A stretch of 64,000 bases of DNA. Source: Gammaproteobacteria bacterium (lineage in GTDB: Bacteria > Pseudomonadota > Gammaproteobacteria > GCA-001735895). Under the pieces are notes generated by a model, which saw nothing but the letters and a program-made list of their open reading frames with translations, was not told the origin of the DNA and did no database searches. How positions within the stretch are numbered: position 1 is the stretch's first letter; every line of letters begins with the position of its first letter. The translations under genes and the position numbers were made by a program. Shown piece by piece: positions 1 through 64,000 of the stretch. The stretch lies in assembly GCA_047639625.1 (NCBI GenBank), contig JBLIOG010000001.1, forward strand, positions 169 to 64,168, read 5' to 3'.

Positions 1-351
1 GATCCGGGGCAATCGTTCCGTCGTGATATCCGCCAGAACGTCTTTGAAGATGCGGTTGCATCGATGCTCGAATTGTTCCCGAACTTCAAACGACTTAAGT
101 TAATGCGCCAATGGGGAGGAACTCTTGATATTGCGCATGATGCTACACCAATCGTCAGTAAAACCGAGATTCCCGGTCTCTTTGTATCGGCAGGCTGGTG
201 GGGTGGTTTTAAAGCCGTTCCTGCTGGGGGTTATACCCTGGCGCATCTGATCGCGAACAACCAACCCCACGATCTCGCCGCTGCATTTACCCTCGAACGT
301 TTTAAACGGCTTGATTTTATACTCGAAGCCGGAACGACCACGGCAACCTGA
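1..351 (+). CDS. soxB: Sarcosine oxidase beta subunit, C-terminal part (5' end outside window)
   Basis: Open frame runs from base 1 with no stop until 351. C-terminal sequence WGGTLDIAHDATPIV...GWWGGFKA is typical of the SoxB/monomeric sarcosine oxidase family. Followed directly by soxD, soxA and soxG. Confidence 0.8.
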   Translation, partial: DPGQSFRRDIRQNVFEDAVASMLELFPNFKRLKLMRQWGGTLDIAHDATPIVSKTEIPGLFVSAGWWGGFKAVPAGGYTLAHLIANNQPHDLAAAFTLERFKRLDFILEAGTTTAT

Positions 352-362
352 ATGATGTCGCT

Positions 363-623
363 ATGTTATTAATTGCATGTCCTTTTTGTGGACCGAGAAA
401 TGAGAGTGAGTTCGTTCACGGTGGGCCTGTAAAACCTCGTCGCCCCGATCAACCCGATAAAATGGGTGATCAGGAATGGGTCGAATACCTAACGGTGCCC
501 CCCAACCCAATTGGACCGGTCGATGAATATTGGTGGCATGTTCGGGGTTGTGGTAAATGGGTAAAAATCAGTCGCGATACACGGACCCACGAAATAATTG
601 CTGCACCTGGAGATGATTCATGA
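363..623 (+). CDS. soxD: Sarcosine oxidase delta subunit
   Basis: 86 aa with a CPFCGPR zinc-ribbon-like N-terminus typical of SoxD. Its end overlaps soxA by 4 bp, consistent with the soxBDAG order. Confidence 0.85.
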   Translation: MLLIACPFCGPRNESEFVHGGPVKPRRPDQPDKMGDQEWVEYLTVPPNPIGPVDEYWWHVRGCGKWVKISRDTRTHEIIAAPGDDS

Positions 624-3559
624 GCGCCCGTTATAGAAACTCAACGGGTGGTAAAATCCAACGTAACGAAGTGATTTCATTTCGTTTTAATGGAAAACGA
701 TACGATGGATTTGCGGGAGACACGCTGGCATCAGCATTACTCGCAAACGGTGTTCATTTAACAGCTCGAAGTTTTAAATATCATCGCCCACGAGGCACCA
801 TCGGCTCAGGCTATGAAGAGCCATCAGCACTGGTTGAACTGACTGGCGACGAATCCTCGGCCAATCAACCCATCACAACCGTTAAAATCAGAACCGGGCT
901 GGAAGCTCGATCCGTCAACTGCTGGCCTTCTCCAGGTTTTGACCTTATGGCCATTAACCAACTTTTTGCGCCCTTAATTCCAGCTGCTTTTTATTACAAA
1001 ACCTTCATGTGGCCAACCTGGCATCTATTCGAGCCATCCATACGCAAAGCAGCAGGACTCGCCGCAGCACCAAAGTCTGAACAACACGAAGGCCATTACG
1101 AAGTCAGGAATGCGCATTGCGACATTCTTGTGGTTGGGGCCGGTCCTGCCGGTCTGATCTCGGCTTTGTTAGCCGCAAAAAATGGATTACGCATCATCCT
1201 GGTGGATGATGGTTCTGAGCCCGGCGGCTCCCTATTAAACGAATCAACTTTAATCAATGGCAAACCGGCGTTCAACTGGATTGACTTAATGGTCGAACAA
1301 CTCGATCAACTCGACAATGTTCAACGGCTATCGAACGCAACAGCCTGGGCCTACCGCGAACAAAATCTGATCATAGTCAACGAGCGTAAACCCCAAACCA
1401 GCGGTATATTTCAACGTGGTTGGCGAGTTCGAGCTTCAAGGGTCATACTCGCTACTGGTGCGATTGAACGTAATCTGGTTTATCCCAACAATGACCGTCC
1501 AGGTATCATGCTGGCATCAGCGGTGCGTAGCTATGTAAATCGTTATGCGGTCTTGCCCGGTAAAAAAGCCGTCATCTTTACCAACAATAATAGTGCTTAT
1601 TCGTTAGCCACAGAACTAGAGTTAGCTGGTATTGAAGTAGTTGCGATAGTGGACAGTCGTTCATCGCCCAATATTGATTCGGATAGTAAAATCACCGTTT
1701 TAAAGAATCACGTCATCGAAACTACAGCTGGGCATAAACGAATTAAACGTGTTTCGATAAAAGACCTTAATAACGGTCAAAAAGCATCAATTGATTGTGA
1801 CCTGCTCTGTGTATCAGGAGGGTGGAATCCCACGCTTCACCTCTTTTCGCAGGCACGCGGCAATCTTCAATGGAATAAAAAACTAGTCTGTTTCACAGCA
1901 GGTTCGGTCGATCAACATTGTCACTGCACTGGATCGGCAGCCGGTTTTTTCAATCTGGACCAGGTCATCGAAAATGCACTGGAAACAACTCAGGAAATCA
2001 TTCAACTGGCAGGGTTTACGACAAAAGAATTGCTGGACCTTCCCGAGATTAGCCCCCAAAGTCGGTATGACATTGCAGCCCTTTGGCAAGTCGAGTGCGA
2101 AAGCAAACTACAGCGTAAAAGTTTTGTCGATATCCAAAATGATGTCACCGTTGCTGATATTCATCTGGCGCTACGCGAAGGTTTCGAGTCGGTAGAACAT
2201 GTCAAACGATATACCACTGCCGGTATGGGAATAGACCAGGGTAAAACCGGCAATCTAAACGTTATCGGTATTATCGCCAATGCCACCAGTGCCCAACCCG
2301 AAGAAATCGGCACAACAACCTTCCGTTCACCTTTTTCACCGATTGAATTCGGTTCTATTGTAGGCAGTCGAGAAGGTGTAGTTTTTCTACCCTATCGCCA
2401 TACGCAGGTAACTCAATGGCATCGCGACAAGGGCGCTACGATCTACGAATCCGGTGCAAGATGGCGACGACCCGGATTTTATCCTCGTGAAGGCGAAGCC
2501 TTTCAACAAACCGTTGACCGCGAAAGTTTGGCAGTTAGAAACCGAGTCGGAGTCTATGACGGAGCGCCTCTTGGTAAATATGAAATCAAAGGTCCGGACG
2601 CCACAAAGTTTCTTAATATGCTCTATACCAATGAATTCGGTAATTTGAAAATTAATCGTGGCCGATACGGATTGATGCTTACCGAAGACGGTAGAATTCT
2701 CGACGATGGCGTTAGTTTTAAACTCGCCGAAAATCATTACCTCATGTCAACGTCGACAGGCTATGCTGATTTAGTTAACCAGCATATGGAATATTTTCTG
2801 CAAGTTCATCGCCCCGAGTGGCAGGTGAAAATATCTACCGTAACCACGCAATGGGCGAACGCAACAATCTGTGGACCAGATGCACGTAAATTATTGGAGG
2901 CAATAGGGACCGATATAGACCTATCAGCTGATCAGTTCCCATTTATGTCGATGCGTAATGGCACGGTGGCAGGTATTCCAGCGCGTATCTGTCGGGTTAG
3001 TTTTACGGGTGAGCTAAGTTTCGAAGTTAATGTCTGGCCCCGATATTTCCGCCAACTATGGGACACCATTATCGATGTTGGAAAATCCTTTGATATTACC
3101 CCGATCGGGTCTGAAGCCAATCATGTCCTTCGAGTCGAAAAAGGGTTTCTGTCATTAGGGCATGAAGCTGATGGCGTTACCGATCCCTATGATCTGGGAA
3201 TGGACTGGATAATGTCTTCCAACAAGGATGACTACATCGGTAAAACCAGTGTCAGGATAAGACGACAGGGGGGTCATCCACGTCGCGAGCTGGTTGGCCT
3301 GATGATTGACGACCCGCAACGCATGGTCGAAGAAAATGCACCGATTACACCGGGAGGAAGACGTGAAGCATCAGAAGGGTTCGTAACCGCCTGTGTCTGG
3401 AGCGTGGTATTAAACCGCAGTATTGCACTCGCACTTCTTACCAACGGCCAAAATCGAATGGGGGGAAAAGTCTATATCCGAATGAAAGAAGATATCGTCA
3501 CAGCCACGGTCACTAAACCCTGCTTTCACGATCCTCAAGGTCAAAGGTTGAGAAGTTGA
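620..3559 (+). CDS. soxA: Sarcosine oxidase alpha subunit
   Basis: 979 aa with an N-terminal NAD/FAD GXGXXG fold (VVGAGPAGL) and a C-terminal GcvT-like aminomethyltransferase domain. Size and gene order match SoxA. Confidence 0.9.
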   Translation: MSARYRNSTGGKIQRNEVISFRFNGKRYDGFAGDTLASALLANGVHLTARSFKYHRPRGTIGSGYEEPSALVELTGDESSANQPITTVKIRTGLEARSVNCWPSPGFDLMAINQLFAPLIPAAFYYKTFMWPTWHLFEPSIRKAAGLAAAPKSEQHEGHYEVRNAHCDILVVGAGPAGLISALLAAKNGLRIILVDDGSEPGGSLLNESTLINGKPAFNWIDLMVEQLDQLDNVQRLSNATAWAYREQNLIIVNERKPQTSGIFQRGWRVRASRVILATGAIERNLVYPNNDRPGIMLASAVRSYVNRYAVLPGKKAVIFTNNNSAYSLATELELAGIEVVAIVDSRSSPNIDSDSKITVLKNHVIETTAGHKRIKRVSIKDLNNGQKASIDCDLLCVSGGWNPTLHLFSQARGNLQWNKKLVCFTAGSVDQHCHCTGSAAGFFNLDQVIENALETTQEIIQLAGFTTKELLDLPEISPQSRYDIAALWQVECESKLQRKSFVDIQNDVTVADIHLALREGFESVEHVKRYTTAGMGIDQGKTGNLNVIGIIANATSAQPEEIGTTTFRSPFSPIEFGSIVGSREGVVFLPYRHTQVTQWHRDKGATIYESGARWRRPGFYPREGEAFQQTVDRESLAVRNRVGVYDGAPLGKYEIKGPDATKFLNMLYTNEFGNLKINRGRYGLMLTEDGRILDDGVSFKLAENHYLMSTSTGYADLVNQHMEYFLQVHRPEWQVKISTVTTQWANATICGPDARKLLEAIGTDIDLSADQFPFMSMRNGTVAGIPARICRVSFTGELSFEVNVWPRYFRQLWDTIIDVGKSFDITPIGSEANHVLRVEKGFLSLGHEADGVTDPYDLGMDWIMSSNKDDYIGKTSVRIRRQGGHPRRELVGLMIDDPQRMVEENAPITPGGRREASEGFVTACVWSVVLNRSIALALLTNGQNRMGGKVYIRMKEDIVTATVTKPCFHDPQGQRLRS

Positions 3560-3560
3560 A

Positions 3561-4061
3561 ATGAGTTACGACGTCAATATTCAACGCCAGGGTATATCCA
3601 CCTTAATTGAAATTCAGGGTAAGTCCGATTCGGTTTCCGACTGGATCAGCGGATTATTTAATCATTTACCTGTGTCACCCAATACAGCCGTCAGTAAAGG
3701 TCATTCGTCAATTTATTGGCTCGCACCCGAAAAATGGTTAATTCGGGGGCCAATTGAACTGGAATCGGAGCTTCAGCAATCAGTCCGGTTAGAAACTGCA
3801 CCCATTGATATGAGTATCGTGCTTGTCAGCGATACCCTCACTTTTTTTAGCATTGAAGGCGAAGATGCCGCGCAAATCATGGCTATCGTGAGCCCACTCG
3901 ATACTCATCAAACCCAGTTCCACAAAAATGCCGGTACTTATACCGAAGCTTTCGGATTAAAGTCATTCATATTACGAAGCCGGAATGGTTTCGAAGTAGC
4001 GGTTGAGTCGAGTTTTGCGGATATGTTTGAAACTTATTTTTCTAAAATATGTGCCGATTGA
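3561..4061 (+). CDS. soxG: Sarcosine oxidase gamma subunit
   Basis: 166 aa ORF starting 2 bp after the soxA stop. Position and size fit SoxG. Confidence 0.7.
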   Translation: MSYDVNIQRQGISTLIEIQGKSDSVSDWISGLFNHLPVSPNTAVSKGHSSIYWLAPEKWLIRGPIELESELQQSVRLETAPIDMSIVLVSDTLTFFSIEGEDAAQIMAIVSPLDTHQTQFHKNAGTYTEAFGLKSFILRSRNGFEVAVESSFADMFETYFSKICAD

Positions 4062-5056
4062 GCGATCATCGCCAGGGTTTCTCCACGCTCTATCAAACCT
4101 CGATTGTTATGGGCAAAAATAACACCCGAACAGGGAAAATATAAGGGCACAGAATTACGCTCCGGTTCTTCAATAAAGTGGATAAAACCAGCAGGATCAC
4201 CCGCGTTTACTTTGTCCCCAATATTGAAATTCCGATCAAACAATCCCGCTGACGGTGCCAGATAATTCTGTTCAGGTGCATTAAATTCCACCCACTGTGA
4301 GTCAGAACTCTCTTCGGCAATCGATTGACTGATAATTCCCAAATGATGAAGGCATCGTCTAATAGCGCGCTCGGCAAAGTCTGTCATTGCTGGATCACAA
4401 CCACCACCGCCACCCAACTCAGAAGCGATCATCGATACACCGTGTCGACCCGCCGCTGCATTTACCGAACGATTGTCATTTTGGGCCCCTGCTAACCAAA
4501 CGTATGGCGCCGCAAAAGCCCCGGCTAATGCTTTGTTTCTATGACCCACTTCGGTTGAGTTATCAACGCTGGTTAAAACACAGGGTGCGAAAATTGAGGC
4601 TTTACCACCACTGTGCAAATCGATCACGGCATCGCACTGAGATATGAGTATATCTTCAATAAACTGAGCCAGCATATGCGTCGGTCCTGCATCCATATCC
4701 CCAGGAAACGCCCGATTCATGTTGACTTGATCCAGCGGCGAAACCCGACTTGAAGACATCAACGCAGGTGCGTTCAGGGCTGGAATAATCAGGACTCTAC
4801 CTTTTATCTCATCCAGACTGAGAGTCTGCACAAGACGCATAAGAGCCGCGGGACCTTCGAATTCGTCGCCATGAACTCCTCCAGTTAAAAGCAGGGTTGG
4901 GCCCTCTGCATTAGAAAGACAAATAATGGGAACCGGATAAACGCCTAATGGCCGGCGATTATCCGACCACTTAATTTGCAAATCGCCAACCTGGCGTCCT
5001 TGTTGTTCCAGGTCTATTGTCATTCTAATTCGAGTAGGTGTTGCCGTTTTTATCAT
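4034..5056 (-). CDS. Succinylglutamate desuccinylase/aspartoacylase (AstE/AspA) family deacylase
   Basis: 340 aa carrying the GGVHGDEFEG zinc-binding motif of the AstE/AspA/DoeB family. Its 3' end overlaps soxG convergently. Confidence 0.7.
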   Translation of the reverse strand: MIKTATPTRIRMTIDLEQQGRQVGDLQIKWSDNRRPLGVYPVPIICLSNAEGPTLLLTGGVHGDEFEGPAALMRLVQTLSLDEIKGRVLIIPALNAPALMSSSRVSPLDQVNMNRAFPGDMDAGPTHMLAQFIEDILISQCDAVIDLHSGGKASIFAPCVLTSVDNSTEVGHRNKALAGAFAAPYVWLAGAQNDNRSVNAAAGRHGVSMIASELGGGGGCDPAMTDFAERAIRRCLHHLGIISQSIAEESSDSQWVEFNAPEQNYLAPSAGLFDRNFNIGDKVNAGDPAGFIHFIEEPERNSVPLYFPCSGVIFAHNNRGLIERGETLAMIAQSAHILEK

Positions 5057-5083
5057 TATTTTCTCAATGAATCATTATTTAAC

Positions 5084-5298
5084 AAGGTGATTAGCAAGCA
5101 CACTCAGTTCAAGCAGAGAATTAAACATCAAAGTATTGAATTCAAATGGGTTGTATTGCCTGCTTGTTATACACTTTTCCGCACCTAAATGATCAGTGTA
5201 TTCCATAGTGACTCCTCTATGGGGTACGAAACCATTGAACATGATTACCGCGAGTGACAATTAATTGTATCCTACTGAATTGTGTTGCTAATCACCTT
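5084..5298. repeat. Repeat family 1, copy A: MITE-like element with terminal inverted repeats
   Basis: Inverted repeats AAGGTGATTAGCAAGCACAC (5084-5103) and GTGTTGCTAATCACCTT (5282-5298). The core TTTTCCGCACCYAAATGATSASTRTATTCCATAGTGACTCC is shared with the copies at 13255-13486 and 16146-16503. Encodes the small ORF MEYTDHLGAEKC... on the minus strand with a GGAG Shine-Dalgarno. Confidence 0.6.
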
Positions 5299-5373
5299 TA
5301 ATAATTGAACTTATTATTAATCACAACAAACCATAATATTCCTGGAATTGAGTTACGGTAATTCACATCATGT

Positions 5374-6516
5374 GTGATATGGTACTTTAACCCTCTTACA
5401 GACACCATGCACCGAAAAATCACCTCCATGTCAGCTTTACGCCCCAAAAAAAGTATTGAGAAAATTAAGGCACATATGCTGTTGGCAGAAACTGATCAAT
5501 ATCCAGCCCCGCGAATTTTGCTGAATTCGAACGAAAGTGCTTTTGGCCCTTCAGTTAACGCTGTCAATGCAGCGACTGCTGCGGCTGCCGATTTATTTCG
5601 ATATCTCGAAAATCCGGCATCCCGTTTAGCCCCTGCTCTGGCTCAACGTTATCAGGTTGATCAAAAACGATTAACGGTCGGCAACGGATCAGATGATTTA
5701 CTGGCACGGTTAGCAAGGGTCTATCTCGAGCCCGGAACTGAAATGATCCGCAGCAAAAATGGTTATCTCAAGGCACCAAACTATGCCTTTGCCAACGGAG
5801 CTGAGCCGATTTCGGTCGAAGACGACGACTTGAAGCCTTCGGTTGATAACATTCTGGCCGCTGTTACTGACAAAACCCGAATGGTCTATCTGGCAAATCC
5901 TGAGAACCCTGCAGGAACCTATTTGAGCGGTTCTGAAATCAGACGATTGCACCAGTCGCTTCCAGGGGAAGTTTTACTCGTACTCGACTGCGCCTATGAA
6001 GAATACGTCGATGCCGAAGATTATGAGTCAGGTCAGCTGTTAGCCAGTATCGCCGACAATGTCGTAATGACTCGAACCTTCTCAAAGATTCACGGACTCG
6101 CGGGCGCCCGGGTTGGCTGGATGCTGGCCGCACCCGAAATCATCGACCTTGTTAATCGCATCGGCTTAACCTTTCCGTTGGCGAGTTGTTCAGTGGCCGC
6201 CGCATTAGCAGCATTGAAAGATAAACATCACCAGAAAACTGTGTTTGAAATAAACCGAAAACTACGCCAGCAATTTTCAGAAAAAATGACCCATGCTGGA
6301 TTAAAGGTTTACCCAAGCCAAACCAATTTCCAGCTTTTGAAATTTGAAAACCCAGACAAAACCGCAATCGGGTGTGAAGACTATTTATTAAAGCGAGGCA
6401 TTGTTATTCGGCGATTGGCTTCTCCGGCTTATCAAGACTGCATTCGGGTAACCATTGGCCTCGAATCACAAATGAAGATAGCCACCGAAGCCATAACGAG
6501 TTATCTCAATGCATAG
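5374..6516 (+). CDS. Class I/II PLP aminotransferase (histidinol-phosphate aminotransferase-like)
   Basis: LNSNESAFGPS N-terminal motif and overall HisC-family architecture. The true start may be an internal Met (MHRK at 5407 or MSAL at 5428). Confidence 0.8.
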   Translation: MIWYFNPLTDTMHRKITSMSALRPKKSIEKIKAHMLLAETDQYPAPRILLNSNESAFGPSVNAVNAATAAAADLFRYLENPASRLAPALAQRYQVDQKRLTVGNGSDDLLARLARVYLEPGTEMIRSKNGYLKAPNYAFANGAEPISVEDDDLKPSVDNILAAVTDKTRMVYLANPENPAGTYLSGSEIRRLHQSLPGEVLLVLDCAYEEYVDAEDYESGQLLASIADNVVMTRTFSKIHGLAGARVGWMLAAPEIIDLVNRIGLTFPLASCSVAAALAALKDKHHQKTVFEINRKLRQQFSEKMTHAGLKVYPSQTNFQLLKFENPDKTAIGCEDYLLKRGIVIRRLASPAYQDCIRVTIGLESQMKIATEAITSYLNA

Positions 6517-6518
6517 CC

Positions 6519-7052
6519 ATGGACAGCACTATGCCTTCTGCTGAAATCTTGTATCCCTCCGGACCTGGCATTATTGCCGAAATCAAAAAGGCAGGCGTTG
6601 AGTTCGTTATCTCTGTCCCTGATATTGTAACCAGCGAAGGTTTACTCTGGCCCCTGTCGAAAGATAATGAATTAAATCTGGTCCGTGTTTGCAAAGAAGA
6701 TGAAGGTGTCTCGATTTGTGGTGCCATGTCCTATAACAACACACGGGCCGTGTTACTCATGCAGCAAACGGGTCTGATGGATTCGCTAAACGCAATTCGA
6801 GCCATAGGAATGGACTATCAACTCCCTATATGCATGATGGTTGGCCTACAGGGTAAAGAACCCGAGCGTAAACCCGCAGAGTCAAATGCCTACGGGGTTT
6901 GGATCATAGAGCCGGTACTAAAAGCGATGGGAATAGAATATCGTCTCATTGAAGAACCCGATGATGTTAATCACATTGCTCAAGATATCGACCGTGCCTA
7001 TCGAAATTCTTCGGTATTCTGCTTCTTAATAGGGCGGTCACCAACACCATGA
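6519..7052 (+). CDS. comD: TPP-dependent decarboxylase alpha subunit (sulfopyruvate/phosphonopyruvate decarboxylase ComD-like)
   Basis: 177 aa with a TPP pyrimidine-binding N-domain. It is 3 bp from the aminotransferase and overlaps the beta subunit by 4 bp, the split arrangement typical of ComDE. Confidence 0.65.
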   Translation: MDSTMPSAEILYPSGPGIIAEIKKAGVEFVISVPDIVTSEGLLWPLSKDNELNLVRVCKEDEGVSICGAMSYNNTRAVLLMQQTGLMDSLNAIRAIGMDYQLPICMMVGLQGKEPERKPAESNAYGVWIIEPVLKAMGIEYRLIEEPDDVNHIAQDIDRAYRNSSVFCFLIGRSPTP

Positions 7053-7612
7053 GACGCGATCATGCTCTGGAAATACTGAAACATCATGTTAGTGATGAAA
7101 TCGTCGTTGCGGTTTATCAAACATTGTTCGACTGGATGGCTATTAATCCACGCGATTTAAATTATGTCGCCACCGGCGCCATGGGTCAGGCTTCTTCGCA
7201 TGGTTTAGGGCTTGCTCTGGCTAATCCTCAAAAAGAGGTTCTGGTTTTTGACGGCGATGGAAGTTTACTGATGAACCTGGGTTCGCTGGTCAGTGTCGCC
7301 AATGCCAAACCTGCTAACTTTCATCACTTTGTATTTGTTAATCGGGTTTATGAAGTGAATGGCGCGCACCCGATACCCGGTGCTGAATCGGTTGATTTTT
7401 CAGCCATGGCATCTGCTGCTGGCTACAAACAATCGGTTTCTTTCAGTAATATCGAAACTTTCGAATCAAACATCAGCGACTTCCTCGCGACACCCGGGCC
7501 ATCATTTGCAGCATTGTATATAGAAGCCGGGGATCCCTATCCGAGGGACTACGATTATATTCACAGCGCCGAGGCGAGGGATAAGTTTAGGCTGGCACTT
7601 GCATCGAGCTGA
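7049..7612 (+). CDS. comE: TPP-dependent decarboxylase beta subunit (ComE-like)
   Basis: 187 aa with the TPP-binding motif GDGSLLMNLGSLVSV...N (GDG-X24-N). Confidence 0.7.
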   Translation: MRRDHALEILKHHVSDEIVVAVYQTLFDWMAINPRDLNYVATGAMGQASSHGLGLALANPQKEVLVFDGDGSLLMNLGSLVSVANAKPANFHHFVFVNRVYEVNGAHPIPGAESVDFSAMASAAGYKQSVSFSNIETFESNISDFLATPGPSFAALYIEAGDPYPRDYDYIHSAEARDKFRLALASS

Positions 7613-8489
7613 ATTCTGTCTCGACCAACTCCAGAAATTCGTTCGCGACCGCAGTCATTGATTTTTGACGCGACCAGATTAAACAGCCGTTAAAACCAAT
7701 ATTGAGTGAAAAAGGTGCTGAAGATACTTCTTCTCCCGACCCGAATGAAGACCCCATCGAGACAATAATTGAAACGCCCAGCCCCTGTGCGACTAATCGA
7801 CAGATGGCATCGGTTGTTCGGGCTTCATACTTCAGGCTACGATCAACACTCGATTTTTTAAAAATATCATCCACTTCAAACCGAAACTGTGAATCGGGCA
7901 TATAGGAAACAAAACTTTCACCGGCAAGATCTTCCGGAGTAACCACGGCTTTACCTTCAAGTCGATGGCCAGGCGGGAAAACACAAATCGATTCTGTGTT
8001 CGTTAAAGGGTGACTGTTAACAGACGGATTGGCCAGGTTCGCCGGCGCTATGCCGAAATCAAAATTTTGCGAGACCATCCATTCGATTGCAACGTCGGTA
8101 GACTGGATTTCCAGTGATATCATTGCGTCTGGCTGCTTCTCGGAGAATTTACGAATGAGCTGTGGCGCGATTAACGTTGAAAATGCAGGTGTTGCGATCA
8201 ATCGCAATTGCGCATGTTTGAAATTCTTGATGGCGGTCGCGGTATGTTTGATTTGCTCAAGGCCACTCAGAGCCCGTCGTACTTCTTCAACCAGTAATAA
8301 CGCTTCCGGGGTCGCTTTCAAATTTCGACCGGAACGGGTAAACAATCGAAAACCAACCTGGCTCTCCAAATCCGATATCAAACGGCTGACGGCCGGCTGC
8401 GAAATATTCAGCATTCGAGCTGATTCGGTAACCGTACCGGTCTGTACGACCGTTTTGAAGGCGTCAATCTGGCGAAAAGTAATTTTCAA
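7587..8489 (-). CDS. LysR-family transcriptional regulator
   Basis: N-terminal HTH FRQIDAFKTVVQTGTVTESARMLNISQPAVSRLISDLE plus a C-terminal substrate-binding domain. Confidence 0.85.
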   Translation of the reverse strand: MKITFRQIDAFKTVVQTGTVTESARMLNISQPAVSRLISDLESQVGFRLFTRSGRNLKATPEALLLVEEVRRALSGLEQIKHTATAIKNFKHAQLRLIATPAFSTLIAPQLIRKFSEKQPDAMISLEIQSTDVAIEWMVSQNFDFGIAPANLANPSVNSHPLTNTESICVFPPGHRLEGKAVVTPEDLAGESFVSYMPDSQFRFEVDDIFKKSSVDRSLKYEARTTDAICRLVAQGLGVSIIVSMGSSFGSGEEVSSAPFSLNIGFNGCLIWSRQKSMTAVANEFLELVETEFSSMQVPA

Positions 8490-8501
8490 ATGATTATTCC
8501 A

Positions 8502-9584
8502 TCACTCGTTCGATTTCTCAGCTTTAATCCGAGCGGCCAGTTTCTTACGAAACATTTTTGAACCAATATCAAGCCGTAAATCCAGATTACCCGAACGGTT
8601 TTTGGACATACCCCGATGAACCGCTTCAAGGATAACCCGGTCTTCTTCAAATGCACCGCGCGCACCTTCATTCAGTTTTGCACGCGTTACTTCGTTATCG
8701 CCATCGGTATTGTAATTCTGAAACCAGTGGTACCGGGTATTTTCATGATCAATTGGCGTTATGAAGTGGTAGGACCGCATTCGATAACTGCCATCGGGTA
8801 AATCATTATCATTTCCGCCATGTCCTGATGGAGCATAACTACTCATATTAATCGCGATCGACGGCATAACCGCCTCGTAATACTGAAGACGATCGACCTT
8901 ACCTGAAAACGGCAACATGTCAGCATAGTAGGGCGGTGGATCAATATCATTAATCCAACGTGATACCAACACACCCGTATCGGTATCCTCGATTTTCAGC
9001 GCCACATCGTCGGTACCGGCAGAGGCAAACGAAGACTGATGAACCCATGCGACATGCGAAGGGTCGAGTAAATTATCGACCAGGTACAGATAATGGCATC
9101 GACATTCGATCATGCCACCATCGGTTAAACCCCAATGAGGATTATCGTAATCAGGCACGGATAAAATGTGGTTTTCATCGGCCAACTCAGGATCACCCAT
9201 CCAGATCCAGATTAGCCTGTACTTTTCGATGACCGGATATTGTCGAACCCAGGCATTGCTGGGGATTTTGCACTGTGTTGGTGATTCTACACATTTCCCT
9301 TTATGATCAAACTGCATACCGTGATAACCACAATGGACGACATCTTCAATCAGCGTTCCCATCGAAAGCGGTAATTTCCGATGCGGGCAGGCATCTTCCA
9401 GCGCAACCGGAAAGCCGGTGGAATGCCGGTACAGAAGAATATCTTCACCAAGTAACCGGACGGATTGCAGGTTCTCACCTAATGCATCAGATCGAATCGC
9501 AACATACCAGGCGTTTTCGAGAAAAAGGGAATCCCGGTTAATATAATTTGGACTGATACGCGCCATAACACTCTCGCAGGACAT
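8502..9584 (-). CDS. Rieske [2Fe-2S] non-heme iron oxygenase alpha subunit, VanA-like
   Basis: Rieske motif CPHRKLPL...CGYHGMQF and a VanA-type mononuclear-iron region (DNLLDPSHVAWVH). 360 aa. Confidence 0.8.
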   Translation of the reverse strand: MSCESVMARISPNYINRDSLFLENAWYVAIRSDALGENLQSVRLLGEDILLYRHSTGFPVALEDACPHRKLPLSMGTLIEDVVHCGYHGMQFDHKGKCVESPTQCKIPSNAWVRQYPVIEKYRLIWIWMGDPELADENHILSVPDYDNPHWGLTDGGMIECRCHYLYLVDNLLDPSHVAWVHQSSFASAGTDDVALKIEDTDTGVLVSRWINDIDPPPYYADMLPFSGKVDRLQYYEAVMPSIAINMSSYAPSGHGGNDNDLPDGSYRMRSYHFITPIDHENTRYHWFQNYNTDGDNEVTRAKLNEGARGAFEEDRVILEAVHRGMSKNRSGNLDLRLDIGSKMFRKKLAARIKAEKSNE

Positions 9585-9726
9585 ATAATATTTTCTAAAC
9601 CTGGACGCATGATATCATTGACAAAGCTATAGGTGTTGCGCAAACTGAATCCATTATTGAGTGTTTTATTCAATGTTTGCTCAATAGGTTCCAAAGATAA
9701 AAAATAAATAAGGAGGGGCCTGATCT

Positions 9727-10587
9727 GTGTCTTTAGACACCAGAACTGATTCGTACGATTTAGAAAAGCGTCGACGTCCTGTCGAAGTTTTCAGCCTGCC
9801 TCGTTTCTTTCAAATCGTTAGCCAAATCGGTTGGGCTATTCTGACCTTTGCAATCATCGGCTGGTTAATATGGAAAGGTGCATTGGCAATGGAGTACAAC
9901 TGGCAGTGGTATCGTGTCAGCCCCTTCTTTTATCGAATCATCGATGACGAACTAATCTTTGGACCACTTTACTGGGGGCTGATACAGACCCTGAAACTAG
10001 CCTCTGTTGCCGGAATTCTGGCGATCATAATCGGGTTCTTAACCGCCTTTGCGCGTATGTCGAATTCACGCGCTGGTGGTACTATTGCAACCTGGTATCT
10101 CGAAGCAATACGTAATACCCCGCTGATTGTTCAGTTATTTTTATTCTATTTTGTACTTGCGCCCATTTTAGGCATAGACCGATTCTGGTCCGGTGTGCTG
10201 TGTCTTGCATTCTTTGAAGGCTCTTTCGCCGCAGAGATTATTCGGGGTGGAATTCAAGGTGTTGATCGAGGTCAATTTGAAGCCGGTGATGCGATCGGGC
10301 TAACCACCTTTAACAAATACTGGCACATCGTCATACCGCAATCCATGCCTTTAATTTTACCACCCTTGACCGGTTTGCTGATTTCCCTGATTAAACATTC
10401 AGCCATCGTCAGTGTCATTGCCGTTTCCGAGCTGACAACCACAGGTTTGAATTTGATTTCAGATACCTTTATGGCATTCGAAATCTGGTTCATTATTGCA
10501 GGCATCTATCTAGTACTGACCATTTCGCTTTCTATCGGCGTCGGTCAACTGGAAAAGAAGCTCAACGTTACCCGAACGAGTAAATAA
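9727..10587 (+). CDS. Polar amino-acid ABC transporter permease (His/Glu/Gln/Arg/opine family)
   Basis: GTG start with an AAGGAGG Shine-Dalgarno. EAIRNTPLIVQLFLFYF permease signature and multiple TM segments. Confidence 0.85.
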   Translation: MSLDTRTDSYDLEKRRRPVEVFSLPRFFQIVSQIGWAILTFAIIGWLIWKGALAMEYNWQWYRVSPFFYRIIDDELIFGPLYWGLIQTLKLASVAGILAIIIGFLTAFARMSNSRAGGTIATWYLEAIRNTPLIVQLFLFYFVLAPILGIDRFWSGVLCLAFFEGSFAAEIIRGGIQGVDRGQFEAGDAIGLTTFNKYWHIVIPQSMPLILPPLTGLLISLIKHSAIVSVIAVSELTTTGLNLISDTFMAFEIWFIIAGIYLVLTISLSIGVGQLEKKLNVTRTSK

Positions 10588-10608
10588 ATCCTAAGGAGGA
10601 CAACACTC

Positions 10609-11421
10609 ATGACCATTAGTAAAATTTTTAAAACCTTAACAATGGCCGCTGCGATGCTGACGGTTTCAGGCGCTGCTTCAGCAGACCTGCTTACCGATAT
10701 TCAGAAACGTGGTGTTATGAAAGTCGGCATGGCAACTTTTGTTCCCTGGGCGATGCGTGACAAAAATGGAAACCTGATCGGTTTTGAAATCGATGTCGCC
10801 ACTAAAGTTGCCGAAGACATGGGTGTCAAAATCGAATTTGTTCCGACCGCCTGGAGCGGAATCATCCCCGCTTTGATCGCGAAGAAATTCGACCTGATCA
10901 TCGGTGGTATGTCGATTACTCCCCAACGTAATCTAACCGTGAACTTCACTGTTCCTTACGCGCATTCAGGGCAGCAAATGGCTGCTAATACAAAGTTGGC
11001 CAGCGGATTTGATTCGTTGGAAGATTTTAATAAGTCAAACGTTACTATCGCTTGCCGACGTGGTGCTACTCCCTGTAAAACCGCAAAAGATTTTTTCCCG
11101 AAAGCAACCGTTCGTCGATTTGACGACGATGCACAGGCTTTTCAGGAAGTTGTTAACGGTAACGCGCATGGTATGCTTTCCAGTGCTCCCAAGCCCCGTT
11201 TCTGGTCTGACGCTTATCCAGGCAAGGTATTCCTGCCTTTTGGTGAGAAAAACCTGACCAGAGGTGACGAAGCATTCGCAATGCGTAAAGGTGATCACGA
11301 TGCGCTTAACTTTTTCAGCAACTGGATTACCGTTAATACCAGTAATGGCTGGATCGGCAAAACGCATAATTACTGGTTCCAGGACCAATCTGCGTGGAAA
11401 GATATGGTTGCGCCTCAGTAG
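10609..11421 (+). CDS. Polar amino-acid ABC transporter substrate-binding protein
   Basis: Signal peptide MTISKIFKTLTMAAAMLTVSGAASA, family-3 SBP fold. AAGGAGG Shine-Dalgarno. Confidence 0.85.
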   Translation: MTISKIFKTLTMAAAMLTVSGAASADLLTDIQKRGVMKVGMATFVPWAMRDKNGNLIGFEIDVATKVAEDMGVKIEFVPTAWSGIIPALIAKKFDLIIGGMSITPQRNLTVNFTVPYAHSGQQMAANTKLASGFDSLEDFNKSNVTIACRRGATPCKTAKDFFPKATVRRFDDDAQAFQEVVNGNAHGMLSSAPKPRFWSDAYPGKVFLPFGEKNLTRGDEAFAMRKGDHDALNFFSNWITVNTSNGWIGKTHNYWFQDQSAWKDMVAPQ

Positions 11422-11509
11422 TTAAATAGATAGTTGATTAGAATTATGGGGCTGGAAGTGGAATTTTCGCAACCAGCCCCTGATTTTTCACCATCAATCA
11501 CTAAATAAA

Positions 11510-12415
11510 TTGGACAGAAACTCTCCCCCACCTGCAAAACCAAAACAGCCTCTTACGATCGTTGATTACCTGGTTTATGGTTTTGTCGCCCTGTTTATTT
11601 TTTATGCGGTATACCGGGTTAACGACGTTCTGGTTTACAACTGGAATTGGTCGAGGGTATTTGGATTTCTAGTCAAGTTTGACGAAGAAACTCAGTCCTG
11701 GGTTTCTAATCTGTTACTACAGGGGCTATGGACTACCTTACGACTGGCTGTCTGGGCCACAGTCTTCGCGACCATCGTTGGCGTCGTCATGGGATATTGG
11801 CGCACTTGCCAAAATCTGACACTACGCATCGTCAGCCGTTGCTATGTTGAATTTATTCGCAACTTGCCCCCACTTATTTTTATATTTATTTTTTACTTTT
11901 TTGTATCAAGTCAAATCTTCCCGGCCATGGGCATCGAAGACATCGATGTTGATGGTGCGATTGCATCCAGTGGTGTTTTCGAATTTATGTTTGGTGATCC
12001 GCGTCTTTTTTCAAATTTTCTTGCCGGCATGATCTGTCTGTCGCTTTTCGAGGGTGCCTATATCACCGAGATAGTTCGAGCCGGAATTCAGTCCACCGAT
12101 AAAGGTCAATGGGAAGCAGGAAAAGCTATCGGGTTGTCTCATTTTAATGTGCTGCGCGATATTGTTATCCCACAGGCAGTTAGAAAAATCCTTCCCCCAT
12201 TGGCAGGTCAATTCATTACACTGATCAAAGACTCTGCGATCATTTCACTCATTTCAATTCAAGAGCTGACTTTCGTCGCGACCGAAGTTGCGGCCACAAC
12301 CACGCGTGTTTTCGAAACCTGGATTCTGGTTGGATTTATGTACTTTGTACTTTGTTACAGTTTCGCCGTGTTTTTTGCCTATCTCGAAAGGCGCGCAAAA
12401 CGAAGTCAACGATAA
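11510..12415 (+). CDS. Polar amino-acid ABC transporter permease (second subunit)
   Basis: Paralogous permease carrying the EFIRNLPPLIFIFIFYF signature. Confidence 0.85.
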   Translation: MDRNSPPPAKPKQPLTIVDYLVYGFVALFIFYAVYRVNDVLVYNWNWSRVFGFLVKFDEETQSWVSNLLLQGLWTTLRLAVWATVFATIVGVVMGYWRTCQNLTLRIVSRCYVEFIRNLPPLIFIFIFYFFVSSQIFPAMGIEDIDVDGAIASSGVFEFMFGDPRLFSNFLAGMICLSLFEGAYITEIVRAGIQSTDKGQWEAGKAIGLSHFNVLRDIVIPQAVRKILPPLAGQFITLIKDSAIISLISIQELTFVATEVAATTTRVFETWILVGFMYFVLCYSFAVFFAYLERRAKRSQR

Positions 12416-12428
12416 CCGGATTTCATCA

Positions 12429-13184
12429 ATGTCTGAAAATAATACCTCGCAGCCGCTCGTAGAAATCACAGGATTGTGTAAGTGGTACGGCGATTTTAGT
12501 GCGCTATATGACATAAATCTTAAAGTTGCCCCAGGTGAAAAGGTGGTAGTTTGCGGGCCATCCGGATCGGGTAAGTCCACCATGATCCGCTGTATTAATC
12601 AGCTCGAAGAACACCAGGTCGGCACGATTATGGTTGATGGTCGTGAGGTTAAACCCGGGATGAAACAAATTGAAGAAATACGTCGTGAAGTCGGCATGGT
12701 ATTCCAGAGCTTCAATCTGTTTCCGCATATGTCGGTAGTCGATAATTTAACCATCGGGCCGATGCGTAACAAAGGCATCTCGAAAGCTGAAGCGACCGAA
12801 AGCGCAATGCACTTTCTAGAGCGTGTACACATTGCTGAACAGGCAGATAAATATCCTCCACAACTATCCGGAGGCCAGCAGCAAAGAGTAGCAATTGCCA
12901 GAGCTCTTTGTCTTAAACCCAAGATCATGCTGTTTGACGAGCCAACTTCTGCACTCGACCCGGAAATGATTGCCGGAGTTCTGGATGTCATGATCGAATT
13001 GGCCGAAGAAGGTATGACGATGATTTGTGTCACTCACGAGATGGGATTTGCACGCCGGGTTGCTGACCGTATTGTGTTTATGGATCATGGTGAAGTAGTA
13101 GAAGTTGCTGAACCGGAAGCCTTCTTTTCGAATGCACAAACCGATCGCGCAAAATTATTTTTGAGCCAGTTACTGGCTCATTGA
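12429..13184 (+). CDS. Polar amino-acid ABC transporter ATP-binding protein
   Basis: Walker A GPSGSGKST, ABC signature LSGGQQQRVAIARAL, Walker B MLFDEPTSALD. Start placed at the internal ATG 12429 to avoid overlapping the upstream permease. Confidence 0.85.
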   Translation: MSENNTSQPLVEITGLCKWYGDFSALYDINLKVAPGEKVVVCGPSGSGKSTMIRCINQLEEHQVGTIMVDGREVKPGMKQIEEIRREVGMVFQSFNLFPHMSVVDNLTIGPMRNKGISKAEATESAMHFLERVHIAEQADKYPPQLSGGQQQRVAIARALCLKPKIMLFDEPTSALDPEMIAGVLDVMIELAEEGMTMICVTHEMGFARRVADRIVFMDHGEVVEVAEPEAFFSNAQTDRAKLFLSQLLAH

Positions 13185-13254
13185 TATTGCTAACCCGATC
13201 AAATTACAATTAACTCAGGATATTTTGGGCCGCGGAAATAAGTAGTAACCCCAT

Positions 13255-13486
13255 CTTGTTTGTTTGTTTTTTGACCCAGCTTCTGAGTTGTATTGGCTGT
13301 CTGTTAAACATTTTTCCGCACCCAAATGATGACTGTATTCCATAGTGACTCCCTCCATGGGGTATGTCTCACTTTTGAAGCCCCAAAAGTAAGCAAAATG
13401 GCTCACACCATCGAGAGCGGCCTACGGCTTCCCGTCAAGAGAGTTGCTATAAATTGAGGCCTGCTGAATTATGTTGCTCATCAACA
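13255..13486. repeat. Repeat family 1, copy B
   Basis: Shares the core CATTTTTCCGCACCCAAATGATGACTGTATTCCATAGTGACTCCCTCCATGGGGTA with copies A and C. Small ORF MEYSHHLGAEKCLTDSQYN... on the minus strand. The right arm (CTGCTGAATTATGTTGCTCATCAAC) overlaps the last codons of the amidase gene. Confidence 0.5.
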
Positions 13487-14784
13487 TTATTCATCACCCC
13501 GACCCTTAACTGACCCTCTATCCACTGCGCCGCTGCCAGTAATTTGTCGTCCTGATTAATCGCGCCTACCAACTGAACTGAAAGGGGTAGTCCATTTGGC
13601 CCCTGTCCAAACGGAACCGAAATACAGGGCACCTGTAACAAATTCCAGGCCCGACTGAAAAGAGGATCACCCGTTGCCCCCAGCCCTGCAGGTGCTTCAC
13701 CCGGAGCTGCTGGCGTCAAAATAACATCGGCTTCAAGAAACATAGTTTGTAATATTCTGTTTGCTCTATCTCTCGCCAGGCAGCCATCAACATAGTCTGC
13801 ACGCGAAACTTCCAGACCGGTTTCGAACAAGTCTCGAAACTGAGGGCTAATTTCATCTCGATAATGGTTGTACTCATATACGCGAGACCTCGCCACTTCA
13901 AACGCCATTACTGTTTTTTGATGCTCAGTTAATTCTAGAAATGATTCAGGGCAGGCAAGTTCACCGGTCACAGCGCCCGCATTTGAGAGTTGTTTCATTG
14001 CCCTCTGGCAGACATCACGCATTTCCATCGAACCTTCATTCCAATGGGGACCACGAAACAACGATATTCGTAATGGTCGGTTTTCATGATCAATCGCATC
14101 GGCAGGCTGGCTTTTACACAACACAGAACGTGCGAGTTCAAAGTCTTCAATTTGTCTGGCCAAAAAACCCAGAGTATCCAGACTTGGTGATAAAGACATG
14201 ATCCCCTGTAGATCAAAACTTCCATGACTGGCCTTATATCCTGGAATACCACAATAAGCAGCCGGCCGGATTAACGACGCAGCGGTCTGTGAGCCGAATG
14301 CAAACGGTAGCATACAATCCGCAACTGCCGCTGCTGAACCGCTGGATGATCCACCAGGCGTATGTTCCAGCTTATTCGGATTCGCTGTTTTTCCCGGTTT
14401 GAAATAGGCAAACTCGGTGGTCACTGTTTTACCGACCAGAATGGCACCCGCCTGCAGGAATAATTCGACACAACTGGCATTACGCCCAGCACTATATCCC
14501 TTGTAAAACTCTGTGCCCCATTCAGTCGTGAATCGCTCGGTGTCGATGATATCTTTCGCGGCGAAAGGTATCCCGTGAAGTGCTCCCGTAATTTCCTTTC
14601 GATCAGCCCGTCGGGCAGATTCCAACGCGGCCTCTTCATCAATATCATTAAATGCACCGACATCAATTTCCCGCTGCTGGACGCGATCAAGACAATCTGT
14701 CATCACTGCTTCGGCAGAAATTTCTCGGGTAGAAATTTTCCGCGCTAGTTCGGCCATCCCTAATTCATTCAGTTTTGTTTTCAC
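13447..14784 (-). CDS. Amidase (amidase-signature family, GatA-like)
   Basis: 445 aa with the AS motif GGSSSGSAAAVA and the catalytic Ser-cisSer-Lys region. Confidence 0.85.
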   Translation of the reverse strand: MKTKLNELGMAELARKISTREISAEAVMTDCLDRVQQREIDVGAFNDIDEEAALESARRADRKEITGALHGIPFAAKDIIDTERFTTEWGTEFYKGYSAGRNASCVELFLQAGAILVGKTVTTEFAYFKPGKTANPNKLEHTPGGSSSGSAAAVADCMLPFAFGSQTAASLIRPAAYCGIPGYKASHGSFDLQGIMSLSPSLDTLGFLARQIEDFELARSVLCKSQPADAIDHENRPLRISLFRGPHWNEGSMEMRDVCQRAMKQLSNAGAVTGELACPESFLELTEHQKTVMAFEVARSRVYEYNHYRDEISPQFRDLFETGLEVSRADYVDGCLARDRANRILQTMFLEADVILTPAAPGEAPAGLGATGDPLFSRAWNLLQVPCISVPFGQGPNGLPLSVQLVGAINQDDKLLAAAQWIEGQLRVGVMNNVDEQHNSAGLNL

Positions 14785-14787
14785 TAT

Positions 14788-15993
14788 TTAATGACCATCC
14801 AGTTCGGCAATCGCCGCTTCAAAAACGGTAGCCGGCATATCGTAAATACCTCCACCCAAACGGCCTACAGCCCCCTCGTTATCGAGTATGCCCAATGCGA
14901 TCACCGGTCCACGCCCATAAGCGACTACAGATCGAGCAGATATCCCCAGTCGACAATTAAGTGATCCAAACGCCGGATGCTGACCCATCAATAGCGACTG
15001 CGTTCTAAGGTCAAAATCTTCGGGTAAAAATTCGCCAAGCGCATCGAGTTGTCCGGGAGATAAACGAATAGCCATGGCACCAAGACCCAACCCTTCCACT
15101 ACCGCACTATCTCCAATCGCTGGCAAGCCTCGACTGACAGGCAAATCGACATCAAATCGACCAACCGGAGCGGTTGCACTAGAAGAAAACCAATGTCCGG
15201 GGAGAGCTGAAATCTGAATCCCCGTTTCAACACCGTTACCACCCGCAGCAATAACAAAACTGGAGCCGCCAACCCCGGCAGCACGGGTCATAATGCATTT
15301 GCTGGCAGCCATCCACAAATTAAGAAACAGGCTGGGGGACCGTCCTATAAAATCACGGGTTTTTTCATCAAACTGCTTACCGGGTATCGCCTGTTCAACT
15401 TTCGCCATTAATAATTTTGTGGCATGCGGCGTTCGGCCATGACAGTCATCACCTTCTGCTAACCCGGCAGCGGCTAATGGCAACATTTCGTATGAACTTG
15501 TTAGTGCTTCGTTCAATAAATCAGCAAAGAAACTGTTCAACCAACGTATATGATTCAATACTGATTCAGATCTTAAACCCAATCTGAGAGACGGTGCGCC
15601 TCCTCCATTAATAGGAGCATATATTTTGATATCAGATTGATTTTCATCAATAACCCGATGAAGTGGCATAGAGGCACTGACGACGGCCGCCAGCGGCGTA
15701 ACGACTGAATGATCCTGAGCCGGTTTAAGTTGAATTTCTCCAGCCTTTATCATCGATTCGGCCTGGCCGAAGTTCTTTGCCAAACCTTCAAATACTGCCG
15801 CCACGCAGGCCGAATTTAAGATCGGCATAGAAATAGCATCAATAGATTTAAACGCTGGCCCAGCATGTAATAAAACATGTTCGGGGATCTTGAAAGCATG
15901 AGCACCCGATTCGATTCCATCCCAAACCGGATCGGCTAATAGAGCCTGTTCGAATGAAAGTTGATCGGCATTATCTAAAACAGAATTACTCAT
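14788..15993 (-). CDS. Uncharacterized protein, DUF1116/YlbE-like (co-operonic with amidase)
   Basis: 401 aa. Motifs LLHAGP, VVSASMPL and IGDSAVVEGLGLGAMAI resemble the E. coli YlbE family as I recall it. Stop lies 3 bp from the amidase start. Confidence 0.45.
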   Translation of the reverse strand: MSNSVLDNADQLSFEQALLADPVWDGIESGAHAFKIPEHVLLHAGPAFKSIDAISMPILNSACVAAVFEGLAKNFGQAESMIKAGEIQLKPAQDHSVVTPLAAVVSASMPLHRVIDENQSDIKIYAPINGGGAPSLRLGLRSESVLNHIRWLNSFFADLLNEALTSSYEMLPLAAAGLAEGDDCHGRTPHATKLLMAKVEQAIPGKQFDEKTRDFIGRSPSLFLNLWMAASKCIMTRAAGVGGSSFVIAAGGNGVETGIQISALPGHWFSSSATAPVGRFDVDLPVSRGLPAIGDSAVVEGLGLGAMAIRLSPGQLDALGEFLPEDFDLRTQSLLMGQHPAFGSLNCRLGISARSVVAYGRGPVIALGILDNEGAVGRLGGGIYDMPATVFEAAIAELDGH

Positions 15994-16145
15994 CTGATGG
16001 CTCCTCGGGGGACGTTACAATTTATATAGGGCTCAATAAATCACGAAAAATTAATTTCCTGAAAACTTTATATTGTCAAACAGTGTTAAATATTATCCTA
16101 ACCGGCTTATTGCATAAAGGAGCATTAGGGCTACGGAAATAAATA

Positions 16146-16503
16146 AAGTGAATAGCAACAATATTCAGCGGGATACAATCAATTGTCACCCATGTGCAAT
16201 CGTTTCGCACCCTTAATGCTACTTCATTTCATAGCAGGGCTCTCGGCAGGGTACGCCTTACTTTTCCTACAGCAGAAAAGTAAGCAGGGTTGCTCCTGCG
16301 CAGAGCCTGCCCCGTGAGCACAGCGAATGCTTTGGGTATCCCTGCGTCCACGACATGCCGTTCATCATAGAGGGAGTCACTATGGAATATAGTCATCATT
16401 TGGGTGCGGGAAAATGTTCAGCAAACAGATCATGTAACCCAGTTGAATTCTATACATGGATATTTAATGTCCAGCTTGAACTGGGTGTTCTTCCCAATCA
16501 CTT
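16146..16503. repeat. Repeat family 1, copy C (opposite orientation, carrying a nested family-2 repeat)
   Basis: Ends AGTGAATAGCAACAAT (16147-16162) and TTCCCAATCACTT (16491-16503) match the copy-A inverted repeats. Core GAGGGAGTCACTATGGAATATAGTCATCATTTGGGTGCGGGAAAATG. Small ORF MEYSHHLGAGKC... on the plus strand, upstream of the TMADH-like gene. Confidence 0.55.
16215..16335. repeat. Repeat family 2 copy nested inside family-1 copy C
   Basis: GCAGGAGCA...CTGCCGAGAGCC blocks are shared with 21585-21750 and 61375-61600. Contains a perfect 10-bp hairpin CTTACTTTTC-N8-GAAAAGTAAG. Confidence 0.45.
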
Positions 16504-16636
16504 AAAGTGTTATCCGATCTTGCTTGTTGTCCCTTAAACTTCTACGTATACGACTGCCCTGTCATCATGGGCGAGACAGTATTAAGATGGTTACTTATTC
16601 CAGAAACAATGTTAATACGAAGGCAAGATACAAACT

Positions 16637-18706
16637 ATGAGTGAACGAGATCCACGATACGACGTTCTGTTTGAACCCGTTAGAATTGGCCCAGTTACGG
16701 CCCCTAATCGATTTTACCAGGTGCCACACTGTACTGGCCTTGGCTGGCTTCGACCTCGCACCGTTGCTCAGGTCCGCGGAATGAAAGCCGAGGGCGGTTG
16801 GGGTGTTGTCTGCACCGAATACTGTTCGATTCATCCGGCTTCGGATGACTTGCCTCATCCTTATGCGTCGCTCTGGGATGACGGTGACATCAAGGCACAC
16901 CGGCTAATGACCGACGCCGTACATGAACATGGTTCGCTGGCTGGCGCAGAGCTCTGGGTTGGCGGCGCACGATCAACTAATCTGTTTACTAATGAAGTTT
17001 CGATGGATGTCGCCCATATGCCGAATTCAATTGGCATTCCGTATCAGACCCGGGCGATGGATCGATCCGATATTCGTGAATTACGGCGCTGGCATCGAAA
17101 TGCTGCCTTGCGGGCAAAAGCAGCAGGCTTTGATATCGTTTATGTCTACGCCACGCATCACTATCTTTTATCTCACTTTTTATCCGCTGAGACCAATACT
17201 CGAACCGATGAATATGGCGGTTCACTTGAAAACAGGGTTCGACTCATTCGTGAATTAATCGAAGAAACAAAAGATGCGGTGGGCGATACCTGTGCTGTTG
17301 CGGTCAGATTTTCTGCCGACCAAACCAAAAATGGGAGCGGTGATCCGATTATTGGTGAACACCGTGACATGATTGAAATGCTGGCTGAACTCCCTGACCT
17401 GTGGGATATCAATATTCAGGACTACTCGCGTGAGATGGGCGTATCCCGGTTTATCAAGGAAGCTTCGCTCGAAGCCTATATGTCTTACGTCAAAACGATC
17501 ACCACAAAACCTGTCGTATCAGTTGGGCGGTTTACCTCTCCGGATACCATGATCTCGCAGATCAACCGCGGAATTGTTGATTTTATAGGTGCTGCAAGGC
17601 CATCCATCGCTGATCCTTTCTTGCCTAAAAAAATAAAAGAAGGTCGACTCGATGAAATTCGAGAATGTATCGGCTGCAATAACTGTTATGTTGGTGACAG
17701 TAAAGGAACACCTTTTCGTTGCACCCAAAACCCGACTATTGGAGAAGAGTGGCGACGTGGCTGGCACCCTGAAAAGATAGCCGCAAAAGGATCTGACTCT
17801 ACAGTTCTGGTTGTGGGTGCCGGACCTGCAGGACTCGAAGCAACTCGAGCACTTGGATTACGGGGATATCAGGTTTTACTCGCCGAAGCGGAACGTGAAC
17901 TTGGAGGACGAGTAACGCGTGAAGCGAAGTTTCCCGGACTAAGCGAATGGGCCCGGGTTCGCGATTATCGAGTACAGCAAATTCAACGCATGCCCAATGT
18001 AGACATTTATCTCGAAAATCGAATGACGTTAGAAGATGTGCTGGCAATGGAGGCCGATCATATCGCGATTGCGACGGGATCGACCTGGCTCAGAGACGGT
18101 AAAGGTTTGCATCACACGGTGGCCATTGAAAATTTTGGCCCTGCGGATCAAATCTTTTCACCTGACGATATTATGGCAGGGCGATTGCCAACAGGATCCA
18201 CCGTTATATTCGATGATGACCACTATTATCTGGCCAGTGTTATTGCCGAAGTTTTGCGTGAGAAAAACATCCCGGTTACTTTGGTAACGCCCGAAGTCAA
18301 AGTATCGGCCTGGTCGGCCAATACCTCTGAGCAGTATCAAATTCACAGAAGACTCGCCGATGTTGGTGTAGAGATTGTCACTGGACACGGCTTAGTTTCA
18401 TTTAATGGCTCACAGGCCGAGATCCAATGTGTTTATACCGATTCACCCAAAACAATTAAAGCTGAAGCCGTTGTCACGGTTACCATGCGAAATCCGAATG
18501 ATGCTTTGTTTCGGTCGCTGAAAAATCATTACGCAACCAATGCCGATACTGGGCCAATTTCACTCAGTCGAATAGGCGACTGCGAGGCACCCTCAATCAT
18601 TGCTGGCAATGTTTTTTCCGGTCATAGATATGCCCAGGAACTCGATGCCGACATTGATGTTGATAAGCGCATTAAATTCGACCGGATATTTTTTAACGAT
18701 GACTGA
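16637..18706 (+). CDS. Trimethylamine/dimethylamine/histamine dehydrogenase-family flavoprotein (OYE-like TIM barrel + 4Fe-4S + ADP-binding domain)
   Basis: 689 aa. N-terminus MSERDPRYDVLFEPVRIGPVTAPNRFYQVPHCTGLG closely matches the TMADH N-terminus, including the Cys for 6-S-cysteinyl-FMN. Also the CIGCNNC Fe-S motif and VVGAGPAGLEA. Confidence 0.8.
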   Translation: MSERDPRYDVLFEPVRIGPVTAPNRFYQVPHCTGLGWLRPRTVAQVRGMKAEGGWGVVCTEYCSIHPASDDLPHPYASLWDDGDIKAHRLMTDAVHEHGSLAGAELWVGGARSTNLFTNEVSMDVAHMPNSIGIPYQTRAMDRSDIRELRRWHRNAALRAKAAGFDIVYVYATHHYLLSHFLSAETNTRTDEYGGSLENRVRLIRELIEETKDAVGDTCAVAVRFSADQTKNGSGDPIIGEHRDMIEMLAELPDLWDINIQDYSREMGVSRFIKEASLEAYMSYVKTITTKPVVSVGRFTSPDTMISQINRGIVDFIGAARPSIADPFLPKKIKEGRLDEIRECIGCNNCYVGDSKGTPFRCTQNPTIGEEWRRGWHPEKIAAKGSDSTVLVVGAGPAGLEATRALGLRGYQVLLAEAERELGGRVTREAKFPGLSEWARVRDYRVQQIQRMPNVDIYLENRMTLEDVLAMEADHIAIATGSTWLRDGKGLHHTVAIENFGPADQIFSPDDIMAGRLPTGSTVIFDDDHYYLASVIAEVLREKNIPVTLVTPEVKVSAWSANTSEQYQIHRRLADVGVEIVTGHGLVSFNGSQAEIQCVYTDSPKTIKAEAVVTVTMRNPNDALFRSLKNHYATNADTGPISLSRIGDCEAPSIIAGNVFSGHRYAQELDADIDVDKRIKFDRIFFNDD

Positions 18707-19054
18707 AGTAAGGGCGGCGGCATGCCACGCTATCCAAACAGTGAACACAGAACTCGGGTCACGCCAGCCAGACGGTGACTATCAGTATCTTCTGATGGCC
18801 CACCCAATCCGTGCGTCTTCTCAAATCAATTTTTTACTTTTTTAATATTGGCGCGTATTAATTATTTTGGGCGCTACAAACGCCGGTTCATTGGTTCTGA
18901 GTTTTATACCTTCTATCGCTATGCAGTTAACCGGAAACCAGTGACTCCTTATACTCAACATAGGGTTAAATTTGAAGAGATCCATATTGCATTTACATAA
19001 TGAATACGTGGAGCGGAGAGCTTAACAGTTGATTTCGTTGGCCAATCTAAGGTA

Positions 19055-19100
19055 AAAATAAAGAGGATCACAGCGCTTAATCTGTAATCCTCTTCAACTT
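19055..19100 (-). terminator. Rho-independent terminator-like hairpin (bidirectional)
   Basis: AAGAGGATCACAG...CTGTAATCCTCTT stem flanked by a T/A-run on both strands (TTATTTTTACC on minus, CAACTTACTTTTTCC on plus). Confidence 0.4.
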
Positions 19101-19144
19101 ACTTTTTCCGTCTAATCTCTAAACATCTAGAGAATGCCTTAAAT

Positions 19145-19874
19145 CTATTCGCAAGCGGTATTAGTTACCTTTCTGTCAAGCGAACACTGTCCAGCGCCAG
19201 CGCCTTCCGTGTACGTTGTTGTTGTATTGTTATTCCCGCCAAAACACGCGGTAGCACCCAGCGTTGACGTCGTTGCATTCAGGTCGTTTAAGACGCGCGA
19301 GCCTGCACCCATCGTTACCGTCACGGCGTCTATGTTGTCATCTCCGAACGCACCGGCACTCAGTGTTGCTGATGACGCCGCTGTTGTTGTTGTTCCCGCA
19401 ATCTCACCTTTGGCGCCCACGGTTACGTTTGAATGTGTGGATTCCAAGTTACCGGTCACTTTTGCGTCTGCACCTAGTGCTACAGTCGTTCCAGCTATCA
19501 CATTTCCCGTGATCTTCGCTCCGGCACCCAGCGCCACTGTTGAGCCCGAGTTCAGAGTCCCTTTTAATTTGCCTTCTTTAACTAAAATGGCCTTAGCCGC
19601 GTCAAGGGTGCCGGTTCCGATGTGAGAGGTATCGTTTTCCCCCAGTGTGTCCACCTTGGACGTTAACAGCTCCATTCATATCAACGGTGTAATCACCGGC
19701 AATGTAAATGTCGTCAAATGTGGTGCTTTGAGATCCATTACAATAGTATGTATTGTCATAGAGCAGGCATTGGTCCACTTCGCTGCCGTCAAAGTTAATG
19801 CCGACTGCATTCGCAGCTAGCGAGAAGGTGCTGGCAAGCAGCGTAGTAACAAGTTGTTATTGTATCGGTATCAT
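19145..19874 (-). pseudogene. Disrupted gene for a secreted Gly/Thr/Ala-rich beta-repeat protein
   Basis: N-terminal signal-peptide-like MIPIQ[TAA]QLVTTLLASTFSLAANA with an in-frame TAA at codon 6. A frameshift near 19675 precedes a repeat region (GSTVALGAGAKITGNVIAGTTVALGADAKVTGN). Confidence 0.5.
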
Positions 19875-19904
19875 CTGAAGTTTCTCTTGAGGTTGAAAAA
19901 TAAA

Positions 19905-20352
19905 GCCATGAATGATCTTGCAAATGCAAAAGTCTTGCATCGTACAGATTGTCGAAATTGTTTAAAGCGGCAATCATTCATTACGGAATGCACCTCACAT
20001 TTTGGGTCTGAAATAACACCAGATAGATGCCAGAGAATCTGACCGGTAGGCTCGGGCCCATCAATCGCACAAGTATTTCTCAAAGATGCCCCCATATTAG
20101 TTCTCGCCGAGGCAACTTGTGCGTTGGATTCAGAAGTTGAAGCAACCATCCAGTAAAGCCTTCTCGAATGCATAGACAGCAAAACAGTAATAGCTATAGC
20201 GCATCGACTTTCTACCCTTTCCGCTCATGACCGCCTGATGGTGATTGATCAGGGCAGTATTGTTCAGCAAGGAAACCATAAACAACTATTCGAATCCGAT
20301 GGACTCTATTCTGAACTATGGCAAAGTCAGAGCGAAGGATTCATTGATTAAT
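19905..20352 (+). pseudogene. Remnant of an ABC exporter C-terminus (MsbA/T1SS-type ATPase domain)
   Basis: Translation ...KDAPILVLAEATCALDSEVEATIQ*SLLECIDSKTVIAIAHRLSTLSAHDRLMVIDQGSIVQQGNHKQLFESDGLYSELWQSQ shows Walker B, D-loop and H-loop with in-frame stops. No N-terminal TMD or Walker A is present. Confidence 0.55.
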
Positions 20353-20378
20353 CGAGCCAATATTTTGGACCAATACCC

Positions 20379-21575
20379 ATGTCTTCAAATTTAAACCTCG
20401 CCACGAGCTGGAAGATTCAACCCGTTCTCGACTGGTTATTTAATGCTGGATGTCTTGAAAATAACAGCACAAAGTTCGTTGATTCTCTTGCCCATGAGCT
20501 AGTCCGACAAGGTGCCCCCATCGATAGAATGCAATTGACCATAAGAACCCTCAATCCCGAAATTGCAGCTACCTCCAATACCTGGCAATCGAACACGAAC
20601 AAAACGCAATACATCGAGGCACTGCACCATATCATGGACACCGATCGATTTATTGGCAGTCCGATGCAGAAACTATATGAAAAGGGACAGTTCATTCGAC
20701 AACGTTTATTTAACTTACCCGCTGACACTCATCTTGCTTTCACCGAGTTAGCCGAAACCGGATATACCGATTACGTCGCTTTTCCGGTTCATTCTGCTGA
20801 AGGTGTTTTTGGTGCCTGTATATTCGTTACTACAAACTCATCAGGATTTTCAGAGCATGACGTAGGGTGTTTTCTTAAACTGAAAACTTACATGATGCCA
20901 ATTCTCGAAGTGCAGGCTTACCGGCATCTATCAAAATCGGTGCTCAATACCTACGTCGGAAAAAGGACCAGCCAAAAAGTATTTTCAGGAATGATTAAAC
21001 GAGGTGATGCTGAAATCATCAACGCCGCACTGTGGTTTAGTGATCTTCGAAATTTCACTTCCATCACTGAAACTTTACCTGCTCATCAAGTTCTAGATAT
21101 GATGAATGAATATTTCGAATTTGTATCCGATGCCGTTTCCGCCCGTGGTGGAGAAATATTACGATTCATAGGTGACGCTATGCTAATAGTATTCCCGATC
21201 GATGATAAAACCTCAGCTGAGTCCGCCTGCACGGCTGCAATTGATTCGGCGATCGATGCGCAAAGTACCCTGGCCAGCTTAAATCATCGTCGTAAACGTC
21301 AGGGCCAGCCTCAAATAGAATTCGGGGTCGGACTTAACATGGGAGAGGTGGTTTATGGCAATGTTGGTGCTCGTGACCGGTTGGATTTTACGGTTATGGG
21401 CCCGGCGGTAAATCGCACCGCAAGATTGGAATCGCTTACTAAAACTTTGGATGAGAAAATTCTGTTTTCAAAATCGTTTTCTAAACTTATCAATGAATCA
21501 TCAAAATCGTTGGGGTTTCATGCGATGAAGGGGATTAGTGAGGAGCAAGAGGTATTTGCGTTACGTGATGCGTAG
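20379..21575 (+). CDS. Class III adenylate/guanylate cyclase with an uncharacterized ~200-aa N-terminal domain
   Basis: CHD domain motifs FSDLRNFTSITE, RFIGDAMLIVF and GVGLNMGEVVYGNVGARDRLDFTVMGPAVNRTARLE. Confidence 0.8.
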   Translation: MSSNLNLATSWKIQPVLDWLFNAGCLENNSTKFVDSLAHELVRQGAPIDRMQLTIRTLNPEIAATSNTWQSNTNKTQYIEALHHIMDTDRFIGSPMQKLYEKGQFIRQRLFNLPADTHLAFTELAETGYTDYVAFPVHSAEGVFGACIFVTTNSSGFSEHDVGCFLKLKTYMMPILEVQAYRHLSKSVLNTYVGKRTSQKVFSGMIKRGDAEIINAALWFSDLRNFTSITETLPAHQVLDMMNEYFEFVSDAVSARGGEILRFIGDAMLIVFPIDDKTSAESACTAAIDSAIDAQSTLASLNHRRKRQGQPQIEFGVGLNMGEVVYGNVGARDRLDFTVMGPAVNRTARLESLTKTLDEKILFSKSFSKLINESSKSLGFHAMKGISEEQEVFALRDA

Positions 21576-21584
21576 ATTGGGAAT

Positions 21585-21750
21585 GACTGCATGGATGCAA
21601 CGCTCCGGCGGTCCGGCGCTCCGGCGCTCCGGCGGTCTGGCGATCCGCAGGTAGAGCACCAAAAGTAGGCGCTCTTAGGCGACGCATTAGGACAGGATGT
21701 CCGTAAGTAGAATAACGCAGGAGCAGCTGCCGAGAGCCTCGCGAAATCCA
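21585..21750. repeat. Repeat family 2 (REP-like GC-rich element) with an 8-bp tandem repeat
   Basis: Five tandem copies of the unit CGCTCCGG/CGGTCCGG, then AGAGCACCAAAAGTAGGCGCTCTTAGGCGACGCATTAGGACAGG...GCAGGAGCAGCTGCCGAGAGCC. Similar to 61375-61600 and 16215-16335. Confidence 0.5.
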
Positions 21751-22004
21751 ACAATACAGACATTGCTATGCCATTTGACTCTGATTGAAAAACCATTATT
21801 CGTGGACTCATATTGATGTAATATCTTCAATATTCACCTGAACCGCCCAATATTGGTGCGGTAAAAAAAACCTGGCCCGCATCCTGCTAAGGAAAACAAC
21901 TATGGAATGAATATCGAAATCAGGTGTCAAACAGTAATAGAAAATAAATTTCAAAAAATTGATATCATCACCAAATCCAGATTCAACAACCCGATAAAAT
22001 CACC

Positions 22005-22646
22005 ATGAATACGCTCATCCAAACTAGTTTCAATCTATTCATTCTCTGCCTGCTTGGTACCATTACTTCAGTACAGGCAAGTACAAGTTCAGATACTAAA
22101 TTCAAATATATTCCAACCCAATTCATAGCCGTCCTTGGGGATCCACATGCGTCAGCAGGCGGTGGAGCCGAAACCTGGGGCTTCTGGCCGGTGGATCCTG
22201 GCCCGCGTGGCGTCGGTTTAAAAGACTATGATCAGCTCGTGGAGGACAATGGAATTGCACATTCCAACTGGAAGCTTGATCAAAACGACTGGTGGCTGGA
22301 TGAAAATGGCATTCTGATGGAGAATCCAAAGTTTCCAATTTCACCGGGAAAATATGTGGTTACGGGAGACCGTAAAGTGATGTCTGTACTTACAATTCAT
22401 TCAGAAGATGACACAGGCGATCGTCGTTGGGAACTGGACTACGGTGCCACTCTTTACGATGTTACACATCTTCCCTGTCGTTCAGCACGCTATTCACCGA
22501 TCGATGTTCAAAACAGCTGTTTACCGGGTAGCGCCAAAATCGGTGATTTTCCTGTTTCCCCTGGCGAAAACATGCCTGTCGTCAAAGGTTGTTCGAAACT
22601 GGACTATGCTGTTTTGTTTATTATTGGTGTGGCTGTCGAAGATTAA
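22005..22646 (+). CDS. Secreted hypothetical protein with a C-terminal hydrophobic segment
   Basis: Signal peptide MNTLIQTSFNLFILCLLGTITSVQA. C-terminal LDYAVLFIIGVAVED anchor-like tail. No recognisable domain. Confidence 0.5.
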   Translation: MNTLIQTSFNLFILCLLGTITSVQASTSSDTKFKYIPTQFIAVLGDPHASAGGGAETWGFWPVDPGPRGVGLKDYDQLVEDNGIAHSNWKLDQNDWWLDENGILMENPKFPISPGKYVVTGDRKVMSVLTIHSEDDTGDRRWELDYGATLYDVTHLPCRSARYSPIDVQNSCLPGSAKIGDFPVSPGENMPVVKGCSKLDYAVLFIIGVAVED

Positions 22647-22653
22647 TTGTGGG

Positions 22654-24502
22654 TCAGAGTGCTATCGCTATTCGGTAGGCATCCAGTATTGCTGCATGCA
22701 GTGATCGGCTACTGACATCATGACCGATTCGATACAACCTGAATGTGCTGGACTCATCCGTTTCATGAGGTTGAGCACTGGCTGACAGCAAGGCGTCGAT
22801 ATCGGTCACGCCACTATTAATAGATCGATTGCGTAGCTCGGTAAATACTTCATCAATCGGCGCTGTGCCCTGCTCAACTACGACCTGATCCGTTTCAATT
22901 TCAATTAATTCATTGGTTAAATCATTTCTAAAAGTTGCTAGCAAATGATTAGGTTGCGATTGAACGGATGGTAGTTTCATGTCCAGCTTAAAGTCTACTT
23001 AAGACGGTGCAGTTCTTTAAGGTGCACCGGACGCTCGGCATAGCCTAATTCGGCAGTGGATACTGCTTCTTGGCGTCCCGTTCCGTCATACACTAATACG
23101 CTATTTGCTGGCTTTACATCGCCACTGAGCAAATCCCAGATGATCAAGTTCACTGATTCTTCGGTTCACGACGCTAATAAGATCTCTTCGCCATCCAGCG
23201 CGGGTGGCGGTTAACAACTGACCACCGAGTTTCGGGGTTGCTTCAAGTAAAATCACCTCGTGGCCGCGTTCCGCTGAAACTCGCGCCGCCTCTAGCCCAG
23301 CCCAGCCGGGCCGCCGCCGAAAACGACAACTCGCTTTTTTATCCCGATGATAGGTTCAATAACTGGCGGTAACTCAAGTTCACGCCCTGATGTTGCGTTA
23401 TGAATACAATGAATTTTTTATGCATACAATGGAACGCACCAAAACAGGGACGGATTCGATCTTCCTCGCCACGTAAAATTTTATTGACTATATGCGGATC
23501 AGCAATGTGGGTACGTGTCGTAGCAACCATGTCCAAAACTCCATCTCGAATAGCGTGCCTGGCAGTAGGCCCATCAGTAATACGCGCTGCATGGGAAACT
23601 GGCAAAGATACTGAAGACTTCATTTCTTTTATCAAGGGTAAAAACGGTGCCAGCGGTTGCGTCATACTGGGCATATTATTTTCCGCAAGAGCCAACTCAG
23701 TATCCATTCGACCTGCTACACAATTAAGGAAACTAATTGCGCCTTCTCGTTCGAGCAATTGGGCAATCCTAATAGCATCTTCGGCCGATAATCCACCTCG
23801 ATCTTCCTGAATCGACATCCTGATGCCGAGTAAAAAATTATCCCCGACCTGTTTTCGAATCTCTTCATGAACCATGAGCGCAAAGCGGGCCCGATTTTCA
23901 ACACTACCGCCATACTTATCGGTTCTTTGATTTAACTCGGGTGAAAAAAACTGCCCAATAAGATGACCACCCCCGTGAGTTTCCAGTCCATCGAGTCCAC
24001 CTTCCAGGCATCATCTGGCCGCTTGCCCAAAAGCCTTTACAATCCGTTTGATATCAAATTCATCAATTTGTCGCGGGATACTTCGATGCAGAGTTTCGCG
24101 GATCGTCCCGGGTGATATGGTTGGTAACCAGTAATCGGCGGTTGCATCACCTCGGCGTCCAAGATGAGTAATCTGACACATCAAGGCAGTGCCGTGACTA
24201 TGTATACGTTCTGAAAATTTTTGGAGATGGGGGATAATTCGATCATGATCGATTCTTAGCTGGTTAAACACCGATGGCGAATCGGACGCTACATTCGAAG
24301 AACCACCAAACATTGTTAAAGCCAGCCCTCCTTTCACTTTTTCTTCATGGTAAGCCTGATATCGTTCACCCGGCATTCCACCGTCGTCCATACCACAGGC
24401 ATGCCTGGTACTCATAATTCGATTTTTTAACGTTAAATGACCAATCGTTAAAGGCTGAAACAGAGGGTCATTGGGTCGAATGGGTGTTGACTGTTCGCTC
24501 AT
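22654..24502 (-). pseudogene. Disrupted 2,4-dienoyl-CoA reductase (FadH)/NADH:flavin oxidoreductase-family gene
   Basis: N-terminal OYE fragment (24502-24011) and middle fragment (23875-23339) ending at a degenerate Fe-S motif RPCFGAFHC. The FAD-binding segment VVVFGGGPAGLG* carries an in-frame stop (~23300). The C-terminal piece (22980-22654) ends ...ILDAYRIAIAL, like FadH. At least three frame disruptions. Confidence 0.65.
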
Positions 24503-24582
24503 AATTCAAAACTTGCTAATTGTAGCCCAATATTAAACAATTCAGAATTTACGCTGGACGACGAATCTAGCAGAAAACTCGA

Positions 24583-24942
24583 TCAGTCATTATCGAGCGG
24601 AGCAAGGATACCTGATCGCGTGCGTTCAGAGGCCGTATCTATTTCAAATAATTTATCTCGGAAAAAGCTAGAACGAGATTTGAAATGGAATACAGAAGCA
24701 CCGATGATAGGAACACAGTGGAGAAATCCACACCATAGTAATTGTCTTTTTAAGGAGATTAGCGCGCTAAAAGTCGTTGTCACCGGAATCAGCAACAGGT
24801 GGACAGGAACAGCAACGACCAGGAAACCAAATAACGCGTTATCCATTATCTCCTCCATTGACTCCGACCAAATAGTCAAACTTAGGCATATCACCCGAAG
24901 GTACACTTCAGAATGTGAATAACTATACCCTGATACTGCCAT
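24583..24942 (-). CDS. Hypothetical small membrane protein (uncertain)
   Basis: 119-aa ORF with two hydrophobic segments, overlapping the PhzF 3' end by 20 bp. An opposite-strand ORF competes for the same DNA. No homology recognised. Confidence 0.25.
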   Translation of the reverse strand: MAVSGYSYSHSEVYLRVICLSLTIWSESMEEIMDNALFGFLVVAVPVHLLLIPVTTTFSALISLKRQLLWCGFLHCVPIIGASVFHFKSRSSFFRDKLFEIDTASERTRSGILAPLDND

Positions 24943-25816
24943 CCATTACCATTTTACAGGATCCGCCTATCCATGACCCGATGATGCTACCGGACTGTTT
25001 TTGAACGCGAGCTTCTAGCAAACTGGGACGATTCATTTTCACACCCTGGGCGATTCGCCAGGCAAAATGTCCCTCTGACTCCGAGCAATAATGACTTAAC
25101 ATAGAAACCAGTGCACAGTTTGCACTACCGGTTGCAGGGTCTTCCGGTACACCATCCAGAGGCGCAAAAACTCGACATCGGATATCGAACTCATCCTGAG
25201 ATCGTATGTAGACCAGAATGTCTGAGGTAATCCCTTGACCATGAACTTCTTCCAGCACCTGCGTGTTTACGGAGACTTTTTCGAGGGTAGTCCAATCTTT
25301 AAGTTCAACCATAATAAAGGGCAATCCGACTGAAGCAACCTGGGGCTGATGAGTGGCAGTCAAGATGTCATCGCTAGTCACCGATAGTGCTGAAGCAGCT
25401 TGATCCAAAGCTATTATCTCGCGAATAGATAAGGGCTCAGGGGCTTTTAGCTCACACCAGATACCTGTCCCGTCCCATCGGATTAAAATCGGTACCGGTC
25501 CGGCTAACTCGTCAAAGATGATCTCTTTTTCTTCACCAATGTCGCCTAGTTCGCCAATACTCGCAAGCGTAAATGCCGTGCCAATATTGGGATGACCCGC
25601 AAAAGGAACCTCCTGGGTCGGAGTGAATATTCGAACCTTTCTAGTATGTCTGTGATCCCCGGGCAATACGAATGTCGTCTCCGAATAATTAAATTCCCGC
25701 GCAATAGTTTGCATCTGTTCACTGGAAATTCCGTTTGCATTGGGAATAACAGCAAGAGGATTCCCACCAAATCGCTCATGCGTGAAAACATCGCAGGTAT
25801 AAAATTTATATTTCAT
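24923..25816 (-). CDS. PhzF-family isomerase-like protein
   Basis: N-terminus MKYKFYTCDVFTHERFGGNPLAVIP is typical of the PhzF family. 297 aa. Confidence 0.85.
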   Translation of the reverse strand: MKYKFYTCDVFTHERFGGNPLAVIPNANGISSEQMQTIAREFNYSETTFVLPGDHRHTRKVRIFTPTQEVPFAGHPNIGTAFTLASIGELGDIGEEKEIIFDELAGPVPILIRWDGTGIWCELKAPEPLSIREIIALDQAASALSVTSDDILTATHQPQVASVGLPFIMVELKDWTTLEKVSVNTQVLEEVHGQGITSDILVYIRSQDEFDIRCRVFAPLDGVPEDPATGSANCALVSMLSHYCSESEGHFAWRIAQGVKMNRPSLLEARVQKQSGSIIGSWIGGSCKMVMDGSIRV

Positions 25817-25860
25817 TGAGTCTCAGCTACTGTAAAACTACCATTGAGGGTTGGAAATCG

Positions 25861-27156
25861 TTATCTCAATTTATCAAGCAACTGATAATACCGAACAGCT
25901 GCACCAAGGAACCAGGGCTTACCCGAGTAGAGCGGTCGGGTTTGAAAACCAATCTGATCAAAGGCCGTTTTACCTTCCGGCTTTCCGAGCAATTGCTGGC
26001 CGATACGATTACCCATGAAACTGGCAAGACATATCCCCGAACCACAATAACCCATCGCATAATGTATACCGTCCTGGACACCGAGATGCGGTAAATTATC
26101 GAAGGTATATCCGACAAAACCCATCCAGCTGTGGCTAATCTTCACATCTTCCAGTTGTGGGAATATGCGCAATAATTCCGCCCGTAAAGCGGGTAGGCTT
26201 TTTTCGGGATCCGATTCAAAGACAGAAACGCGTCCACCAAACACAACACGATTCCCATCGGGAGAGCGACGAAAATAAACAACCACTTTACGCGTGTCGC
26301 TAAATACTCTGTCCTTTGGCATTAATGCTTGAGCACGCTCGGCAGGTAAGGCTTCGGTGGCCAGCATATAACTTCCAATTGGAACAATCCGGCGCTGTTG
26401 CCAAGGACTGACATTACCGGTATAGCCACTCGTGGCAATCACCAAATCTCTGCAATTAATCTTTCCTTTTGTAGTTGTAACCGTGAATCCATCGCTGCGT
26501 TTATCAATTTGATCGGCGCGGCAATGGCTCACAATTTCAACACCCACATCGATAGATTTTTGCAAAAGCCCCTGATGATATCTCGCTGGATCAAGCGAGC
26601 AATGCTGATCGATAACTAAACCACCATGATAAAACGGGCTGTCAATTTCGGTGCCTTGTTCAGCTTTGCTCACCAATCTTAAAGGCTGCTCGAGACCTTT
26701 TGGTTGATTCTCAATCGAATGTGCTAGTTGTTTGAACTGACGCGGACTATGGGCCGCTACAAATCGGCCGCATTGACGTAAGTCACAATCAATAGACTCT
26801 TCTTCAATAAATGTTTTAAGCCAGCTCAATGCATTTCTTGCTTCACCAATCAGGCTTTTTGCAGTATCGATACCATGCTTTCTAGAAAGCGCCTCATAAC
26901 CGGGTTTAATCTCACCACTAATCTGACCCCCATTTCTGGCACTGCAACCCCAACCGGCCGATTCGGCATCTATGACAAGGGTTTGACATCCAGCTCTGGC
27001 CGTTTGTAATGCGCAATTTAAGCCGGTATATCCCGACCCTATAATCAGTACATCAACGTATTCCGGTAAGGCCGCTACTGATTCGGCGGGTCTTGGCGTA
27101 CCATCCCACCAAAAGGGTGTATTTTTAAAATCCCGACTTTGAAATGAATAAGTCAT
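25861..27156 (-). CDS. FAD-dependent oxidoreductase (DAO family; DadA/PuuB-like)
   Basis: VLIIGSGYTGLNCA dinucleotide-binding motif. 431 aa. Sits 5 bp downstream of the sulfatase gene. Confidence 0.8.
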   Translation of the reverse strand: MTYSFQSRDFKNTPFWWDGTPRPAESVAALPEYVDVLIIGSGYTGLNCALQTARAGCQTLVIDAESAGWGCSARNGGQISGEIKPGYEALSRKHGIDTAKSLIGEARNALSWLKTFIEEESIDCDLRQCGRFVAAHSPRQFKQLAHSIENQPKGLEQPLRLVSKAEQGTEIDSPFYHGGLVIDQHCSLDPARYHQGLLQKSIDVGVEIVSHCRADQIDKRSDGFTVTTTKGKINCRDLVIATSGYTGNVSPWQQRRIVPIGSYMLATEALPAERAQALMPKDRVFSDTRKVVVYFRRSPDGNRVVFGGRVSVFESDPEKSLPALRAELLRIFPQLEDVKISHSWMGFVGYTFDNLPHLGVQDGIHYAMGYCGSGICLASFMGNRIGQQLLGKPEGKTAFDQIGFQTRPLYSGKPWFLGAAVRYYQLLDKLR

Positions 27157-27161
27157 ATAAA

Positions 27162-28697
27162 TTATACTCGAAGGGGTTCAATTCTCTGCAGCGGCGACTC
27201 GCGTCTAAACGGGCCACCCTCGCCTAACATGATGTCACTCATACCGCGATCCTGATAATTCATTTTCCACGACAACATCTTTTGACTGTAATGTAGAACT
27301 TCTGTCTGATAAGCCGGATCATTTGCCAAATTAATGAATTCGCCGGGGTCATTCTGCAAATCGAAAAACAAAGGTGGTAAGGCCGAAAAGTGAATGTATT
27401 TATAACGGTGATCACGAATTACAGACAGGCCACATTGATGCAGGGTCAAGCCCAGATGTTTTTCAATAGTGTCATCACGAACATCACGAAAATCACATTC
27501 CCAATGCACTTCTTCACGCCAACCATCGGGTACTTTATCGTGGTAAATCATGGGTAAAAGCGAAAAGCCGTCGCATTGTGACGGCACCGGTAACCCCAGC
27601 CAGTTCAACATAGTTGGCATAATATCTACGTTTTCGGTAAAGGCATCAAACTGTTTACCACGGCTACCATCTGCTTCAGCTCGCGGGTCTCTGATGATCA
27701 ACGGAATAAAATATGACTGATCAAAATAACCCTGTTTAAATCGTAACCAATGATCGCCTAATTGTTCACCATGGTCAGAGGTGAAAATAATCATCGTGTC
27801 GTCCCATAGACCTTCCGATTTGAGTATATCGAATAGTCGACCAAGGTTGTCATCTACCTCACTCATCAAACCAAAATAATTAGCTTTGTCCTGCTTGATT
27901 TGACGGCTTGAACCCGCCCTGTATTTACTATGATTTAAAAAATAATCAAGCAATGGATGTTGTTGAGATTCGATATCCGGATTTTCACTACGCATCGGTT
28001 CATCCAGATCGTCCGTATGATACATTTCGTTATAGGGCTCCGGCGCTGCAAAGGGCGGGTGCGGGCGCAACAATGACAAATGGGTGATCCAGGGTTCACG
28101 CCGTCCCTTTATCCAGTCAATGCATCGATTCACCATATAATGCGTTTCGTGATCTTCACTGCTCATGGCGAGAGGCAAAACGGACTCCCCCCCATCGGCG
28201 TAGTCGATTCCTTCACGGGTAATCGCGTACAAATCCCATAATGACTCCGGCATCGGGTGATTTCGCGATACCAGATAATTAGTCCAATCGACAGGGACTT
28301 CACCCTGAATCGGGGTGTAGTAACCCATTCCCGACAAAGGCTCACTATAATGGGTCAGGCGCGGGTCCTGTGGATCGAGCCCTCTTGGATCAGCTGCGGT
28401 GTCGGTATAACCGAACAACGAAGGATGATAACCAAGTCGATTAGCTTCCAACGCCCAGTTAGTAAACCGACTATCGAGCGGCGTACCATTCACGACACAT
28501 CGATGGTTTTGAAGGTACATACCCGTGTGCAAAGAAGTACGACTTGGCGCGCAGGGTGTGGCCTGAGCATAGTGATTTTTAAACAACACACCTTCTTTTG
28601 CAAGCGCATCAAGATTGGGAGTTTTTACCTGTGGATGATCACGGCTGGATAAACATTCTCCGCGCCATTGATCTGCTGTGATAAATAGAATATTCAT
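27162..28697 (-). CDS. Formylglycine-dependent sulfatase (alkaline phosphatase superfamily)
   Basis: N-terminal ILFITADQWRGEC and the C-X-P-S-R sulfatase signature (TPCAPSRTSLHTG). 511 aa, no signal peptide, so apparently cytoplasmic. Confidence 0.85.
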   Translation of the reverse strand: MNILFITADQWRGECLSSRDHPQVKTPNLDALAKEGVLFKNHYAQATPCAPSRTSLHTGMYLQNHRCVVNGTPLDSRFTNWALEANRLGYHPSLFGYTDTAADPRGLDPQDPRLTHYSEPLSGMGYYTPIQGEVPVDWTNYLVSRNHPMPESLWDLYAITREGIDYADGGESVLPLAMSSEDHETHYMVNRCIDWIKGRREPWITHLSLLRPHPPFAAPEPYNEMYHTDDLDEPMRSENPDIESQQHPLLDYFLNHSKYRAGSSRQIKQDKANYFGLMSEVDDNLGRLFDILKSEGLWDDTMIIFTSDHGEQLGDHWLRFKQGYFDQSYFIPLIIRDPRAEADGSRGKQFDAFTENVDIMPTMLNWLGLPVPSQCDGFSLLPMIYHDKVPDGWREEVHWECDFRDVRDDTIEKHLGLTLHQCGLSVIRDHRYKYIHFSALPPLFFDLQNDPGEFINLANDPAYQTEVLHYSQKMLSWKMNYQDRGMSDIMLGEGGPFRRESPLQRIEPLRV

Positions 28698-28733
28698 CTC
28701 TGACCCTTTTAATTGAGTAGTAGTTGAAAATCT

Positions 28734-30065
28734 TTAACCCATTAACAATGAGTCAAACGGACAATTAACCATATTTTCGTAACCATCTTCGGTTACCAGT
28801 ATCTGATCTTCGAGTTTAATACCATCCGGCCCACCCACTTCACCGATGTAGGCCTCGACACAGAGCATCATTCCGGGCTCTAATATTCCTTCATATCCAC
28901 GTTCTTCCCAGTCTATCGGATATTTAATCGCGGGCCATTCATCACAGAGTCCAACGCCATGAAACTTTGAGCCGTATCGCTGCGGAAGATATTGTTCGGT
29001 AAGGTGATGCCCGCCTTCGGTGACATCCTGAAAAGAAAGACCCGGTTTGATCATATCGGCGTTTGTCATAATATGGTCATAGGCAAATCGATGCATGTCT
29101 TTCTGGCGCTGGGTTGGTTTGCCATCTCCGATAAACCAGGTTCGTGAAATATCAGTACACATGCCGTAGCAACCAATAAGGTCGGTATCAAACGCCACAA
29201 TCTCATTATTAGCAATGACTCGCGGGCCACATTCCTGGAACCAGGGATTGGTGCGTTGTCCTGAGGACAGAATTCGTGTTTCAATCCATTCACCACCGCG
29301 CCGAATATTGGACTTATGTAATTCAGCCCAGACATCGTTTTCAGTCATTCCTGGTTGAGTCAGTTCACGCATTTCGGCAATCGAAGACTCACAGGCATGG
29401 ATTGCACAACGCATCGCCAGAATTTCGTCGGGTCCTTTTATCGCGCGCGTGCGTTCCATGAGCTCTTCTCCATCCATGACCTTTACTCCTGCTTCATCCA
29501 GCGCACGTAGGCCTGCTATTTGAATTTTATCAACGGCGACACGACGTCCCGACCCTACTCTTTGCTGGAGGACCTCAAGAACCTGACCGACAAATTTCTC
29601 AGCCTTTTCTTCAGTTCTCTGCGCCGTTGCAAAATAGAAAAATGAGGCACCCGATCTGACTTCACGAACCAGTGGATTGAAATTGGACATATAGGCATAA
29701 CCACCATATTCCCACAACACCAAATAACCATCAGCCGTCACCATACAGGCGCGGAAGGGATTATGTGCATTCCATAACTGCATGTGAGTTGAATCAGTCG
29801 CGTATCGAATCGACAATGGATCAAATAGCAATACTGCATCCAGCTCTCGTTCCTTTAACCCCGCAACGATTCGATCCAGACGATACTGGCGCATTACGGG
29901 TAGATCAGGGCACTGTAAACCAGCCGCTTCCCACTCGGCATAAGCCATTGGTGACGGTCCGATTTCTACTCGATCATTATCTTCCGGTGTATTATCCGGG
30001 CGCATGCCTGGACGACGAGCCGGGTTAACTTTGGGCTTTGGTATGGAATGGGGATTATCTGACAT
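28734..30065 (-). CDS. dddP: M24 (creatinase/prolidase-fold) family protein resembling DMSP lyase DddP
   Basis: 443 aa. Long stretches (NDRVEIGP, FDPLSIRYATDSTHMQLWNAHNPFRA, KGPDEILAMRCAIHACE, RRGGEWIETRILSSGQRTNPWFQECGPRV, KLEDQILVTEDGYEN) match my recollection of the DddP sequence. Not verifiable here. Confidence 0.55.
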   Translation of the reverse strand: MSDNPHSIPKPKVNPARRPGMRPDNTPEDNDRVEIGPSPMAYAEWEAAGLQCPDLPVMRQYRLDRIVAGLKERELDAVLLFDPLSIRYATDSTHMQLWNAHNPFRACMVTADGYLVLWEYGGYAYMSNFNPLVREVRSGASFFYFATAQRTEEKAEKFVGQVLEVLQQRVGSGRRVAVDKIQIAGLRALDEAGVKVMDGEELMERTRAIKGPDEILAMRCAIHACESSIAEMRELTQPGMTENDVWAELHKSNIRRGGEWIETRILSSGQRTNPWFQECGPRVIANNEIVAFDTDLIGCYGMCTDISRTWFIGDGKPTQRQKDMHRFAYDHIMTNADMIKPGLSFQDVTEGGHHLTEQYLPQRYGSKFHGVGLCDEWPAIKYPIDWEERGYEGILEPGMMLCVEAYIGEVGGPDGIKLEDQILVTEDGYENMVNCPFDSLLMG

Positions 30066-30069
30066 CGCG

Positions 30070-32490
30070 TTACCCTCTCAGTCTTGAGCCTGTCGAATCA
30101 AAGGGTGGTTTTTCAAGAATGACTGCTGCATGAGGTTGCCCTAGCACAGCAACTTCCAGTTCAGTACCGGCAATCGCATGTTCGGTTTTAACAAAACAGA
30201 GCGCTAGCGATGCCAAAACCGAATGACTATAGGCACCGGAGCTTACACGACCAACGGGTGTTCCGTCGGTCAGAAAAATCGGCTCGCTGCCGTTAGCATC
30301 GGCATTATCCGTTTCTATCTGAACCATGACCAGTTTTTCTCGGGGCGGCTTATCTTTGATCGCAAGATAGGCATCTTTCCCGAGGAACTCAGGCTTATCA
30401 AGTTTGATCAATCGATCAAGTCCTACTTCCTGTGGCCAGTATTCGGGGGAATATTCCCGACTCCAACTGCCATAACCTTTTTCAACTCGTAGTGATAATA
30501 ATGCTCGTCCACCGATGGGTTTAACCCCATACGTTTGACCCGCATCGAGCAAGGCCTTATAAAGCGCCAACTGATGCTCAACTGGAACATAAACCTCGAA
30601 CCCGAGGTCTCCGCTAAATGAGACTCTAAGCGCAATAGCGTCCAGACCTGTAATGCGAATTTTACGATTGCGCATAAAAGGAACTGCATCCCCCGATAAA
30701 TCTTCGTCGCAAACTTTCTCCAGTAAATGTCTCGAGTTAGGGCCAGCTATATTAAAACCCGCCCAGCTTTCGGTCAGACTTTCAAAATTCACGGTATCGC
30801 TCTTATCGACCATATCGAAATAACGTTTGTGATAACGTTCGGCAATCCCGGAACCAATCATCATAAATTCTTCTTCGTCCAGTTTGGTAATCGTGAAGTC
30901 ACCGGCAATACCACCGCGCAATCCGATTAAGGGCGTAAGACAACTCCGTCCAGTTTCGGTCGGTACGTAGTTAGCAACCAGGCGATTTAAATAATCGGCT
31001 GATCCGACACCTGAAATCCGATACTTGGCAAAGTTCGAGACATCGATAATGCCGACTGACTCTCGCAATGCACGACACTCTGCGGCGACCGGTTCAAACC
31101 AGTTTTGACGTTCGAATCCATAAGTCTCTATCGGTTCCATACCTTCAGGGGCATACCAGAGAGGATGTTCGTATCCGTAACTTAATCCAAACACTGCACC
31201 CATTTTTTTCTGTAAGTCATAAACCGGCCGTTTATTAATCGGACGACCCGCTTGACGTTCTTCGTAGGGAAAATGTATTTTAAATCGATGCGAATATTGG
31301 TCGAGCGTACGCGCTTTTGTGAAAGCTTTGTTCGCCCAGGTACCGAAGCGAGCCAGATCCCAGGGGAACAGGTCCATTTTCGACTCACCTTCGACAATCC
31401 ATTCCGCCATGGTAACGCCGAGTCCACCCGACTGTGAGAATCCAGGAATGATCCCACAACAGCAAAAGTAATTTTTAAGTTCAGGTACCGGACCAATCAA
31501 AGCAGAGCTATCCGGCGCCCAAATCATTGGGCCATTAATCACGCGCTTGACGCCAGCTTCGGCAAGAACTGGAACACGCTTAAATGCCCGTAACATATTT
31601 TCTTCAATTCTTTCCAGATCTTCGTCCAGTAATTCATGGCCAAAATCTTGTGGTGTTCCATTTTCAGACCAATATCGACCATCTTTTTCATAAGCACCGA
31701 CTAACAAACCCTGACCTTCCTGGCGCATATAATATTCGCCATCACGATCTGCGATTAAAGGTAACCGTTGCTCAAGCGCTGCAATTTCCGGAATGGTTTC
31801 GGTTACAAAATACTGATGCTCGAGCGGCATCAACGGTAAATCAAAGCCCGCCATTGCGGCAACTTCTCGCGCCCATAAACCGGCAGCATTGACGACCACC
31901 CCGGCATGAATGGTAGCTTTGTCAGTTTCAACATCCCAGCTTCCATCATGTCGCTGCGTCGTCGCGATAACCGGCGTAAAACGATGAACCTCAGCACCCC
32001 GTTGACGGGCTCCCTTAGCGTAGGCATAAGTCACCCCAGAAGGATCAACATTACCACCATCGGGTTCGTACATGATGCAACGGATGTCATCAAAATTCGC
32101 CAGCGGATGCATACGTTCGGCTTCATCGCGATTCAATTCATGAAAATCGACCTGGAAATATCGAGCTTTGGCTGCCTGCATTCGAAGTTGGTATTCACGA
32201 TCTCTAGTTTGAGCAAGATAGAGCGAGCCCGGTTGAAATATTCCACAGCTTTGTCCCGTTTCGCGCTCCAGTTCTTCATAAAGTTGCATCGTATAATATT
32301 GCAATTTCGAAATATTATTATGGTCGTGCAGACCGTGTATTCCAGCCGCTGCATGCCAGGTTGAACCCGACGTTAACTCATCACGTTCGAGTAGAACAAC
32401 ATCGGTCCAACCGATTTTTGTCAAATGGTAAAGAATAGAACAACCAATCAGACCACCCCCAATAACAACAACTTGTGCTTCAGTTTTCAT
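30070..32490 (-). CDS. Dimethylglycine/sarcosine dehydrogenase-family protein (FAD oxidoreductase + GcvT-like folate domain)
   Basis: 806 aa with N-terminal VVVIGGGLIGCS FAD motif and a C-terminal aminomethyltransferase fold. 4 bp from the upstream gene. Confidence 0.85.
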   Translation of the reverse strand: MKTEAQVVVIGGGLIGCSILYHLTKIGWTDVVLLERDELTSGSTWHAAAGIHGLHDHNNISKLQYYTMQLYEELERETGQSCGIFQPGSLYLAQTRDREYQLRMQAAKARYFQVDFHELNRDEAERMHPLANFDDIRCIMYEPDGGNVDPSGVTYAYAKGARQRGAEVHRFTPVIATTQRHDGSWDVETDKATIHAGVVVNAAGLWAREVAAMAGFDLPLMPLEHQYFVTETIPEIAALEQRLPLIADRDGEYYMRQEGQGLLVGAYEKDGRYWSENGTPQDFGHELLDEDLERIEENMLRAFKRVPVLAEAGVKRVINGPMIWAPDSSALIGPVPELKNYFCCCGIIPGFSQSGGLGVTMAEWIVEGESKMDLFPWDLARFGTWANKAFTKARTLDQYSHRFKIHFPYEERQAGRPINKRPVYDLQKKMGAVFGLSYGYEHPLWYAPEGMEPIETYGFERQNWFEPVAAECRALRESVGIIDVSNFAKYRISGVGSADYLNRLVANYVPTETGRSCLTPLIGLRGGIAGDFTITKLDEEEFMMIGSGIAERYHKRYFDMVDKSDTVNFESLTESWAGFNIAGPNSRHLLEKVCDEDLSGDAVPFMRNRKIRITGLDAIALRVSFSGDLGFEVYVPVEHQLALYKALLDAGQTYGVKPIGGRALLSLRVEKGYGSWSREYSPEYWPQEVGLDRLIKLDKPEFLGKDAYLAIKDKPPREKLVMVQIETDNADANGSEPIFLTDGTPVGRVSSGAYSHSVLASLALCFVKTEHAIAGTELEVAVLGQPHAAVILEKPPFDSTGSRLRG

Positions 32491-32493
32491 AAT

Positions 32494-33714
32494 TTACTCT
32501 TTCAAGAGGTTATTGACGATTTGCGGGGCGACCACCAGAGGATAAGACTGGAACCCATGGATACCCCCTCTAAAACTTTTTTCACCAGCCGCTTTTCCTA
32601 CAGGCAAAATATTAAAACCCAGGCCATATCCGTACAAACCCGGAATACGCTCAGCACTCTCTAAAGTGAATAGCTCACCGTTGGCTGAAGGTTTACCGAG
32701 GTTTACATTTTTGCCGTCAATCTGGAGGATAGGAACATCCGGTTTAAAACCTGTCGCTTGCAAAATAAGCGCGGATTGCCCCAGTAAGCCCTGTTGATCC
32801 GAACAATGATTTATATTAACAAGTTTGACCCTTTTTTCCAGACCATCACGAATGTTCAGATACAGCCACTTGGCATCTTTACGCAATCCGGCATGTGAAT
32901 AAACCAGTCCGGTCGATGCCGCTAGATCGGCTTCAGGATCATAATTAATCTGATGCTGTTTCGCAAACTCAGGTGTGCAGCGAACCTTGATGGCGTCATG
33001 GCGCTGGAGGATGAAAATTTCACGCTGACCCAAATTGTCCGAAAACAATGGATCATTCAAGAGTCGCCAGGCACAGGAAAAAGCACTGTGGGAAGCTCCG
33101 ACAATAACCACAGGACCTTGCCCCGACGGCAGGGCGGTCAGGTTTTTACGGAGTAGAAATTGTAAGGAACCTTCCACCTTCTCGGCGTAATCCGATAATT
33201 CGGGTAGGACATCATCGCGACCACCACAACACAAAACAACCTGATCACTTCGAGATATTACATTTCCCTCCAGATCAATAGATTCAAATTTTTCTTTATC
33301 AATGCGCAACTGCTTAACAGGTCGATTTAATAGTAGACGAGTACCAAGAAGATCGCGGACTATCCTGATTAATGGCTGCACCATTAATTGATCAATTTCG
33401 GATAATGGAATCAGGTCTTTGCTGGTTTGCGGCAGCTTTAAATATAGTTCACGTAGTTCGGCAAATACGGTGCCTTCTAACATACCCTGGACAACATCTT
33501 TCGAACTGGTATTGGCATTGATTTGATACTTGCCCATTAAACCACCGGGCTTGTCGGTGGCTTCAATCATGACGAGCTTATCGAACAGGGATCTTGCCTT
33601 TAGTGTTCCCGTCTGCGAACGATCGCTTTGCGCTATATGATTACATAGCGCAATAATCAGACTCATTCCTGCAGGCCCGGCGCCAATAATCTGCAACGGG
33701 ACGGTATCAGTCAT
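32494..33714 (-). CDS. FAD/NAD(P)-binding oxidoreductase (two dinucleotide-binding motifs; possibly an N-hydroxylating monooxygenase-like fold)
   Basis: IIGAGPAGMS at the N-terminus and a second VVIVGASHSAFSCAW motif. 406 aa. 3 bp from DMGDH-like gene. Confidence 0.55.
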   Translation of the reverse strand: MTDTVPLQIIGAGPAGMSLIIALCNHIAQSDRSQTGTLKARSLFDKLVMIEATDKPGGLMGKYQINANTSSKDVVQGMLEGTVFAELRELYLKLPQTSKDLIPLSEIDQLMVQPLIRIVRDLLGTRLLLNRPVKQLRIDKEKFESIDLEGNVISRSDQVVLCCGGRDDVLPELSDYAEKVEGSLQFLLRKNLTALPSGQGPVVIVGASHSAFSCAWRLLNDPLFSDNLGQREIFILQRHDAIKVRCTPEFAKQHQINYDPEADLAASTGLVYSHAGLRKDAKWLYLNIRDGLEKRVKLVNINHCSDQQGLLGQSALILQATGFKPDVPILQIDGKNVNLGKPSANGELFTLESAERIPGLYGYGLGFNILPVGKAAGEKSFRGGIHGFQSYPLVVAPQIVNNLLKE

Positions 33715-33728
33715 GTCAAAGACTGCAA

Positions 33729-34991
33729 TCAGGCAGCGAGGTGTATCTTGATGATTTCATCGAGTTCATTGAGAAATCTAAGGACTTCTTCACGGCTATT
33801 GTAATGACACATAGAAACCCGGATGCAGGTTGGACGACCCAGTGGATCAAGAATATTACCCGAAAAATAATCAGCTTTACGAACATGAGTGCGGATACCT
33901 TTAGCATTCAAATCTGCAACCACTTCAGCACATGGTTTGCCTTCGACAATGATCGATACCATACCTTCACGCGCAGGATTATCGAGCCCACCAATCACAA
34001 AAACCTCAGACATATTTCTTAAGCCACGCTGTTCGCCATCACCATTGATCATGATATCGATAAGACCGTGTTCCTGCGCAGTAATCGCTTCACCGGCCGC
34101 TAGAATTCGAGTTCGACGGTCGGTAGATTCGGTGAATTTTGAACCGAGCCAGTCAAAATATTCGATAACAGCCGTAGTACAGGCAAAAGCCGAAGTATCA
34201 CGAGTTCCCATTTCCCAGAAATCAGACGGTGTGCCATCCAGATGATCATGCGGTAAATGCGCAAGTCGGGGAGAAACCCAGGCAAATCCATAATTGTGTC
34301 GAGAAAAAACTTTGTATGCAGAAACAGCGTAACCATCAATATCATAATCATCGACGGCGAGTCCGCCATGCGCTGCATGCTGAATGCCGTCAAGAATAAT
34401 AATGCAATCCGGCGAAGCCGTCCGAATGGTCTTAACCACAGCTTCAACGTTAACCGACATTCCAGTAACAGGGCTGGTATGGATAATAGTAGCTACGCGT
34501 GTATCTGCATCGACCACTTTGGCATAATCATCGGCGGTTACGGTTGCCGTGTCGTTATCATGAAGAACTGCGCGGTATTCTTTACCAGCGACCGTTGACC
34601 AACGCTTTCCTGCTGTGACAGTGGCCGGATGTTCAAGTGTGCTACCTACGACATTGCCACCCTCGGGTGAGCCCATTACTGCAGCCCGAACCAGTCTAAA
34701 CAATAATTCAGTACCACTTTCGCCGGTGAATACCGGGCCCTCTTTAACCCCAAGAAAAATTCGCATATTGTCGCGGGCTTCGCTAATAATTCGAACCAGC
34801 TCATGCGAAGCCGGGTTATCTCTACCCTGATTATCAGGAATGCCTGCCAGCGTTGTATTAACCTCTACGACCGACTTCAGAGTCAGTCCGCCACCCGCAT
34901 TTTCAAAGAATATTCTCGGACCCTGAAATGGGCAAATATCGACATGGCAAAATCGATCTCTAATTTGTTGCATTAATACTGCTTCAAACAT
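33729..34991 (-). CDS. Class-V PLP-dependent aminotransferase/desulfurase-fold enzyme
   Basis: 420 aa. Fold-type I class V features. First gene of the long minus-strand operon, divergent from LysR. Confidence 0.7.
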   Translation of the reverse strand: MFEAVLMQQIRDRFCHVDICPFQGPRIFFENAGGGLTLKSVVEVNTTLAGIPDNQGRDNPASHELVRIISEARDNMRIFLGVKEGPVFTGESGTELLFRLVRAAVMGSPEGGNVVGSTLEHPATVTAGKRWSTVAGKEYRAVLHDNDTATVTADDYAKVVDADTRVATIIHTSPVTGMSVNVEAVVKTIRTASPDCIIILDGIQHAAHGGLAVDDYDIDGYAVSAYKVFSRHNYGFAWVSPRLAHLPHDHLDGTPSDFWEMGTRDTSAFACTTAVIEYFDWLGSKFTESTDRRTRILAAGEAITAQEHGLIDIMINGDGEQRGLRNMSEVFVIGGLDNPAREGMVSIIVEGKPCAEVVADLNAKGIRTHVRKADYFSGNILDPLGRPTCIRVSMCHYNSREEVLRFLNELDEIIKIHLAA

Positions 34992-35083
34992 CTGTTTCCC
35001 TCTGCAGGCTGGTACGAATTTCTTAGGTTAAGGTGAGTTAATTAAAAGATGCTAGCACCCGACCTACTAAAAAGATAACATTT

Positions 35084-35108
35084 ATTACTTTACTAATTCG
35101 AAAGTAAT
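35084..35108. promoter_or_regulatory. Candidate LysR-type (T-N11-A) operator palindrome in divergent promoter region
   Basis: ATTACTTTACTAATTCGAAAGTAAT is a perfect 8-bp inverted repeat ATTACTTT/AAAGTAAT, lying between the class-V aminotransferase operon and the LysR gene. Confidence 0.35.
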
Positions 35109-35122
35109 TCTTTCTAATATTT

Positions 35123-35986
35123 ATGAATATCCGATACTTCGAGAGCCTGCTCCACATTGTAGAACTGGGTTCGATCGCCAAAGCTGCAAGAGTTCAGAAT
35201 TTAACACCAGCTGCGGTTGGTCAGCGTATTATTGCGCTTGAAAAACACTTTAATACGCCCTTGCTCAACCGCAGTCAGCACAAGGCGGTTGCAACACGGG
35301 CCTGTGTTGATTTATTGCCTAGGATTCGAGGGCTGGTCAAAGGATTTCACGATCTTAGCGATCAGATCGATCCCTCAGGACTGGAAGGGAAATTTCACAT
35401 CGGTGCCATCTCAACGGCATTAACAGGATTACTACCCAGTGCTGTCCATCAATTGGCCGAACAGGCACCGCGCCTCAATTTACAAATACGCCCTGGGACT
35501 TCTAATTCTCTGTTTAACGACCTTCAGGAGGGCAGCATCGATGCTGCGATAATAGCCGCCCCGCCCTATGAAGTTCCACGCCGATTTCAGGTGAATATCC
35601 TACGAAGCGAGCCCCTGGTATTACTTTCACATCACCAAACTCAACACTCGATTCGGGACCAATTACAGCAGGACCGATACATTTGTTACGACTCTCAATC
35701 CTGGGGTGGACTCAAAGCCAACCAATATTTGAAAGACAATAATATTGACATCGAACCTTACTACGAACTTGATGCATTGGAAGCCATCGAAAAATTGGTG
35801 AAACAAAATATGGGCGTTTCACTAGTGCCACTTTGGTCAGGTCTAGACACCTTAGATACTGATCTGAAGACGACCGAGATCAATAATTCGCTCTATCACC
35901 GAAATATCATACTGGTAACACCTGCCACATCAAAAAGACCGAGAATCGTATCTGCATTACTTGCATCATTGACTATCATTGATTGA
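35123..35986 (+). CDS. LysR-family transcriptional regulator
   Basis: HTH motif LHIVELGSIAKAARVQNLTPAAVGQRIIALEKHF. Divergent from the 24923-34991 operon. Confidence 0.85.
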   Translation: MNIRYFESLLHIVELGSIAKAARVQNLTPAAVGQRIIALEKHFNTPLLNRSQHKAVATRACVDLLPRIRGLVKGFHDLSDQIDPSGLEGKFHIGAISTALTGLLPSAVHQLAEQAPRLNLQIRPGTSNSLFNDLQEGSIDAAIIAAPPYEVPRRFQVNILRSEPLVLLSHHQTQHSIRDQLQQDRYICYDSQSWGGLKANQYLKDNNIDIEPYYELDALEAIEKLVKQNMGVSLVPLWSGLDTLDTDLKTTEINNSLYHRNIILVTPATSKRPRIVSALLASLTIID

Positions 35987-36099
35987 TCGAGAGCCCGCTA
36001 TTCTGAATTTTCAACGGCGATTCCTTTTTGCTGACATGTTGGTGATTGAGAAAAAGAACCCCTCCGCCGGTGGTATCGAGCAGTCCCTGAATTATTTAA

Positions 36100-37103
36100 A
36101 TGATCAATTTCAGTCATTCGATTCAAGCTATGAAGCATTTATTCTTTGCCTTTAAACGTTTACCCCTACTTTTACCGGGCGTCCAGTGCGTTGCTATCGG
36201 CGCTCATCAAATCCTGTTTCATCTCATGAAACCCTTGAACGGGTTACTCACGGGGATTTTAATCAAAGAATTTGGGTTGGTAAAATCCATTCGAAACACC
36301 ATAACCTGGCGCATCAGGCGATGATTCAAAATCATCGCAGCCATGAGTATAAGCAGGTTCATGCAAACTTGAACGCTCTGAAGACACGCAGCCTGATCGT
36401 TAACCTTGAACATGGTCAGTAAGATTTGAGCAAGATTTCAGATATCATGGACGAAATCGCCAACATGTCTGAAAAAGCAGCGATAGGCTCCGGAGAGTCA
36501 AAAGCATCGGTGCAAACAGTAACAGCCAACCTTGGAGACCTGCTTGGAAAAATCTCATCCATAAACGATCGATCCAATCAATTCGCACAACAAACTCATG
36601 CAGTGGCAGACACGCTAAACATGATTAATTCGATTACCGATCAGACTATCCTGTTAGCGTTAAATGCCGCTATAGAAGCCGCTCGCGCCGGTGTTCACGG
36701 CAGAGGGTTTGCGGTTGTCACCGATGAAGTTAAAAAGCTGGCTGCGACTACCCGCAAAGCAACTGACGAAATACAGGCGATGATGAAAGGGTTTATCGAA
36801 TCGGCCCATCAAATGCAATCCGGTGCCAATGACATGATTCAAATGGCGAATCGATCACAAGAAGTCATAGATCAATTTCCCAAATCAATAAAGACCATAG
36901 GCGATAGTTCCCTGGCCGTATTTCAGCGAAACTCCTTCGCTCAAATTGTCAGTTTTTGTTCGCTGATTAAACTCGAGCATCATAATGATCTGATCGATCT
37001 GCTCATCGCCGAAAAAATGCAATTCGAAATTAGCTCCGATGATCCAGGTGCAATCGAAACCGAAGTTGATTTTTTTCTAACAAATACCTCACTCCACACT
37101 TAA
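36100..37103 (+). pseudogene. Truncated/disrupted methyl-accepting chemotaxis protein (HAMP remnant + MCP signalling domain)
   Basis: MCP signalling motif [32 protein letters not shown]. Upstream HAMP-like GDFNQRI is in the same frame but separated by a single TAA (36420-36422), and a further frameshift lies near 36320. No sensor or TM region is present between the LysR end and this fragment. Confidence 0.6.
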
Positions 37104-37170
37104 GCAACTTAAATCAACGTCACTCTTGCATTATCATAGGGGGCAATTTACTACCCGAGCAACCCGATAG

Positions 37171-37626
37171 ATGATTCCTCACAAAGTAAAAAAAATTCTG
37201 CTGGAAAATAATCTCGAAGCACTCGAGTTTGAAGCTGGCAGCACACCGACATCTGAAATGGCCGCCGCTAAAATCGATTGCGAAGTCGGGCAAATAGCAA
37301 AATCTATGCTTTTTAAAGGTAAAGATGGTCTATTCAGACTAATTGTCTGTCCAGGTGACAAGCGGGTCGATAACAAAAAACTGAAAAATGCGCTTGGCGT
37401 CAAAGCGAGATTTGCAACGGTTGAAGAAACCGCCGATCAAACCGGTTTCAAGCCGGGCGGTGTTTGCCCTTTCGGTCTGGAAGGTCTGCCAATACTCATT
37501 GATCAAAGCCTGGCAAGATTTGAGGTTATTTATCCGGCCGCTGGAAACGATGCTTCCGCAGTCACTGTTGGATTTGACCAACTAACCAAATTGATTGGAG
37601 CCGAAGTTTGTGATGTCATGGGCTAA
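37171..37626 (+). CDS. YbaK/ProX-type aminoacyl-tRNA deacylase domain protein
   Basis: 151 aa. GGVCPFG motif and YbaK fold signature. Confidence 0.8.
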   Translation: MIPHKVKKILLENNLEALEFEAGSTPTSEMAAAKIDCEVGQIAKSMLFKGKDGLFRLIVCPGDKRVDNKKLKNALGVKARFATVEETADQTGFKPGGVCPFGLEGLPILIDQSLARFEVIYPAAGNDASAVTVGFDQLTKLIGAEVCDVMG

Positions 37627-38303
37627 TTCGGAGGACAACAAATTAAAAGTAGATTTGCCGACACCTTCAGGGCAGCGGTCATTCGGGAATAGTCGCGTCG
37701 AATCTTATTAGACTCCCCACTGGCGTAATTGACCAAAGCCCAGGCCGCGACCCCACGTTCATTGCTGACAATTTTTTCCATCTCACCGTATATTGCTCCC
37801 CCTTTGACGCATCGAGTTCACTACCACCTGATTTCAAGAACATGTTGAACCGATCACGGTTCCAGAACCCCGAAAAATCTTTTCGATTTATCTCATTTCT
37901 AGTCGGATAGTGCCAGTTTTCGCCTTTAAAACAGAGGGGCAATATCCTAAATAGTTAAGTAGTCTAATACAGATTCACTTACGTTACGGCCTGTAGCTTT
38001 GTCGAGAGTACCTGTTGTTGGCGCCTACGTAGAACTTACAGCACCCAATTACTCAGATACTGCGCCACAGTGCTACCAGGATGGGTGAGCAATTCCCCGG
38101 ACGAGACTTTAACCCGCTAGATTAATCGCCGATGCCAGCGTGCGACCTGACCCCTGCTACTTGCCTATGACTTTCGTCCTGATGCTTAGGGGGAGGTAAG
38201 AACTTGCCGCCTGCCTGCAAACTTTCGCTCTTTCTTAGTAATTTATTGACCAGCGCACTCATCTAACCAAACGTCAAATGCCTCCATCGCGTTTGTATCG
38301 TGC

Positions 38304-39626
38304 TTGAACGATCAATGTCATACCAGGAATGTCTCGATGATCGGGTTGGCACCAAATTTGCTGGCAATCTGTATTCTTACACAAATTGTAAAGGCTGCGC
38401 GCATGATGAATAGTCAGGCATATCAAATAGAATCGACATTTCCATCAATCTACTTAAACGGTTTAGCCCAGCTCATGACGCGGGTATTCCGCGGCGAAGA
38501 TTTAACCGAATTAGGTTTAGATTTAGTTAACCAGGCCCAAACAGGTGACGCGCAAGCGCTGTTAGATTTATCGATTTTATTGCAGTTGCAAGGTCAGGCG
38601 GAGCTAGCTCTAACGATACAACAACAAGCGCTGCAACTGGAACAACATTATCAGCTGCCTCCAGTGAATGATCGGAAGGCGATCAACTTGCTTGCCATTG
38701 TGGCGCCAGGCAACCTAATGACCAATACACCGCTGGAGTTTATCGCCGAGGGTGCGGGGTTTAACTTGCAGTTGCTATATGTTGATCAGAAACTGCCTTT
38801 ACCACAAAACCTGCCCGAGCATGACATTGCGATCGTCGCGCTCAGCGAGCTCGATGCAAACATGGCCACCCTGGATTACATCAGTAATTGGATAGATCTT
38901 TGGCCACGTCCAGTACTTAACTTGCCAGGCGACATTAGTGTATTGGGTCGGGATCTGATTTCGCAGAAGCTGCAGCATATCGCAGGGCTTGAAATGCCGT
39001 TAACGTTTAGGATAGGCCGTGACAAACTCGAGCACGTGATCTTGACTAAGGGTGATTTGTCTGACTGGATTGATGATGGTGAGCTACCGGTCATTATTCG
39101 GCCTATAGATTCTCATGCAGGCATTGGGCTTGAAAAATTAGACGAAATGATCGAACTCCAAAGTTATTTGACGCGCCATGATGAAGCAGAATTCTTCGTC
39201 TCCCGCTATGTGGATTATCGAAAAAAAGATGGTCAATTTCGTAAATATCGGGTTGCAGTGATCGACGGCCAGGCCCATCTAGCACATTTGGCGGTTTGTG
39301 ATCAGTGGAAAATCTATTTTGGCATCGCTGGTATGGAGGCGAGCTCCGTTAAGCGTGCAGAAGAGGCGCGTGAAATGGCCAGTTTTAAAGACCAGTTCGC
39401 AAAACGCCATGCCTACGCGATCAGAGCTTTGCACGAGGCAGTCGGTCTGGATTATTTTGGCATCGATTGCAGTGAGACCCAGGACGGTAAATTGCTTATT
39501 TTTGAAGTCGGCGCTTCCATGAACATTCATTCCATGGATAGCGCGGAACTATATCCTTATAAACAGCCGCAAATGCAGAGTATATTTAATGACTTTCTAG
39601 CCATGCTGCAGCGAAAGCGGAGTTAA
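38304..39626 (+). CDS. Hypothetical protein with a C-terminal ATP-grasp-like domain
   Basis: 440 aa. Segment PVIIRPIDSHAGIGLEKLDEMIEL...YRVAVIDGQ...LLIFEVGASMN resembles the RimK-like ATP-grasp core. N-terminal half uncharacterised. Confidence 0.45.
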   Translation: MNDQCHTRNVSMIGLAPNLLAICILTQIVKAARMMNSQAYQIESTFPSIYLNGLAQLMTRVFRGEDLTELGLDLVNQAQTGDAQALLDLSILLQLQGQAELALTIQQQALQLEQHYQLPPVNDRKAINLLAIVAPGNLMTNTPLEFIAEGAGFNLQLLYVDQKLPLPQNLPEHDIAIVALSELDANMATLDYISNWIDLWPRPVLNLPGDISVLGRDLISQKLQHIAGLEMPLTFRIGRDKLEHVILTKGDLSDWIDDGELPVIIRPIDSHAGIGLEKLDEMIELQSYLTRHDEAEFFVSRYVDYRKKDGQFRKYRVAVIDGQAHLAHLAVCDQWKIYFGIAGMEASSVKRAEEAREMASFKDQFAKRHAYAIRALHEAVGLDYFGIDCSETQDGKLLIFEVGASMNIHSMDSAELYPYKQPQMQSIFNDFLAMLQRKRS

Positions 39627-39883
39627 CCTTCTTTACACTTTTTCACAGGAAACTAATCTCAGGGGCGGATTCATATAATAAGCAGTCAAGAGTCAGTTCT
39701 AGCTTTTCGACTAACCTCTTACTCAACTAGTTCGACACAATAACTTGAGCGGGTTGATGAGAAATTACTATCATTTGCTGGTTCAAACTACAGATAACAT
39801 AAGAAAAATTATAAGGATGGCAAGGCTACATATTTGGATAAACTAAAAAAATATATATGACCCAGCTATTTATTGTCCCGAAT

Positions 39884-40860
39884 TTAATTCCTGGTAGCTC
39901 GATTCACCAAAATTGAATTTGCCATACCAAAGGGATTCATCATGCTATCTGCAATTAATTTAGAAAATTTTGAACCTAAAACGGGTAAAAGAACTAATGA
40001 CAGGAGAATTAAGATAAGCTCCTTCCATTCGCTATCAATATAAATAGTTAGTCCTGCCGCTATTAAACCTTTCATTACAAAGCCATGCATAACATATATG
40101 TACAAAGAGTCCATGCCATAAGTTGCTCCAATATTATGCCTCTCTCTTACCATCGATAGAAGTAATTTTCCAGGTAAAAAGGCTAAGCAATCTACTCATT
40201 CTGCTTTTCTGGATTTTTTTATTATTTGTTCGTGATTAAAGTGTCCCATAAGAAAGAATGGAAATAAAACAAAGGTTCTTGAAAAAGACAGTTGGTAATC
40301 ATAATGATTTACACCACATGCAAGACCCGCAATTATTGAAAGTACAACTGGATATTTAAATTGGAATAAAACGACAATAAAATTCGCCATAATATCAGAC
40401 TAAAAAAATTCCAAAGTATCCAGTACGGAAACAGTGAAGATATACTGAGAAAATCTCCAGAAAAAATAACATAGTCGAATCGCGAATAAATTATTTCCAG
40501 GCATATACATGGAATGACTAATTTGAGGATAATACTTCTAATGACAGAGTCATCTAATTTATTAGAAGATAGGATGCCTGAAACGTACGCAAACATTAGC
40601 ATGTGAAATAGGTATATAAACATATAGAGCGGCTTAACCCTGCCAAACCTATTCATTAAAGGTTCGATAGCATGACCGACTATTACTATCGCTATAAGAA
40701 AACATTTAAAATTATCTACCGCTATATCTCGTATAGAAATTCTTCCTTGTTAACGTATTCGATAGATAAAAAATGATGAACTTGCGGACGTTTCCAAGAT
40801 GACTGAACTTTTGTACGCCCAACATAATCATGCACTGATAATGTATAAATCTCCTGTAGC
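39884..40860 (-). pseudogene. Fragments of an acyltransferase family 3-like membrane protein gene in a low-GC island
   Basis: Consecutive short minus-strand ORFs encode hydrophobic segments (SLYIYVMHGFV..., FIVVLFQFKYPVVLSIIAGL...) split by frameshifts. Markedly AT-rich. Confidence 0.4.
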
Positions 40861-41487
40861 AGTATTACTGTCTGGAGCCATGAAATGATTAGACGTTAAA
40901 TGCTAATGAATAAAAAGAGGCTACGTGTGGAGTATGTTCAAAAAACAAAATTTATTGCACCTCCAATACCTGAATACAAGGGAGGATGTCGGATCCCGAG
41001 GGGTTTTCGAAGCATCAGTATCGGCGACTAAATATCGAGGTATTAATCCACTCCGCTCAAAACTCACTGGATTTTTATTACTGTATTTGCCCGACCAATA
41101 CTCCCGACCTTGTCATCCCATGATAATCACGGTTGAATATACTGAACAATCGAGCGCCTATTGGAATAAAACCATAGTTAATCGACGTCACCGACTAAAA
41201 GACTAAATCCCGAATATCGCTGAGATTGCTCTTCAAGAAATTTTAAGCAGGCTTCCGGTTCAATCGTCGATGTCAAAATCTGGCGCAGAGAATCTCCCTG
41301 TTTATTAACACCAGGCCAGGTTCCAGCCGATTACAAATCACGGCCGGCACGCACATCGGGCGGGTCCTCCCACCATCCGGCATTTTGAGTCAGCGCGCGT
41401 AAAACTCATCACCATTGGCAATGAGTAACAACAGATAATCCGGATGTTGTTTATAGGCGAAAAGAATTCGGCACATTCAAAAGAAAG

Positions 41488-42768
41488 CTAACGACTTATC
41501 GCATCCTGATCAATTGCAGGTAATGGCTTATCTTCAATTGCTGCCTCAAAAGAAGACAACCGTTTATAAACAGATATGAGTTCAATAATCGTTGGCCAGG
41601 AGTTGATCAAAAATTGAAAAGAACTGCTTACCTGTCCAAATGCTGCAGAAATTTGCTGATAAACTCCGAAAGTTAATGCCCCAACAGCTAGCGTTGGTAC
41701 CAATAGAATTAATACGAAAATATTATCCGCCTGTAGATACATATATCGGGCTACATTAAAATACATGTAATGAAAATATAGTTTGAAATAGTTTTTACGG
41801 ACGTTTTCGAACAGATCTTTTAATTTTGCTGGTTGGGCTCTTGTTTCATCGTCTTCGCCGTATACCAATTCCTTTCTATAGGCGGCTTCGACTAACTGAT
41901 TATTGAATTCCAGCCCAGGTAATTTAATACCTACGGTAGCCAGTAAAATTGTTCCAAATAGAGACCAGGCAATAACCGCAAAAAATAGTGGATATGCAAT
42001 TTCTCCGACTATCGGGAGTTCTTTTACGTAATCTGATAGTACCAACAATACTGGAAGGAAGGCAAAAAGCGTCATGATTGAATCGATAATAGAGACTCCT
42101 AAATTCTCCATAATCTTGGCAAAGATCATAGTGTCTTCCTGCACACGCTGCGATGCACCTTCAATTTTCCTAAGCCTTTGCCATCGCTCGGTATAGTACT
42201 TATTCATGGCAGTGCGCCAGCGAAAAATATAATGACTAACAAAAAATCGAGTAAGTACAATCACAAAAATTGCAATCATTGCTAGCTCAAGAAATACTAA
42301 AGACAAATCAAGAATATCCGCTCCGATTTTGGCAACGTCTTCTGGAGCACGCACTTCTGCGACAACTTCACTACCACCATCCCCTACTTTTTTAAATGCC
42401 GCCTGGACTTTATTAAAAAATGGACCTCGCCAGTTATTGATAGCTACCGATACCTGTACCGAATAGTAGGTCGTAAATATGATGAATGCCGATCCGGTTA
42501 TTGACCACCATCGCCACGGGTGGTGTGATAATTTAAACCAGAATATTGAAAATAATGCGGTACAGAAAAAGTAGTAGCCATAGAAAAGTAAAAATGAATC
42601 GGTAAAAAAATGTCCTGATCCGATAACGGGTTCAGATTCGGCCAGTTCCAGACCAAGCCAGCCTCCAATGACCTCACTATACCCAAACCAGATAAAGCAG
42701 CTAAGACCCGCATAGACAATAAGCGATAAAAAGAAAACCTTTGGATTGGGAAAAAACGACTTGAACAT
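41488..42768 (-). CDS. sbmA: SbmA/BacA-family peptide (microcin/antimicrobial peptide) importer
   Basis: N-terminus MFKSFFPNPKVFFLSLIVYAGL mirrors E. coli SbmA MFKSFFPKPGTFFLSAF. Conserved HYVFRWRTAMN, EGASQRVQEDTM, GIKLPGLEFNNQ and YRKELVYGEDD blocks. 426 aa. Confidence 0.85.
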   Translation of the reverse strand: MFKSFFPNPKVFFLSLIVYAGLSCFIWFGYSEVIGGWLGLELAESEPVIGSGHFFTDSFLLFYGYYFFCTALFSIFWFKLSHHPWRWWSITGSAFIIFTTYYSVQVSVAINNWRGPFFNKVQAAFKKVGDGGSEVVAEVRAPEDVAKIGADILDLSLVFLELAMIAIFVIVLTRFFVSHYIFRWRTAMNKYYTERWQRLRKIEGASQRVQEDTMIFAKIMENLGVSIIDSIMTLFAFLPVLLVLSDYVKELPIVGEIAYPLFFAVIAWSLFGTILLATVGIKLPGLEFNNQLVEAAYRKELVYGEDDETRAQPAKLKDLFENVRKNYFKLYFHYMYFNVARYMYLQADNIFVLILLVPTLAVGALTFGVYQQISAAFGQVSSSFQFLINSWPTIIELISVYKRLSSFEAAIEDKPLPAIDQDAISR

Positions 42769-43462
42769 TGCTGATTTTATTCCTGTTTATCTGGATTCGT
42801 ACGGTAACTGTGATTGATAGACGTATTAGCCACCAATAGATTCACTTTTGGGCTGAATTAGTATTGTCACAGAAAGGTTCGACGAGTTCCACCATGAGTT
42901 TCAGGTGACTTTCCCGAATATTCAAGGCGTGAAAATGGGAAATTTTTCTCCACTCACTTCAACCAACACTTCACAATATTCCATTTCAATTTCATCGAGT
43001 GTTTCCAGACAGTCTGTTGAAAAACCCGGGTAGATGGCATTGCTGCTTTTGATTCCTCGTTAATCAAGATTTGGCCAGACCTGTGCACCAAAGTGCGATT
43101 CAAACCCCATTGCCCAGTCGTCTTGCCTGGCCTGGTTTCTCAGCGAGCACAGTCCAGGGTCAGGCTAGATTTTGACCATCCTCTTGCTAAGCTTTATGAC
43201 AATGGTTTCTCTCTTCGACAGAATGCCTGGTGGCTGTAACCCCTGTTTGAGTACAGGCAGCTTTTCAAACAGGTAAGGTTTCATTGAGTTCGGTCTTTAT
43301 TCGGGGTGCCATCAGGCTCTAGCGTTCCCGTATTATTACTATCGCTAGAATTTGTTCACTGACGCTACTCAATATTCTTTTGCCATTTACAATATTAGGA
43401 TATACTAATATTATCGACCCAATTATCTTATCGTCACTGACCAGACGATTTCATATCTTAAT

Positions 43463-43882
43463 TTGTACGAGGCAATACCAATGTTTGATCCAGTTAATAT
43501 TCCTTATGGCGCAAAAATGCTTTTCAATGTAGTTAAGCTAAAAGCTGGCGTCTCTTTCGATGATATTGAATTGTCGATTGGCGAACTGTGCAATACCGTC
43601 AAAAATACTTACGGTAATGAGCAAGGTGGGTTTATAGCAGGCCAGGTGTTTAAATATTCGGGATTTATATCAGAACAAGGGTCCATCAGTGCCACCAATG
43701 CATCGGGTGAGCAACAACAAGATCATGTAGCCATAGTTACTTACTGGAATTCATTTGAACAGCATGAAACCTCTCATGCCGACGAGACTTTCAATCTGAA
43801 ATTCAAAGCACTCGCAGACCTTTGCGATGATACCTATGAAATAGGTTATGACATGTTATGGCAAGGCATGGCTGAAGATTAA
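43463..43882 (+). CDS. Hypothetical protein (possible ABM/Dabb-like fold)
   Basis: 139 aa. The HVAIVTYWNSFEQHETSHADETF segment is reminiscent of antibiotic-biosynthesis-monooxygenase-like domains. Weak. Confidence 0.35.
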   Translation: MYEAIPMFDPVNIPYGAKMLFNVVKLKAGVSFDDIELSIGELCNTVKNTYGNEQGGFIAGQVFKYSGFISEQGSISATNASGEQQQDHVAIVTYWNSFEQHETSHADETFNLKFKALADLCDDTYEIGYDMLWQGMAED

Positions 43883-44366
43883 ACATAGAGCAGTTCAGTC
43901 CCAGTCCTGGCTTTTAGCCTAACCGATTACTCAGCTAACTCGATGCTCGATAACATATAACCTCACGAGGTAACCGTCCCGAGGATATCTATGATGACGA
44001 CATAAATCGAAATCTGTTTTTGGATATTTCCTCACGGGTTATCGAGTCGCATAACTGGATATGCTAGGCTTACTGTTTGATCAGCAATCACTATGAATGA
44101 CTGGTTCAATCCCTTGATAGCAATTTGAGTAAAGATCTGCGGCCATTATATAGATACATTTCTTTTGTCGACACAAGTCTAAAGAATTGCTCTATCGGGT
44201 CGCTGGCGAGCAACCAAATATATCTGGGGGGATAAACAATTTTTTGGTAAATTACTGCGGCTCATAGGTTTAGGCTAAATGAGCTAGCAGAGTACAACCG
44301 TGTAATAACAGCTTAGGAATGTAAAAACCTAACATTTAATGTCTGAAATTAAAAGAATAAGAACTA

Positions 44367-45788
44367 ATGCAACAGCACCTTGAAGCAATAAAAGATTCTA
44401 AATATTGTTCACTTTGGCATGATCAAGATAAATGCCCAGAGCCATTACCAGCATTATTGAATAACGATAAATGTGAGCTATTGATAGTAGGCGGAGGTTT
44501 CACGGGACTCTGGGCCGCTTTACAGGCAAAAGAACGTAAACCCGATGTCGACATCATTCTTATTGAACAAAACACAATAGCGTTCGGTGCTTCTGGTCGT
44601 AGCGGTGGATTTTTAGACTCTAGTCTAGCTCATGGCGAATCTAATACTGATCACCACTTTCCCGGTGAAGCGAAAAAGCTCCATGAACTGGGGCAAATCA
44701 ATATGAAAGAATTTATAGACACGCTTGAACGCTATAACATTGATGCTCGCTACGAAAAAGTAGGCTCTCTAGAGGTTGCCACAAACGCGGGGACTGTCAC
44801 AGAGTTAAGGAAAATCTACGAAAAATATAAAGCTGAAGGTGACGACGTTGTATGGTTTGATGAAGAAGCAGTTCAAGCGCAAGTAAACTCTCCTACTTAC
44901 AAAGCTGGTATCTGGTTTCGTGGTGGTCTTGATGGCGTTATTGATCCAGCACGTCTATGTTGGGGACTTAAGGAAGTTATTCTTTCACTCGGAGTAAGGA
45001 TCTTCGAAGGTACCAAACTCAATAAAGTTGAGCCTCTTGGAAAGTCTGCCATGCAGACAACCTGCGCTGGGGATGGCACTAAAAGCATAATCATAAGCGA
45101 CAAAATTCTGATGGCCACCAATGCATTTACTAGTGTCATGAGAAGCATTCGTAAAACAGTAATACCGGTTTGGGATTATCAATTAGCGACAGAACCTCTC
45201 ACGGCCGAGCAGATAAAGTCGATGAACTGGTTTAAATCAAGACATGCTATTGGTAATCACGCCAATATGTTTCATTACTACCGTCTGACAAAAGACAATC
45301 GGATTACCTGGGGAGGCGGTGGAGCAGTACGTTATTACTTCAATAGCGATATCAGTGAACGTCGAGCTGACATACCTGCGCGTTTTGAAAGATTATCAAA
45401 AGAATTCTTTGAAACTTTCCCGCAACTTAAAGGCATAAAATTTAGCCATCGATGGAGTGGCATAATAGCAACCTCTACGCGTTTTTGTATGGTTCCAGGA
45501 GTTACCTACAATGGCAGAGTAGCCTGGTCAGTCGGTTACACAGGGCTTGGCGTTGGAGCGTCTCGGTTCGGTGCCAGGATTGGTATCGAATTACTGGGTT
45601 ATGGTCCTAGTGACATTCTCGATATGCAGTTTATTAAAAAAAGACCGCTCTCATGGGTGCCAGAGCCTCTGCGATGGCCAGGTGTAAGGCTCACTCAAAT
45701 CGCATTAGAAAAAGCTGATGCCAATAATGGTAAAAGAGGGCTTTGGTTAAAATTATTGGATTTCTTTAACTTAGGATTTACTTGCTAA
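44367..45788 (+). CDS. FAD-dependent oxidoreductase (DAO family; gamma-glutamylputrescine oxidase-like)
   Basis: LLIVGGGFTGLWAA dinucleotide motif. 473 aa. Confidence 0.8.
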   Translation: MQQHLEAIKDSKYCSLWHDQDKCPEPLPALLNNDKCELLIVGGGFTGLWAALQAKERKPDVDIILIEQNTIAFGASGRSGGFLDSSLAHGESNTDHHFPGEAKKLHELGQINMKEFIDTLERYNIDARYEKVGSLEVATNAGTVTELRKIYEKYKAEGDDVVWFDEEAVQAQVNSPTYKAGIWFRGGLDGVIDPARLCWGLKEVILSLGVRIFEGTKLNKVEPLGKSAMQTTCAGDGTKSIIISDKILMATNAFTSVMRSIRKTVIPVWDYQLATEPLTAEQIKSMNWFKSRHAIGNHANMFHYYRLTKDNRITWGGGGAVRYYFNSDISERRADIPARFERLSKEFFETFPQLKGIKFSHRWSGIIATSTRFCMVPGVTYNGRVAWSVGYTGLGVGASRFGARIGIELLGYGPSDILDMQFIKKRPLSWVPEPLRWPGVRLTQIALEKADANNGKRGLWLKLLDFFNLGFTC

Positions 45789-45992
45789 AGCATCATCACC
45801 ATTGAGATAATTTACTTCACCCAATTACTTTTATCATTTTATTTAATCGTTGCTTTAGACCATTGTATGCCATGCAGATAATTAATCTGTACCGGCAGCC
45901 GGCAGACTTTCGCAAAAACTCTCAATGAGGAGTTTTGAGTATCTGTTTAGTTAATCCGGTTATATTTAAAATTTCAATTCCAGGCTTTAGGT

Positions 45993-46856
45993 ACTACGTC
46001 TTTTCAGCCCACTATTTCTGAGCAGGAAAATTTCATCGAGAATGGCTTTGTTATCCTTGATCGGCTGATAGATCCCGGACAGCTACCAGCTTTGCACAAA
46101 GCATTCGATGATTTATTTATTGGTGTATTTGAAACAGGTGTTCAACCTGGCCAGGTGAGCTGGCAACAGGGCCAGAGTGATCCAGGTCTTTTGCGGCAGA
46201 TTTGTAACGGTTGGAAAGTAAGCCGTGACCTCGTTCGTGTTGTGCTCGACGATTCGATAGGAAAAACCATTGCCGAATTTTCTGGTTGGTCAGGGGTGTG
46301 CATCATGATTGATAATGTGATCTGGAAAGCGCCGGCTACGAAATCACTGGGCTTTCATCAAGATAATTCTTTTCTTTCCTGGTTCGACCCAGGCGAGATC
46401 ATGACCTGTTGGATCGCGCTCGACGATACCAAAAAAGAAGGCGGCACTATAGAGCTTGCCTGTGCCTCTCACCAAAGGCAGCCAGGCCAGCCCGAAGGTC
46501 AGTTTCAGGCACCCGAGGATTATCGAAAACCAATGTGCGATGCAGCTGCCCGGGCAGGCATTGAGCCCGAAATCTGTTATGTTGAAGTTGAAGTCGAAGG
46601 CGGCTCATTCCATCATGGCCGCACGTGACATGGCTCTGGTGCAAACCAAAGTACTAATCCAGGGCGCTCGTTGGTGTTACACGCTATACCGAGTGACGTT
46701 AAATATGTGACTGATAACTTCGGTCAGGGTATAGGTCCAATTTACAGTCGCTATAAACGCCTGGGGGACAATATTCTGGACGAAAAATTTTTCCCGATAT
46801 TGTGGCAAGAGGATGGTTATAAGACACCACAAATTAATGACTATCTGAGCGCTTAG
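45993..46856 (+). pseudogene. Disrupted phytanoyl-CoA dioxygenase (PhyH) family gene
   Basis: The conserved N-terminus (T)SFQPTISEQENFIENGFVIL is in frame upstream of the first ATG. ACG at 45996 sits where ATG is expected. Two frameshifts follow (near 46628 and ~46665): ...FHHGRT* / WHGSGANQ... / VLHAIPSDVKYVTD.... Confidence 0.6.
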
Positions 46857-47155
46857 ATTTAATTGGTGTCTTTTAAACCCGTCGGAACCGGGAATCGCAG
46901 GGGCGCACGGCAATGCGGCCTGAATCTGAAGAATTGAAAGTCGCCCAGGACGCAGCGCTTTCCCGTGTTTTCGAAAGTGGAGCGCATCTTCGGATATGGG
47001 GCAGTGGCTACCTCAAATAATCTATCCTTCTTATGAGGCGAATAAGAGTCGGGAAATAAGGTGTTATCCCAAGATTGCGCTGAATGTTGGCAACATGCAG
47101 CTTCGAAGCCTGGTATCTATCGGTAATAGCCTCTGTTTGCTGTTAATAGGGTTAT

Positions 47156-48172
47156 TTAAAAATCTAAAGCAGTCTTGAGTGGAACTGGCATCTCCAACTG
47201 CATTAGCACCTCTCGTAGTCGATCCGGGTAGTCGGTGATTATGCCATCGACACCCATTTCAATCAGTTCACGCATGCGCTTGGGTTCATTCACTGTCCAT
47301 ACGTTCACCAATAGTTTTAATTGTTGCGCCTCCGCTATGGATTCGCGAGTCACTTCTTTATGATAAGAAGACCAAATGTCGCCACCGGCTGACTTGATTG
47401 CTCTGGGGATATTGCCACTAAAATCATCGATATCGAGCCCCCCTAGCCAGGGCGATTTACCGAGTTGATCGGTTTGCAAATTGTTTAGCCAGGGTTGTGC
47501 CGCAGTTAAGTAAGCCGTTTTGATCGAAGGGTCTTGTTGCTGAACCGCTTGCAGCGCACGCCAATCGAAAGACTGTATGCTTACGCGCCGTCCCATGCGG
47601 TAAGCATAAACCACCTTGAGTACTGCTTTTACGAATGGTTCGGGTGAGGCCGATAATTCGGGTTTTTCAGGATTAATTTTTATCTCAATATTAAAACCAA
47701 TTTCACGATTACCAGATCGATTCACGAGTTCGAAAACCTCTTCCAGGGTAGGCACCCGTGTTCCATCTATCGATTGCTGGTTGGCAAACTGCTGTGCATA
47801 CCGAGTGCCTGGGTTAAGGCGCCCGACATCAAAAGTCTGCACTTCAGCCAAAGGCATGGAGAGGATGCTGGCACTACTTTTTGTAAGCCAGTTGCCGTTT
47901 GCATCTCGAGCAATTTCCGGCTCAAAGCGTGGGTTATGCATGACCACAACCCGTGAGTCCTGAGTGACTGCCAGGTCCAACTCGAGAGTACTAACACCGA
48001 TGGATAATGCTTTTGCAAAGCCGACTAGACTGTTCTCAGGCGATAACCCTCTGGCACCACGATGACCTTGTAAATCGAAACCGTACGCCGTTGATGCCAT
48101 GCCAGCTAACCCCAAAATGAGTAAATAAATAGATAAACGCAGCAGTAAATTGCTCGTTCGAACATTGCACAT
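47156..48172 (-). CDS. glpQ: Periplasmic glycerophosphodiester phosphodiesterase
   Basis: Signal peptide and GDPD motif GHRGARGLSPENSLVGF. Adjacent to ugpC. Confidence 0.85.
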   Translation of the reverse strand: MCNVRTSNLLLRLSIYLLILGLAGMASTAYGFDLQGHRGARGLSPENSLVGFAKALSIGVSTLELDLAVTQDSRVVVMHNPRFEPEIARDANGNWLTKSSASILSMPLAEVQTFDVGRLNPGTRYAQQFANQQSIDGTRVPTLEEVFELVNRSGNREIGFNIEIKINPEKPELSASPEPFVKAVLKVVYAYRMGRRVSIQSFDWRALQAVQQQDPSIKTAYLTAAQPWLNNLQTDQLGKSPWLGGLDIDDFSGNIPRAIKSAGGDIWSSYHKEVTRESIAEAQQLKLLVNVWTVNEPKRMRELIEMGVDGIITDYPDRLREVLMQLEMPVPLKTALDF

Positions 48173-49257
48173 TATGACAAACGTTTTTCTGTGACAGGAT
48201 CAAACAGATGAACTTTGTCGGCGTCAATCTGCAGTGGCAACTGCTCACCTGGTTCAAAGTTCTGAGTACCGGCTAACCTGATGGTCATGTCGGTTTTGTC
48301 TTGACCGAAGTGGCCGTGTACCAGTGTATCAGCGCCTAAATGTTCGACCAATACAGTGCTTAGCTTGCGCTTGTTGTCGGAATGATTGGACAGTATCAAA
48401 TCTTCAGGGCGGATACCTAGAGTGACATCTTTATTCGCATACTGAGTATAGAGGCCGGGTAATAGCGGGAATTCGGTTCCGCTATTTAGGGTGGCCACTT
48501 TGCCATCAGCAGAAATCTTTGCGCTCGTGAAGCTCATTGACGGCGAACCGATAAAGCCCGCTACAAACAACGATGCGGGGTTTTGATAAAGCTCAATCGG
48601 TGCGCCAATTTGCTCGACGCGGCCTTGATTCAAAACCACTAGGCGATGCCCGAGTGTCATTGCCTCGACCTGATCGTGCGTGACATAGATGCTGGTGGTG
48701 CCGAGTTGTTGCTGTAGTAGTTTGAGCTCTATTCGCATTTGAACTCGTAACTTCGCGTCCAGGTTTGACAGGGGCTCATCAAATAGAAATACACTGGGGT
48801 CACGAACTATGGCTCTACCCATTGCTACACGTTGTCGTTGGCCGCCGCTGAGATCACGTGGTCTACGCGATAACTGATCTTCGGTTAATTCCAGAATTTC
48901 GGCAGCTTTGGCGACGCGTTGTTGTATTTCCGCTTTAGCCAAACGCCTTATCTTTAGAGCGTAAGCCATATTATCGAAAACCGTCATATGGGGATAAAGC
49001 GCGTAGTTCTGGAAAACCATGGCGATATCCCGGTCGGCGGGTTCGAGTTTGTTTACGTTTTGATCGCCGATATGAATGTTGCCGGAGGTAACCGATTCAA
49101 GACCAGCGACCATACGCATTAAGGTCGACTTTCCACAACCGGACGGCCCTACCAGCACGATGAGTTCGCCATCTGCTATTTCAATATCAACGCCAAAAAT
49201 TGCCTGATATCCATTTGGATAGATTTTTTCAATATTATCGAGACGAACATTCGCCAT
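48172..49257 (-). CDS. ugpC: sn-Glycerol-3-phosphate ABC transporter ATP-binding protein
   Basis: Walker A GPSGCGKST and LSGGQRQRVAMGRA. Carries the MalK-type C-terminal regulatory domain. Confidence 0.85.
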   Translation of the reverse strand: MANVRLDNIEKIYPNGYQAIFGVDIEIADGELIVLVGPSGCGKSTLMRMVAGLESVTSGNIHIGDQNVNKLEPADRDIAMVFQNYALYPHMTVFDNMAYALKIRRLAKAEIQQRVAKAAEILELTEDQLSRRPRDLSGGQRQRVAMGRAIVRDPSVFLFDEPLSNLDAKLRVQMRIELKLLQQQLGTTSIYVTHDQVEAMTLGHRLVVLNQGRVEQIGAPIELYQNPASLFVAGFIGSPSMSFTSAKISADGKVATLNSGTEFPLLPGLYTQYANKDVTLGIRPEDLILSNHSDNKRKLSTVLVEHLGADTLVHGHFGQDKTDMTIRLAGTQNFEPGEQLPLQIDADKVHLFDPVTEKRLS

Positions 49258-49267
49258 ATTATTGACC

Positions 49268-50116
49268 CTATTTTTCGGTTTCAGTTAATCCTTTTACGAA
49301 TAGTTTTTGCATGAAAATAACTACCAGGACTGGTGGTAACATCGCCAATAGAGTGGTCATCATGATGATATTCCATTCGGGAGACTGTTCTGCGGCCTCC
49401 AACATTTGTTTGATTGCCATAACAATAGTGAACATGCTTTGGTCGGTCGTGATCAATAATGGCCACAAATACTGGTTCCAGCCATAGATAAATAAAATGA
49501 CAAATAATGCGGCAATATTGGTGCGTGACATCGGCAACAATATATCGAAAAAGAAGCGCATCGGGCCGGCACCATCAATTCGTGCCGCTTCGAGTAATTC
49601 ATCTGGGATGGTTAAGAAGGTCTGTCGAAACATAAATGTTGCGGTAGCTGAGGCGATTAACGGAATACTAAGCCCCCAATAACTATTGAGCATGTTCAAA
49701 TTGGCGACGACTTCAAAAGTCGGAATAATTCTGACTTCAACAGGCAGCATCAACGTGATGAAAATCATCCAAAAGAAGGCCATGCGGAAGGGAAATCGAA
49801 AATAAACGATGGCAAATGCCGATAGTAGCGAGATCGCAATCTTGCCTGTTGCAATCATCAATGCCATCACCAGGCTATTGAATAACATCATGCCCACACC
49901 CTGGTTTGCACCGCCATCGATGCCGAGGTTTAAAGCTTGATTTAAATTGTCGAGAAAATAACGACCGGGTAGCAGTGGTAGTGGTATTTGAGTCATTCGC
50001 ACCGCATCATGGGTAGCTGCGACAAAGGTAATCCAGATCGGAAAAGCGATGATAGCAATGCCGAGAATTAGCATGCAGTGGCTCAAAAATGTGATTGCGG
50101 GTCTGTTTTCTATCAT
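49268..50116 (-). CDS. ugpE: sn-Glycerol-3-phosphate ABC transporter permease
   Basis: 282-aa MalG-type permease. Confidence 0.8.
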
Positions 50117-50352
50117 CCTGGAAACCGCAGTTGGACCGCGTTCAGATTGGTTTTGTGAGTTCGTTTGACCATGCTAAAAAACAGGGAAATGGCTAGCCCT
50201 TGCCGTTTTTTTAGCATAGTCAGGCGGGTGCGCAAGGCCGCGATGGAGGCAGTAGCGCTTTCACCCATCTGGTGAATTTCATCAGAACCGATATGTTTCA
50301 AAAATTCATACACTTAGCGGATACTCTAAACGATCAACTGCGGTTTTCAGGA

Positions 50353-51237
50353 TCATGCGTAGTCGACCTTTTTTTCGACGTAGCGAAACTGTATTACAGT
50401 CAGGCCGATGACGATTGCCATGAGAATGACCGACTGTGCGGCCGAACCACCGAGATCGAGTCCGACAAAACCATCGTTATAAACTTTATAAACTAGAATT
50501 TCAGTCGCTTTTGCCGGTCCACCTTGAGTAATCGCATGGATGATGCCGAAGGTGTCGAAAAAAGCGTAGACGATGTTTACCACTAATAAGAAGAAGGTTG
50601 TCGGAGAAATTAACGGAAAAACAATACTGCTGAAACGGCGTACCGGTCCTGCACCATCAATCGCAGCAGCCTCAATTAGAGATCTTGGAATCGATTGCAT
50701 CGCCGCCAGGAAGAACAGAAAGTTATAGGCAACTTGTTTCCAGGCGGCAGCTATCACCACTAGCGTCATTGCTTCACCACCGTTGAGTTTATGATTCCAG
50801 TCGTAACCCATGGCTGATAATCCGTAGGTCAATATACCGAGCGTCGGATCGAACATAAATACCCACAGTGCGCCCGCCACAACCGGAGCGACTGCATAAG
50901 GCCAGATTAATAAAGTCCGATAGACCATCGCCCCTTTTATCACCCTGTCTGCCATGGCGGCGAGAACTAGTGCAAATCCCATCGACAGACTCGCGACTAA
51001 TACCGAGAAGAAAATAGTGCGTTCGAAGGCGCCGAAATAGTACTCGTCTTCGAACAAAACTTCGAAATTTTCGAACCAGACAAATTCGGTACTTAAACCA
51101 AATGCGTCTTGAATCAACAACGATTGATACAAGGCGTGACCCGCAGGCCAAATGAAAAATACCAAAGTAATGATGATTTGCGGCAAGACCAGCAAATAGG
51201 GTAGATATGACGGGCCGAAATGAACTTTTTTGAGCAT
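50353..51237 (-). CDS. ugpA: sn-Glycerol-3-phosphate ABC transporter permease
   Basis: 294-aa MalF-type permease. Confidence 0.8.
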
Positions 51238-51315
51238 TTCTATTAAGTCGTATGATTAATCAGAGTCCTATCGGCCTGGCCGGGCCTACCCAGGCCGATA
51301 GGGTTTTAATGATGG

Positions 51316-52629
51316 TTATTTGTTCGCACGTTGAAATTTACGAAGTAATTTATTGCCACGTCGTGCGGCATCATCGAGTCCCTGAGAGGCAGTTTTACTG
51401 CCATTCCAGATCGCTTCCAATTCTTCGTTGATGACGTCGCGTACCTGAACAAAATTACCAAAACGGACACCGCGAGAATTCGGCGTAGGTTTGTTAAGGC
51501 TTAATTGCTTAATCGCGGTATCGGTTCCCGGGTTGGTATCATAGAAACCTTGTTTCTTCGATAACTCGTAAGCTGGCGTGGTAATCGGTACATAGCCAGT
51601 TTCTTGATGCCACCAGGCCTGGACTTCGGGTGAAGACAGGTAAGTCATGAATTTCGCGACACCTTTATATTCCTCTTTTTCGCCGCCTTTGAGCACCCAT
51701 AAGGTCGCACCACCGATAATCGAGTTTTGCGGCTTGCTTGCAGCATCAGTATCTAATGGCAACATAGTTTGACCAAAATCAAATTTCGCTTGTTTCTTGA
51801 TCGAACCGTAATAAGCCGATGAATTTAACCACATGCCGCATTCACCATTGGTATACATGGATAAGCTATCACCACGGCGACCGCCATAGGTAAATAATTT
51901 GTCCTTGGACCAGTCGGCGATACTGGCGATTCGAGCTTTCACCTTGTCGTTATTGAATGTGAAGTCGGTATCTAGTCCGGCGAAGCCATTTTCCATGCTA
52001 CCTACCGGAATATTGTGCCAGGCACTATAATTTTCGATCATCACCCAGGACTGCCAGCCGAAGGAAAAGCCACATTTATATCCGGCTGCCACTAATTTTT
52101 CAGAAGCACTTTTCATGTCACTCCAGGTTTTTGGTGGTGACGAGACGCCTGCTTTTTTGAAAGCATCTTTGTTGTACCAGAGTACCGGAGTCGAACTATT
52201 AAACGGCATTGATAACAACTCACCATCCGAAGTTTGGTAGTAGGAAATGACTGCAGGTAGATAAATAGACTTGTCAAAAGGCTCATTGGCATCCTTCATG
52301 ACTTGCTCGACTGGATAGATAGCGCCCTTGGCTGCCATCATCGTAGCGGTACCGACTTCGAAAACCTGCACGATATGCGGTTGTTCGTTGGCACGAAACG
52401 CGGCGATTGCTGCCGTCATGGTCTCGGTATAGTTGCCCTTGTAGCTCGGCTTAATTTCATAATCTAACTGCGACGCATTAAAATCTGCGGCGATTTTATT
52501 CACTCGCTCGCCATTCACACCGCCCATTGCATGCCACCATTGCACTTCGGTAGCCGCTAATGAGCCGGTTGAATAACTGCTGACCAGTAAGGTGGCCGCT
52601 ATGCAATACCCGATATTTTTCTTGATCAT
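51316..52629 (-). CDS. ugpB: sn-Glycerol-3-phosphate ABC transporter substrate-binding protein
   Basis: 437 aa with signal peptide MIKKNIGYCIAATLLVSSYSTGSLA. Family-1 SBP. Confidence 0.85.
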   Translation of the reverse strand: MIKKNIGYCIAATLLVSSYSTGSLAATEVQWWHAMGGVNGERVNKIAADFNASQLDYEIKPSYKGNYTETMTAAIAAFRANEQPHIVQVFEVGTATMMAAKGAIYPVEQVMKDANEPFDKSIYLPAVISYYQTSDGELLSMPFNSSTPVLWYNKDAFKKAGVSSPPKTWSDMKSASEKLVAAGYKCGFSFGWQSWVMIENYSAWHNIPVGSMENGFAGLDTDFTFNNDKVKARIASIADWSKDKLFTYGGRRGDSLSMYTNGECGMWLNSSAYYGSIKKQAKFDFGQTMLPLDTDAASKPQNSIIGGATLWVLKGGEKEEYKGVAKFMTYLSSPEVQAWWHQETGYVPITTPAYELSKKQGFYDTNPGTDTAIKQLSLNKPTPNSRGVRFGNFVQVRDVINEELEAIWNGSKTASQGLDDAARRGNKLLRKFQRANK

Positions 52630-52705
52630 TTTTGTCTCCCTTTACATTTAATTTATTCTATCAATGCGGATTGATTCTAAGAGGTTTGATTAGTGTTGGC
52701 TAGAC

Positions 52706-52834
52706 TTACTTGGAGCCATAAAAGAAAAGTGAGGATTTTAACCCAACTTTATTATAGATATCCCCGCGACGATTGCCTCGTGAGGCTATATGATACAAAG
52801 CCTTGGGGAACTTTAAGCGACGAGGTCTGGACAT
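52706..52834 (-). pseudogene. N-terminal remnant of a Y1 (IS200-like/REP-associated) tyrosine transposase
   Basis: MSRPRRLKFPKALYHIASRGNRRGDIYNKV matches the conserved N-terminus M-RP-R-I-E/F-P-G-A-L-YH-V-x-RGN-R-x-x-IF of the PF01797 family. The rest is missing, with degenerate out-of-frame pieces up to ~53110. Confidence 0.5.
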
Positions 52835-53489
52835 TAAACTAACTGAGCAATAGGTTTGGCTAATAACCACCAAACTTGATTGGCCCTGTTCTTTCAATTT
52901 ATCCAGTTTATAGACGATGTGCCCAGCCGTTGAGCCAGACAAGAATTGGCTGACAATCGGAACCGATATTTTTTTGGGACGAAAGCCGGGGCAATAATAT
53001 TAATGCTTGACCCTGATGGGTTGTCGACATGGAAGCAACGACCGGCGCTCCGGTATATAACCTTTTCTGTGCAGGAGCAAGACACGATGACTGGTGCACA
53101 TTTATTTGCGACACCGACCGAATGAAAAGACGGATGCAGATCGTCGTTTAACTTGAAGATCAGAATTGCCTGTTAATCAGCAAATATTTTAGTGATTTCG
53201 ATCGCTGATAACATTGAACTAGTTACCCAGGTGTCCTGGCAAGTAGTTACATATCGCAACCAGTATGTCCCAGGTTTTTATATCTAGTAAAAGTTTTCAT
53301 GATCAAATTTTTTCATTCGATTTACCAGGGGTCTGGCGGGCTTAGGTGTTCGTTGCGAGGGAAAGTTCGGATCGAGTCATATACTGTGTTCTTTTGATGA
53401 AAATAGTCATTCTATTTGACGATAAAGAACACCGTATTTGGCCAATTCCGGCTTTTCCACAGTAGAATCATCCTAAGTCCGACAGACTC

Positions 53490-54303
53490 CTAGCCTTTTG
53501 CATACCAGCCGTTGTCTACATACAATGCATCACCCGTGATAAAACTGGCTTCATCCGAGGCAAGAAAAACCACGGCTGCGGCAACTTCTTCAGGCTCGCA
53601 GATGAGCCCTTGCGCATCAGCAAGCGCACCCTCCTCCCAGGCCTGTCCGGCTTGATCAAGTGCACTAATTTCGCGTAAACCATGCGCTGTTTTGACAAAA
53701 CCCGGACATAACGCATTACAACGTATTCCTTTATCACGGTATTCAGCAGAAATCGCGCGAGACAGTTGTAATACTGCGCCTTTAGTCATGCAATAAAGCG
53801 ATTCTAGTGCGTAACCCAACTCGGACGCTATTGAGGCAGTAATGACAATAGAACCGCCACCATTATCGCTCATTTCTTTGACTGCTCGTCGACAAACCAG
53901 AAACGCTGAACGCACATTAATATCCATTAAACGATCATAATCAGCCTCTGTTGATTCATGCAAAGGTTTCACTGTTATGGTGCCCACGTGATTGAATAGA
54001 ACATTGTAGGCCCCAAATATTTCACCGACGCGATCAAATCGCTGCGTCTACCTGATTCGCATTGGAAACATCGGTTTCAATAAATTCGGCGGTTCCACCT
54101 ATTGCATGAATCATTTGTATCGTTTCTTCTCCCGCTTCTTTTTGGATATCGAGAATAGCGACACGTGCACCTTCTCGAGCGAAGGCCAGAGAAGTTGCTC
54201 GCCCCATACCAGCGGCACCTCCTGTTATTACTGCGGTTTTTCCCGCAAGCCTGCCGGTATGAGAATTGTTATCTTTGATGGTAGAACTCTCAATATTCGT
54301 CAT
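53490..54303 (-). pseudogene. Short-chain dehydrogenase/reductase (SDR) interrupted by a single-base frameshift
   Basis: N-part with TGGAAGMG (54303-54034). C-part with catalytic S...YxxxK and PG motif (53987-53490). The two are joined only by restoring one T in the TTT run at ~54030 (...DAAI|FDRVGEIFGAYNVLFNHVGTITV). Confidence 0.65.
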
Positions 54304-54369
54304 GCTTAATGCTCCGTTGATTTTTATCTGTGAGGCAATTCAGCCACTACTGACTGGATCGCAAAATAG

Positions 54370-55212
54370 TCAGGCGCGTACTGTTCTGATTTTTTGAAAA
54401 AAGATTGAAAATAGCTCTTCCTGCGAGGAAATGGCCAATTTGGCGTAAATATTTCGGCGGTGAATTCGCACTGTACCTACTGATATACCGAGGCTTTTGG
54501 CAATTGATTCAGAGGAATGCCCTTCAAGTACCTGAGCAACAACCTGGGTTTCTCGAGGTGTGATACGTGGGCCAAAAACATCACCTACCGTATCTTCTAC
54601 AATTGTTGGGTAGTCTCCTCCTGGTTCCCGATCAAACGCGTCGACTTCAAACCAGTCAGGTACAGCATGCCAATGTTGTTGTGCGAGACTGCAGATAATG
54701 GGTGCCACAGTTTCCAGTAATCTGAATTCACGTGCCGAAAAGCGCGGGCTTTTACCCGAACGCATTAATGAGATAACAATAGCAACGTCATGATGTAAAT
54801 AGCAGGAATAACTGATCTCCTCTGCTAGACCGGTGCGGACATAGTAGGAGCGATAATATTCACTCTGCAGGAACCGATCCGGAGCGATATCGCGTAAACG
54901 GTTTAGCCCAGCCTCGACCTTACGCCCGCAGGCTTTAAAAAAAGGATCGAGCAAATAGGGACCCTTAAGGTAGTCATCGACAAATACCACTCTTTCTTGC
55001 AGGGTAAAGCTGTGAAAAAGGCAAATCGGTTTTTTGTTCTGGTGATAGGCGAAACAAACTGAATAATCAAAACCGGTAATCGACTTGAGCGCATCGAGTA
55101 AATGATCAGTGAACTGATCCTTACCTAGCGCATCAATACATTCCGATAGTAAAGAAATCCAGATTGTATTTCCGAGGTCGATTTTTTTTGCACGACTGGG
55201 ATTATTCACCAT
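54370..55212 (-). CDS. LuxR-family transcriptional regulator
   Basis: C-terminal HTH TPRETQVVAQVLEGHSSESIAKSLGISVGTVRIHRRNIYAKL. N-terminal domain uncharacterised. Confidence 0.8.
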   Translation of the reverse strand: MVNNPSRAKKIDLGNTIWISLLSECIDALGKDQFTDHLLDALKSITGFDYSVCFAYHQNKKPICLFHSFTLQERVVFVDDYLKGPYLLDPFFKACGRKVEAGLNRLRDIAPDRFLQSEYYRSYYVRTGLAEEISYSCYLHHDVAIVISLMRSGKSPRFSAREFRLLETVAPIICSLAQQHWHAVPDWFEVDAFDREPGGDYPTIVEDTVGDVFGPRITPRETQVVAQVLEGHSSESIAKSLGISVGTVRIHRRNIYAKLAISSQEELFSIFFQKIRTVRA

Positions 55213-55371
55213 GACGGCATTTACTTTTATCGAGGTACTTATACAAAATCGTGAAATTCCTTAATGGACGGTATACACCTTAAATTGACCAAACTGTATG
55301 CATTTGGTATTTTTGCATGGTAGTATAATTTATCCGTAAAACTCAAGGACCAATTTTTTTGAGAATTAGAA

Positions 55372-56526
55372 ATGCCGTTATCAGGGGGAAAGTTGGGCGA
55401 GCAATCTACTAGTCAGCCGGAGATTGATATTGAATTTCGTAACGTTACAAAGCGTTTCGGCGATGTTTTAGCGGTCGACGACTTATCTCTTAGTGTCGAA
55501 AGGGGGTCGTTCTTTAGTTTTCTGGGGCCTTCGGGCTGCGGGAAAACCACATCATTAAGGCTCATTGCGGGTTTTGACCAACCCACTCAGGGCGAAATGT
55601 TTATTGGTGGCCAATCAGTGATTGGAACACCTTCTCACAAACGCCCGGTAAACATGGTATTTCAGCACTATGCTTTGTTTCCTCATATGGATGTTGCGCA
55701 GAACATTGGCTACGGATTGCGTCAGCGCAGTCCGAAACCCGCTAAGCAGGACGTCAGCAGAAGAGTTGATGAAACTCTCGAAATGGTTCGCCTGGAAGGA
55801 TACGGGCAACGTAAAGTCTGGGAATTATCGGGTGGGCAACAACAAAGGGTGGCGTTAGCCCGGGCCTTAATTAATCGCCCTACCTGTCTTTTACTCGATG
55901 AACCCCTGGCTGCACTCGACCGTAAACTTCGGCGCGAAATGCAAATCGAATTGCAAACCCTTCAACGCGATGTCGGCATTACTTTTATCCTTGTAACCCA
56001 CGATCAGGAAGAGGCTTTGTCGATGAGTGATCGAATTTGCATCATGCACGATGGCAATATCGTTCAGTCCGGTAGTCCTCGTGAACTCTATGACGAACCT
56101 GTTAATCGCTACGTCGCTGATTTTGTCGGTAAGAGTAACTTTTTTAGTGGAAAGGTCATCGAACAGAGCAATTCGCTTACAACAGTCAAACTGGATTCTG
56201 GCCATGTGCTTAACGGCATTCTGCCAAAAGGTTCCTCTCCACTCCCTATTGGACAAAAAGCCAGTATAGCTGTGCGGCCAGAAATGATTTCCATCACCAC
56301 TCAAGATGACGTAGACACGACTAATAACATCACCATAGAAGGAAAGGTGATGAACCGGATATTTCTGGGAGAGCACTCTGAATATTTGGTTGCAACCGAA
56401 GGATTTGGTGACGTAATGGTGTTATCTCCAAAATTCAAAGAACACGGCAGCAACGGGTTTTTGCCCGACGAAAGAGTCTCTCTTAGATGGAGACAAGACG
56501 CTGCACTGGTACTTGGGGATACATGA
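55372..56526 (+). CDS. ABC transporter ATP-binding protein (PotA/FbpC-like, polyamine/opine-type)
   Basis: Walker A GPSGCGKTT, LSGGQQQRVALARAL, plus a C-terminal TOBE-like domain. Confidence 0.85.
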   Translation: MPLSGGKLGEQSTSQPEIDIEFRNVTKRFGDVLAVDDLSLSVERGSFFSFLGPSGCGKTTSLRLIAGFDQPTQGEMFIGGQSVIGTPSHKRPVNMVFQHYALFPHMDVAQNIGYGLRQRSPKPAKQDVSRRVDETLEMVRLEGYGQRKVWELSGGQQQRVALARALINRPTCLLLDEPLAALDRKLRREMQIELQTLQRDVGITFILVTHDQEEALSMSDRICIMHDGNIVQSGSPRELYDEPVNRYVADFVGKSNFFSGKVIEQSNSLTTVKLDSGHVLNGILPKGSSPLPIGQKASIAVRPEMISITTQDDVDTTNNITIEGKVMNRIFLGEHSEYLVATEGFGDVMVLSPKFKEHGSNGFLPDERVSLRWRQDAALVLGDT

Positions 56527-56550
56527 GACCTTGTTGTACATCCGGCAACC

Positions 56551-57762
56551 ATGGTCTTTATATACAGATCGGATCGTTTTCGAAGAGGACACAACATGAG
56601 CAAAAGTAACGCCGATAACAACCCCATAAACGCTAAAAAGTTTATGCAGTATTTTCGCAGCTATGAGAATGGCTCAATTTCACGTAGACACTTCCTTGGT
56701 GTAACCGGGTTGGGTACAGCTATGGCTGTCATGGGTACTGCTGTGCCGTCACTCTGGCCAGGCAAGGCTCAAGCTTTTGGTGATCTTGGCGACAGACTTA
56801 TATTTTCTACCTGGCCCAACTATCAGAGTCAGGTCAATCTGGATGAGTTTACCAAGATGACCGGCGTCAACATACAGGTAAATGCTTTTGGTTCCAACGA
56901 AGAAATGCTAGCCAAATTACAGGCCGGTGGAACCGGTTGGGACGTATTTGTACCGACCAATTATACCATTTCAAACTATGTTGAACTCGATCTCATTCAA
57001 GAACTGGATCTATCTCGCATTCCAAACTATGCCGCTTCGGCGAACAATCCGAAATTTGCAGGACCAGCAACCATCGATGGCAAAGTCTATTGCGTTCCTA
57101 AGAACTGGGGCACGACTGGGTTTATCGTAAACACCAAAAAAATAAAGAGTAAACCTAAATCATGGAAAGACTTCTTCGATGTCACCATGGGTAAAGGTTC
57201 CGGCCATACCATTCTGCATGATTATCAGCTAACTACTATTGGTGGTGCATTATGCGCACTGGGATATTCATTTAATTCTATCGACCCGGGTGAGTTGGCC
57301 AAAGCTGAAGCACTATTAATTAAATCCAAACCGCATTTGTTTGCGATTACATCTGATTATCAACCTGGTATGCGCAGTGGCGATGCCTGGTTGTCTATTT
57401 GCTGGAATGGAGACGGAACGCAACTTAACCGTGATCTACCAGAAATGAACTACGTAATAGGAACTGATGGTGGCGAGATCTGGACCGACTTTTACGCCAT
57501 TCCAAAGGATGCACCGCATTTGGATGCTGCTTATGCATTTATTAATTTCATGCAGGACCCTTATATCCAGGCACGTGATGCAGAAGTTCATGGATATGCA
57601 CCCACTGATGCACGAGCGATTGCATTGCAACCGGACTCATTAGCAACCGATCCAATTCTGCATCCGGCTGCAGAATTAATGAGTGGACTCGAATTCGGCG
57701 CAGCACAAACCCTGACAGATGCTAATCGTGCGGAAGTTATGGCTCGTTTTAAGTCAGCCTGA
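56551..57762 (+). CDS. Periplasmic substrate-binding protein (PotD/PotF-like) with twin-arginine signal
   Basis: Tat motif SRRHFLGVTGLGTAMAVMG...AQA. The true start is probably MSKSN at 56596. Confidence 0.8.
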   Translation: MVFIYRSDRFRRGHNMSKSNADNNPINAKKFMQYFRSYENGSISRRHFLGVTGLGTAMAVMGTAVPSLWPGKAQAFGDLGDRLIFSTWPNYQSQVNLDEFTKMTGVNIQVNAFGSNEEMLAKLQAGGTGWDVFVPTNYTISNYVELDLIQELDLSRIPNYAASANNPKFAGPATIDGKVYCVPKNWGTTGFIVNTKKIKSKPKSWKDFFDVTMGKGSGHTILHDYQLTTIGGALCALGYSFNSIDPGELAKAEALLIKSKPHLFAITSDYQPGMRSGDAWLSICWNGDGTQLNRDLPEMNYVIGTDGGEIWTDFYAIPKDAPHLDAAYAFINFMQDPYIQARDAEVHGYAPTDARAIALQPDSLATDPILHPAAELMSGLEFGAAQTLTDANRAEVMARFKSA

Positions 57763-57786
57763 TCTGACTAGATAAGGACATTAACG

Positions 57787-58650
57787 ATGGGGGCAGGCAG
57801 CAAATCTAAACACTGGTTGACGGCGGCACTACTAACGCCGACTTTGTTGTGGTTTATTTTCCTGCTGATCCTGCCCCTGATCGTTATTCTGGTTTTTAGC
57901 TTTGGTGAACGCGCAGCTTTCGGTGGATACGCTGGTGGCTTTACACTTGAGCAATACGCGAATCTACCTTCTCGGCTTAAAGCTTTTCAGAACACGATGA
58001 CCATCGCTCCAGTAGGCACGCTCTTATGCCTGTTGGTCGCTTATCCTTTAGCCTACTTTCTGGCTGTAAGAGTTGATCGTCGTTACAAATTAATCTTGCT
58101 TGTCCTGGTCATTGTGCCTTTCTGGACGAGTTTGCTGGTGCGCACTTACGCCTGGATATTTATACTTGGTGGACGTGGTATTCCGACATTATTTGAATTA
58201 ATCGGAATTGAAGGCATGCGACTTATTAATACACCTGGAGCGGTTCTGGTCGGCATTGTTTACGGATACTTGCCTTTGATGGTTTTTCCGATATTCGTGT
58301 CACTCGAAAAGCTTGATAAAAGCCTGCTTGAAGCATCTAGTGATCTTGGCGGTTCACCGATTAAAACATTTCTACAAATTACTCTGCCTTTGTCGATGCC
58401 CGGAATCGCTACCGGTTGCATGCTGGTTTTTATTTTGTTGATGGGTGAGTTCCTTATTCCGGCTTTTCTTGGTGGGGGTAAAGTCTTTTTCATCGGCAAC
58501 GCGCTAGTGGATTTGTTTTTGCAGTCACGCAACTGGCCTTTTGGTGCGGCGGTTTCGGTGACCCTGGTCGTTATCATGCTAATAACGGTTAGCCTGTATA
58601 TGCGCATGATGATGCGTAATAAAACAGGCCGTGACGAATCACTGATGTAG
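57787..58650 (+). CDS. ABC transporter permease (PotB-like)
   Basis: 287 aa, six TM segments, EAS motif. Confidence 0.85.
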   Translation: MGAGSKSKHWLTAALLTPTLLWFIFLLILPLIVILVFSFGERAAFGGYAGGFTLEQYANLPSRLKAFQNTMTIAPVGTLLCLLVAYPLAYFLAVRVDRRYKLILLVLVIVPFWTSLLVRTYAWIFILGGRGIPTLFELIGIEGMRLINTPGAVLVGIVYGYLPLMVFPIFVSLEKLDKSLLEASSDLGGSPIKTFLQITLPLSMPGIATGCMLVFILLMGEFLIPAFLGGGKVFFIGNALVDLFLQSRNWPFGAAVSVTLVVIMLITVSLYMRMMMRNKTGRDESLM

Positions 58651-58662
58651 AGCGGATAGATC

Positions 58663-59475
58663 ATGCGAATTTACGCTATTTCAGTTTTTCTGTTTCTGTA
58701 TGTGCCGATAGGCATTATCGTCTTGTTCAGTTTCAATGCAGGCAGCCATGCCAGCGAATTACGCGGACTATCGATACAGTGGTACGGCAAAGCCCTCTCC
58801 AATCCATTTGTCGGTGACGCCTTTGTAACCAGTTTGATCATTGCTTTTTCAGTCGCTATTTTATCCAGTTTGATGGGGACAGCAGCAGCTTTGGCGTTAC
58901 AGCGGTTGAAAGGGCCTGTTCGTGTTTTGTTTGATGGATTAATATATATTTCCGTCATGATTCCGGGGATCGTCATCGGGATTGCGACGTTGGTAGCATT
59001 GGTGACTGTTTTCGATTTTTTAAATCCGTTACTGGCTTCAATATGGCCGGAAGGCGCAAAACCACCAAAGCTACACATGGGCTATGCATCTGTTATTGCA
59101 GCACATACCCTGTTCACCATGTCATTGGTTATCATTTTGGTTCGTGCAAGAATCGCGGGGATGGATCGGTCATTGATTGAAGCTTCGTTGGATTTATATG
59201 CAACGCCCTGGCGCACGTTTTATCAAATCACACTTCCACAGATATATCCTGCTATCTTGGCTGGCTTTCTCCTTAGTTTCACCTTCAGTTTTGATGATTT
59301 TATCATTTCATTTTTTGTCGCAGGAGCGAATACAACGCTGCCCGTGTATATTTTCTCGTCAATACGAAGAGGGATCACTCCGGAAGTAAACGCGATCGGC
59401 ACGATGGTACTAATTGGGTCGCTGATACTGCTATTAATCGCCCAATTCTTTTTACGATCGCGCAAATCCCGTTAA
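58663..59475 (+). CDS. ABC transporter permease (PotC-like)
   Basis: 270-aa permease with the EAS loop IEASLDLYATPW. Confidence 0.85.
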   Translation: MRIYAISVFLFLYVPIGIIVLFSFNAGSHASELRGLSIQWYGKALSNPFVGDAFVTSLIIAFSVAILSSLMGTAAALALQRLKGPVRVLFDGLIYISVMIPGIVIGIATLVALVTVFDFLNPLLASIWPEGAKPPKLHMGYASVIAAHTLFTMSLVIILVRARIAGMDRSLIEASLDLYATPWRTFYQITLPQIYPAILAGFLLSFTFSFDDFIISFFVAGANTTLPVYIFSSIRRGITPEVNAIGTMVLIGSLILLLIAQFFLRSRKSR

Positions 59476-60671
59476 ACCCCCGACTGGGCCCCGATGCTGA
59501 ATAAGTACAAAATAGGGGTCATATATGGACCCGTAATCAGAAGAAGCACAGGCTTCTAGAATAATTTCACGGTTGGTAGGTTGGTAAAAAATGCCAACAG
59601 GTATAACCGCTTGATTAAATACTATTTTTCGCCGTTGATTAACGGCACAAATCTGGAAGAATTTGTTGACTAGATCACTACCGATCCAGGTGATAATCTA
59701 GCCCATGGACTCGCTCCTACCTGTTTCAGGTTTTAGATTGATTGCGTTGCCATTCAATCTCGGCACATTGCGATACCGTTTCAAATGGACCGGGCCCCAT
59801 CCCATCAGGTCTATATTTTAGACTGTTCGGCTCTGACTGTCTGGCCATCCTTACGACCCCACGGTTCGCTTTTCGATTATAGCTGCCTGGGGTTTCGAGT
59901 ACGGACTGCGCGGCGATTTTGATAAACATATCTTCGATGGCAATCTGTCGGGACGGGACAGCACGAGCTTCGCCAAAAGCGCACAGTGCCCGCTTTGTTT
60001 TAAAGCAATCTAGCACCAGTTCCTGCCTCTTACCTGGCTCTGGCTATCTATCGGCTAAAATCTAAATCCAGGTCATATGATCAATTTTAAATCGTCGCCA
60101 GAATCGGCCAGGTCACCGCTGTATGGGTTGATGTTGCGGTTCAAACCGAGGCCGAAACTCACTTGATTGCTAGGGCCATTTTTTCGACAAATAGCGGATG
60201 TTGCACGAGGTCACTGGTCTTCTGAGAAAATAAATACTGCAATCGGACGATGAATCATTATAAAATTCACGTCGAATTCCAATATAATTAACATCGTCGA
60301 TAGCTGGATTGCTGTAGACTTTGTTAACGATCCGAAAGCTCCAACTGTGTTAAGTGGATCCCATTCGGCGGTCTCCCTTAATCTTCCATTCGATGCAAAG
60401 CTTTTAGGCATTTACCAATAAAGCATGAAAGAACATGTCGAAGACAGTTGTGAAATTTAGTGTCGAGAAAGAAACCAGGCACAGTGCGCTTTACTGGGAA
60501 GAACCAGAAGAAGGTAAAGCGCCCATTGTGGGTCAGTTACGGAAATGATTTTTGAGTAACAGCAAAATTTTAGAAATTACCATCGATAAAAAAATCAAAC
60601 CTCATTGACTTGCACTGACGGTGTGCCGAGTTAAATTAGCCTATACCTTCTGCCATCTTCTATGACTCTCC

Positions 60672-61343
60672 ATGCAACCCCAAGCTGATCCTTTTATCGT
60701 ACCTGCTTGTTACGAGGACATTGAGATTATGTTCCAGGATGAGCACCTGCTGCTGATAAATAAGCCGGCGGGATTGTTGAGCCTGTCGGGCAAACATCCG
60801 CTCAATAAGGATTCAGTACATTTTCGTCTGGTGCATGATTTCCCAACAGCAACGATGTTGCATCGGTTAGATTTTGGTACCTCAGGCATTATGGTGGTAG
60901 CGTTGAATAAGCAGATAAACGCACACATCAGCAAACAGTTTCAGGCGCGCAGTGTTGATAAGCACTATACCGCGTTATTGCATGGCCATCTTGCCGATGA
61001 TGAAGGCGTGATTGAATTCCCTATAGCGAAGGATAAGCCTAACTTCCCCCTGCAAAAAATCTGCTTTGAGACCGGTAAAGCTGCGCTGACGAATTATCAG
61101 GTAGTCGAACGACTGACTGAGCCTGTTACGACTAAAGTCACCTTTACGCCCGTCACAGGACGTACACATCAATTGCGTATTCACAGTCAGCAAATCGGGC
61201 ACCCTATTTTGGGGTGTGATTTGTATGCCACAGATGAAGCGTTTTTAATGGCGCAGCGTTTGATGTTGCATGCAACGATTCTCGATTTTGATCATCCCGT
61301 GACGGGACAGAGATTGAAGAGCGTTTGTCCCTGCCCATTTTAG
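60672..61343 (+). CDS. RluA-family pseudouridine synthase
   Basis: Catalytic motif HRLDFGTSGIMVVA. 223 aa. Confidence 0.85.
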   Translation: MQPQADPFIVPACYEDIEIMFQDEHLLLINKPAGLLSLSGKHPLNKDSVHFRLVHDFPTATMLHRLDFGTSGIMVVALNKQINAHISKQFQARSVDKHYTALLHGHLADDEGVIEFPIAKDKPNFPLQKICFETGKAALTNYQVVERLTEPVTTKVTFTPVTGRTHQLRIHSQQIGHPILGCDLYATDEAFLMAQRLMLHATILDFDHPVTGQRLKSVCPCPF

Positions 61344-61374
61344 CCAGAAAAATAGTGATTTTTTCATAGGTGCT

Positions 61375-61600
61375 AGCGATCCGCGTCCCGCAAGCACCGC
61401 CGGGACGACTGTATGTAGGCATCGGTTCAGCGCTCCGAAGATAGAGCACCCAGAGTAGGCACTTCCAGGCGATGCATGGAGCAATTGCCGAGAACCTGAG
61501 TGTGCATAAATCACATGAGCAAGACCAGGCTGGCTTAGTAGTTTGCATCTGCCAGCAATGAGCACCCTGAGGCGAAGCCATAACCATGTCAGGTCATAGC
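61375..61600. repeat. Repeat family 2 (REP-like) copy between convergent rluA-family and modF-like genes
   Basis: GCGCTCCGAAGATAGAGCACCCAGAGTAGGCACTTCCAGGCGATGCATGGAGCAATTGCCGAGAACCTG aligns with 21640-21745. A second AGAGCACC-like motif lies at 61565. A palindrome CGTCCCG...CGGGACG sits at 61382-61405. Confidence 0.5.
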
Positions 61601-63001
61601 TAAATGGTTTTGAATACCTCGAATGCTGTCTTCACTGCGATGATTGACATAAAGCACGGTAGTCTCAATGCCTTCACAAATTTTTTCGATCAACGCTAAT
61701 ACCAGTTGTCGATTCAAGTCATCTAACCCTAAACAGGGTTCATCCAGAATTAATAATGAGGGATGCTTTACCATCGCTCGCGCTATCAATATCAAACGCT
61801 GATCACCAAAGGATAATTGGTTAAATGGTTCGTCTGCGCGACGGCTCATGCCAAGCAACGCCAACCACTGATCTGCAATACTTTTTTGCTCGTCGGTATA
61901 TTGTTGATAAATACCGATGCTGTCGTAAAAACCCGAGATAATCGCATTACGCACACTCACGGTGACACGGTATTCCCATTGCAATGCACTAGACACATAA
62001 CCCAGATGCTGTTTGATTTGCCAAATACTTTCGCCATTGCCTCGCTGCATGCCAAAAACAAAAATATCATTGATATAACATTGTGGGTGGTCGCCAGTAA
62101 TCAAATTCAGCAAACAGGTTTTACCACTGCCATTGGGGCCAGTGACCTGCCAATGCTCACCTGCTTCGATAGTCCAGTCGAGATCAGAAAATATAACACT
62201 ATCACCATAAGCTACTCGTACCTGACGCATGCGCACCAATGGCTGCGTTTTATCGAGCGCGACCGGTTGCTGATTTTCTGCTGCGGCCGGCACTGATAAG
62301 TCGGTTGTTTTAAGATGCATAAGTTGAGTCAAATTGTTCATCGCAGCGACATCGTTGCTATCAATCTGGAGTTCTAGCACTGCATTGTTAGCGTAGGCAA
62401 TATGACTGATAAAGTCCGGTATTTCATCTAACCGATTCAACACCATCACAATGGGCGTATGCTGTGCGATCTCTTCGAGAAGTTGCTGCAAGTAAAGACT
62501 GGAGTCTGCATCAAGTCCTTCGAAAGGCTCATCCAAAATCAGCAATTGTGCCTGGCTGGTTAATGCTCTGATTAACATTAACTTACGCGACTCACCAGAT
62601 GATAATTTACGAAACTCTCGGTCCAGTAAACCATCGAAATTAAATGCCTTTATTAACCTTTGCTGTAACGCCTGATCGGCACAGGTTTGATCGATTAACT
62701 CGCGAACCGGCGTACCAATTGCGATCACATCTAACAAATCCGCATCATCTTTTTTAAGCTCTGCTTCGATTAATTCAGCCTGGGCTTCGAATGATGCAAT
62801 CGCCACTTGTTGTGGCAAACCAATAATTTCGCCTTCAATAATATCTCCAGCGCCTGTTAATATTGCCGCCAATGCCGACTTACCCGAGCCATTGGTGCCA
62901 ACGATTGCCCAGTGTTGTTCTGAGGTGATTTCCCAGTTAATCGAGTTCAGACTAAAGTAGGCCTCAAACTGAACACTGAGATTTGAGAGGGTGACCTTCA
63001 T
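61589..63001 (-). CDS. ABC transporter ATP-binding protein with duplicated ATPase domains (ModF-like)
   Basis: Two Walker A sites (GTNGSGKS, GPNGSGKT) and two signature motifs. 470 aa. Confidence 0.75.
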   Translation of the reverse strand: MKVTLSNLSVQFEAYFSLNSINWEITSEQHWAIVGTNGSGKSALAAILTGAGDIIEGEIIGLPQQVAIASFEAQAELIEAELKKDDADLLDVIAIGTPVRELIDQTCADQALQQRLIKAFNFDGLLDREFRKLSSGESRKLMLIRALTSQAQLLILDEPFEGLDADSSLYLQQLLEEIAQHTPIVMVLNRLDEIPDFISHIAYANNAVLELQIDSNDVAAMNNLTQLMHLKTTDLSVPAAAENQQPVALDKTQPLVRMRQVRVAYGDSVIFSDLDWTIEAGEHWQVTGPNGSGKTCLLNLITGDHPQCYINDIFVFGMQRGNGESIWQIKQHLGYVSSALQWEYRVTVSVRNAIISGFYDSIGIYQQYTDEQKSIADQWLALLGMSRRADEPFNQLSFGDQRLILIARAMVKHPSLLILDEPCLGLDDLNRQLVLALIEKICEGIETTVLYVNHRSEDSIRGIQNHLAMT

Positions 63002-63247
63002 GATATTTCTATCGCTAACTTAAAGAGGGCGTGATTATCCCCAATGCGAAAATTGCTGCAACAGCTTGATTAGCTTTATTGAGCGGCTAGAGTTTGGTGT
63101 GTCATTAAATATGAATTATTAAACGCTCAATTAGGTAAGAATATTGAATCGACAAATGAGTACAATTGCGGACATTCCTGTCATTCATAAAGATAGGTTT
63201 TAAGCATTCTGTCACCCGAACTCGACAATTGTCTGATTCATTTGGCA

Positions 63248-64000
63248 CTAAAATAGCAAGACAGTAGCTAACCCGAGAAACGCAAAAAAGCCTATGGCAT
63301 CGGTCGCTGTTGTCAGCACTACGCCACCCGCCAATGCTGGATCAATACCCATCCGTTTTAATATCAACGGAATAAATGTTCCAACTAAGGCACCGGTAAA
63401 AATCACGATCAACATAGCTGCGCCAAAAACCAGTCCCAGCATCAGATCATTAAACCAATAGTACGCAATCGCGGCGACCACAGCGGCCCAAAAGAGTCCA
63501 TTGAAACCACCGATTGTGAGCTCATGGGCAGCCAATTTCCATATATTACGTCGGCCAATTTGATCCAATGCCATCCCTCGCGTCACCAGCGTTAGTGTTT
63601 GGCTTCCAGCCACACCACCCATACTGGCAACCACCGGCATCAGCACTGCCAGCGCTACCATTTTCTCAATAGACCCTCCAAATAAAGCGATCACCCACGC
63701 CGCCACAAAGGCGGTCAGTAGATTAATGCCAAGCCATACAGCACGACGCACAGAACTATTGATGACCGGCGCAAACATATCCTCATGCTGATCTAAGCCG
63801 GCACGCCCCAATACCTCACGATCAGCTCGGTCACGCATCACATTGATAACATCATCAACGGTTATCCGCCCCACTAGATAACCTTTATCATCAATCACTG
63901 GGGCTGACAGCAGATCCTGATCTTCAAAGATTCGCGCCACTTCAAGAGCCGAAGTCAAAGGCGTAATACCCACAACGTTACTAATCATGACGTCACTCAC
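63248..64000 (-). CDS. mgtE: Magnesium transporter MgtE (C-terminal CBS + membrane domain; 5' part beyond window)
   Basis: CBS-pair sequence followed by five TM helices with conserved D/N residues. ORF open to the window edge. Confidence 0.85.
   Translation of the reverse strand: MSDVMISNVVGITPLTSALEVARIFEDQDLLSAPVIDDKGYLVGRITVDDVINVMRDRADREVLGRAGLDQHEDMFAPVINSSVRRAVWLGINLLTAFVAAWVIALFGGSIEKMVALAVLMPVVASMGGVAGSQTLTLVTRGMALDQIGRRNIWKLAAHELTIGGFNGLFWAAVVAAIAYYWFNDLMLGLVFGAAMLIVIFTGALVGTFIPLILKRMGIDPALAGGVVLTTATDAIGFFAFLGLATVLLF

Follow-up and report, generated by a model that had tools for sequence, protein, structure and literature searches.

The locus raises the question of which compound is processed by an aminotransferase and a two-subunit TPP decarboxylase that are encoded next to a deacylase and a sarcosine oxidase-like complex. 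An earlier note had proposed the breakdown of cysteate or an N-acyl-sulfonate through sulfopyruvate to sulfoacetaldehyde. All four genes on which this proposal was built were found where it had placed them and gave strong domain matches; their annotation as a HisC-like aminotransferase, a two-subunit TPP decarboxylase and an AstE/AspA deacylase is correct. The adjacency to sarcosine oxidase genes was likewise borne out, as the stretch immediately upstream carries soxD, soxA and soxG as well as the 3′ end of soxB. The following features were assigned in the window, the whole 64-kb stretch of DNA that was analysed:

1..351, + strand: 3′ end of a soxB-like gene, beta subunit of a Sox-like demethylase; start upstream of the window
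363..623, + strand: soxD-like delta subunit (PF04267 SoxD, E = 4e-29)
620..3559, + strand: soxA-like alpha subunit with a folate-binding GCV_T domain (TIGR01372, 1175 bits, cut-off 1164)
3561..4061, + strand: divergent soxG-like gamma subunit (PF04268, E = 7.5e-8; TIGR01375, 52 bits, cut-off 144)
4034..5056, − strand: DoeB-like zinc deacylase of the AstE/AspA family, N-acyl-L-amino-acid amidohydrolase type (PF24827, E = 9e-33)
5057..5406, no strand: intergenic region separating the divergent deacylase gene and aminotransferase operon, presumed to be regulatory
5407..6516, + strand: HisC-family PLP aminotransferase (PF00155, Aminotran_1_2, E = 4.5e-44; hisC model, 248 bits, cut-off 276.6)
6519..7052, + strand: TPP decarboxylase alpha (PYR-domain) subunit (ComD model, 92.9 bits, cut-off 148)
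7049..7612, + strand: TPP decarboxylase beta (PP-domain) subunit (PF02775, TPP_enzyme_C, E = 1.5e-14)
7587..8489, − strand: LysR-type regulator (HTH_1 and LysR_substrate domains; PRK11013, 225.9 bits, cut-off 288)
8502..9584, − strand: Rieske/VanA_C-type monooxygenase, presumed demethylase (Rieske and VanA_C domains)
9727..13184, + strand: polar amino-acid ABC transporter (permease 9727-10587, binding protein 10609-11421, permease 11510-12415, ATPase about 12429-13184)
13447..14784, − strand: amidase-signature amidase (PF01425, E = 1.7e-63)
14788..15993, − strand: stand-alone DUF1116/AllG-like protein (PF06545, E = 9e-56)
16637..18706, + strand: OYE-FMN/FAD two-domain oxidoreductase (Oxidored_FMN and Pyr_redox_2 domains), tentatively a member of the cluster

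The part of the soxB-like gene inside the window has an ORF at 64-351 that aligns with the C-terminal end of PF01266 (DAO); the whole gene encodes 417 aa on the source contig L001 and scores 494 bits with the soxB model, whose cut-off is 529. The soxA-like protein also matches the GCV_T, SO_alpha_A3 and Fer2_4 domains. The 3′ ends of soxG and of the deacylase gene overlap by 28 nt, and the regulator gene is convergent with that of the decarboxylase beta subunit, with an overlap of 26 nt. The 350 bp between the deacylase gene and the aminotransferase operon contain a 43-aa ORF called on the source contigs L001–L003, and a scan of this region for promoter-like signals returned nothing above chance. 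The aminotransferase probably starts at the ATG at 5407, the start that gene calling on the source contig also selected, and not at the GTG at 5374. Its stop codon (6514-6516) is located 2 nt upstream of the alpha-subunit ATG (6519), and the alpha and beta genes share an ATGA overlap (7049-7052). The translational coupling suggested for these genes is therefore plausible.

The identity of the decarboxylase bears directly on the sulfonate proposal. The alpha subunit has no match in Pfam, and the only NCBIfam models that match it are ComD and Ppd. Its PDB match is RhiE (9iz3_A, E = 4.5e-4), and the catalytic glutamate is kept in the motif KEDEG. It shares 18% identity with a genuine roseobacter ComD and 31% with an uncharacterised Cupriavidus protein. 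The beta subunit has Ppd as its top NCBIfam match (107 bits against a cut-off of 312.5), followed by ComE (104.6 against 221.5), and RhiF as its best PDB match; when aligned to RhiF, its GDGS...N TPP motif is intact. It is 32% identical to the genuine roseobacter ComE and forms a clade of its own in the tree, outside the ComE/AepY/RhiF clade. The pair stays below every ComDE and Ppd equivalog cut-off and is phylogenetically separate from ComDE and Ppd. The family already has a member, LumK/L, that is neither a sulfo- nor a phosphono-enzyme, and other uncharacterised clades in it also adjoin aldehyde dehydrogenase genes within catabolic clusters. The R. conchae orthologues are named only "decarboxylase" and "TPP-dependent enzyme" by the NCBI pipeline. 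Metagenomes contain 3021 clusters of beta-subunit homologues.

The genomic context was studied in a set of 56 sequences, comprising 51 related genome loci from sponge symbionts, roseobacters and SAR116, the sequences L001–L004 and the window. Genes for the aminotransferase and both decarboxylase subunits are found together in 43-50 of these, with the aminotransferase present in 50. Their partners are the DUF1116 protein (35), the LysR regulator (33), the deacylase and the c6 family (29 each), the c7 Rieske protein (28), SoxA and the ABC transporter (26 each), the amidase (25) and an aldehyde dehydrogenase (23); the Rieske/VanA_C monooxygenase was found in 16 loci and the OYE/FAD oxidoreductase in only two. 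This conserved island comprises the aminotransferase–decarboxylase genes and the Sox-like demethylase, together with either Rieske oxygenases or an enzyme of the MttB or OYE type. It also contains the amino-acid ABC transporter, the LysR regulator, the DoeB-like deacylase, the aldehyde dehydrogenase, the amidase, the DUF1116 protein and a new protein family in two copies that has no fold match. The c6 family and the c7 Rieske protein are absent from the window. In Paracoccaceae, soxBDAG and the genes for the aminotransferase and the alpha and beta subunits form a single co-directional block, adjoined by a Rieske gene and an ABC transporter. An MttB-family gene is located immediately 3′ of the beta-subunit gene in two loci (L020 and L021), and in the P. 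seriniphilus cluster purU follows soxG. No published description of the cluster was found in the literature.

We tentatively propose that the aminotransferase and the decarboxylase constitute a transaminate-then-decarboxylate (Ehrlich-type) module, which is part of a conserved marine island for the catabolism of an imported, N-methylated compound of the amino-acid type. We infer both the order of the steps and the substrate. The compound would be imported by the ABC transporter. Its methyl groups would then be taken off by the Rieske monooxygenase, or in other genomes by the MttB-type methyltransferase; the OYE/FAD enzyme, whose class includes tertiary-amine demethylases and of which a similar enzyme is encoded near the P. 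seriniphilus cluster, may contribute. Removal of the last methyl group by the folate-dependent Sox-like complex would expose the primary alpha-amino group. The HisC-like aminotransferase would convert the resulting amino acid into a 2-oxo acid, and the heterodimeric TPP enzyme would convert this into an aldehyde one carbon shorter. In most related genomes the aldehyde could be oxidized to the acid by the adjacent aldehyde dehydrogenase, for which no gene was found in the 64-kb window. The conservation of this gene beside the deacylase gene in related loci supports the route from amino acid through 2-oxo acid to aldehyde, which the earlier note had right. Further breakdown of the acid probably involves a phthalate-family Rieske oxygenase with ferredoxin, the amidase, the DUF1116 protein, whose relatives elsewhere have an amidase and HpxZ as neighbours, and the AspA/DoeB-like deacylase. 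The deacylase would act on an N-acyl (e.g. N-formyl) intermediate and set free a standard amino acid. Among NCBIfam models it matches DoeB best (213.8 bits, cut-off 402.7), and it also matches the structures 3cdx (195 bits) and DoeB 6twl (159 bits). Deacylation as the first step is not established, as some loci carry a Sox–aminotransferase–decarboxylase operon without a deacylase gene. In P. seriniphilus, genes for the transporter, the Rieske enzyme, the Sox complex and the deacylase occur with no aminotransferase–decarboxylase genes nearby; this counts against the proposal and indicates that the deacylase does not depend on them. The lack of the aldehyde dehydrogenase, c6 and c7 in the window is a further point against it.

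We consider the betaine of a histidine-type or another aromatic amino acid, e.g. hercynine or N-methylhistidines, the most likely class of substrate. Several clues point to it. At 54-57% identity, the nearest solved homologue of the binding protein is PDB 9e2b, whose structure was determined with L-tryptophan bound; residues F14, W17 and W52 are invariant. Like E. coli HisC, the aminotransferase has K214, D184, Y187, N157, R222, R322, R335, Y55, D85 and Y110, while Y20 is replaced by H. The polar pocket of HisC, with Y55, D85 and Y110, is retained, and D85 is also found in the HisC structures but not in the Phe aminotransferase 4r2n. Both Rieske types of the cluster resemble aromatic-acid oxygenases or demethylases, and the best PDB match of the Rieske/VanA_C monooxygenase is the dicamba O-demethylase DdmC (134 bits), not Stc2. 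In two SAR116 loci hutU, hutH and hutI, all above their cut-offs, lie directly 3′ of the cluster; this is a single lineage-specific observation, which weighs against reading much into it. Finally, the downstream genes parallel the Pseudomonas hin pathway: the oxygenase, RidA, the amidase, the deacylase of N-acyl-Asp type and the LysR regulator of the island would correspond to HinF, HinL, HinH, HinG and HinK, respectively. HinG probably belongs to the AstE/AspA family. A substrate of this class would give an imidazole- or aryl-pyruvate and then the corresponding acetaldehyde and acetate, followed by ring opening as in the Pseudomonas imidazoleacetate route. Against this substrate class, plain histidine released by demethylation would be served by the Hut pathway, leaving the need for the aminotransferase and decarboxylase unexplained unless the ring is modified. 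Two extra invariant arginines of the binding protein (CRRGATPC) could also indicate an anionic group in the ligand.

It is possible but rather unlikely that the substrate is a basic amino acid in methylated or acylated form; candidates are N-epsilon-trimethyllysine, 2,4-diaminobutyrate carrying methyl or acetyl groups, and derivatives of ornithine or arginine. By analogy with the AruH/AruI/KauB arginine transaminase pathway, the aminotransferase and decarboxylase would yield an omega-amino or trimethylammonio aldehyde, which a BADH-like dehydrogenase would oxidize to e.g. delta-valerobetaine, gamma-butyrobetaine or beta-alanine. The aldehyde dehydrogenases of related loci are indeed closest to betaine-aldehyde and aminobutyraldehyde dehydrogenases; this fits any cationic aldehyde, e.g. 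from lysine, ornithine or DAB derivatives, and counts against a histidine-type or aromatic compound. Further features are in line with a basic substrate, which the acidic D85 pocket would also suit: the transporter belongs to the Lys/Arg/Orn and ectoine type, the deacylase matches DoeB best, the regulator is most similar to the PRK11013 LysR model, and carnitine- or butyrobetaine-type CoA genes and an MttB gene adjoin the cluster in R. conchae. Against it, Asp11, which holds the cationic side chain in LAO/HisJ, has been lost from the binding protein and arginines have been gained; the nearest solved relative of this protein binds tryptophan. The aromatic likeness of both Rieske enzymes also speaks against a basic substrate, which would leave the amidase, DUF1116, c6 and c7 proteins without a role and the hut adjacency unexplained.

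The sulfonate route, in which cysteate (possibly N-methylated or N-acylated) would be converted to 3-sulfopyruvate and, by a ComDE-type enzyme, to sulfoacetaldehyde, followed by sulfoacetate formation or desulfonation (e.g. by a TauD-like or Rieske oxygenase), is improbable. Besides the ComD and ComE/Ppd models as best named matches, it could draw on the extra arginines of the binding protein as sulfonate ligands, on a TauD-family dioxygenase gene just upstream on the source contig, and on the distant binding-protein relative SAR11_1068, crystallised with a sulfobetaine. The TauD-like gene, however, is not conserved with the cluster, and neither subunit comes near its equivalog cut-offs; identity to ComD/ComE is low, and the protein sits in a separate clade. 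The genuine roseobacter comDE genes sit in a DHPS/sulfolactate cluster with hpsN-type and slcD-type genes. The recurring partners here are N-demethylation enzymes. The reported absence of Xsc and PepM was confirmed across the window, which also lacks pta, sulfite exporter/dehydrogenase and cuyA-type genes; the 51 related loci have no recurring gene for sulfonate, sulfite or phosphonate metabolism. The acidic Asp-Asp side-chain pocket that the aminotransferase shares with HisC would accommodate an anionic side chain poorly. The sulfonate interpretation is thus unsupported.

It is less probable still that the aminotransferase, decarboxylase and dehydrogenase serve signal production, forming indoleacetate or phenylacetate from tryptophan or phenylalanine imported from algae or sponges by an indole-3-pyruvate-type route. 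The tryptophan-binding relative of the binding protein, the indoleacetamide hydrolase match of the amidase and the likeness of the dehydrogenase to phenylacetaldehyde dehydrogenases would agree with this, but the amidase scores 209 bits against a cut-off of 532, the aminotransferase keeps Asp85, which is missing from the Phe aminotransferase 4r2n, and catabolism is indicated by the neighbouring demethylase genes (Sox, Rieske, MttB) and by the oxygenase and amidase genes that act downstream. Least probable of all is a phosphonate route from phosphonoalanine (or an N-methylated form) through phosphonopyruvate and phosphonoacetaldehyde to phosphonoacetate by a PhnY-like dehydrogenase: despite the Ppd and RhiF matches of the beta subunit, the Ppd score is one third of the cut-off, the protein lies outside the AepY/RhiF clade, pepM, phnA, phnX, phnW and phnZ occur in no locus, and the aldehyde dehydrogenase is BADH-like.

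On the evidence of scores, tree and gene context, the two-part TPP decarboxylase belongs to neither sulfonate nor phosphonate metabolism but represents a new branch within a widespread, uncharacterised marine cluster. This cluster appears to demethylate an imported amino-acid-type compound and to shorten it by one carbon.

The gene calls in the window were checked by ORF listing and profile searches, by which the set of genes described in the earlier note was borne out. The genes at the core of the cluster are the following:

4034-5056, minus strand, full-length AstE/AspA-family deacylase (best named model DoeB, TIGR02994, with 213.8 bits; cut-off 402.7)
5407-6516, plus strand, HisC-family aminotransferase, with the ATG at 5407 as the most likely start, as called on the source contig (hisC model TIGR01141, 248.1 bits against a cut-off of 276.55)
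6519-7052, plus strand, D-alpha, the TPP PYR-domain subunit of a decarboxylase, 177 aa, beginning 2 nt past the aminotransferase stop codon
7049-7612, plus strand, D-beta, the TPP PP-domain subunit, 187 aa, sharing an ATGA overlap with D-alpha

The deacylase and aminotransferase genes are divergent and separated by a gap of 350 bp. According to the source annotation, this region contains a 43-aa ORF (window 5075-5206, minus strand), which is kept in the near-identical contigs L001-L003, L001 being the source contig, a JGI metagenome contig of a gammaproteobacterial MAG. The catalytic glutamate of D-alpha (KEDEG) and the cofactor motif of D-beta (GDGS...N) are both intact. Upstream lie soxD, soxA, soxG and the 3′ end of soxB, which is whole on the source contig. 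There it is preceded by genes encoding an EamA-family transporter and a TauD-family dioxygenase (L001:100-1973); the latter scores 123 bits against a taurine dioxygenase cut-off of 313, and neither gene is conserved with the cluster in other loci. The downstream region encodes, in this order, a convergent LysR regulator, a Rieske/VanA_C oxygenase, a four-gene polar amino-acid ABC transporter, an amidase, a DUF1116/AllG-like protein and an OYE/FAD oxidoreductase. Genes for Xsc, PepM and an aldehyde dehydrogenase are absent from the remainder of the window, as are c6 and c7, two neighbour families that recur in related loci. A scan for promoters and terminators gave nothing above chance.

A scan of species-representative genomes led to 51 related loci. 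They belong to sponge symbionts (Poriferihabitaceae, Arenicellales and sponge Rhodobacteraceae), to roseobacters (Ruegeria, Aliiroseovarius, Aliisedimentitalea and others) and to SAR116. Among the cultured carriers are Ruegeria conchae, R. lacuscaerulensis, Aliisedimentitalea scapharcae KCTC 42119 and Aliiroseovarius sp. YM-037. All ORFs were clustered, and the recurrence of each family was counted.

Recurrence of gene families (number of loci; the counts span the 51 genome loci, contigs L001-L004 and the window)
Aminotransferase: 50
D-beta: 47
D-alpha: 43
DUF1116: 35
LysR: 33
Deacylase: 29
c6 (two paralogues in tandem, each of about 210 aa): 29
c7 (451-aa Rieske protein): 28
SoxA: 26
ABC transporter: 26
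Amidase: 25
Aldehyde dehydrogenase: 23
VanA_C Rieske: 16

In its canonical order, which is annotated in full on a plasmid of R. conchae, the cluster runs amidase, DUF1116, c6, c6, c7, aldehyde dehydrogenase, deacylase / aminotransferase, D-alpha, D-beta / LysR / ABC transporter / XRE-cupin regulator / soxBDAG. Several variants occur. In Paracoccaceae, the Rieske gene, c24 (AhpD-like) and soxBDAG-aminotransferase-D-alpha-D-beta form one block. The SAR116 variant consists of the neighbour family c21, soxBDAG, Rieske, deacylase, aminotransferase and decarboxylase, LysR and ABC transporter genes. A variant of sponge-associated Rhodobacteraceae is devoid of Sox, ABC transporter, deacylase and aldehyde dehydrogenase genes and gains genes for an acyl-CoA dehydrogenase, a GDSL hydrolase and a BisC-like molybdenum S/N-oxide reductase. 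A cytoplasmic molybdopterin S-/N-oxide reductase of the BisC/TorA family adjoins the aminotransferase-decarboxylase genes in nine loci (L027, L030, L033, L038, L040-L042, L044 and L046; for example L042:11292-13613), in most of which the GDSL hydrolase gene is located between them. This reductase may point to an oxidised form of the substrate, an S-oxide or N-oxide. The plasmid NZ_CP067131 of Paracoccus seriniphilus (184312-200910; L068, L069) carries orthologues of the ABC transporter, Rieske, c24, ferredoxin, RidA and deacylase genes. It also has c21-GST-soxBDAG-purU and a gene for an OYE enzyme, and no aminotransferase or decarboxylase gene lies nearby. The "upper" part of the pathway can thus stand alone.

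The Sox genes and their neighbours bear on the first steps of the pathway. The Sox complex has the gene order B-D-A-G, four subunits and a folate-binding domain in SoxA. SoxA scores just above its cut-off (1175 against 1164), whereas SoxB (494 against 529) and SoxG (52 against 144) score below theirs. Such Sox paralogues can be N-methylglutamate dehydrogenases or dehydrogenases of other N-methyl amino acids. Stepwise N-demethylation has its established models in the glycine betaine and stachydrine pathways. In GbcAB-DgcAB-SoxBDAG and Stc2/StcD, as proposed here, N-methyl groups are attacked in series by a Rieske oxygenase, a demethylase of the OYE/FAD class and a folate-dependent heterotetramer of the Sox type. 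Taken together, Sox-like complexes with a folate-binding alpha subunit, Rieske oxygenases, OYE/FAD enzymes, MttB and PurU mark such a stepwise N-demethylation. The cluster differs from these models in its divergent SoxB and SoxG, in the window Rieske protein, which is closer to DdmC/VanA than to Stc2, and in the dedicated aminotransferase and decarboxylase to which the demethylated product would pass. The window Rieske protein resembles dicamba- and vanillate-type demethylases, and c7 resembles oxygenases of the phthalate family. A methyltransferase gene of the non-pyrrolysine MttB family (trimethylamine methyltransferase-like) directly follows D-beta in two loci, L020 (10841-12262) and L021 (10884-12296), and further genes of this family are found at or near D-beta in L018, L046 (14268-15815) and R. 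conchae (L056:25874-27391). They suggest a quaternary-amine substrate. The location of soxBDAG directly before the aminotransferase and decarboxylase genes in one operon implies that the Sox complex exposes the primary amine used by the aminotransferase. The aminotransferase, D-alpha and D-beta would then form an Ehrlich-type module turning the demethylated amino acid into an aldehyde.

The gene identities, the catalytic motifs, the separate clade of the decarboxylase and the conserved linkage are shown directly, and the order of the steps and the substrate are inferred; a betaine of a histidine-type or aromatic amino acid is the most likely substrate class. The aminotransferase is a fold-type I PLP enzyme. 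The HisC residues K214, D184, Y187, N157, R222, R322, R335, D85 and Y110 are invariant in its family, and Y20 is replaced by H. In the related loci its gene is always linked to the decarboxylase and never to his genes. Asp85 (GSDD) is common to HisC structures and is replaced in the HisC-like phenylalanine aminotransferase 4r2n. These residues speak for a polar side chain, imidazole-like or cationic, and against a plain phenyl group or an anionic sulfonate. The binding protein keeps Arg77, Ser72 and Thr121, which bind the carboxylate, and its aromatic residues F14, W17 and W52 are invariant. Its nearest solved relative, at 54-57% identity, is the Desulfonauticus protein 9e2b, crystallised with L-tryptophan. 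The predicted model of the binding protein was poor (pLDDT 61.5) and was used solely for the 9e2b title. A reading of its D161 to S change as a sign of a ligand without a primary amine was withdrawn, because the same substitution occurs in 9e2b, which binds L-tryptophan. In two SAR116 loci (L039:15162-19638 and L048:15265-19810), the ABC transporter genes are immediately followed by hutU, hutH and hutI, each of which scores above its NCBIfam cut-off. That this adjacency is confined to SAR116 among the loci, and that the binding protein carries two extra arginines, are weak points of the betaine explanation.

The serious rival is a cationic aliphatic substrate, such as trimethyllysine or a derivative of DAB or ornithine. 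It stays serious because the closest matches of the aldehyde dehydrogenase in the related loci are amino- and betaine-aldehyde dehydrogenases, and the cationic side chain suggested by the aminotransferase residues would suit it as well. Against it, the binding protein has lost Asp11, the residue with which LAO and HisJ hold the cation of the side chain.

A sulfonate or a phosphonate substrate has little positive support and is improbable. The earlier note had proposed sulfonate catabolism through a decarboxylase of ComDE or Ppd type. ComDE is the sulfopyruvate decarboxylase of coenzyme M synthesis and of bacterial DHPS and sulfolactate catabolism. Its likeness to the enzyme in the window lies in two small, adjacent and overlapping genes, with an alpha (PYR) subunit of about 170-180 aa and a beta (PP) subunit of about 185 aa, and in the conserved catalytic glutamate and GDG...N TPP motif. 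However, each subunit scores far under all curated cut-offs: D-alpha reaches 92.9 against 147.95 with TIGR03845, D-beta 104.6 against 221.5 with TIGR03846, and the Ppd model TIGR03297 (cut-off 312.5) gives 107.3 for D-beta and 38.6 for D-alpha. Labelled reference sequences were obtained by tblastn against annotated plasmids. The genuine comDE cluster of the roseobacter Leisingera comprises a TRAP transporter, hpsN-like, SDR, ADH, comDE and 2-hydroxy-acid oxidase genes, the known DHPS/sulfolactate context, and aepY of Roseomonas adjoins aepX, which encodes PEP mutase. D-beta shares 32% identity with both Leisingera ComDE and Roseomonas AepY, and D-alpha 18-19%, whereas the identity within the D-beta family of the window is 58-77%. 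In a neighbour-joining tree, ComE groups with AepY and RhiF, and the D-beta family lies outside this group as the sister of uncharacterised Cupriavidus and Pseudorhizobium proteins. The family carries VVAVYQ..FDW, YEVNGAHP and RDYxYIHS in place of the STGGQ region common to ComE, AepY and RhiF. The best solved-structure match of D-beta is RhiF (60.7 bits) from the heterodimeric phosphonopyruvate decarboxylase RhiEF (PDB 9iz3), with which it shares the fold and the cofactor motif. Identity to the AepY/Ppd/RhiEF enzymes is only about 32-35%, and Ppd is biosynthetic whereas the cluster is catabolic.

The sulfolactate, DHPS and coenzyme M context is likewise missing here. Neither the window nor the recurrent neighbours in the 51 loci include comABC, slcD, hpsNOP, xsc or sulfite-handling genes, no pepM was found in the window or the loci, and no sulfonate, sulfite or phosphonate gene is recurrent across the related loci. 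The R. conchae orthologues are named by PGAP only "decarboxylase" and "TPP-dependent enzyme", not comDE. The assignment to ComDE or Ppd thus does not hold. The scope that the earlier note had given to the split-TPP family was also too narrow, since LumK/LumL, the thiamin-dependent heterocycle decarboxylase of riboflavin catabolism, acts on a quinoxaline carboxylate; the family is therefore not limited to sulfo- and phosphonopyruvate. LumK/LumL resembles the present enzyme as a split alpha/beta TPP decarboxylase in the catabolism of an N-heteroaromatic compound, and differs in its quinoxaline carboxylic acid substrate and in having no aminotransferase partner. D-beta is only about 30% identical to PDB 9u8q, which we take to be LumL. 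Other uncharacterised clades of split-TPP enzymes adjoin aldehyde dehydrogenase genes in acid-catabolic clusters. We place the decarboxylase in the split-TPP family as a functional variant of its own, outside both ComDE and Ppd. The sequence of an aminotransferase, a TPP-dependent 2-oxo-acid decarboxylase and an aldehyde dehydrogenase is shared with the AruH/AruI/KauB and Ehrlich/indolepyruvate routes. The decarboxylases of those routes are single chains of the ALS/PDC type of about 550 aa, whereas a heterodimer of ComDE type and a HisC-like aminotransferase are encoded here.

Further readings were dropped: the published hom operon for homarine is a different gene set, and readings built on guanidine or urea carboxylase, on creatinine and on ectoine were rejected because their defining genes (DUF1989, hydantoinase, DoeA) are missing. 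The deacylase contains the full-length AstE_AspA domain (PF24827, positions 1-192 of 192, E = 9e-33), matches PDB 3cdx with 195 bits and is 37% identical to a PGAP-named DoeB; no ectoine hydrolase gene doeA is present in the cluster. Where DUF1116 genes stand alone elsewhere, their neighbours encode an amidase, HpxZ and also a molybdenum hydroxylase, which puts them in the context of N-heterocycles or oxamate. This hints that the amidase and DUF1116 protein handle oxamate- or oxalurate-like fragments of an N-heterocycle. On an Azospirillum brasilense plasmid (L066:2428-10200), DUF1116 occurs with an amidase, HpxZ, a molybdenum hydroxylase of the xanthine dehydrogenase type and an SRPBCC protein; in Rhodococcus ruber (L067), a stand-alone DUF1116 gene lies beside formate dehydrogenase and malate synthase genes.

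The tandem c6 paralogues, of about 210 aa and 35-40% identical, are always flanked by the DUF1116 gene on one side and by c7, the Rieske gene, on the other (for example L017:3033-3698 and L017:3665-4303, both on the minus strand, and L056:8860-10118 in R. conchae). No Pfam, NCBIfam or PDB sequence match was obtained for c6. Its AlphaFold model is confident (pLDDT 89.5) and all-beta, and a Foldseek search of this model against the PDB gave no match (best E = 0.015, TM < 0.31).

The Pseudomonas route for histamine and imidazoleacetate employs a monooxygenase, a deaminase of the RidA type, an amidase and a deformylase for formylaspartate, all under a LysR regulator. The roles of the hin genes (HinC, D, F, L, H, G, K) may be compared with the cluster by analogy: an aldehyde dehydrogenase would yield an aryl-acetate, to be processed by an oxygenase, by a deaminase of RidA type, by an amidase and by a deformylase of the N-formyl-aspartate type, again with a LysR regulator. 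The matching set here comprises an oxygenase, an amidase and an AspA-like deacylase, with RidA in two clusters. The differences are a Rieske oxygenase, a ferredoxin and two unknown proteins in place of the FAD monooxygenase, and entry by transamination and decarboxylation of an amino acid in place of amine deamination. Taken as a whole, the betaine explanation would describe a globally distributed, undescribed catabolic pathway for a betaine of a histidine-type or aromatic amino acid (hercynine, a compound related to ergothioneine or one like hypaphorine). It would include stepwise demethylation, then shortening by the first heterodimeric TPP decarboxylase of ComDE type with a known activity on an imidazole- or aryl-pyruvate, and degradation of the product by a Rieske oxygenase working with two copies of the c6 family. 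We regard this complete proposal as tentative and rather improbable. Literature searches on the gene combination, on DUF1116 and on 9E2B/Desulfonauticus gave no account of the cluster.

Further genes lie elsewhere in the window. A second catabolic block (24923-34991, minus strand) encodes a PhzF-like isomerase, an FAD oxidoreductase, a PehA-like sulfatase, the DMSP lyase DddP, a dimethylglycine-dehydrogenase-like enzyme, an unknown FAD protein and a class-V aminotransferase, with a LysR regulator at 35123-35986. Its DddP is bona fide (655 bits against a cut-off of 600). The region 40001-46000 is low in GC (0.38-0.42 against about 0.46 elsewhere) and holds genes for an SbmA/BacA-like transporter (41488-42768) and an FAD oxidoreductase (44367-45788). 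Ordinary nutrient-uptake genes occupy two more stretches: 47156-52629 (minus strand), with a sugar-type ABC transporter and a ugp-like glycerophosphodiester phosphodiesterase, and 55372-59475 (plus strand), with a second ABC transporter of polyamine or iron type.

The cluster is an uncharacterised but widespread catabolic island. Close homologues of D-beta, the binding protein and c6 occur in the thousands each in ocean and sponge metagenomes (3021, 5445 and 3175 homologous metagenome clusters, respectively), those of c6 all being labelled "hypothetical". Given this abundance, and given that SAR116 and roseobacters carry the genes as well as dominant sponge symbionts, a common nitrogen-rich marine metabolite is probably what the cluster handles. 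Automatic pipelines mislabel such decarboxylases as sulfopyruvate or phosphonopyruvate decarboxylases. Identification of the substrate would allow inferences on sulfonate and phosphonate cycling drawn from these labels to be corrected. The small family of split-TPP decarboxylases would also gain its fourth function, and DUF1116 and c6, a family of no known fold, would be given a function.

Follow-up and report, generated by a model that had tools for sequence, protein, structure and literature searches.

A small family of probably non-coding, MITE-like intergenic repeats in an uncultured gammaproteobacterium

Three intergenic sequences in the window (the whole 64,000-nt stretch of DNA that was analyzed) belong to a dispersed repeat family of at least five members. 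We regard it, with a probability of roughly 60%, as a lineage-restricted family of MITE-type or intergenic repeats that are small, non-coding and non-autonomous. An open reading frame runs through every copy, yet it bears no sign of selection on a protein, which favors an ordinary selfish repeat over a new regulatory system. The repeats are MITE-like and thus of a known kind, while the family itself has no match in Rfam, Pfam or NCBIfam and is known so far only from one uncultured marine-type gammaproteobacterium.

Results

The initial annotation had described three intergenic copies with a common core, here termed A, B and C, and shuffles and BLASTN both place their similarity far above chance. 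The core GTCACTATGGAATAYNNNNNNCATTTRGGTGCGG matches at 5179-5212 (minus strand), 13316-13349 (minus) and 16376-16409 (plus), where 100 shuffles gave an expectation of 0, and the 5' arm GTGATTAGCAACANAATTCAG is common to all three copies at no more than two mismatches (chance expectation 0.03). Pairwise identity amounts to 87% over 69 nt (A-B), 78% over 129 nt (A-C) and 84% over 77 nt (B-C), with BLASTN E-values of 1e-26, 3e-21 and 1.5e-19 among the three copies. The spacer between 5' arm and core measures ca. 40 nt in A, ca. 95 nt in B and ca. 180 nt in C. The positions originally given for A and C stand; for B, homology covers ca. 13284-13493 rather than 13255-13486, and bases 13255-13283 match no other copy.

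A HMMER profile of the small open reading frame (ORF) recovered two further copies, D (P0243, on L026) and E (P0244, on L027), whose cores and arms were confirmed with nhmmer and BLASTN. GenBank locus tags (ACI845_000006, ACI845_000113 and ACI845_000667) assign A, D and E to one metagenome-assembled genome (MAG). Since D and E lie on other contigs of this MAG, the family has at least five members, a count that is a lower bound within a single MAG. Chance likeness can thus be dismissed: the initial annotation had made its reading depend on there being copies beyond the three loci and on these retaining the ORF, and D and E exist with the frame open. Copies A and C occupy divergent spacers at gene starts, while B, D and E occupy convergent spacers at gene 3' ends and have no co-oriented downstream gene. 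The neighborhoods of all five comprise amidase, OpuAC/ABC transporter, deacylase, arginase and amine-oxidoreductase gene clusters. Segmental duplication is ruled out, as the amidases adjoining B and E are only 29% identical. Three of the five copies fall within 11.4 kb of one catabolic island (p ~0.06 if positions are random; 76 kb of contig).

Copy A (5084-5298, minus strand) is the shortest complete element at 215 nt, comprises a 5' arm, a short spacer, the core and a 3' arm, and is identical in sequence across three independent Logan assemblies. It lies between the deacylase start codon (5056) and a native control block outside the element (5332-5385) in the divergent aminotransferase/deacylase spacer. 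This block, GGTACCATATCACA...CTCAATTCCAGnAATATTAT, is conserved at four syntenic loci (L016, L019, L028 and L029) from which copy A is absent; the relatives concerned (L016-18, L019, L028 and L029/30) have deacylases of 65-70% identity. The block marks ancestral sequence, and A inserted on its deacylase side: the distance from block to deacylase ATG is 275 nt with A versus 62-69 nt in the relatives, and subtracting the 215 nt of A leaves 60 nt. Copy A is accordingly a discrete insertion whose removal restores the spacing. Its 3'-end arm (5084-5108) pairs with its 5'-end arm (5274-5298), which overlaps a sigma-70-like site (5291->5264, ORF strand). These terminal inverted repeats (TIRs), AAGGTGATTAGCAAGCACACTCAGT / ACTGAATTGTGTTGCTAATCACCTT, span 25 nt at 80% complementarity (20/26 by a second comparison), and A folded as RNA is predicted to form a terminal stem of ca. 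25 bp (z = -5.0). Both A and C had been described as bounded by matching TIRs, which holds for A; the repeat of C is weak, at 16/26.

Copy C (16146-16503, plus strand; 358 nt), the longest of the family, occupies the divergent spacer that separates the AllG-like from the TMADH-like gene. Its 5' arm (16141-16191, plus) is followed by a spacer module also present in E (16192-16234), by a GC-rich 118-nt segment, X (16249-16366, minus), with the hairpin CTTACTTTT..AAAAGTAAG, and by the core and 3' arm (16357-16503, plus). Compared with its counterpart in copy D (L026 211-325) and with the fragment that B retains, segment X runs here in the opposite direction: positions 160-277 of C align with 325-211 of D at 84% over 118 nt (E = 5e-32), and the junction between X and core is the same in C and D. 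A and E have no X, D has it in forward orientation, B has a part of it and C has it inverted, so that the copies make up a patchwork. Segment X was not found alone outside the main element in the sequence reached, so its independent mobility is a candidate only. The TIRs of C and E are weaker than those of A, the RNA fold of C reaches z = -3.35, and D has no 5' arm.

Copy B (13284-13493, minus strand) is a truncated element in the convergent spacer between an ABC ATPase gene and the amidase gene; in the syntenic relative L016, a different gene directly follows the ABC ATPase gene. The copy retains the 5' arm (13441-13493, minus), a spacer that includes the final 37 nt of segment X (13359-13395), and a core region that carries codons 1-20 of the ORF (13284-13368, minus), and has lost its 3' half and 3' arm. 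The amidase gene (13447-14784, minus) ends within the 5' arm of B, which encodes its ca. 15 terminal codons together with the stop (13447-13491). Amidase homologs (L008, L010-L013) end aligned with ...QWIEGQLRVGV, whereas the amidase in the window continues with MNNVDEQHNSAGLNL. The alignment bears out the earlier suspicion that the insertion remodeled this gene: the 5' arm replaced the stop codon and added ca. 15 residues, creating the C-terminal extension at the element junction.

The ORF initially reported, which begins MEY..HLG..KC.., stays open throughout the family. In A it spans 5075-5206 (minus strand; 43 aa, MEYTDHLGAEKCITSRQYNPFEFNTLMFNSLLELSVLANHLVK; GenBank hypothetical protein MFT5503750.1, ACI845_000006) and stops 18 nt upstream of the deacylase ATG. 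In B it spans 13215-13343 (minus; 42 aa), with codons 1-20 homologous and the remainder drawn from unrelated flanking DNA. The ORF of C (16382-16537, plus; 51 aa, MEYSHHLGAGKCSANRSCNPVEFYTWIFNVQLELGVLPNHLKCYPILLVVP), which the source annotation does not call, runs for its last 10 codons beyond the element and stops 100 nt before the TMADH-like ATG. The Shine-Dalgarno (SD) sequence described for all copies is real and invariant in position in all five; it reads GGGAG in C and GGAG in A, and the gap to the ATG is 5 nt (TCACT in A) rather than the 7 nt first given. A PADLOC scan of four of the ORFs returned no result.

Conservation is highest in the internal core around SD and ATG (86-95% identity) and lower at the termini. 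Synonymous sites of codons 1-12 are conserved too, which points to constraint on nucleotides and not on a protein. The proposed dN/dS check for coding constraint yielded a neutral pattern: values are 0.75-0.96 in five of six pairs against 0.42-1.10 in shifted frames, with 0.41 reached by A-C only (p = 0.064), and variable columns distribute 18:17:17 over the codon positions. In A, C, D and E the core and ORF part is free of indels and the frame stays open for 40-41 codons; most other frames contain 3-6 stop codons. Four open frames are only marginally unusual (probability 0.04-0.07 in a neutral simulation), and shuffling copy A produces an ORF of 41 codons or more with an ATG start in 17.5% of cases. 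The stop position differs in each copy and lies in flanking DNA. Gene callers annotated three of the five ORFs; no homolog outside the MAG was found among 1.84 billion representative proteins, and no Pfam or NCBIfam family matched (for the ORF of A, none at E<=1). With dN/dS no better than in shifted frames and the ORF leaving the element, the proposals of a conserved small protein, a leader peptide or a mobile upstream ORF lose their footing. The orientation of A and C toward downstream genes, initially noted, is uninformative, because in divergent spacers either orientation faces a gene. The placement of copies at gene starts and gene ends alike makes a dedicated leader or upstream-ORF role unlikely.

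The core contains an inverted repeat, CCATAG-N8/9-CTATGG, predicted to form a hairpin with the SD in the loop and the ATG in the stem, and a palindrome, ACAATTAATTGT, lies in the 5' arm. Among 21 predicted pairs none was compensatory (covariation term +1.36), and Rfam gave no match even at E<=5. A promoter-like site in A (TTAGCA-16-TACAAT) is not above shuffle expectation; B and E do not preserve its -10 hexamer, and no such site is listed for C. No conserved antisense promoter was found among the copies.

The initial suggestion of a MITE fares well as to insertion, dispersed copies and the TIRs of A, C and E. A consistent target-site duplication was not found; strict MITE status is therefore unproven and the class is given as MITE-like. 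By inspection, most termini have a TA dinucleotide 0-5 nt further out, in a register that is not fixed. Neither a parent insertion sequence nor a transposase with matching ends turned up in ca. 107 kb of the MAG. For an element that depends on a transposase, it is unusual that the core should be better conserved than the ends.

Discussion

One alternative is that the repeat is a mobile small-protein gene or upstream ORF that combines a promoter, an SD and a frame of 40-50 codons. Translation of the frame, or its peptide, would then matter, and could, for instance, couple to or gate translation of the deacylase (18 nt past the stop in A) or of the TMADH-like gene. The invariant SD within the best-conserved stretch, the indel-free frame (20 homologous codons in B), the stop-rich alternative frames, the low A-C dN/dS and the three annotated ORFs are in its favor. 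The neutral dN/dS of the other five pairs, flat codon positions, conserved synonymous sites, shifting stops, the frequency of such ORFs in shuffles, the missing co-oriented gene in B, D and E and the lack of any homolog or family match weigh more heavily, and we consider this reading unlikely. Alternatively, the copies might form a shared cis-regulatory module, an operator/promoter or a leader RNA of riboswitch-like type whose duplication places several amine/osmolyte operons of the catabolic island under one regulator. The functions of the adjoining gene clusters, several LysR genes nearby, the two palindromic motifs and the promoter-like site in A agree with this. However, in four relatives the orthologous control region functions in the absence of the element and has a conserved block of its own that lies beyond the element, three of five copies sit at gene 3' ends, covariation and Rfam matches are absent, the promoter-like site is at chance level, and 78-90% similarity over 130-150 nt far exceeds the needs of an operator; such a module is very unlikely.

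The arrangement of B and C raises a different possibility, namely that they bound a composite unit with which the AllG-like/amidase pair arrived, or that they are scars left where recombination between copies reshuffled the island. The two copies are mutually inverted with 5' arms inward and bracket the two-gene module (13447-15993) exactly; the pair travels together in distant bacteria; both copies lie at synteny breaks, with other genes after the ABC ATPase in L016 and a different neighborhood around the closest TMADH homologs; and the amidase stop codon is fused to B. Yet B has no outward-facing 3' arm, so that the second outer end is missing, no GC anomaly crosses the module, A, D and E are solitary, and the relatives at hand are too distant to show an empty site for the whole unit. 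We regard this history as quite unlikely. A type I toxin-antitoxin-like or small-RNA locus, with a start region conserved for antisense pairing and an mRNA locked by end pairing, would account for multiple intergenic copies, nucleotide-level conservation centered on SD and ATG, the pairing of 5' and 3' ends in A and the core hairpin. Against it stand a peptide without a clear transmembrane helix as read from its sequence, the absence of compensatory changes, of a Pfam or NCBIfam toxin match and of a conserved antisense promoter, and the need to transcribe the 5' arm although the only promoter-like site lies there, which together render it extremely improbable.

For the preferred reading, an intergenic selfish repeat, the basic unit is copy A (ca. 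215 nt), with an imperfect TIR consensus (A)AGGTGATTAGCAAC..AATTCAG, a sub-terminal palindrome after the 5' arm and a highly conserved internal core CCCCATAGAGGGAGTCACTATGGAATA...CATTTGGGTG. A transposase acting in trans would have mobilized it, and at least five copies would have inserted in A/T-rich intergenic DNA of this one uncultured gammaproteobacterium. The copies have since diverged by 17-25% and decayed by truncation, with loss of the 3' arm in B and of the 5' arm in D, while spacers were rearranged as the 118-nt hairpin segment X was gained, lost and inverted. Copy A may now lie within the deacylase 5' leader, in which case a long foldback and a fortuitous upstream ORF would be part of the deacylase mRNA. 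By analogy with ORFs that pass through ERIC/RU-type repeats, SD, ATG and ORF would be a by-product of the element sequence rather than a selected protein.

Bacterial MITEs (PMC10969869, PMC3184786) resemble this family in their small size (215-358 nt here), lack of a transposase, imperfect TIRs, strong foldback, A/T-rich intergenic sites, several dispersed copies, presence or absence between related genomes, internal sigma-70-like hexamers and truncated or rearranged copies. The present family differs in that neither could a target-site duplication be demonstrated nor a parent insertion sequence found, in its very low number of known copies (five) and in a core better conserved than its termini. 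The composite copies recall pneumococcal BOX/RUP/SPRITE clusters, in which small repeats are nested into patchworks (cited in PMC10969869), whereas segment X was never met as a separate repeat away from the main element in the sequence reached. Correia elements (CREE) of Neisseria are likewise small (100-155 nt), have inverted repeats of ca. 26 nt and often lie just upstream of genes; promoters, transcription into foldback RNA and inversion have been reported for them (PMC10969869). They differ in their defined TA duplication, their IHF site and a copy number in the hundreds, features not shown for the present family, which in turn has the conserved SD-ATG core and the ORF. At the termini, the Correia sequence TATAGTGGATTAACAAAAACC agrees with the family terminus AAGGTGATTAGCAACACAA at ca. 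11 of 19 positions, a lead only.

E. coli genomes carry ERIC copies, and a BLASTN search with copy C against 5,426 E. coli genomes, used to assess similarity to ERIC, gave no match. ERIC and RU-1, RU-2 and RU-3 are enterobacterial intergenic repeats of 100-170 nt with a long stem (Delihas 2007, PMC2759123). They share with the present family the intergenic location, the long-stem foldback and an open frame through the unit that is able to fuse to genes, and differ in host lineage and in lacking the variable internal spacer and the X segment. By this comparison, bacterial MITE-like repeats with through-reading ORFs have precedent: in Erwinia, an ERIC/RU-1 copy eliminated an amidase stop codon and lengthened the protein at its C-terminus (PMC2759123), in parallel with the amidase extension at copy B.

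Results

The initial annotation had described three intergenic copies of a MITE-like repeat that carry a small ORF, and this description of the copies proved accurate. A 34-nt degenerate pattern of the core, the internal stretch around the Shine-Dalgarno (SD) sequence and the ATG, matched exactly three times in the window against 0 expected, and a 21-nt motif of the 5' arm occurred three times against 0.03 expected. The copies are termed A (5084-5298, minus strand), B (13284-13493, minus strand) and C (16146-16503, plus strand). Their pairwise identities were 87% over 69 nt (A-B), 78% over 129 nt (A-C) and 84% over 77 nt (B-C), with BLASTN E-values of 1e-19 to 1e-26. The ORFs, beginning MEY..HLG..KC.., were likewise as described; corrections concerned details, namely that copy A has GGAG instead of GGGAG, that the gap between SD and ATG is 5 nt, and that the terminal inverted repeat (TIR) of copy C is weak (16/26).

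Counting copies beyond the window, as the annotation had proposed, extended the family to at least five members. An HMMER profile of the ORF searched against 1.84 billion representative proteins returned two new small proteins, P0243 (MEYRCHLGVEKCLANRQSSILEFYTLILNFQLELSILANHL...) and P0244 (MKYNHLLGEDKCFANRQSNTFELYSLIINFQIGLSIRADH), whose contigs hold full DNA homologs of core and arms; its other matches, P0245 and P0246, were low-complexity noise. The first belongs to copy D, beside an arginase/M20/DDAH operon (locus L026, ~211-463), the second to copy E, flanked by a further amidase gene and an OpuAC gene (locus L027, ~9875-10122). GenBank locus tags (ACI845_000006 for A, then ACI845_000113 and ACI845_000667) place A, D and E in one MAG, labeled "Gammaproteobacteria bacterium", with the locus-tag prefix ACI845, giving five copies on three contigs. 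No further copy was present in the window's contig over positions 1-76,327. A word-indexed protein search with the ORF alignment returned the query copies only, and D and E surfaced solely in the unindexed HMMER search. In both B and E, the element immediately follows an amidase gene and its 5' arm adjoins the stop codon (window 13447-14784, minus strand; L027 8418-9863, plus strand), which could reflect coincidence or target preference. Segmental duplication of a copy together with its amidase gene was rejected, as these two enzymes share only 29% identity.

Copies measure 215-358 nt, contain no ORFs other than those of 40-62 codons, and are built in the order 5' arm, variable spacer, core, 3' arm. 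The TIR of copy A spans 25 nt at 80% complementarity (or 20/26), and that of copy E reaches ~15/23 in a hand alignment; copy B lacks the 3' arm, being cut off after ORF codon 20, and copy D lacks the 5' arm. The spacer of copy A is ~40 nt long. That of copy E includes an extra 33-nt module, which also occurs in C, together with a nearly perfect 46-nt palindrome directly interior to the 5' arm (L027 9888-9933, ATAATTACCATGGATAACTATT / AATAGTTATGCATGGTAATTAT, self-match 95.7%), of which A and C have only a degenerate form, ACAATTAATTGT. In copy D the core is directly preceded by a 118-nt GC-rich segment, termed X, that contains the hairpin CTTACTTTT..AAAAGTGAG. Copy B has just the final 37 nt of this segment, and in copy C the segment is inverted (window 16249-16366 against L026 325-211, 84% over 118 nt, E = 5e-32) with the same X-core junction as in D; free-standing X was not seen elsewhere in the sequence searched. 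The best-conserved stretch of the element is the SD-ATG region, and that an internal core is conserved better than the termini is odd for a transposase-dependent element.

Copies A, B and C all lie within a catabolic island. It opens with sarcosine-oxidase genes, followed by genes for an AstE/AspA-type deacylase (4034-5056, minus strand), an aminotransferase (5374 or 5407 to 6516, plus strand), a TPP-dependent enzyme encoded by two overlapping genes (6519-7052 and 7049-7612, plus strand), a LysR regulator, a Rieske/VanA oxygenase and an amino-acid ABC transporter (9727-13184, plus strand), and then by the amidase gene (13447-14784, minus strand), an AllG-like gene (14788-15993, minus strand) and the gene for a TMADH-like flavoprotein (16637-18706, plus strand). 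The first half of the TPP enzyme (177 aa) has no Pfam match and the second (187 aa) contains a TPP_enzyme_C domain; the split is kept in all syntenic relatives, which indicates a true two-subunit arrangement and not a frameshift. Elsewhere in the window, a group II intron D1-D4 fragment (37979-38119, minus strand; Rfam RF02003, 64 bits, E = 9e-12) adjoins an ORF (38304-39626, plus strand) in which no reverse-transcriptase domain was found, and the fragment therefore looks orphan or degraded. The window also corresponds to bases 3327-67326 of the JGI metagenome contig Ga0535667_0000122 (86,482 bp, 45.6% GC, sample 3300054976).

For copy A, comparison with relatives provided evidence of insertion. 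The nearest deacylase homologs are only 65-70% identical, and the same gene order around the deacylase gene is found in four relatives (L016-18, L019, L028 and L029/30). Between the aminotransferase and deacylase genes, a block of ~55 nt, GGTACCATATCACA...CTCAATTCCAGnAATATTAT (window 5332-5385), is kept in five lineages including that of the window; it probably represents the native operator and promoters for the neighboring LysR regulator. From this block to the deacylase ATG, the distance is 62-69 nt in the four relatives versus 275 nt in the window, made up of 60 nt and the 215-nt element, and nhmmer detected no trace of core or arm in any relative. The absence of copy A from four relatives and the restored spacing show that the element entered the window's lineage. 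Copy A sits downstream of this ancestral control block and, judged from this position, most likely lies inside the deacylase leader.

Copies B and C are mutually inverted with their 5' arms pointing inward, and they bracket exactly the AllG-like/amidase pair, two genes that are also paired in distant bacteria. The suggestion that copy B remodeled the C-terminus of the amidase was borne out: the last ~15 codons and the stop codon of the gene come from the 5' arm of B, and amidase homologs stop at the residues that align with ...QWIEGQLRVGV. The AllG-like loci found in GTDB genomes reach no more than 59% identity, lack the element and inform only on this amidase C-terminus. A close precedent comes from Erwinia, in which an ERIC/RU-1 repeat is fused to an amidase (PMC2759123). 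On the transporter side, other genes directly follow the ABC ATPase gene in the relative L016, and their homologs are absent from the whole window. The closest TMADH homologs (80-81% identical) always occur after a 696-aa paralog and before a 155-aa gene, both of which are missing in the window; that the TMADH-like gene stands alone, whereas its homologs have constant neighbors, indicates a rearranged locus. Because these homologs are not syntenic, they offer no empty site for copy C, and presence/absence at an orthologous site is documented for copy A only. Repeat involvement in the reshuffling of the catabolic island is possible. The island adds another case of small repeats at the seams of a rearranged catabolic region, here in an uncultured gammaproteobacterium whose nearest sampled relatives show 65-70% protein identity.

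Discussion

Our preferred interpretation, with a probability of about 0.6, is that the copies form a MITE-like family of intergenic repeats that is confined to one lineage, low in copy number and decaying. In common with MITEs, they are small and devoid of a transposase gene, have terminal inverted repeats (A, C and E) and occur as several dispersed copies in one genome, and the insertion of copy A is evident from its absence in relatives. The MITE assignment of the initial annotation holds to this extent, yet strict membership is not proven, as neither target-site duplications nor a parent insertion sequence were found. Inspection of all termini by eye revealed no convincing duplication of 2-9 bp, and no direct repeat is placed in a fixed register at A, C or E. 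Most ends have a TA dinucleotide at a distance of 0-5 nt on their outer side, within A/T-rich flanks; the relatives' empty sites have diverged too far to reveal the exact target sequence. No autonomous insertion sequence with matching ends, (A)AGGTGATTAGCAA, was found in ~107 kb of the MAG. As to known repeats, no similarity to ERIC/RU-type elements emerged when copy C was compared by BLASTN (word size 11) with all complete E. coli genomes, and BLASTN against plasmids and phages likewise gave no match. The core pattern matched nothing in GTDB representative genomes, JGI metagenome contigs and IMG/VR, nor did the 5'-arm pattern in metagenome contigs. The collections scanned by pattern lacked even the window's own contig, meaning that the organism is absent there and that these scans say little about distribution.

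Whether the MEY... frame is a translated upstream ORF or a small protein, as the initial annotation had considered under the terms leader peptide and mobile upstream ORF, bears directly on this interpretation. SD and ATG are invariant across copies and lie in the best-conserved stretch, 147 nt of core and ORF are free of indels in A, C, D and E, and the frame is open in every copy while most other frames contain 3-6 stop codons. The substitution pattern nevertheless argues against coding, with no sign of purifying selection on amino acids: dN/dS reaches 0.41 in the A-C pair alone (10 synonymous and 20 non-synonymous changes, p = 0.064) and lies at 0.75-0.96 in the remaining five pairs, shifted frames give similar values (0.42-1.10), and variable columns are spread evenly over the codon positions (18:17:17). 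Openness is itself unusual only to a marginal degree: all four copies stayed open in 4-7% of neutral simulations that began at the consensus and introduced as many changes as were observed. In shuffles of copy A, an ORF with an ATG start and 41 codons or more arose in 17.5% of cases. Moreover, the stop codon falls at a different position in each copy's flank, the ORFs have no Pfam or NCBIfam match, and no homolog outside the MAG was found by HMMER among the 1.84 billion representative proteins. A translated product is thus unlikely, and the frame is probably incidental to the repeat.

An antisense frame, M(M)[TI]VFHSDSL[YH]G... (5189-5257, plus strand; 13326-13457, plus strand; 16229-16399, minus strand), is open in every copy as well, without an upstream SD, illustrating that open frames come easily in this element. 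The idea that the element is the ancestral 5' portion of some larger gene or of a transposase was rejected because no longer protein among the 1.84 billion representatives has this start. The practical value of these results lies mainly in annotation: the GenBank hypothetical proteins MFT5503750.1, MFT5502338.1 and MFT5502796.1 are most likely repeat read-through frames and not genes, the amidase at 13447-14784 bears an element-derived tail of ~15 residues, and the deacylase leader probably contains a 215-nt foldback missing in relatives. Should the frame prove to be maintained, it would be a handy example of an ORF held open without amino-acid constraint.

Copy A as RNA forms a fold closed by the TIR stem (z = -5.0). 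For the core, whose RNA folding the initial annotation had proposed, RNAalifold of the five copies yielded compensatory changes at 0/21 predicted pairs, and its covariation term was positive. Because the CCATAG..CTATGG hairpin that surrounds the SD does not vary, it argues in neither direction. At the gathering score, Rfam identified no family in the copy regions, where only noise appeared at E<=5, and in the absence of both a match and covariation a riboswitch or sRNA was rejected. A LysR T-N11-A box in the core was also rejected, as by our own reading the CCATAG..CTATGG spacing departs from the canonical box. The 5' arm of A contains a TTAGCA-16-TACAAT site that lies within shuffle expectation and whose -10 hexamer, as we read the sequences, is not retained in B and E. 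The placement of the copies with respect to genes is inconsistent: A and C occupy divergent spacers, in which each orientation points toward a gene, and B, D and E occupy convergent spacers, next to the 3' ends of genes. Relatives control the same genes although they lack the element.

On a more elaborate reading, the element would be a mobile cassette for expression that contains its own switch; the outcome would be an upstream ORF that is both transposable and phase-variable and rewires catabolic operons. The SD-ATG core would start a short ORF, and the act of translation instead of the peptide would control the downstream gene; X, forward in D, inverted in C and directly against the core in both, would be flipped in vivo to turn the cassette on or off, and contig breaks inside copy C would fit a mixed population with both X orientations. 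We regard such a cassette as very improbable and favor the decaying family of MITE-like repeats.

Contigs of two other, independent assemblies from the same population (loci L003 and L002) terminate within copy C, one at window position 16301, in X, and the other at 16447, immediately past the core. Breaks induced by the repeat, low coverage or a mixture of X orientations in the population could explain such ends. Misassembly through the repeat is unlikely, since the longest exact runs common to the copies are ~20 nt, below usual assembler k-mer sizes, and copy A is identical in four assemblies.

Follow-up and report, generated by a model that had tools for sequence, protein, structure and literature searches.

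An amidase and an AllG-like protein in a conserved gene cluster of marine Proteobacteria, probably for catabolism of a nitrogen-rich amino-acid-like compound

The adjoining genes for an amidase and an AllG-like (formerly DUF1116) protein, found in a 64,000-nucleotide stretch of a gammaproteobacterial metagenome-assembled genome (the window), keep their synteny in ~90 loci of marine Proteobacteria, Roseobacters and Arenicellales among them, and very probably belong to a conserved operon. Tentatively, and with somewhat less than even confidence in the explanation as a whole, we place the pair at the hydrolytic end of a conserved marine gene cluster for catabolism, where nitrogen is released. The substrate of the cluster is probably a nitrogen-rich compound resembling an amino acid, which would be taken up, oxidised by Rieske oxygenases and relieved of its nitrogen. 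The initial annotation had proposed that the pairing may be new, and it is indeed undescribed in the searchable literature.

Extent and conservation of the cluster

The amidase gene lies immediately 3' of the AllG-like gene in 44 of 72 informative loci among the ~90; in the remaining 28 the AllG-like gene has no adjoining amidase, and the pairing is not obligate. More constant are the neighbours on the other side, since unk208/209 (a pair of paralogous ~209-residue proteins, unk209 and unk208, with no match among solved structures) or a 453-residue Rieske oxygenase is encoded immediately 5' in 70 of 75 loci. Cultured strains that carry the cluster include Leisingera sp. ANG-M1, Aliiroseovarius sp. 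YM-037, Ruegeria atlantica and Aquabacter sediminis P-9. In its canonical form the cluster comprises a LysR regulator; a divergent operon in which the genes for a two-subunit ThDP decarboxylase follow that for a HisC-like aminotransferase; and a second arm, opened by an AstE/AspA deacylase gene, in which an aldehyde dehydrogenase gene leads through those for a phthalate-type Rieske oxygenase, unk209 and unk208 to the AllG-like and amidase genes. A polar-amino-acid ABC importer, a VanA-type Rieske oxygenase and soxBDAG are frequent extras, and genes for RidA, formamidase and a reductase are present in subsets of the loci.

The window retains the regulator, importer, VanA-type Rieske oxygenase, aminotransferase, decarboxylase, deacylase and AllG-amidase pair. 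Absent from it are the aldehyde dehydrogenase and the proteins that most regularly accompany the AllG-like one, namely the phthalate-type Rieske oxygenase and the two ~209-residue proteins. The block that encodes these four proteins is found on a separate contig from the same sample, where the unk209 homologue carries the locus-tag prefix ACI845, the same as that of the window's own genome. The operon is split in this genome, with the missing block on the other contig. The 453-residue Rieske oxygenase has its nearest relatives among the phthalate and carbazole ring dioxygenases.

On the left, the conserved cluster reaches to position 4034. The initial annotation drew its island from 7587 to 18706, and these bounds have to be widened by 4034-7612, which encodes the deacylase, the aminotransferase and the split decarboxylase. 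Its family assignments are all correct in Pfam (LysR, Rieske with VanA_C, SBP_bac_3 importer, PF01425, PF06545, and Oxidored_FMN with Pyr_redox_2).

The AllG-like protein and the amidase

The AllG-like protein (14788-15993, minus strand), a member of the stand-alone subfamily, matches PF06545 (E 9.4e-56, 189 bits against a cut-off of 27) and aligns over its full length with Escherichia coli AllG (30% identity, E 2e-48); ~1085 clusters at 90% identity were counted. Its AF2 model (pLDDT 88) has a sole PDB neighbour, 3clq (TM 0.9), whose fold it shares. The E. coli FdrA/YlbE/YlbF cluster, which the initial annotation described as of unknown function, is now established as the oxamic transcarbamylase AllFGH, and the only characterised AllG acts on oxalurate to give oxamate (PMC11326118). 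Both proteins sit in clusters for the catabolism of nitrogen compounds. There are differences, however. AllF, AllH and the carbamate kinase AllK have no homologues in the window or in ~100 related loci; the partners here are instead two unrelated ~209-residue proteins, a Rieske oxygenase and an amidase-signature enzyme; and the subfamily motif is GDDCHGRT, where GDDCHGR stands in place of the GDEFHQR of E. coli AllG. The chemistry of the AllG-like protein is likely to be hydrolytic rather than phosphorolytic, unlike that of AllFGH.

Natural fusions give further indications of function. One protein (P0414), encoded among genes for an NCS1 permease and three Rieske oxygenases, joins a domain like unk209/208 to an AllG-like domain. 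Another, from Pseudomonas fluorescens, combines an AllG-like with an HpxZ/AtzH-like domain, the HpxZ name being that of the NCBI annotation, and the neighbouring genes encode a VanA-type Rieske oxygenase, a reductase, a metallo-amidohydrolase, an amidase, a GGT-family hydrolase and an SBP_bac_3 ABC importer. The fusions, together with the distant Pseudomonas cluster, point to hydrolytic chemistry of the acyl-urea or oxalurate type downstream of a Rieske oxygenase, and we lean slightly towards acyl-urea or amide hydrolysis at this position in the pathway.

The amidase (13447-14784, minus strand; PF01425, E 1.7e-63) has a GTG start that lies 3 nt from the TAA stop of the AllG-like gene. Its best solved relative is malonamidase E2 of Bradyrhizobium japonicum (PDB 1ock and others), which it matches over its full length (E 1.7e-67), with retention of the Ser-cisSer-Lys catalytic triad (Lys62, Ser131 and Ser155) and of the carboxylate-binding Arg158. 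Malonamidase E2 is a stand-alone enzyme of symbiont malonate metabolism, whereas the amidase here is coupled to an AllG-like protein in a large operon. The NCBIfam AtzE family (187 bits against 461) and PRK08310 both score below their cut-offs. In the HpxWXYZ (oxalurate) and AtzE-AtzG-AtzH (cyanuric acid) systems an amidase-signature enzyme and a partner protein together process small compounds of the carbamoyl or carboxy-amide kind. The P. fluorescens fusion, adjoining an amidase and a GGT-family hydrolase, resembles these systems, but the window has no HpxZ/AtzH-like domain, GGT-family gene or ring-opening amidohydrolase, and its proteins are just 28-38% identical to those of the Pseudomonas cluster.

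Uptake, side-chain and amine-oxidising genes

The LysR-type regulator (7587-8489, minus strand; Pfam) has orthologues of 79-91% identity in equivalent positions in four loci (L015, L025, L029 and L070). Beside it is the alpha subunit of a VanA-type Rieske oxygenase (8502-9584, called start 9566, minus strand; Rieske and VanA_C domains), whose CxH..CxxH and NxxDxxHxxxxH motifs are intact and whose best PDB match is the dicamba O-demethylase DdmC (E 4.9e-38). Orthologues of 52-70% identity adjoin the cluster, with the amidase/AllG-like pair, in L001, L025, L032, L047 and L070, and the enzyme recurs in the distant Pseudomonas cluster (L107); L025 and L032 have it and lack the 453-residue Rieske oxygenase. 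The initial annotation noted that this alpha subunit has no reductase partner, and no reductase or ferredoxin (FAD_binding_6, NAD_binding_1, Fer2 or Reductase_C) is present in the gene calls from ~4.8 to 63 kb or in a Pfam scan of the open reading frames further left.

The polar-amino-acid ABC importer (9727-13184, plus strand; Pfam and NCBIfam) is complete, as had been stated, with permeases at 9727-10587 and 11510-12415, an SBP_bac_3 substrate-binding protein at 10609-11421 and an ATPase at 12429-13184 (called start 12429). The binding protein retains the carboxylate-binding residues Ser72, Arg77 and Thr121 of HisJ. Importer orthologues (64-88% identity) are linked to the cluster and its amidase/AllG-like pair in L013, L025, L031, L032 and L079, and the importer recurs in the distant Pseudomonas cluster.

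The HisC-family class I/II aminotransferase (5374-6516, called start 5407, plus strand; PF00155), found in 18 of the 33 loci of at least 12 kb, is nearest to HisC, although below the TIGR01141 cut-off (248 bits against 276.6), and its best PDB matches are histidinol-phosphate or aromatic aminotransferases. The decarboxylase that follows (6519-7612, plus strand; alpha 6519-7052, beta 7049-7612; TPP_enzyme_C) always adjoins the aminotransferase in related loci. It is nearest to sulfo- and phosphonopyruvate decarboxylases rather than to aryl-pyruvate decarboxylases, with scores below the cut-offs of NCBIfam sulfopyruvate decarboxylase alpha and beta and phosphonopyruvate decarboxylase. Side-chain shortening by a transaminase, a decarboxylase and a dehydrogenase is familiar from the arginine transaminase pathway (AruH/AruI/KauB) and the indole-3-pyruvate route, and here the same three-step logic would turn an amino acid into an acid that has lost one carbon. 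Split ThDP decarboxylases are rare, and one is used in lumichrome catabolism, where LumK/LumL acts on an N-heterocycle (PMC12746152). What sets the present cluster apart is a decarboxylase in one transcription unit with a HisC-like aminotransferase, and the absence of P450, xanthine-oxidase-type and catechol-cleavage genes. The AstE/AspA-family zinc deacylase (4034-5056, minus strand; PF24827, E 9.4e-33) is DoeB-like, below the NCBIfam DoeB cut-off (214 bits against 403); orthologues of 44-86% identity occur in L003, L005, L013, L015, L025, L029, L070 and others.

At the two ends stand genes for amine oxidation. The initial annotation placed soxBDAG adjacent to its island. Genes for a heterotetrameric sarcosine-oxidase type soxA and soxG are present (620-4061, plus strand; soxA 620-3559, soxG 3561-4061; Pfam; soxA 1175 bits against the TIGR01372 cut-off of 1164), with soxB and soxD to the left of the window edge, but the four omitted genes lie between them and that island. 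Among the 33 large loci soxA recurs in 11, and soxB is found near the cluster in 16 loci. At the other end, the TMADH-superfamily amine dehydrogenase (16637-18706, plus strand; Oxidored_FMN and Pyr_redox_2) has the expected three-domain architecture, the Cys for 6-S-cysteinyl-FMN and the 4Fe-4S cysteine motif. It falls in the clade of histamine dehydrogenase, which it matches better than TMADH (718 bits, against 648 for 6l6j and 522 for TMADH; 716-718 bits for the enzymes of Nocardioides simplex, 3k30, and Rhizobium sp., 6de6). Its aromatic bowl is incomplete compared with TMADH, and of the four histamine-pocket residues only Asp358 is kept, Gln65, Glu79 and Trp267 all being replaced by Tyr. 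Orthologues elsewhere (76-80% identity) never adjoin this cluster, their neighbours being a TetR gene, a second paralogue and PotD-type ABC importers. The enzyme is an adjacent module, not a conserved cluster member.

A repeated intergenic segment occurs in the divergent promoter region between deacylase and aminotransferase (5057-5373, minus strand), with a promoter-like TTAGCA-16-TACAAT at 5291-5264; in part 3' of the amidase (13283-13359, minus strand); and between the AllG-like and amine dehydrogenase genes (16150-16500, plus strand). The third copy matches the first over 135 nt (78.5% identity) and forms a 77-nt inverted repeat with the second (84% complementary); a search of the third copy for an RNA-structure signal found none.

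A proposed pathway and its alternatives

From the gene content we infer the following route. An amino-acid-like N-heterocycle would be imported, and a transamination, a ThDP-dependent decarboxylation and an aldehyde oxidation would shorten its alanyl side chain. Ring oxidation by one or more Rieske oxygenases would then give a product of the acyl-urea or acyl-formamidine type, from which the AllG-like protein, in complex with unk209 and unk208, may remove an N-C1 unit to leave a carboxy-amide. The malonamidase-like amidase would hydrolyse this to an acid and ammonia, and the AstE/AspA enzyme would deacylate an N-acyl amino acid. Any N-methyl groups may be taken off by Sox and the VanA-type Rieske oxygenase. 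Our best guess for the substrate is an N-heterocyclic amino acid, possibly N-methylated; a histidine derivative of the imidazole type is the leading candidate, although itself rather doubtful.

By its logic this route resembles the Pseudomonas histamine/imidazole-4-acetate pathway (hinABCD, hinFLHG), in which an aldehyde gives a heteroaryl-acetate, the ring is oxygenated, and an amidase converts N2-formylisoasparagine to formylaspartate, from which a deformylase releases aspartate (PMC8231116, PMC6467879). LysR control, and a RidA-type protein in some loci, are further likenesses. The ring oxygenase here is of Rieske type, however, rather than the FAD monooxygenase HinF; entry is as an amino acid, through an aminotransferase and a ThDP decarboxylase; and the AllG-like protein and its two partners have no stated counterpart. 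Several points count against the preferred explanation. The decarboxylase is nearer to the sulfo- and phosphonopyruvate enzymes than to aryl-pyruvate decarboxylases; the histamine-dehydrogenase-like neighbour, the first hint of imidazoles, is unlinked to the cluster elsewhere and has lost three of the four pocket residues; and histidine use would bypass the Hut pathway without explanation. Some genomes (loci L002 and L007), moreover, contain only the Rieske-unk-unk-AllG genes, with no aminotransferase, decarboxylase or deacylase gene within 10 kb, implying that side-chain and ring modules may serve different compounds.

Such a division is built into one alternative, which we consider unlikely: that a cyclic or methylated ureide (hydantoin, creatinine, parabanate, or a pyrimidine or purine derivative) is converted by the Rieske oxygenase to an oxalurate- or ureidomalonate-like acyl-urea, from which the AllG-like protein removes carbamoyl before the amidase hydrolyses oxamate or malonamate, the aminotransferase and decarboxylase serving another compound. 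The oxalurate activity of E. coli AllG (PMC11326118), the setting of the Pseudomonas AllG-HpxZ fusion beside an amidase, a GGT-family hydrolase and a metallo-amidohydrolase, the NCS1 permease beside the fused P0414 (L108), a Liv-type ABC importer and reductase beside the module in L008, the malonamidase-like amidase with its Arg158, and a creatinase gene inside the window are all consistent with it. Yet AllF, AllH and carbamate kinase are missing from the window and from all of the ~100 loci, the marine loci have no ring-opening amidohydrolase or GGT-like gene, and the aminotransferase and decarboxylase stand under the same LysR regulator in those 18 large loci, which argues for one pathway. 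Very unlikely, in our view, is an asparagine-like substrate, X-CH2-CH(NH2)-COOH with X a carboxamide, passing by transamination to 2-oxosuccinamate and then through malonamate semialdehyde to malonamate for the amidase, with X modified beforehand by the AllG-like and Rieske proteins. It would account for a decarboxylase nearest to enzymes for 3-substituted pyruvates and for Arg158, and the aminotransferase, decarboxylase, aldehyde dehydrogenase and malonamidase-like enzyme make a full chemical path; but the most conserved genes (453-residue Rieske, unk209, unk208 and AllG-like) are left without a role, simpler asparagine catabolism exists, and group-B loci keep the aminotransferase and decarboxylase yet lack the amidase.

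The initial annotation saw a composite island for the import and N-demethylation of a betaine-, carnitine- or histamine-like quaternary or methylated amine, with the Rieske enzyme as demethylase, the TMADH homologue and Sox removing further methyls, and the amidase and DUF1116 protein as accessories. Its observation of the pair is confirmed, and its interpretation is partly supported. The VanA-type Rieske gene does adjoin the importer, sox is adjacent here as in a third of the large loci, an MttB homologue occurs in L009, creatinase and DMGDH-like genes lie 10-15 kb off, and the promoter-like repeat 5' of both deacylase and amine dehydrogenase suggests co-regulation in this organism. As a complete account, however, it is distinctly improbable. 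TMADH-family orthologues never adjoin the cluster elsewhere, the most constant Rieske partner is of ring-dioxygenase type, and the binding protein is of the polar-amino-acid type rather than betaine-binding ProX/OpuAC. Demethylation needs none of the conserved core, so that aminotransferase, decarboxylase, aldehyde dehydrogenase, deacylase, AllG-like protein and amidase would all be left unexplained.

We conclude that the cluster is a widespread marine one, hitherto uncharacterised, in which the AllG-like protein and the amidase would together complete the release of nitrogen from its substrate.

The conserved cluster around the AllG-like gene

The window DNA derives from a marine gammaproteobacterial MAG, with the AllG-like gene on an 86-kb contig, Ga0535667_0000122. 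Pfam searches bear out all of the gene families named in the initial annotation: a LysR regulator (7587-8489, minus strand), a protein with Rieske and VanA_C domains (8502-9584, minus), a complete polar-amino-acid ABC importer (9727-13184, plus), an amidase-signature protein (13447-14784, minus; PF01425, E 1.7e-63), the AllG-like protein (14788-15993, minus; PF06545, E 9.4e-56) and a flavoprotein with Oxidored_FMN and Pyr_redox_2 domains (16637-18706, plus). The spacing from the AllG-like stop codon to the GTG start of the amidase is 3 nt. On the other side of the LysR gene lie genes for a deacylase, an aminotransferase and two decarboxylase subunits (4034-7612), and soxA and soxG (620-4061).

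Conservation of this neighbourhood in related genomes, on which the initial annotation depended, is evident from eight genome loci, found by a scan with a single AllG-like sequence, and eighty metagenome loci from an alignment-based scan; Aliiroseovarius, Leisingera and uncultured bacteria, looked up one by one, gave further relatives. When ORFs of the related loci were classified against the window proteins, a canonical cluster emerged. A LysR gene is accompanied by a divergent operon for a HisC-like aminotransferase and a ThDP decarboxylase's alpha and beta subunits, and by a second operon encoding an AstE/AspA-type deacylase, an aldehyde dehydrogenase, a 453-aa phthalate-type Rieske oxygenase, two paralogous proteins of ~209 aa (unk209 and unk208), the AllG-like protein and the amidase; soxBDAG is frequently convergent to this operon. 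An unk208/209 or 453-aa Rieske gene lies immediately upstream of the AllG-like gene at 70 of 75 loci. Immediately downstream is the amidase gene in 44 of the 72 loci having enough sequence, an adjacent amidase being missing from the other 28. The carriers are Roseobacters, Arenicellales and other marine Proteobacteria.

Since the canonical arrangement in relatives includes the genes at 4034-7612, these belong to the system. The methylated-amine island proposed initially for 7587-18706 is supported in part, and its start at 7587 does not stand. The polar-amino-acid ABC importer (64-88% identity) and the VanA-type Rieske gene (52-70%) are recurrent neighbours. In the closest relatives, L025 and L032, the VanA-type Rieske is present and the 453-aa Rieske absent, implying that the two oxygenases may substitute for each other. 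Subsets of the marine loci carry extra genes, for RidA (n=4), a formamidase-family protein (n=7) and a 2-hydroxyacid dehydrogenase (n=12). At two loci (L091, 4256-15176; L093, 672-10002) the unk209-unk208-AllG-like genes precede a tandem array of five amidase-signature paralogues that share 40-50% identity with the window amidase.

The AllG-like protein and its partners

The initial assignment of the 14788-15993 product to DUF1116 is secure: it scores 189.2 bits against PF06545, for which the cut-off is 27. It is homologous to E. coli AllG/YlbE along its full length (BLASTP over residues 7-397, 30% identity, E 2e-48), and its AF2 model (pLDDT 88) matches 3clq, the sole solved member of PF06545, with a Foldseek TM of 0.88-0.90 and E about 1e-28; Foldseek returned no other PDB neighbour. 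Pfam's current name for the family is AllG, "oxamate carbamoyltransferase subunit". In E. coli, oxamic transcarbamylase (OXTCase), an enzyme of three subunits that include AllG, converts oxalurate and Pi to oxamate and carbamoyl phosphate (PMC11326118). That enzyme, AllFGH (EC 2.1.3.5), has AllF and AllH co-encoded, usually together with carbamate kinase, whereas the window cluster has none of these. In tblastn searches with the E. coli sequences, AllF, AllH and AllK found no match in the window or in ~100 related loci, AllG alone matching, and the window gene calls contain no Pfam families of AllF (FdrA; CoA_binding + Ligase_CoA), AllH (DUF2877) or carbamate kinase. Because these partners are absent from window and relatives alike, sequence comparison indicates that the AllG-like protein is a member of the family, yet not an OXTCase subunit. 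A Cys-His dyad in the motif GDDCHGR was considered as a family-wide mechanism and rejected, the Cys being Phe in E. coli AllG.

What, then, are the partners of the AllG-like protein? A fusion protein, P0414, joins an unk209/208-like domain to an AllG-like one (37% and 33% identity, E 4e-32 and 3e-30), which argues that unk209/208 and the AllG-like protein work as a single complex. Its gene has three Rieske oxygenases, an amino-acid permease and an NCS1 permease as neighbours. The unk209/unk208 family (L015, 8747-10004; proteins P0121-P0240; model mfd4dd07c76c2) has no Pfam or NCBIfam match. The AF2 model of unk209 is confident (pLDDT 90) and largely beta-strand, and Foldseek found no PDB entry near it; on this model, the fold may be one without a solved representative. 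Among 1.8 billion representative proteins searched, the AllG family accounts for 1,095 clusters, several of them fusions. The unk209/unk208 family forms ~1,040 clusters at 90% identity, a level at which the AllG-like and unk209 families each number ~1,000.

Other fusions link the AllG branch to oxalurate-type catabolism. One, in the classical branch, joins an AllF-like protein to AllG. Another, in Pseudomonas fluorescens, joins an AllG-like protein to an AtzH-like one; it scores above the HpxZ equivalog cut-off and is named "oxalurate catabolism protein HpxZ" by NCBI. The surrounding cluster (L107, 463-12404, from GCA_000800615.1) encodes an SBP_bac_3 ABC importer, MarR, a Rieske + VanA_C protein, a VanB-type reductase, a metallo-amidohydrolase, AllG-HpxZ, an amidase and a GGT-family hydrolase. 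It is an independent, distant recurrence of the window's architecture of Rieske, ABC importer, AllG and amidase; identities to the window proteins are 35% for AllG, 28% for the Rieske protein and 28-38% for the amidase. This Pseudomonas cluster appears uncharacterised, and may encode an entire oxidative route for a cyclic ureide.

The amidase is nearest to malonamidase E2 (E 1.7e-67). When it is aligned to 1obj, the Ser-cisSer-Lys triad (Lys62, Ser131 and Ser155) and the carboxylate-binding Arg158 are all conserved, pointing to a small carboxy-amide as its likely substrate. Enzymes of the AtzE/HpxY type are expected to have an AtzG/AtzH-like (HpxX/HpxZ) partner; in contrast, the window amidase falls below the AtzE cut-offs (NF006631, 187.5 vs 461; TIGR02715, 164.8 vs 425.75), and Pfam scans and gene calls found no AtzH-like domain in the window.

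In the window VanA-type Rieske protein the CxH..CxxH motif, the mononuclear-iron motif and the VanA_C domain are all intact. As the initial annotation noted, the oxygenase has no reductase partner in the window: no reductase or ferredoxin was found in its gene-called or Pfam-scanned parts. At other loci reductases are present, with PDR-type reductases in five marine loci, ferredoxin reductases in five and a VanB-type reductase in the P. fluorescens cluster. The 453-aa Rieske has its nearest matches in phthalate 4,5-dioxygenase and carbazole dioxygenase, and is therefore of the ring-hydroxylating type.

The remaining enzymes resemble characterised families at scores below the respective cut-offs. 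The deacylase is similar to DoeB, the N-acetyl-DABA deacetylase of ectoine degradation, but does not reach its equivalog score (TIGR02994, 213.8 bits vs 402.7). The aminotransferase is nearest to HisC (248 bits vs 276.6). The ThDP decarboxylase falls below the cut-offs both for sulfopyruvate decarboxylase ComDE (alpha 92.9 vs 147.95, beta 104.6 vs 221.5) and for phosphonopyruvate decarboxylase (Ppd, 107.3 vs 312.5), and its similarities place it, as a predicted enzyme, with a rare two-subunit type related to both. Comparison of the LysR protein with solved LysR regulators singles out none of them, as all score ~70 bits.

A split operon and an adjacent amine dehydrogenase

Among the loci the window is the exception: comparison with its proteins shows that homologues of the aldehyde dehydrogenase, the 453-aa Rieske, unk209 and unk208 are all absent. 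A search with unk209, however, found protein ACI845_002545, whose locus-tag prefix is that of the window's MAG. The corresponding locus (L098, 1-17570, on contig Ga0535670_0004329, with the unk209 homologue P0150 of prefix ACI845) encodes, in order, a 462-aa Rieske protein, a PotD-type ABC importer, an aldehyde dehydrogenase, a 451-aa Rieske protein and two unk proteins of ~205 aa, and adjoins tig-clpP-clpX-lon. It contains the genes that the window's cluster lacks and, with the prefix in common, implies that the operon is split over two loci in this genome.

The window cluster also contains a repeated intergenic segment (core GAGGGAGTCACTATGGAATA), with copies at 5057-5373 (minus strand), 13283-13359 (minus) and 16150-16500 (plus) and none outside this locus in all the DNA examined. 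The second and third copies form a 77-nt inverted repeat on both sides of the amidase-AllG pair. The first and third have ~135 nt in common, together with a promoter-like hexamer pair, and lie sense-upstream of the deacylase and amine dehydrogenase genes, respectively, in a mirror-image layout: the first is between the deacylase and aminotransferase genes, the third between the amine dehydrogenase and AllG-like genes. A structured RNA or riboswitch was rejected, as Rfam gave no match and folding z-scores were 0 to -0.6; promoter and terminator scans gave matches not above shuffled-sequence level. A duplicated promoter/operator region, or a rearrangement scar, is more likely than an RNA; given the mirror-image layout, we read the segment as probably a duplicated bidirectional control region that the rearrangement left behind.

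The flavoprotein at 16637-18706 was initially described as a homologue of trimethylamine dehydrogenase (TMADH). The superfamily architecture agrees with this, but its score is closer to histamine dehydrogenase (HADH; 718 bits vs 522 for TMADH). Alignment to 3k30, 6de6 and 1djn shows that the Cys of 6-S-cysteinyl-FMN, the 4Fe-4S motif CxxCxxC...C and the three-domain architecture are kept. The cofactor sites and architecture of HADH are thus matched, whereas the pocket residues are not: at Gln65, Glu79, Trp267 and Asp358 (3k30 numbering), which we take to form the histamine pocket, the flavoprotein has Tyr, Tyr, Tyr and Asp, with Asp358 alone kept. The TMADH aromatic bowl (Tyr60, Trp264, Trp355) is likewise incomplete: the Tyr is kept, a Tyr stands in place of Trp264, and the position of Trp355 lies within a Gly-Asp stretch.

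Orthologues with 72-81% identity are common in marine MAGs. Their neighbours (L101, L102, L104) are usually TetR, a second paralogue (51% identity) and a PotD-type ABC importer, or else unrelated genes; none of the contexts examined places an orthologue beside the AllG cluster, and an AstE/AspA gene that does accompany orthologues is not orthologous to the window deacylase (24% identity). These unrelated contexts weaken the flavoprotein as evidence for an imidazole substrate. We regard it as an amine-dehydrogenase module lying next to the cluster, which in this organism alone may have been drawn into the regulon. HADH-clade enzymes with this Tyr-rich pocket are widespread in marine gammaproteobacterial MAGs. 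A further Oxidored_FMN/TMADH-superfamily gene (23215-24502, minus strand), 27% identical to the intact flavoprotein, is broken up into two ORFs, of 163 and 178 aa, with additional pieces out of frame, and is probably a pseudogene.

Elsewhere in the window, a second block of osmolyte/methylamine catabolism genes (24923-35986, minus strand), accompanied by a divergent LysR gene, encodes PhzF-like, DAO oxidoreductase, sulfatase, creatinase (Creatinase_N + Peptidase_M24), DAO-FAO_M-GCV_T (dimethylglycine/sarcosine dehydrogenase type) and Aminotran_5 proteins and an unknown 406-aa protein. At 37979-38119 (minus) the sequence matches RF02003, the RNA family of group II intron D1-D4 (64 bits, gathering score 49). 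The stretch 40001-46000, which contains a SbmA/BacA-like transporter gene, has a GC content of 0.376-0.416, compared with 0.45-0.48 elsewhere, and is possibly acquired DNA.

A candidate pathway and its alternatives

The operon is conserved, and Rieske oxygenase, AllG-like protein (together with the unknown proteins) and amidase remain associated over distant lineages. What compound might such a set of enzymes degrade? We infer a route in which an amino-acid-like compound bearing an N-C-N heterocycle would be imported and its side chain shortened by the aminotransferase, ThDP decarboxylase and aldehyde dehydrogenase. The Rieske oxygenase or oxygenases would then oxidise the ring to an acyl-urea or acyl-formamidine, from which the AllG-like complex would take off the C1-N unit, leaving a carboxy-amide for hydrolysis by the amidase. 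The AstE/AspA enzyme would release the amino acid from its N-acyl form, and Sox and the VanA-type Rieske would remove N-methyl groups. The leading candidate for the substrate, which we hold tentatively, is a histidine-derived imidazole, favoured because of the HisC-like aminotransferase, the ring-type Rieske and the acyl-urea link. The closest described logic is the Pseudomonas Hin route for imidazole-4-acetate, which proceeds from N2-formylisoasparagine through formylaspartate to aspartate (PMC8231116, PMC6467879), the likeness being one between pathway descriptions. The lumichrome pathway (PMC12746152) was considered because it combines a two-subunit ThDP decarboxylase with a Rieske enzyme; none of the other lumichrome enzymes is present here.

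Three other schemes compete with the histidine-derived imidazole. The N-demethylation island of the initial annotation has in its favour the sox genes and the VanA-type Rieske, and against it the flavoprotein orthologues, which lie away from the cluster elsewhere, and a conserved core of enzymes that demethylation does not need. A pure cyclic-ureide route, of hydantoin, creatinine or pyrimidine type, accords with the gene content of the P. fluorescens cluster; it would make the aminotransferase module unrelated, and that module is part of the canonical cluster. An asparagine-like route to malonamate fits the likeness of the amidase to malonamidase E2, and gives the ring-hydroxylating Rieske no evident part. 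Any single simple scheme, moreover, has to contend with the 28 of 72 loci that lack an adjacent amidase, and with two loci (L002, L007) that carry the Rieske-unk-unk-AllG module alone, between pnp and a SRAP gene.

With low confidence, we propose that the AllG-like protein, unk209 and unk208 form an unrecognised multi-subunit C-N-cleaving enzyme, which replaces AllF/AllH and acts directly on the Rieske product, and that together with the amidase it constitutes a new and abundant marine pathway that mineralises an N-heterocycle, with methylated derivatives of histidine (hercynine, methylhistidine and ovothiol among them) as examples. Our literature search found no paper describing this cluster, and nothing relevant on DUF1116 with an amidase, or on Rieske catabolism of homarine, methylhistidine, imidazole acetate, hercynine or ovothiol.

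The individual gene families are known; the DUF1116 branch with its own partners, coupled amidase and Rieske is abundant in the sea and uncharacterised. Work on DUF1116 has so far dealt solely with a subunit of the E. coli oxamic transcarbamylase, and the cluster holds three protein families with no known reaction in such a context, one of them with no solved-structure match. Cultured carriers exist, among them Leisingera sp. ANG-M1, Aliiroseovarius sp. YM-037, Ruegeria atlantica, Cochlodiniinecator piscidefendens, Pararhizobium sp. IMCC3301 and Aquabacter sediminis P-9, and the question of the substrate is therefore directly testable. Its identification would reveal what the largest branch of DUF1116 outside the enterobacteria does, and would supply a missing route in the turnover of marine dissolved organic nitrogen.
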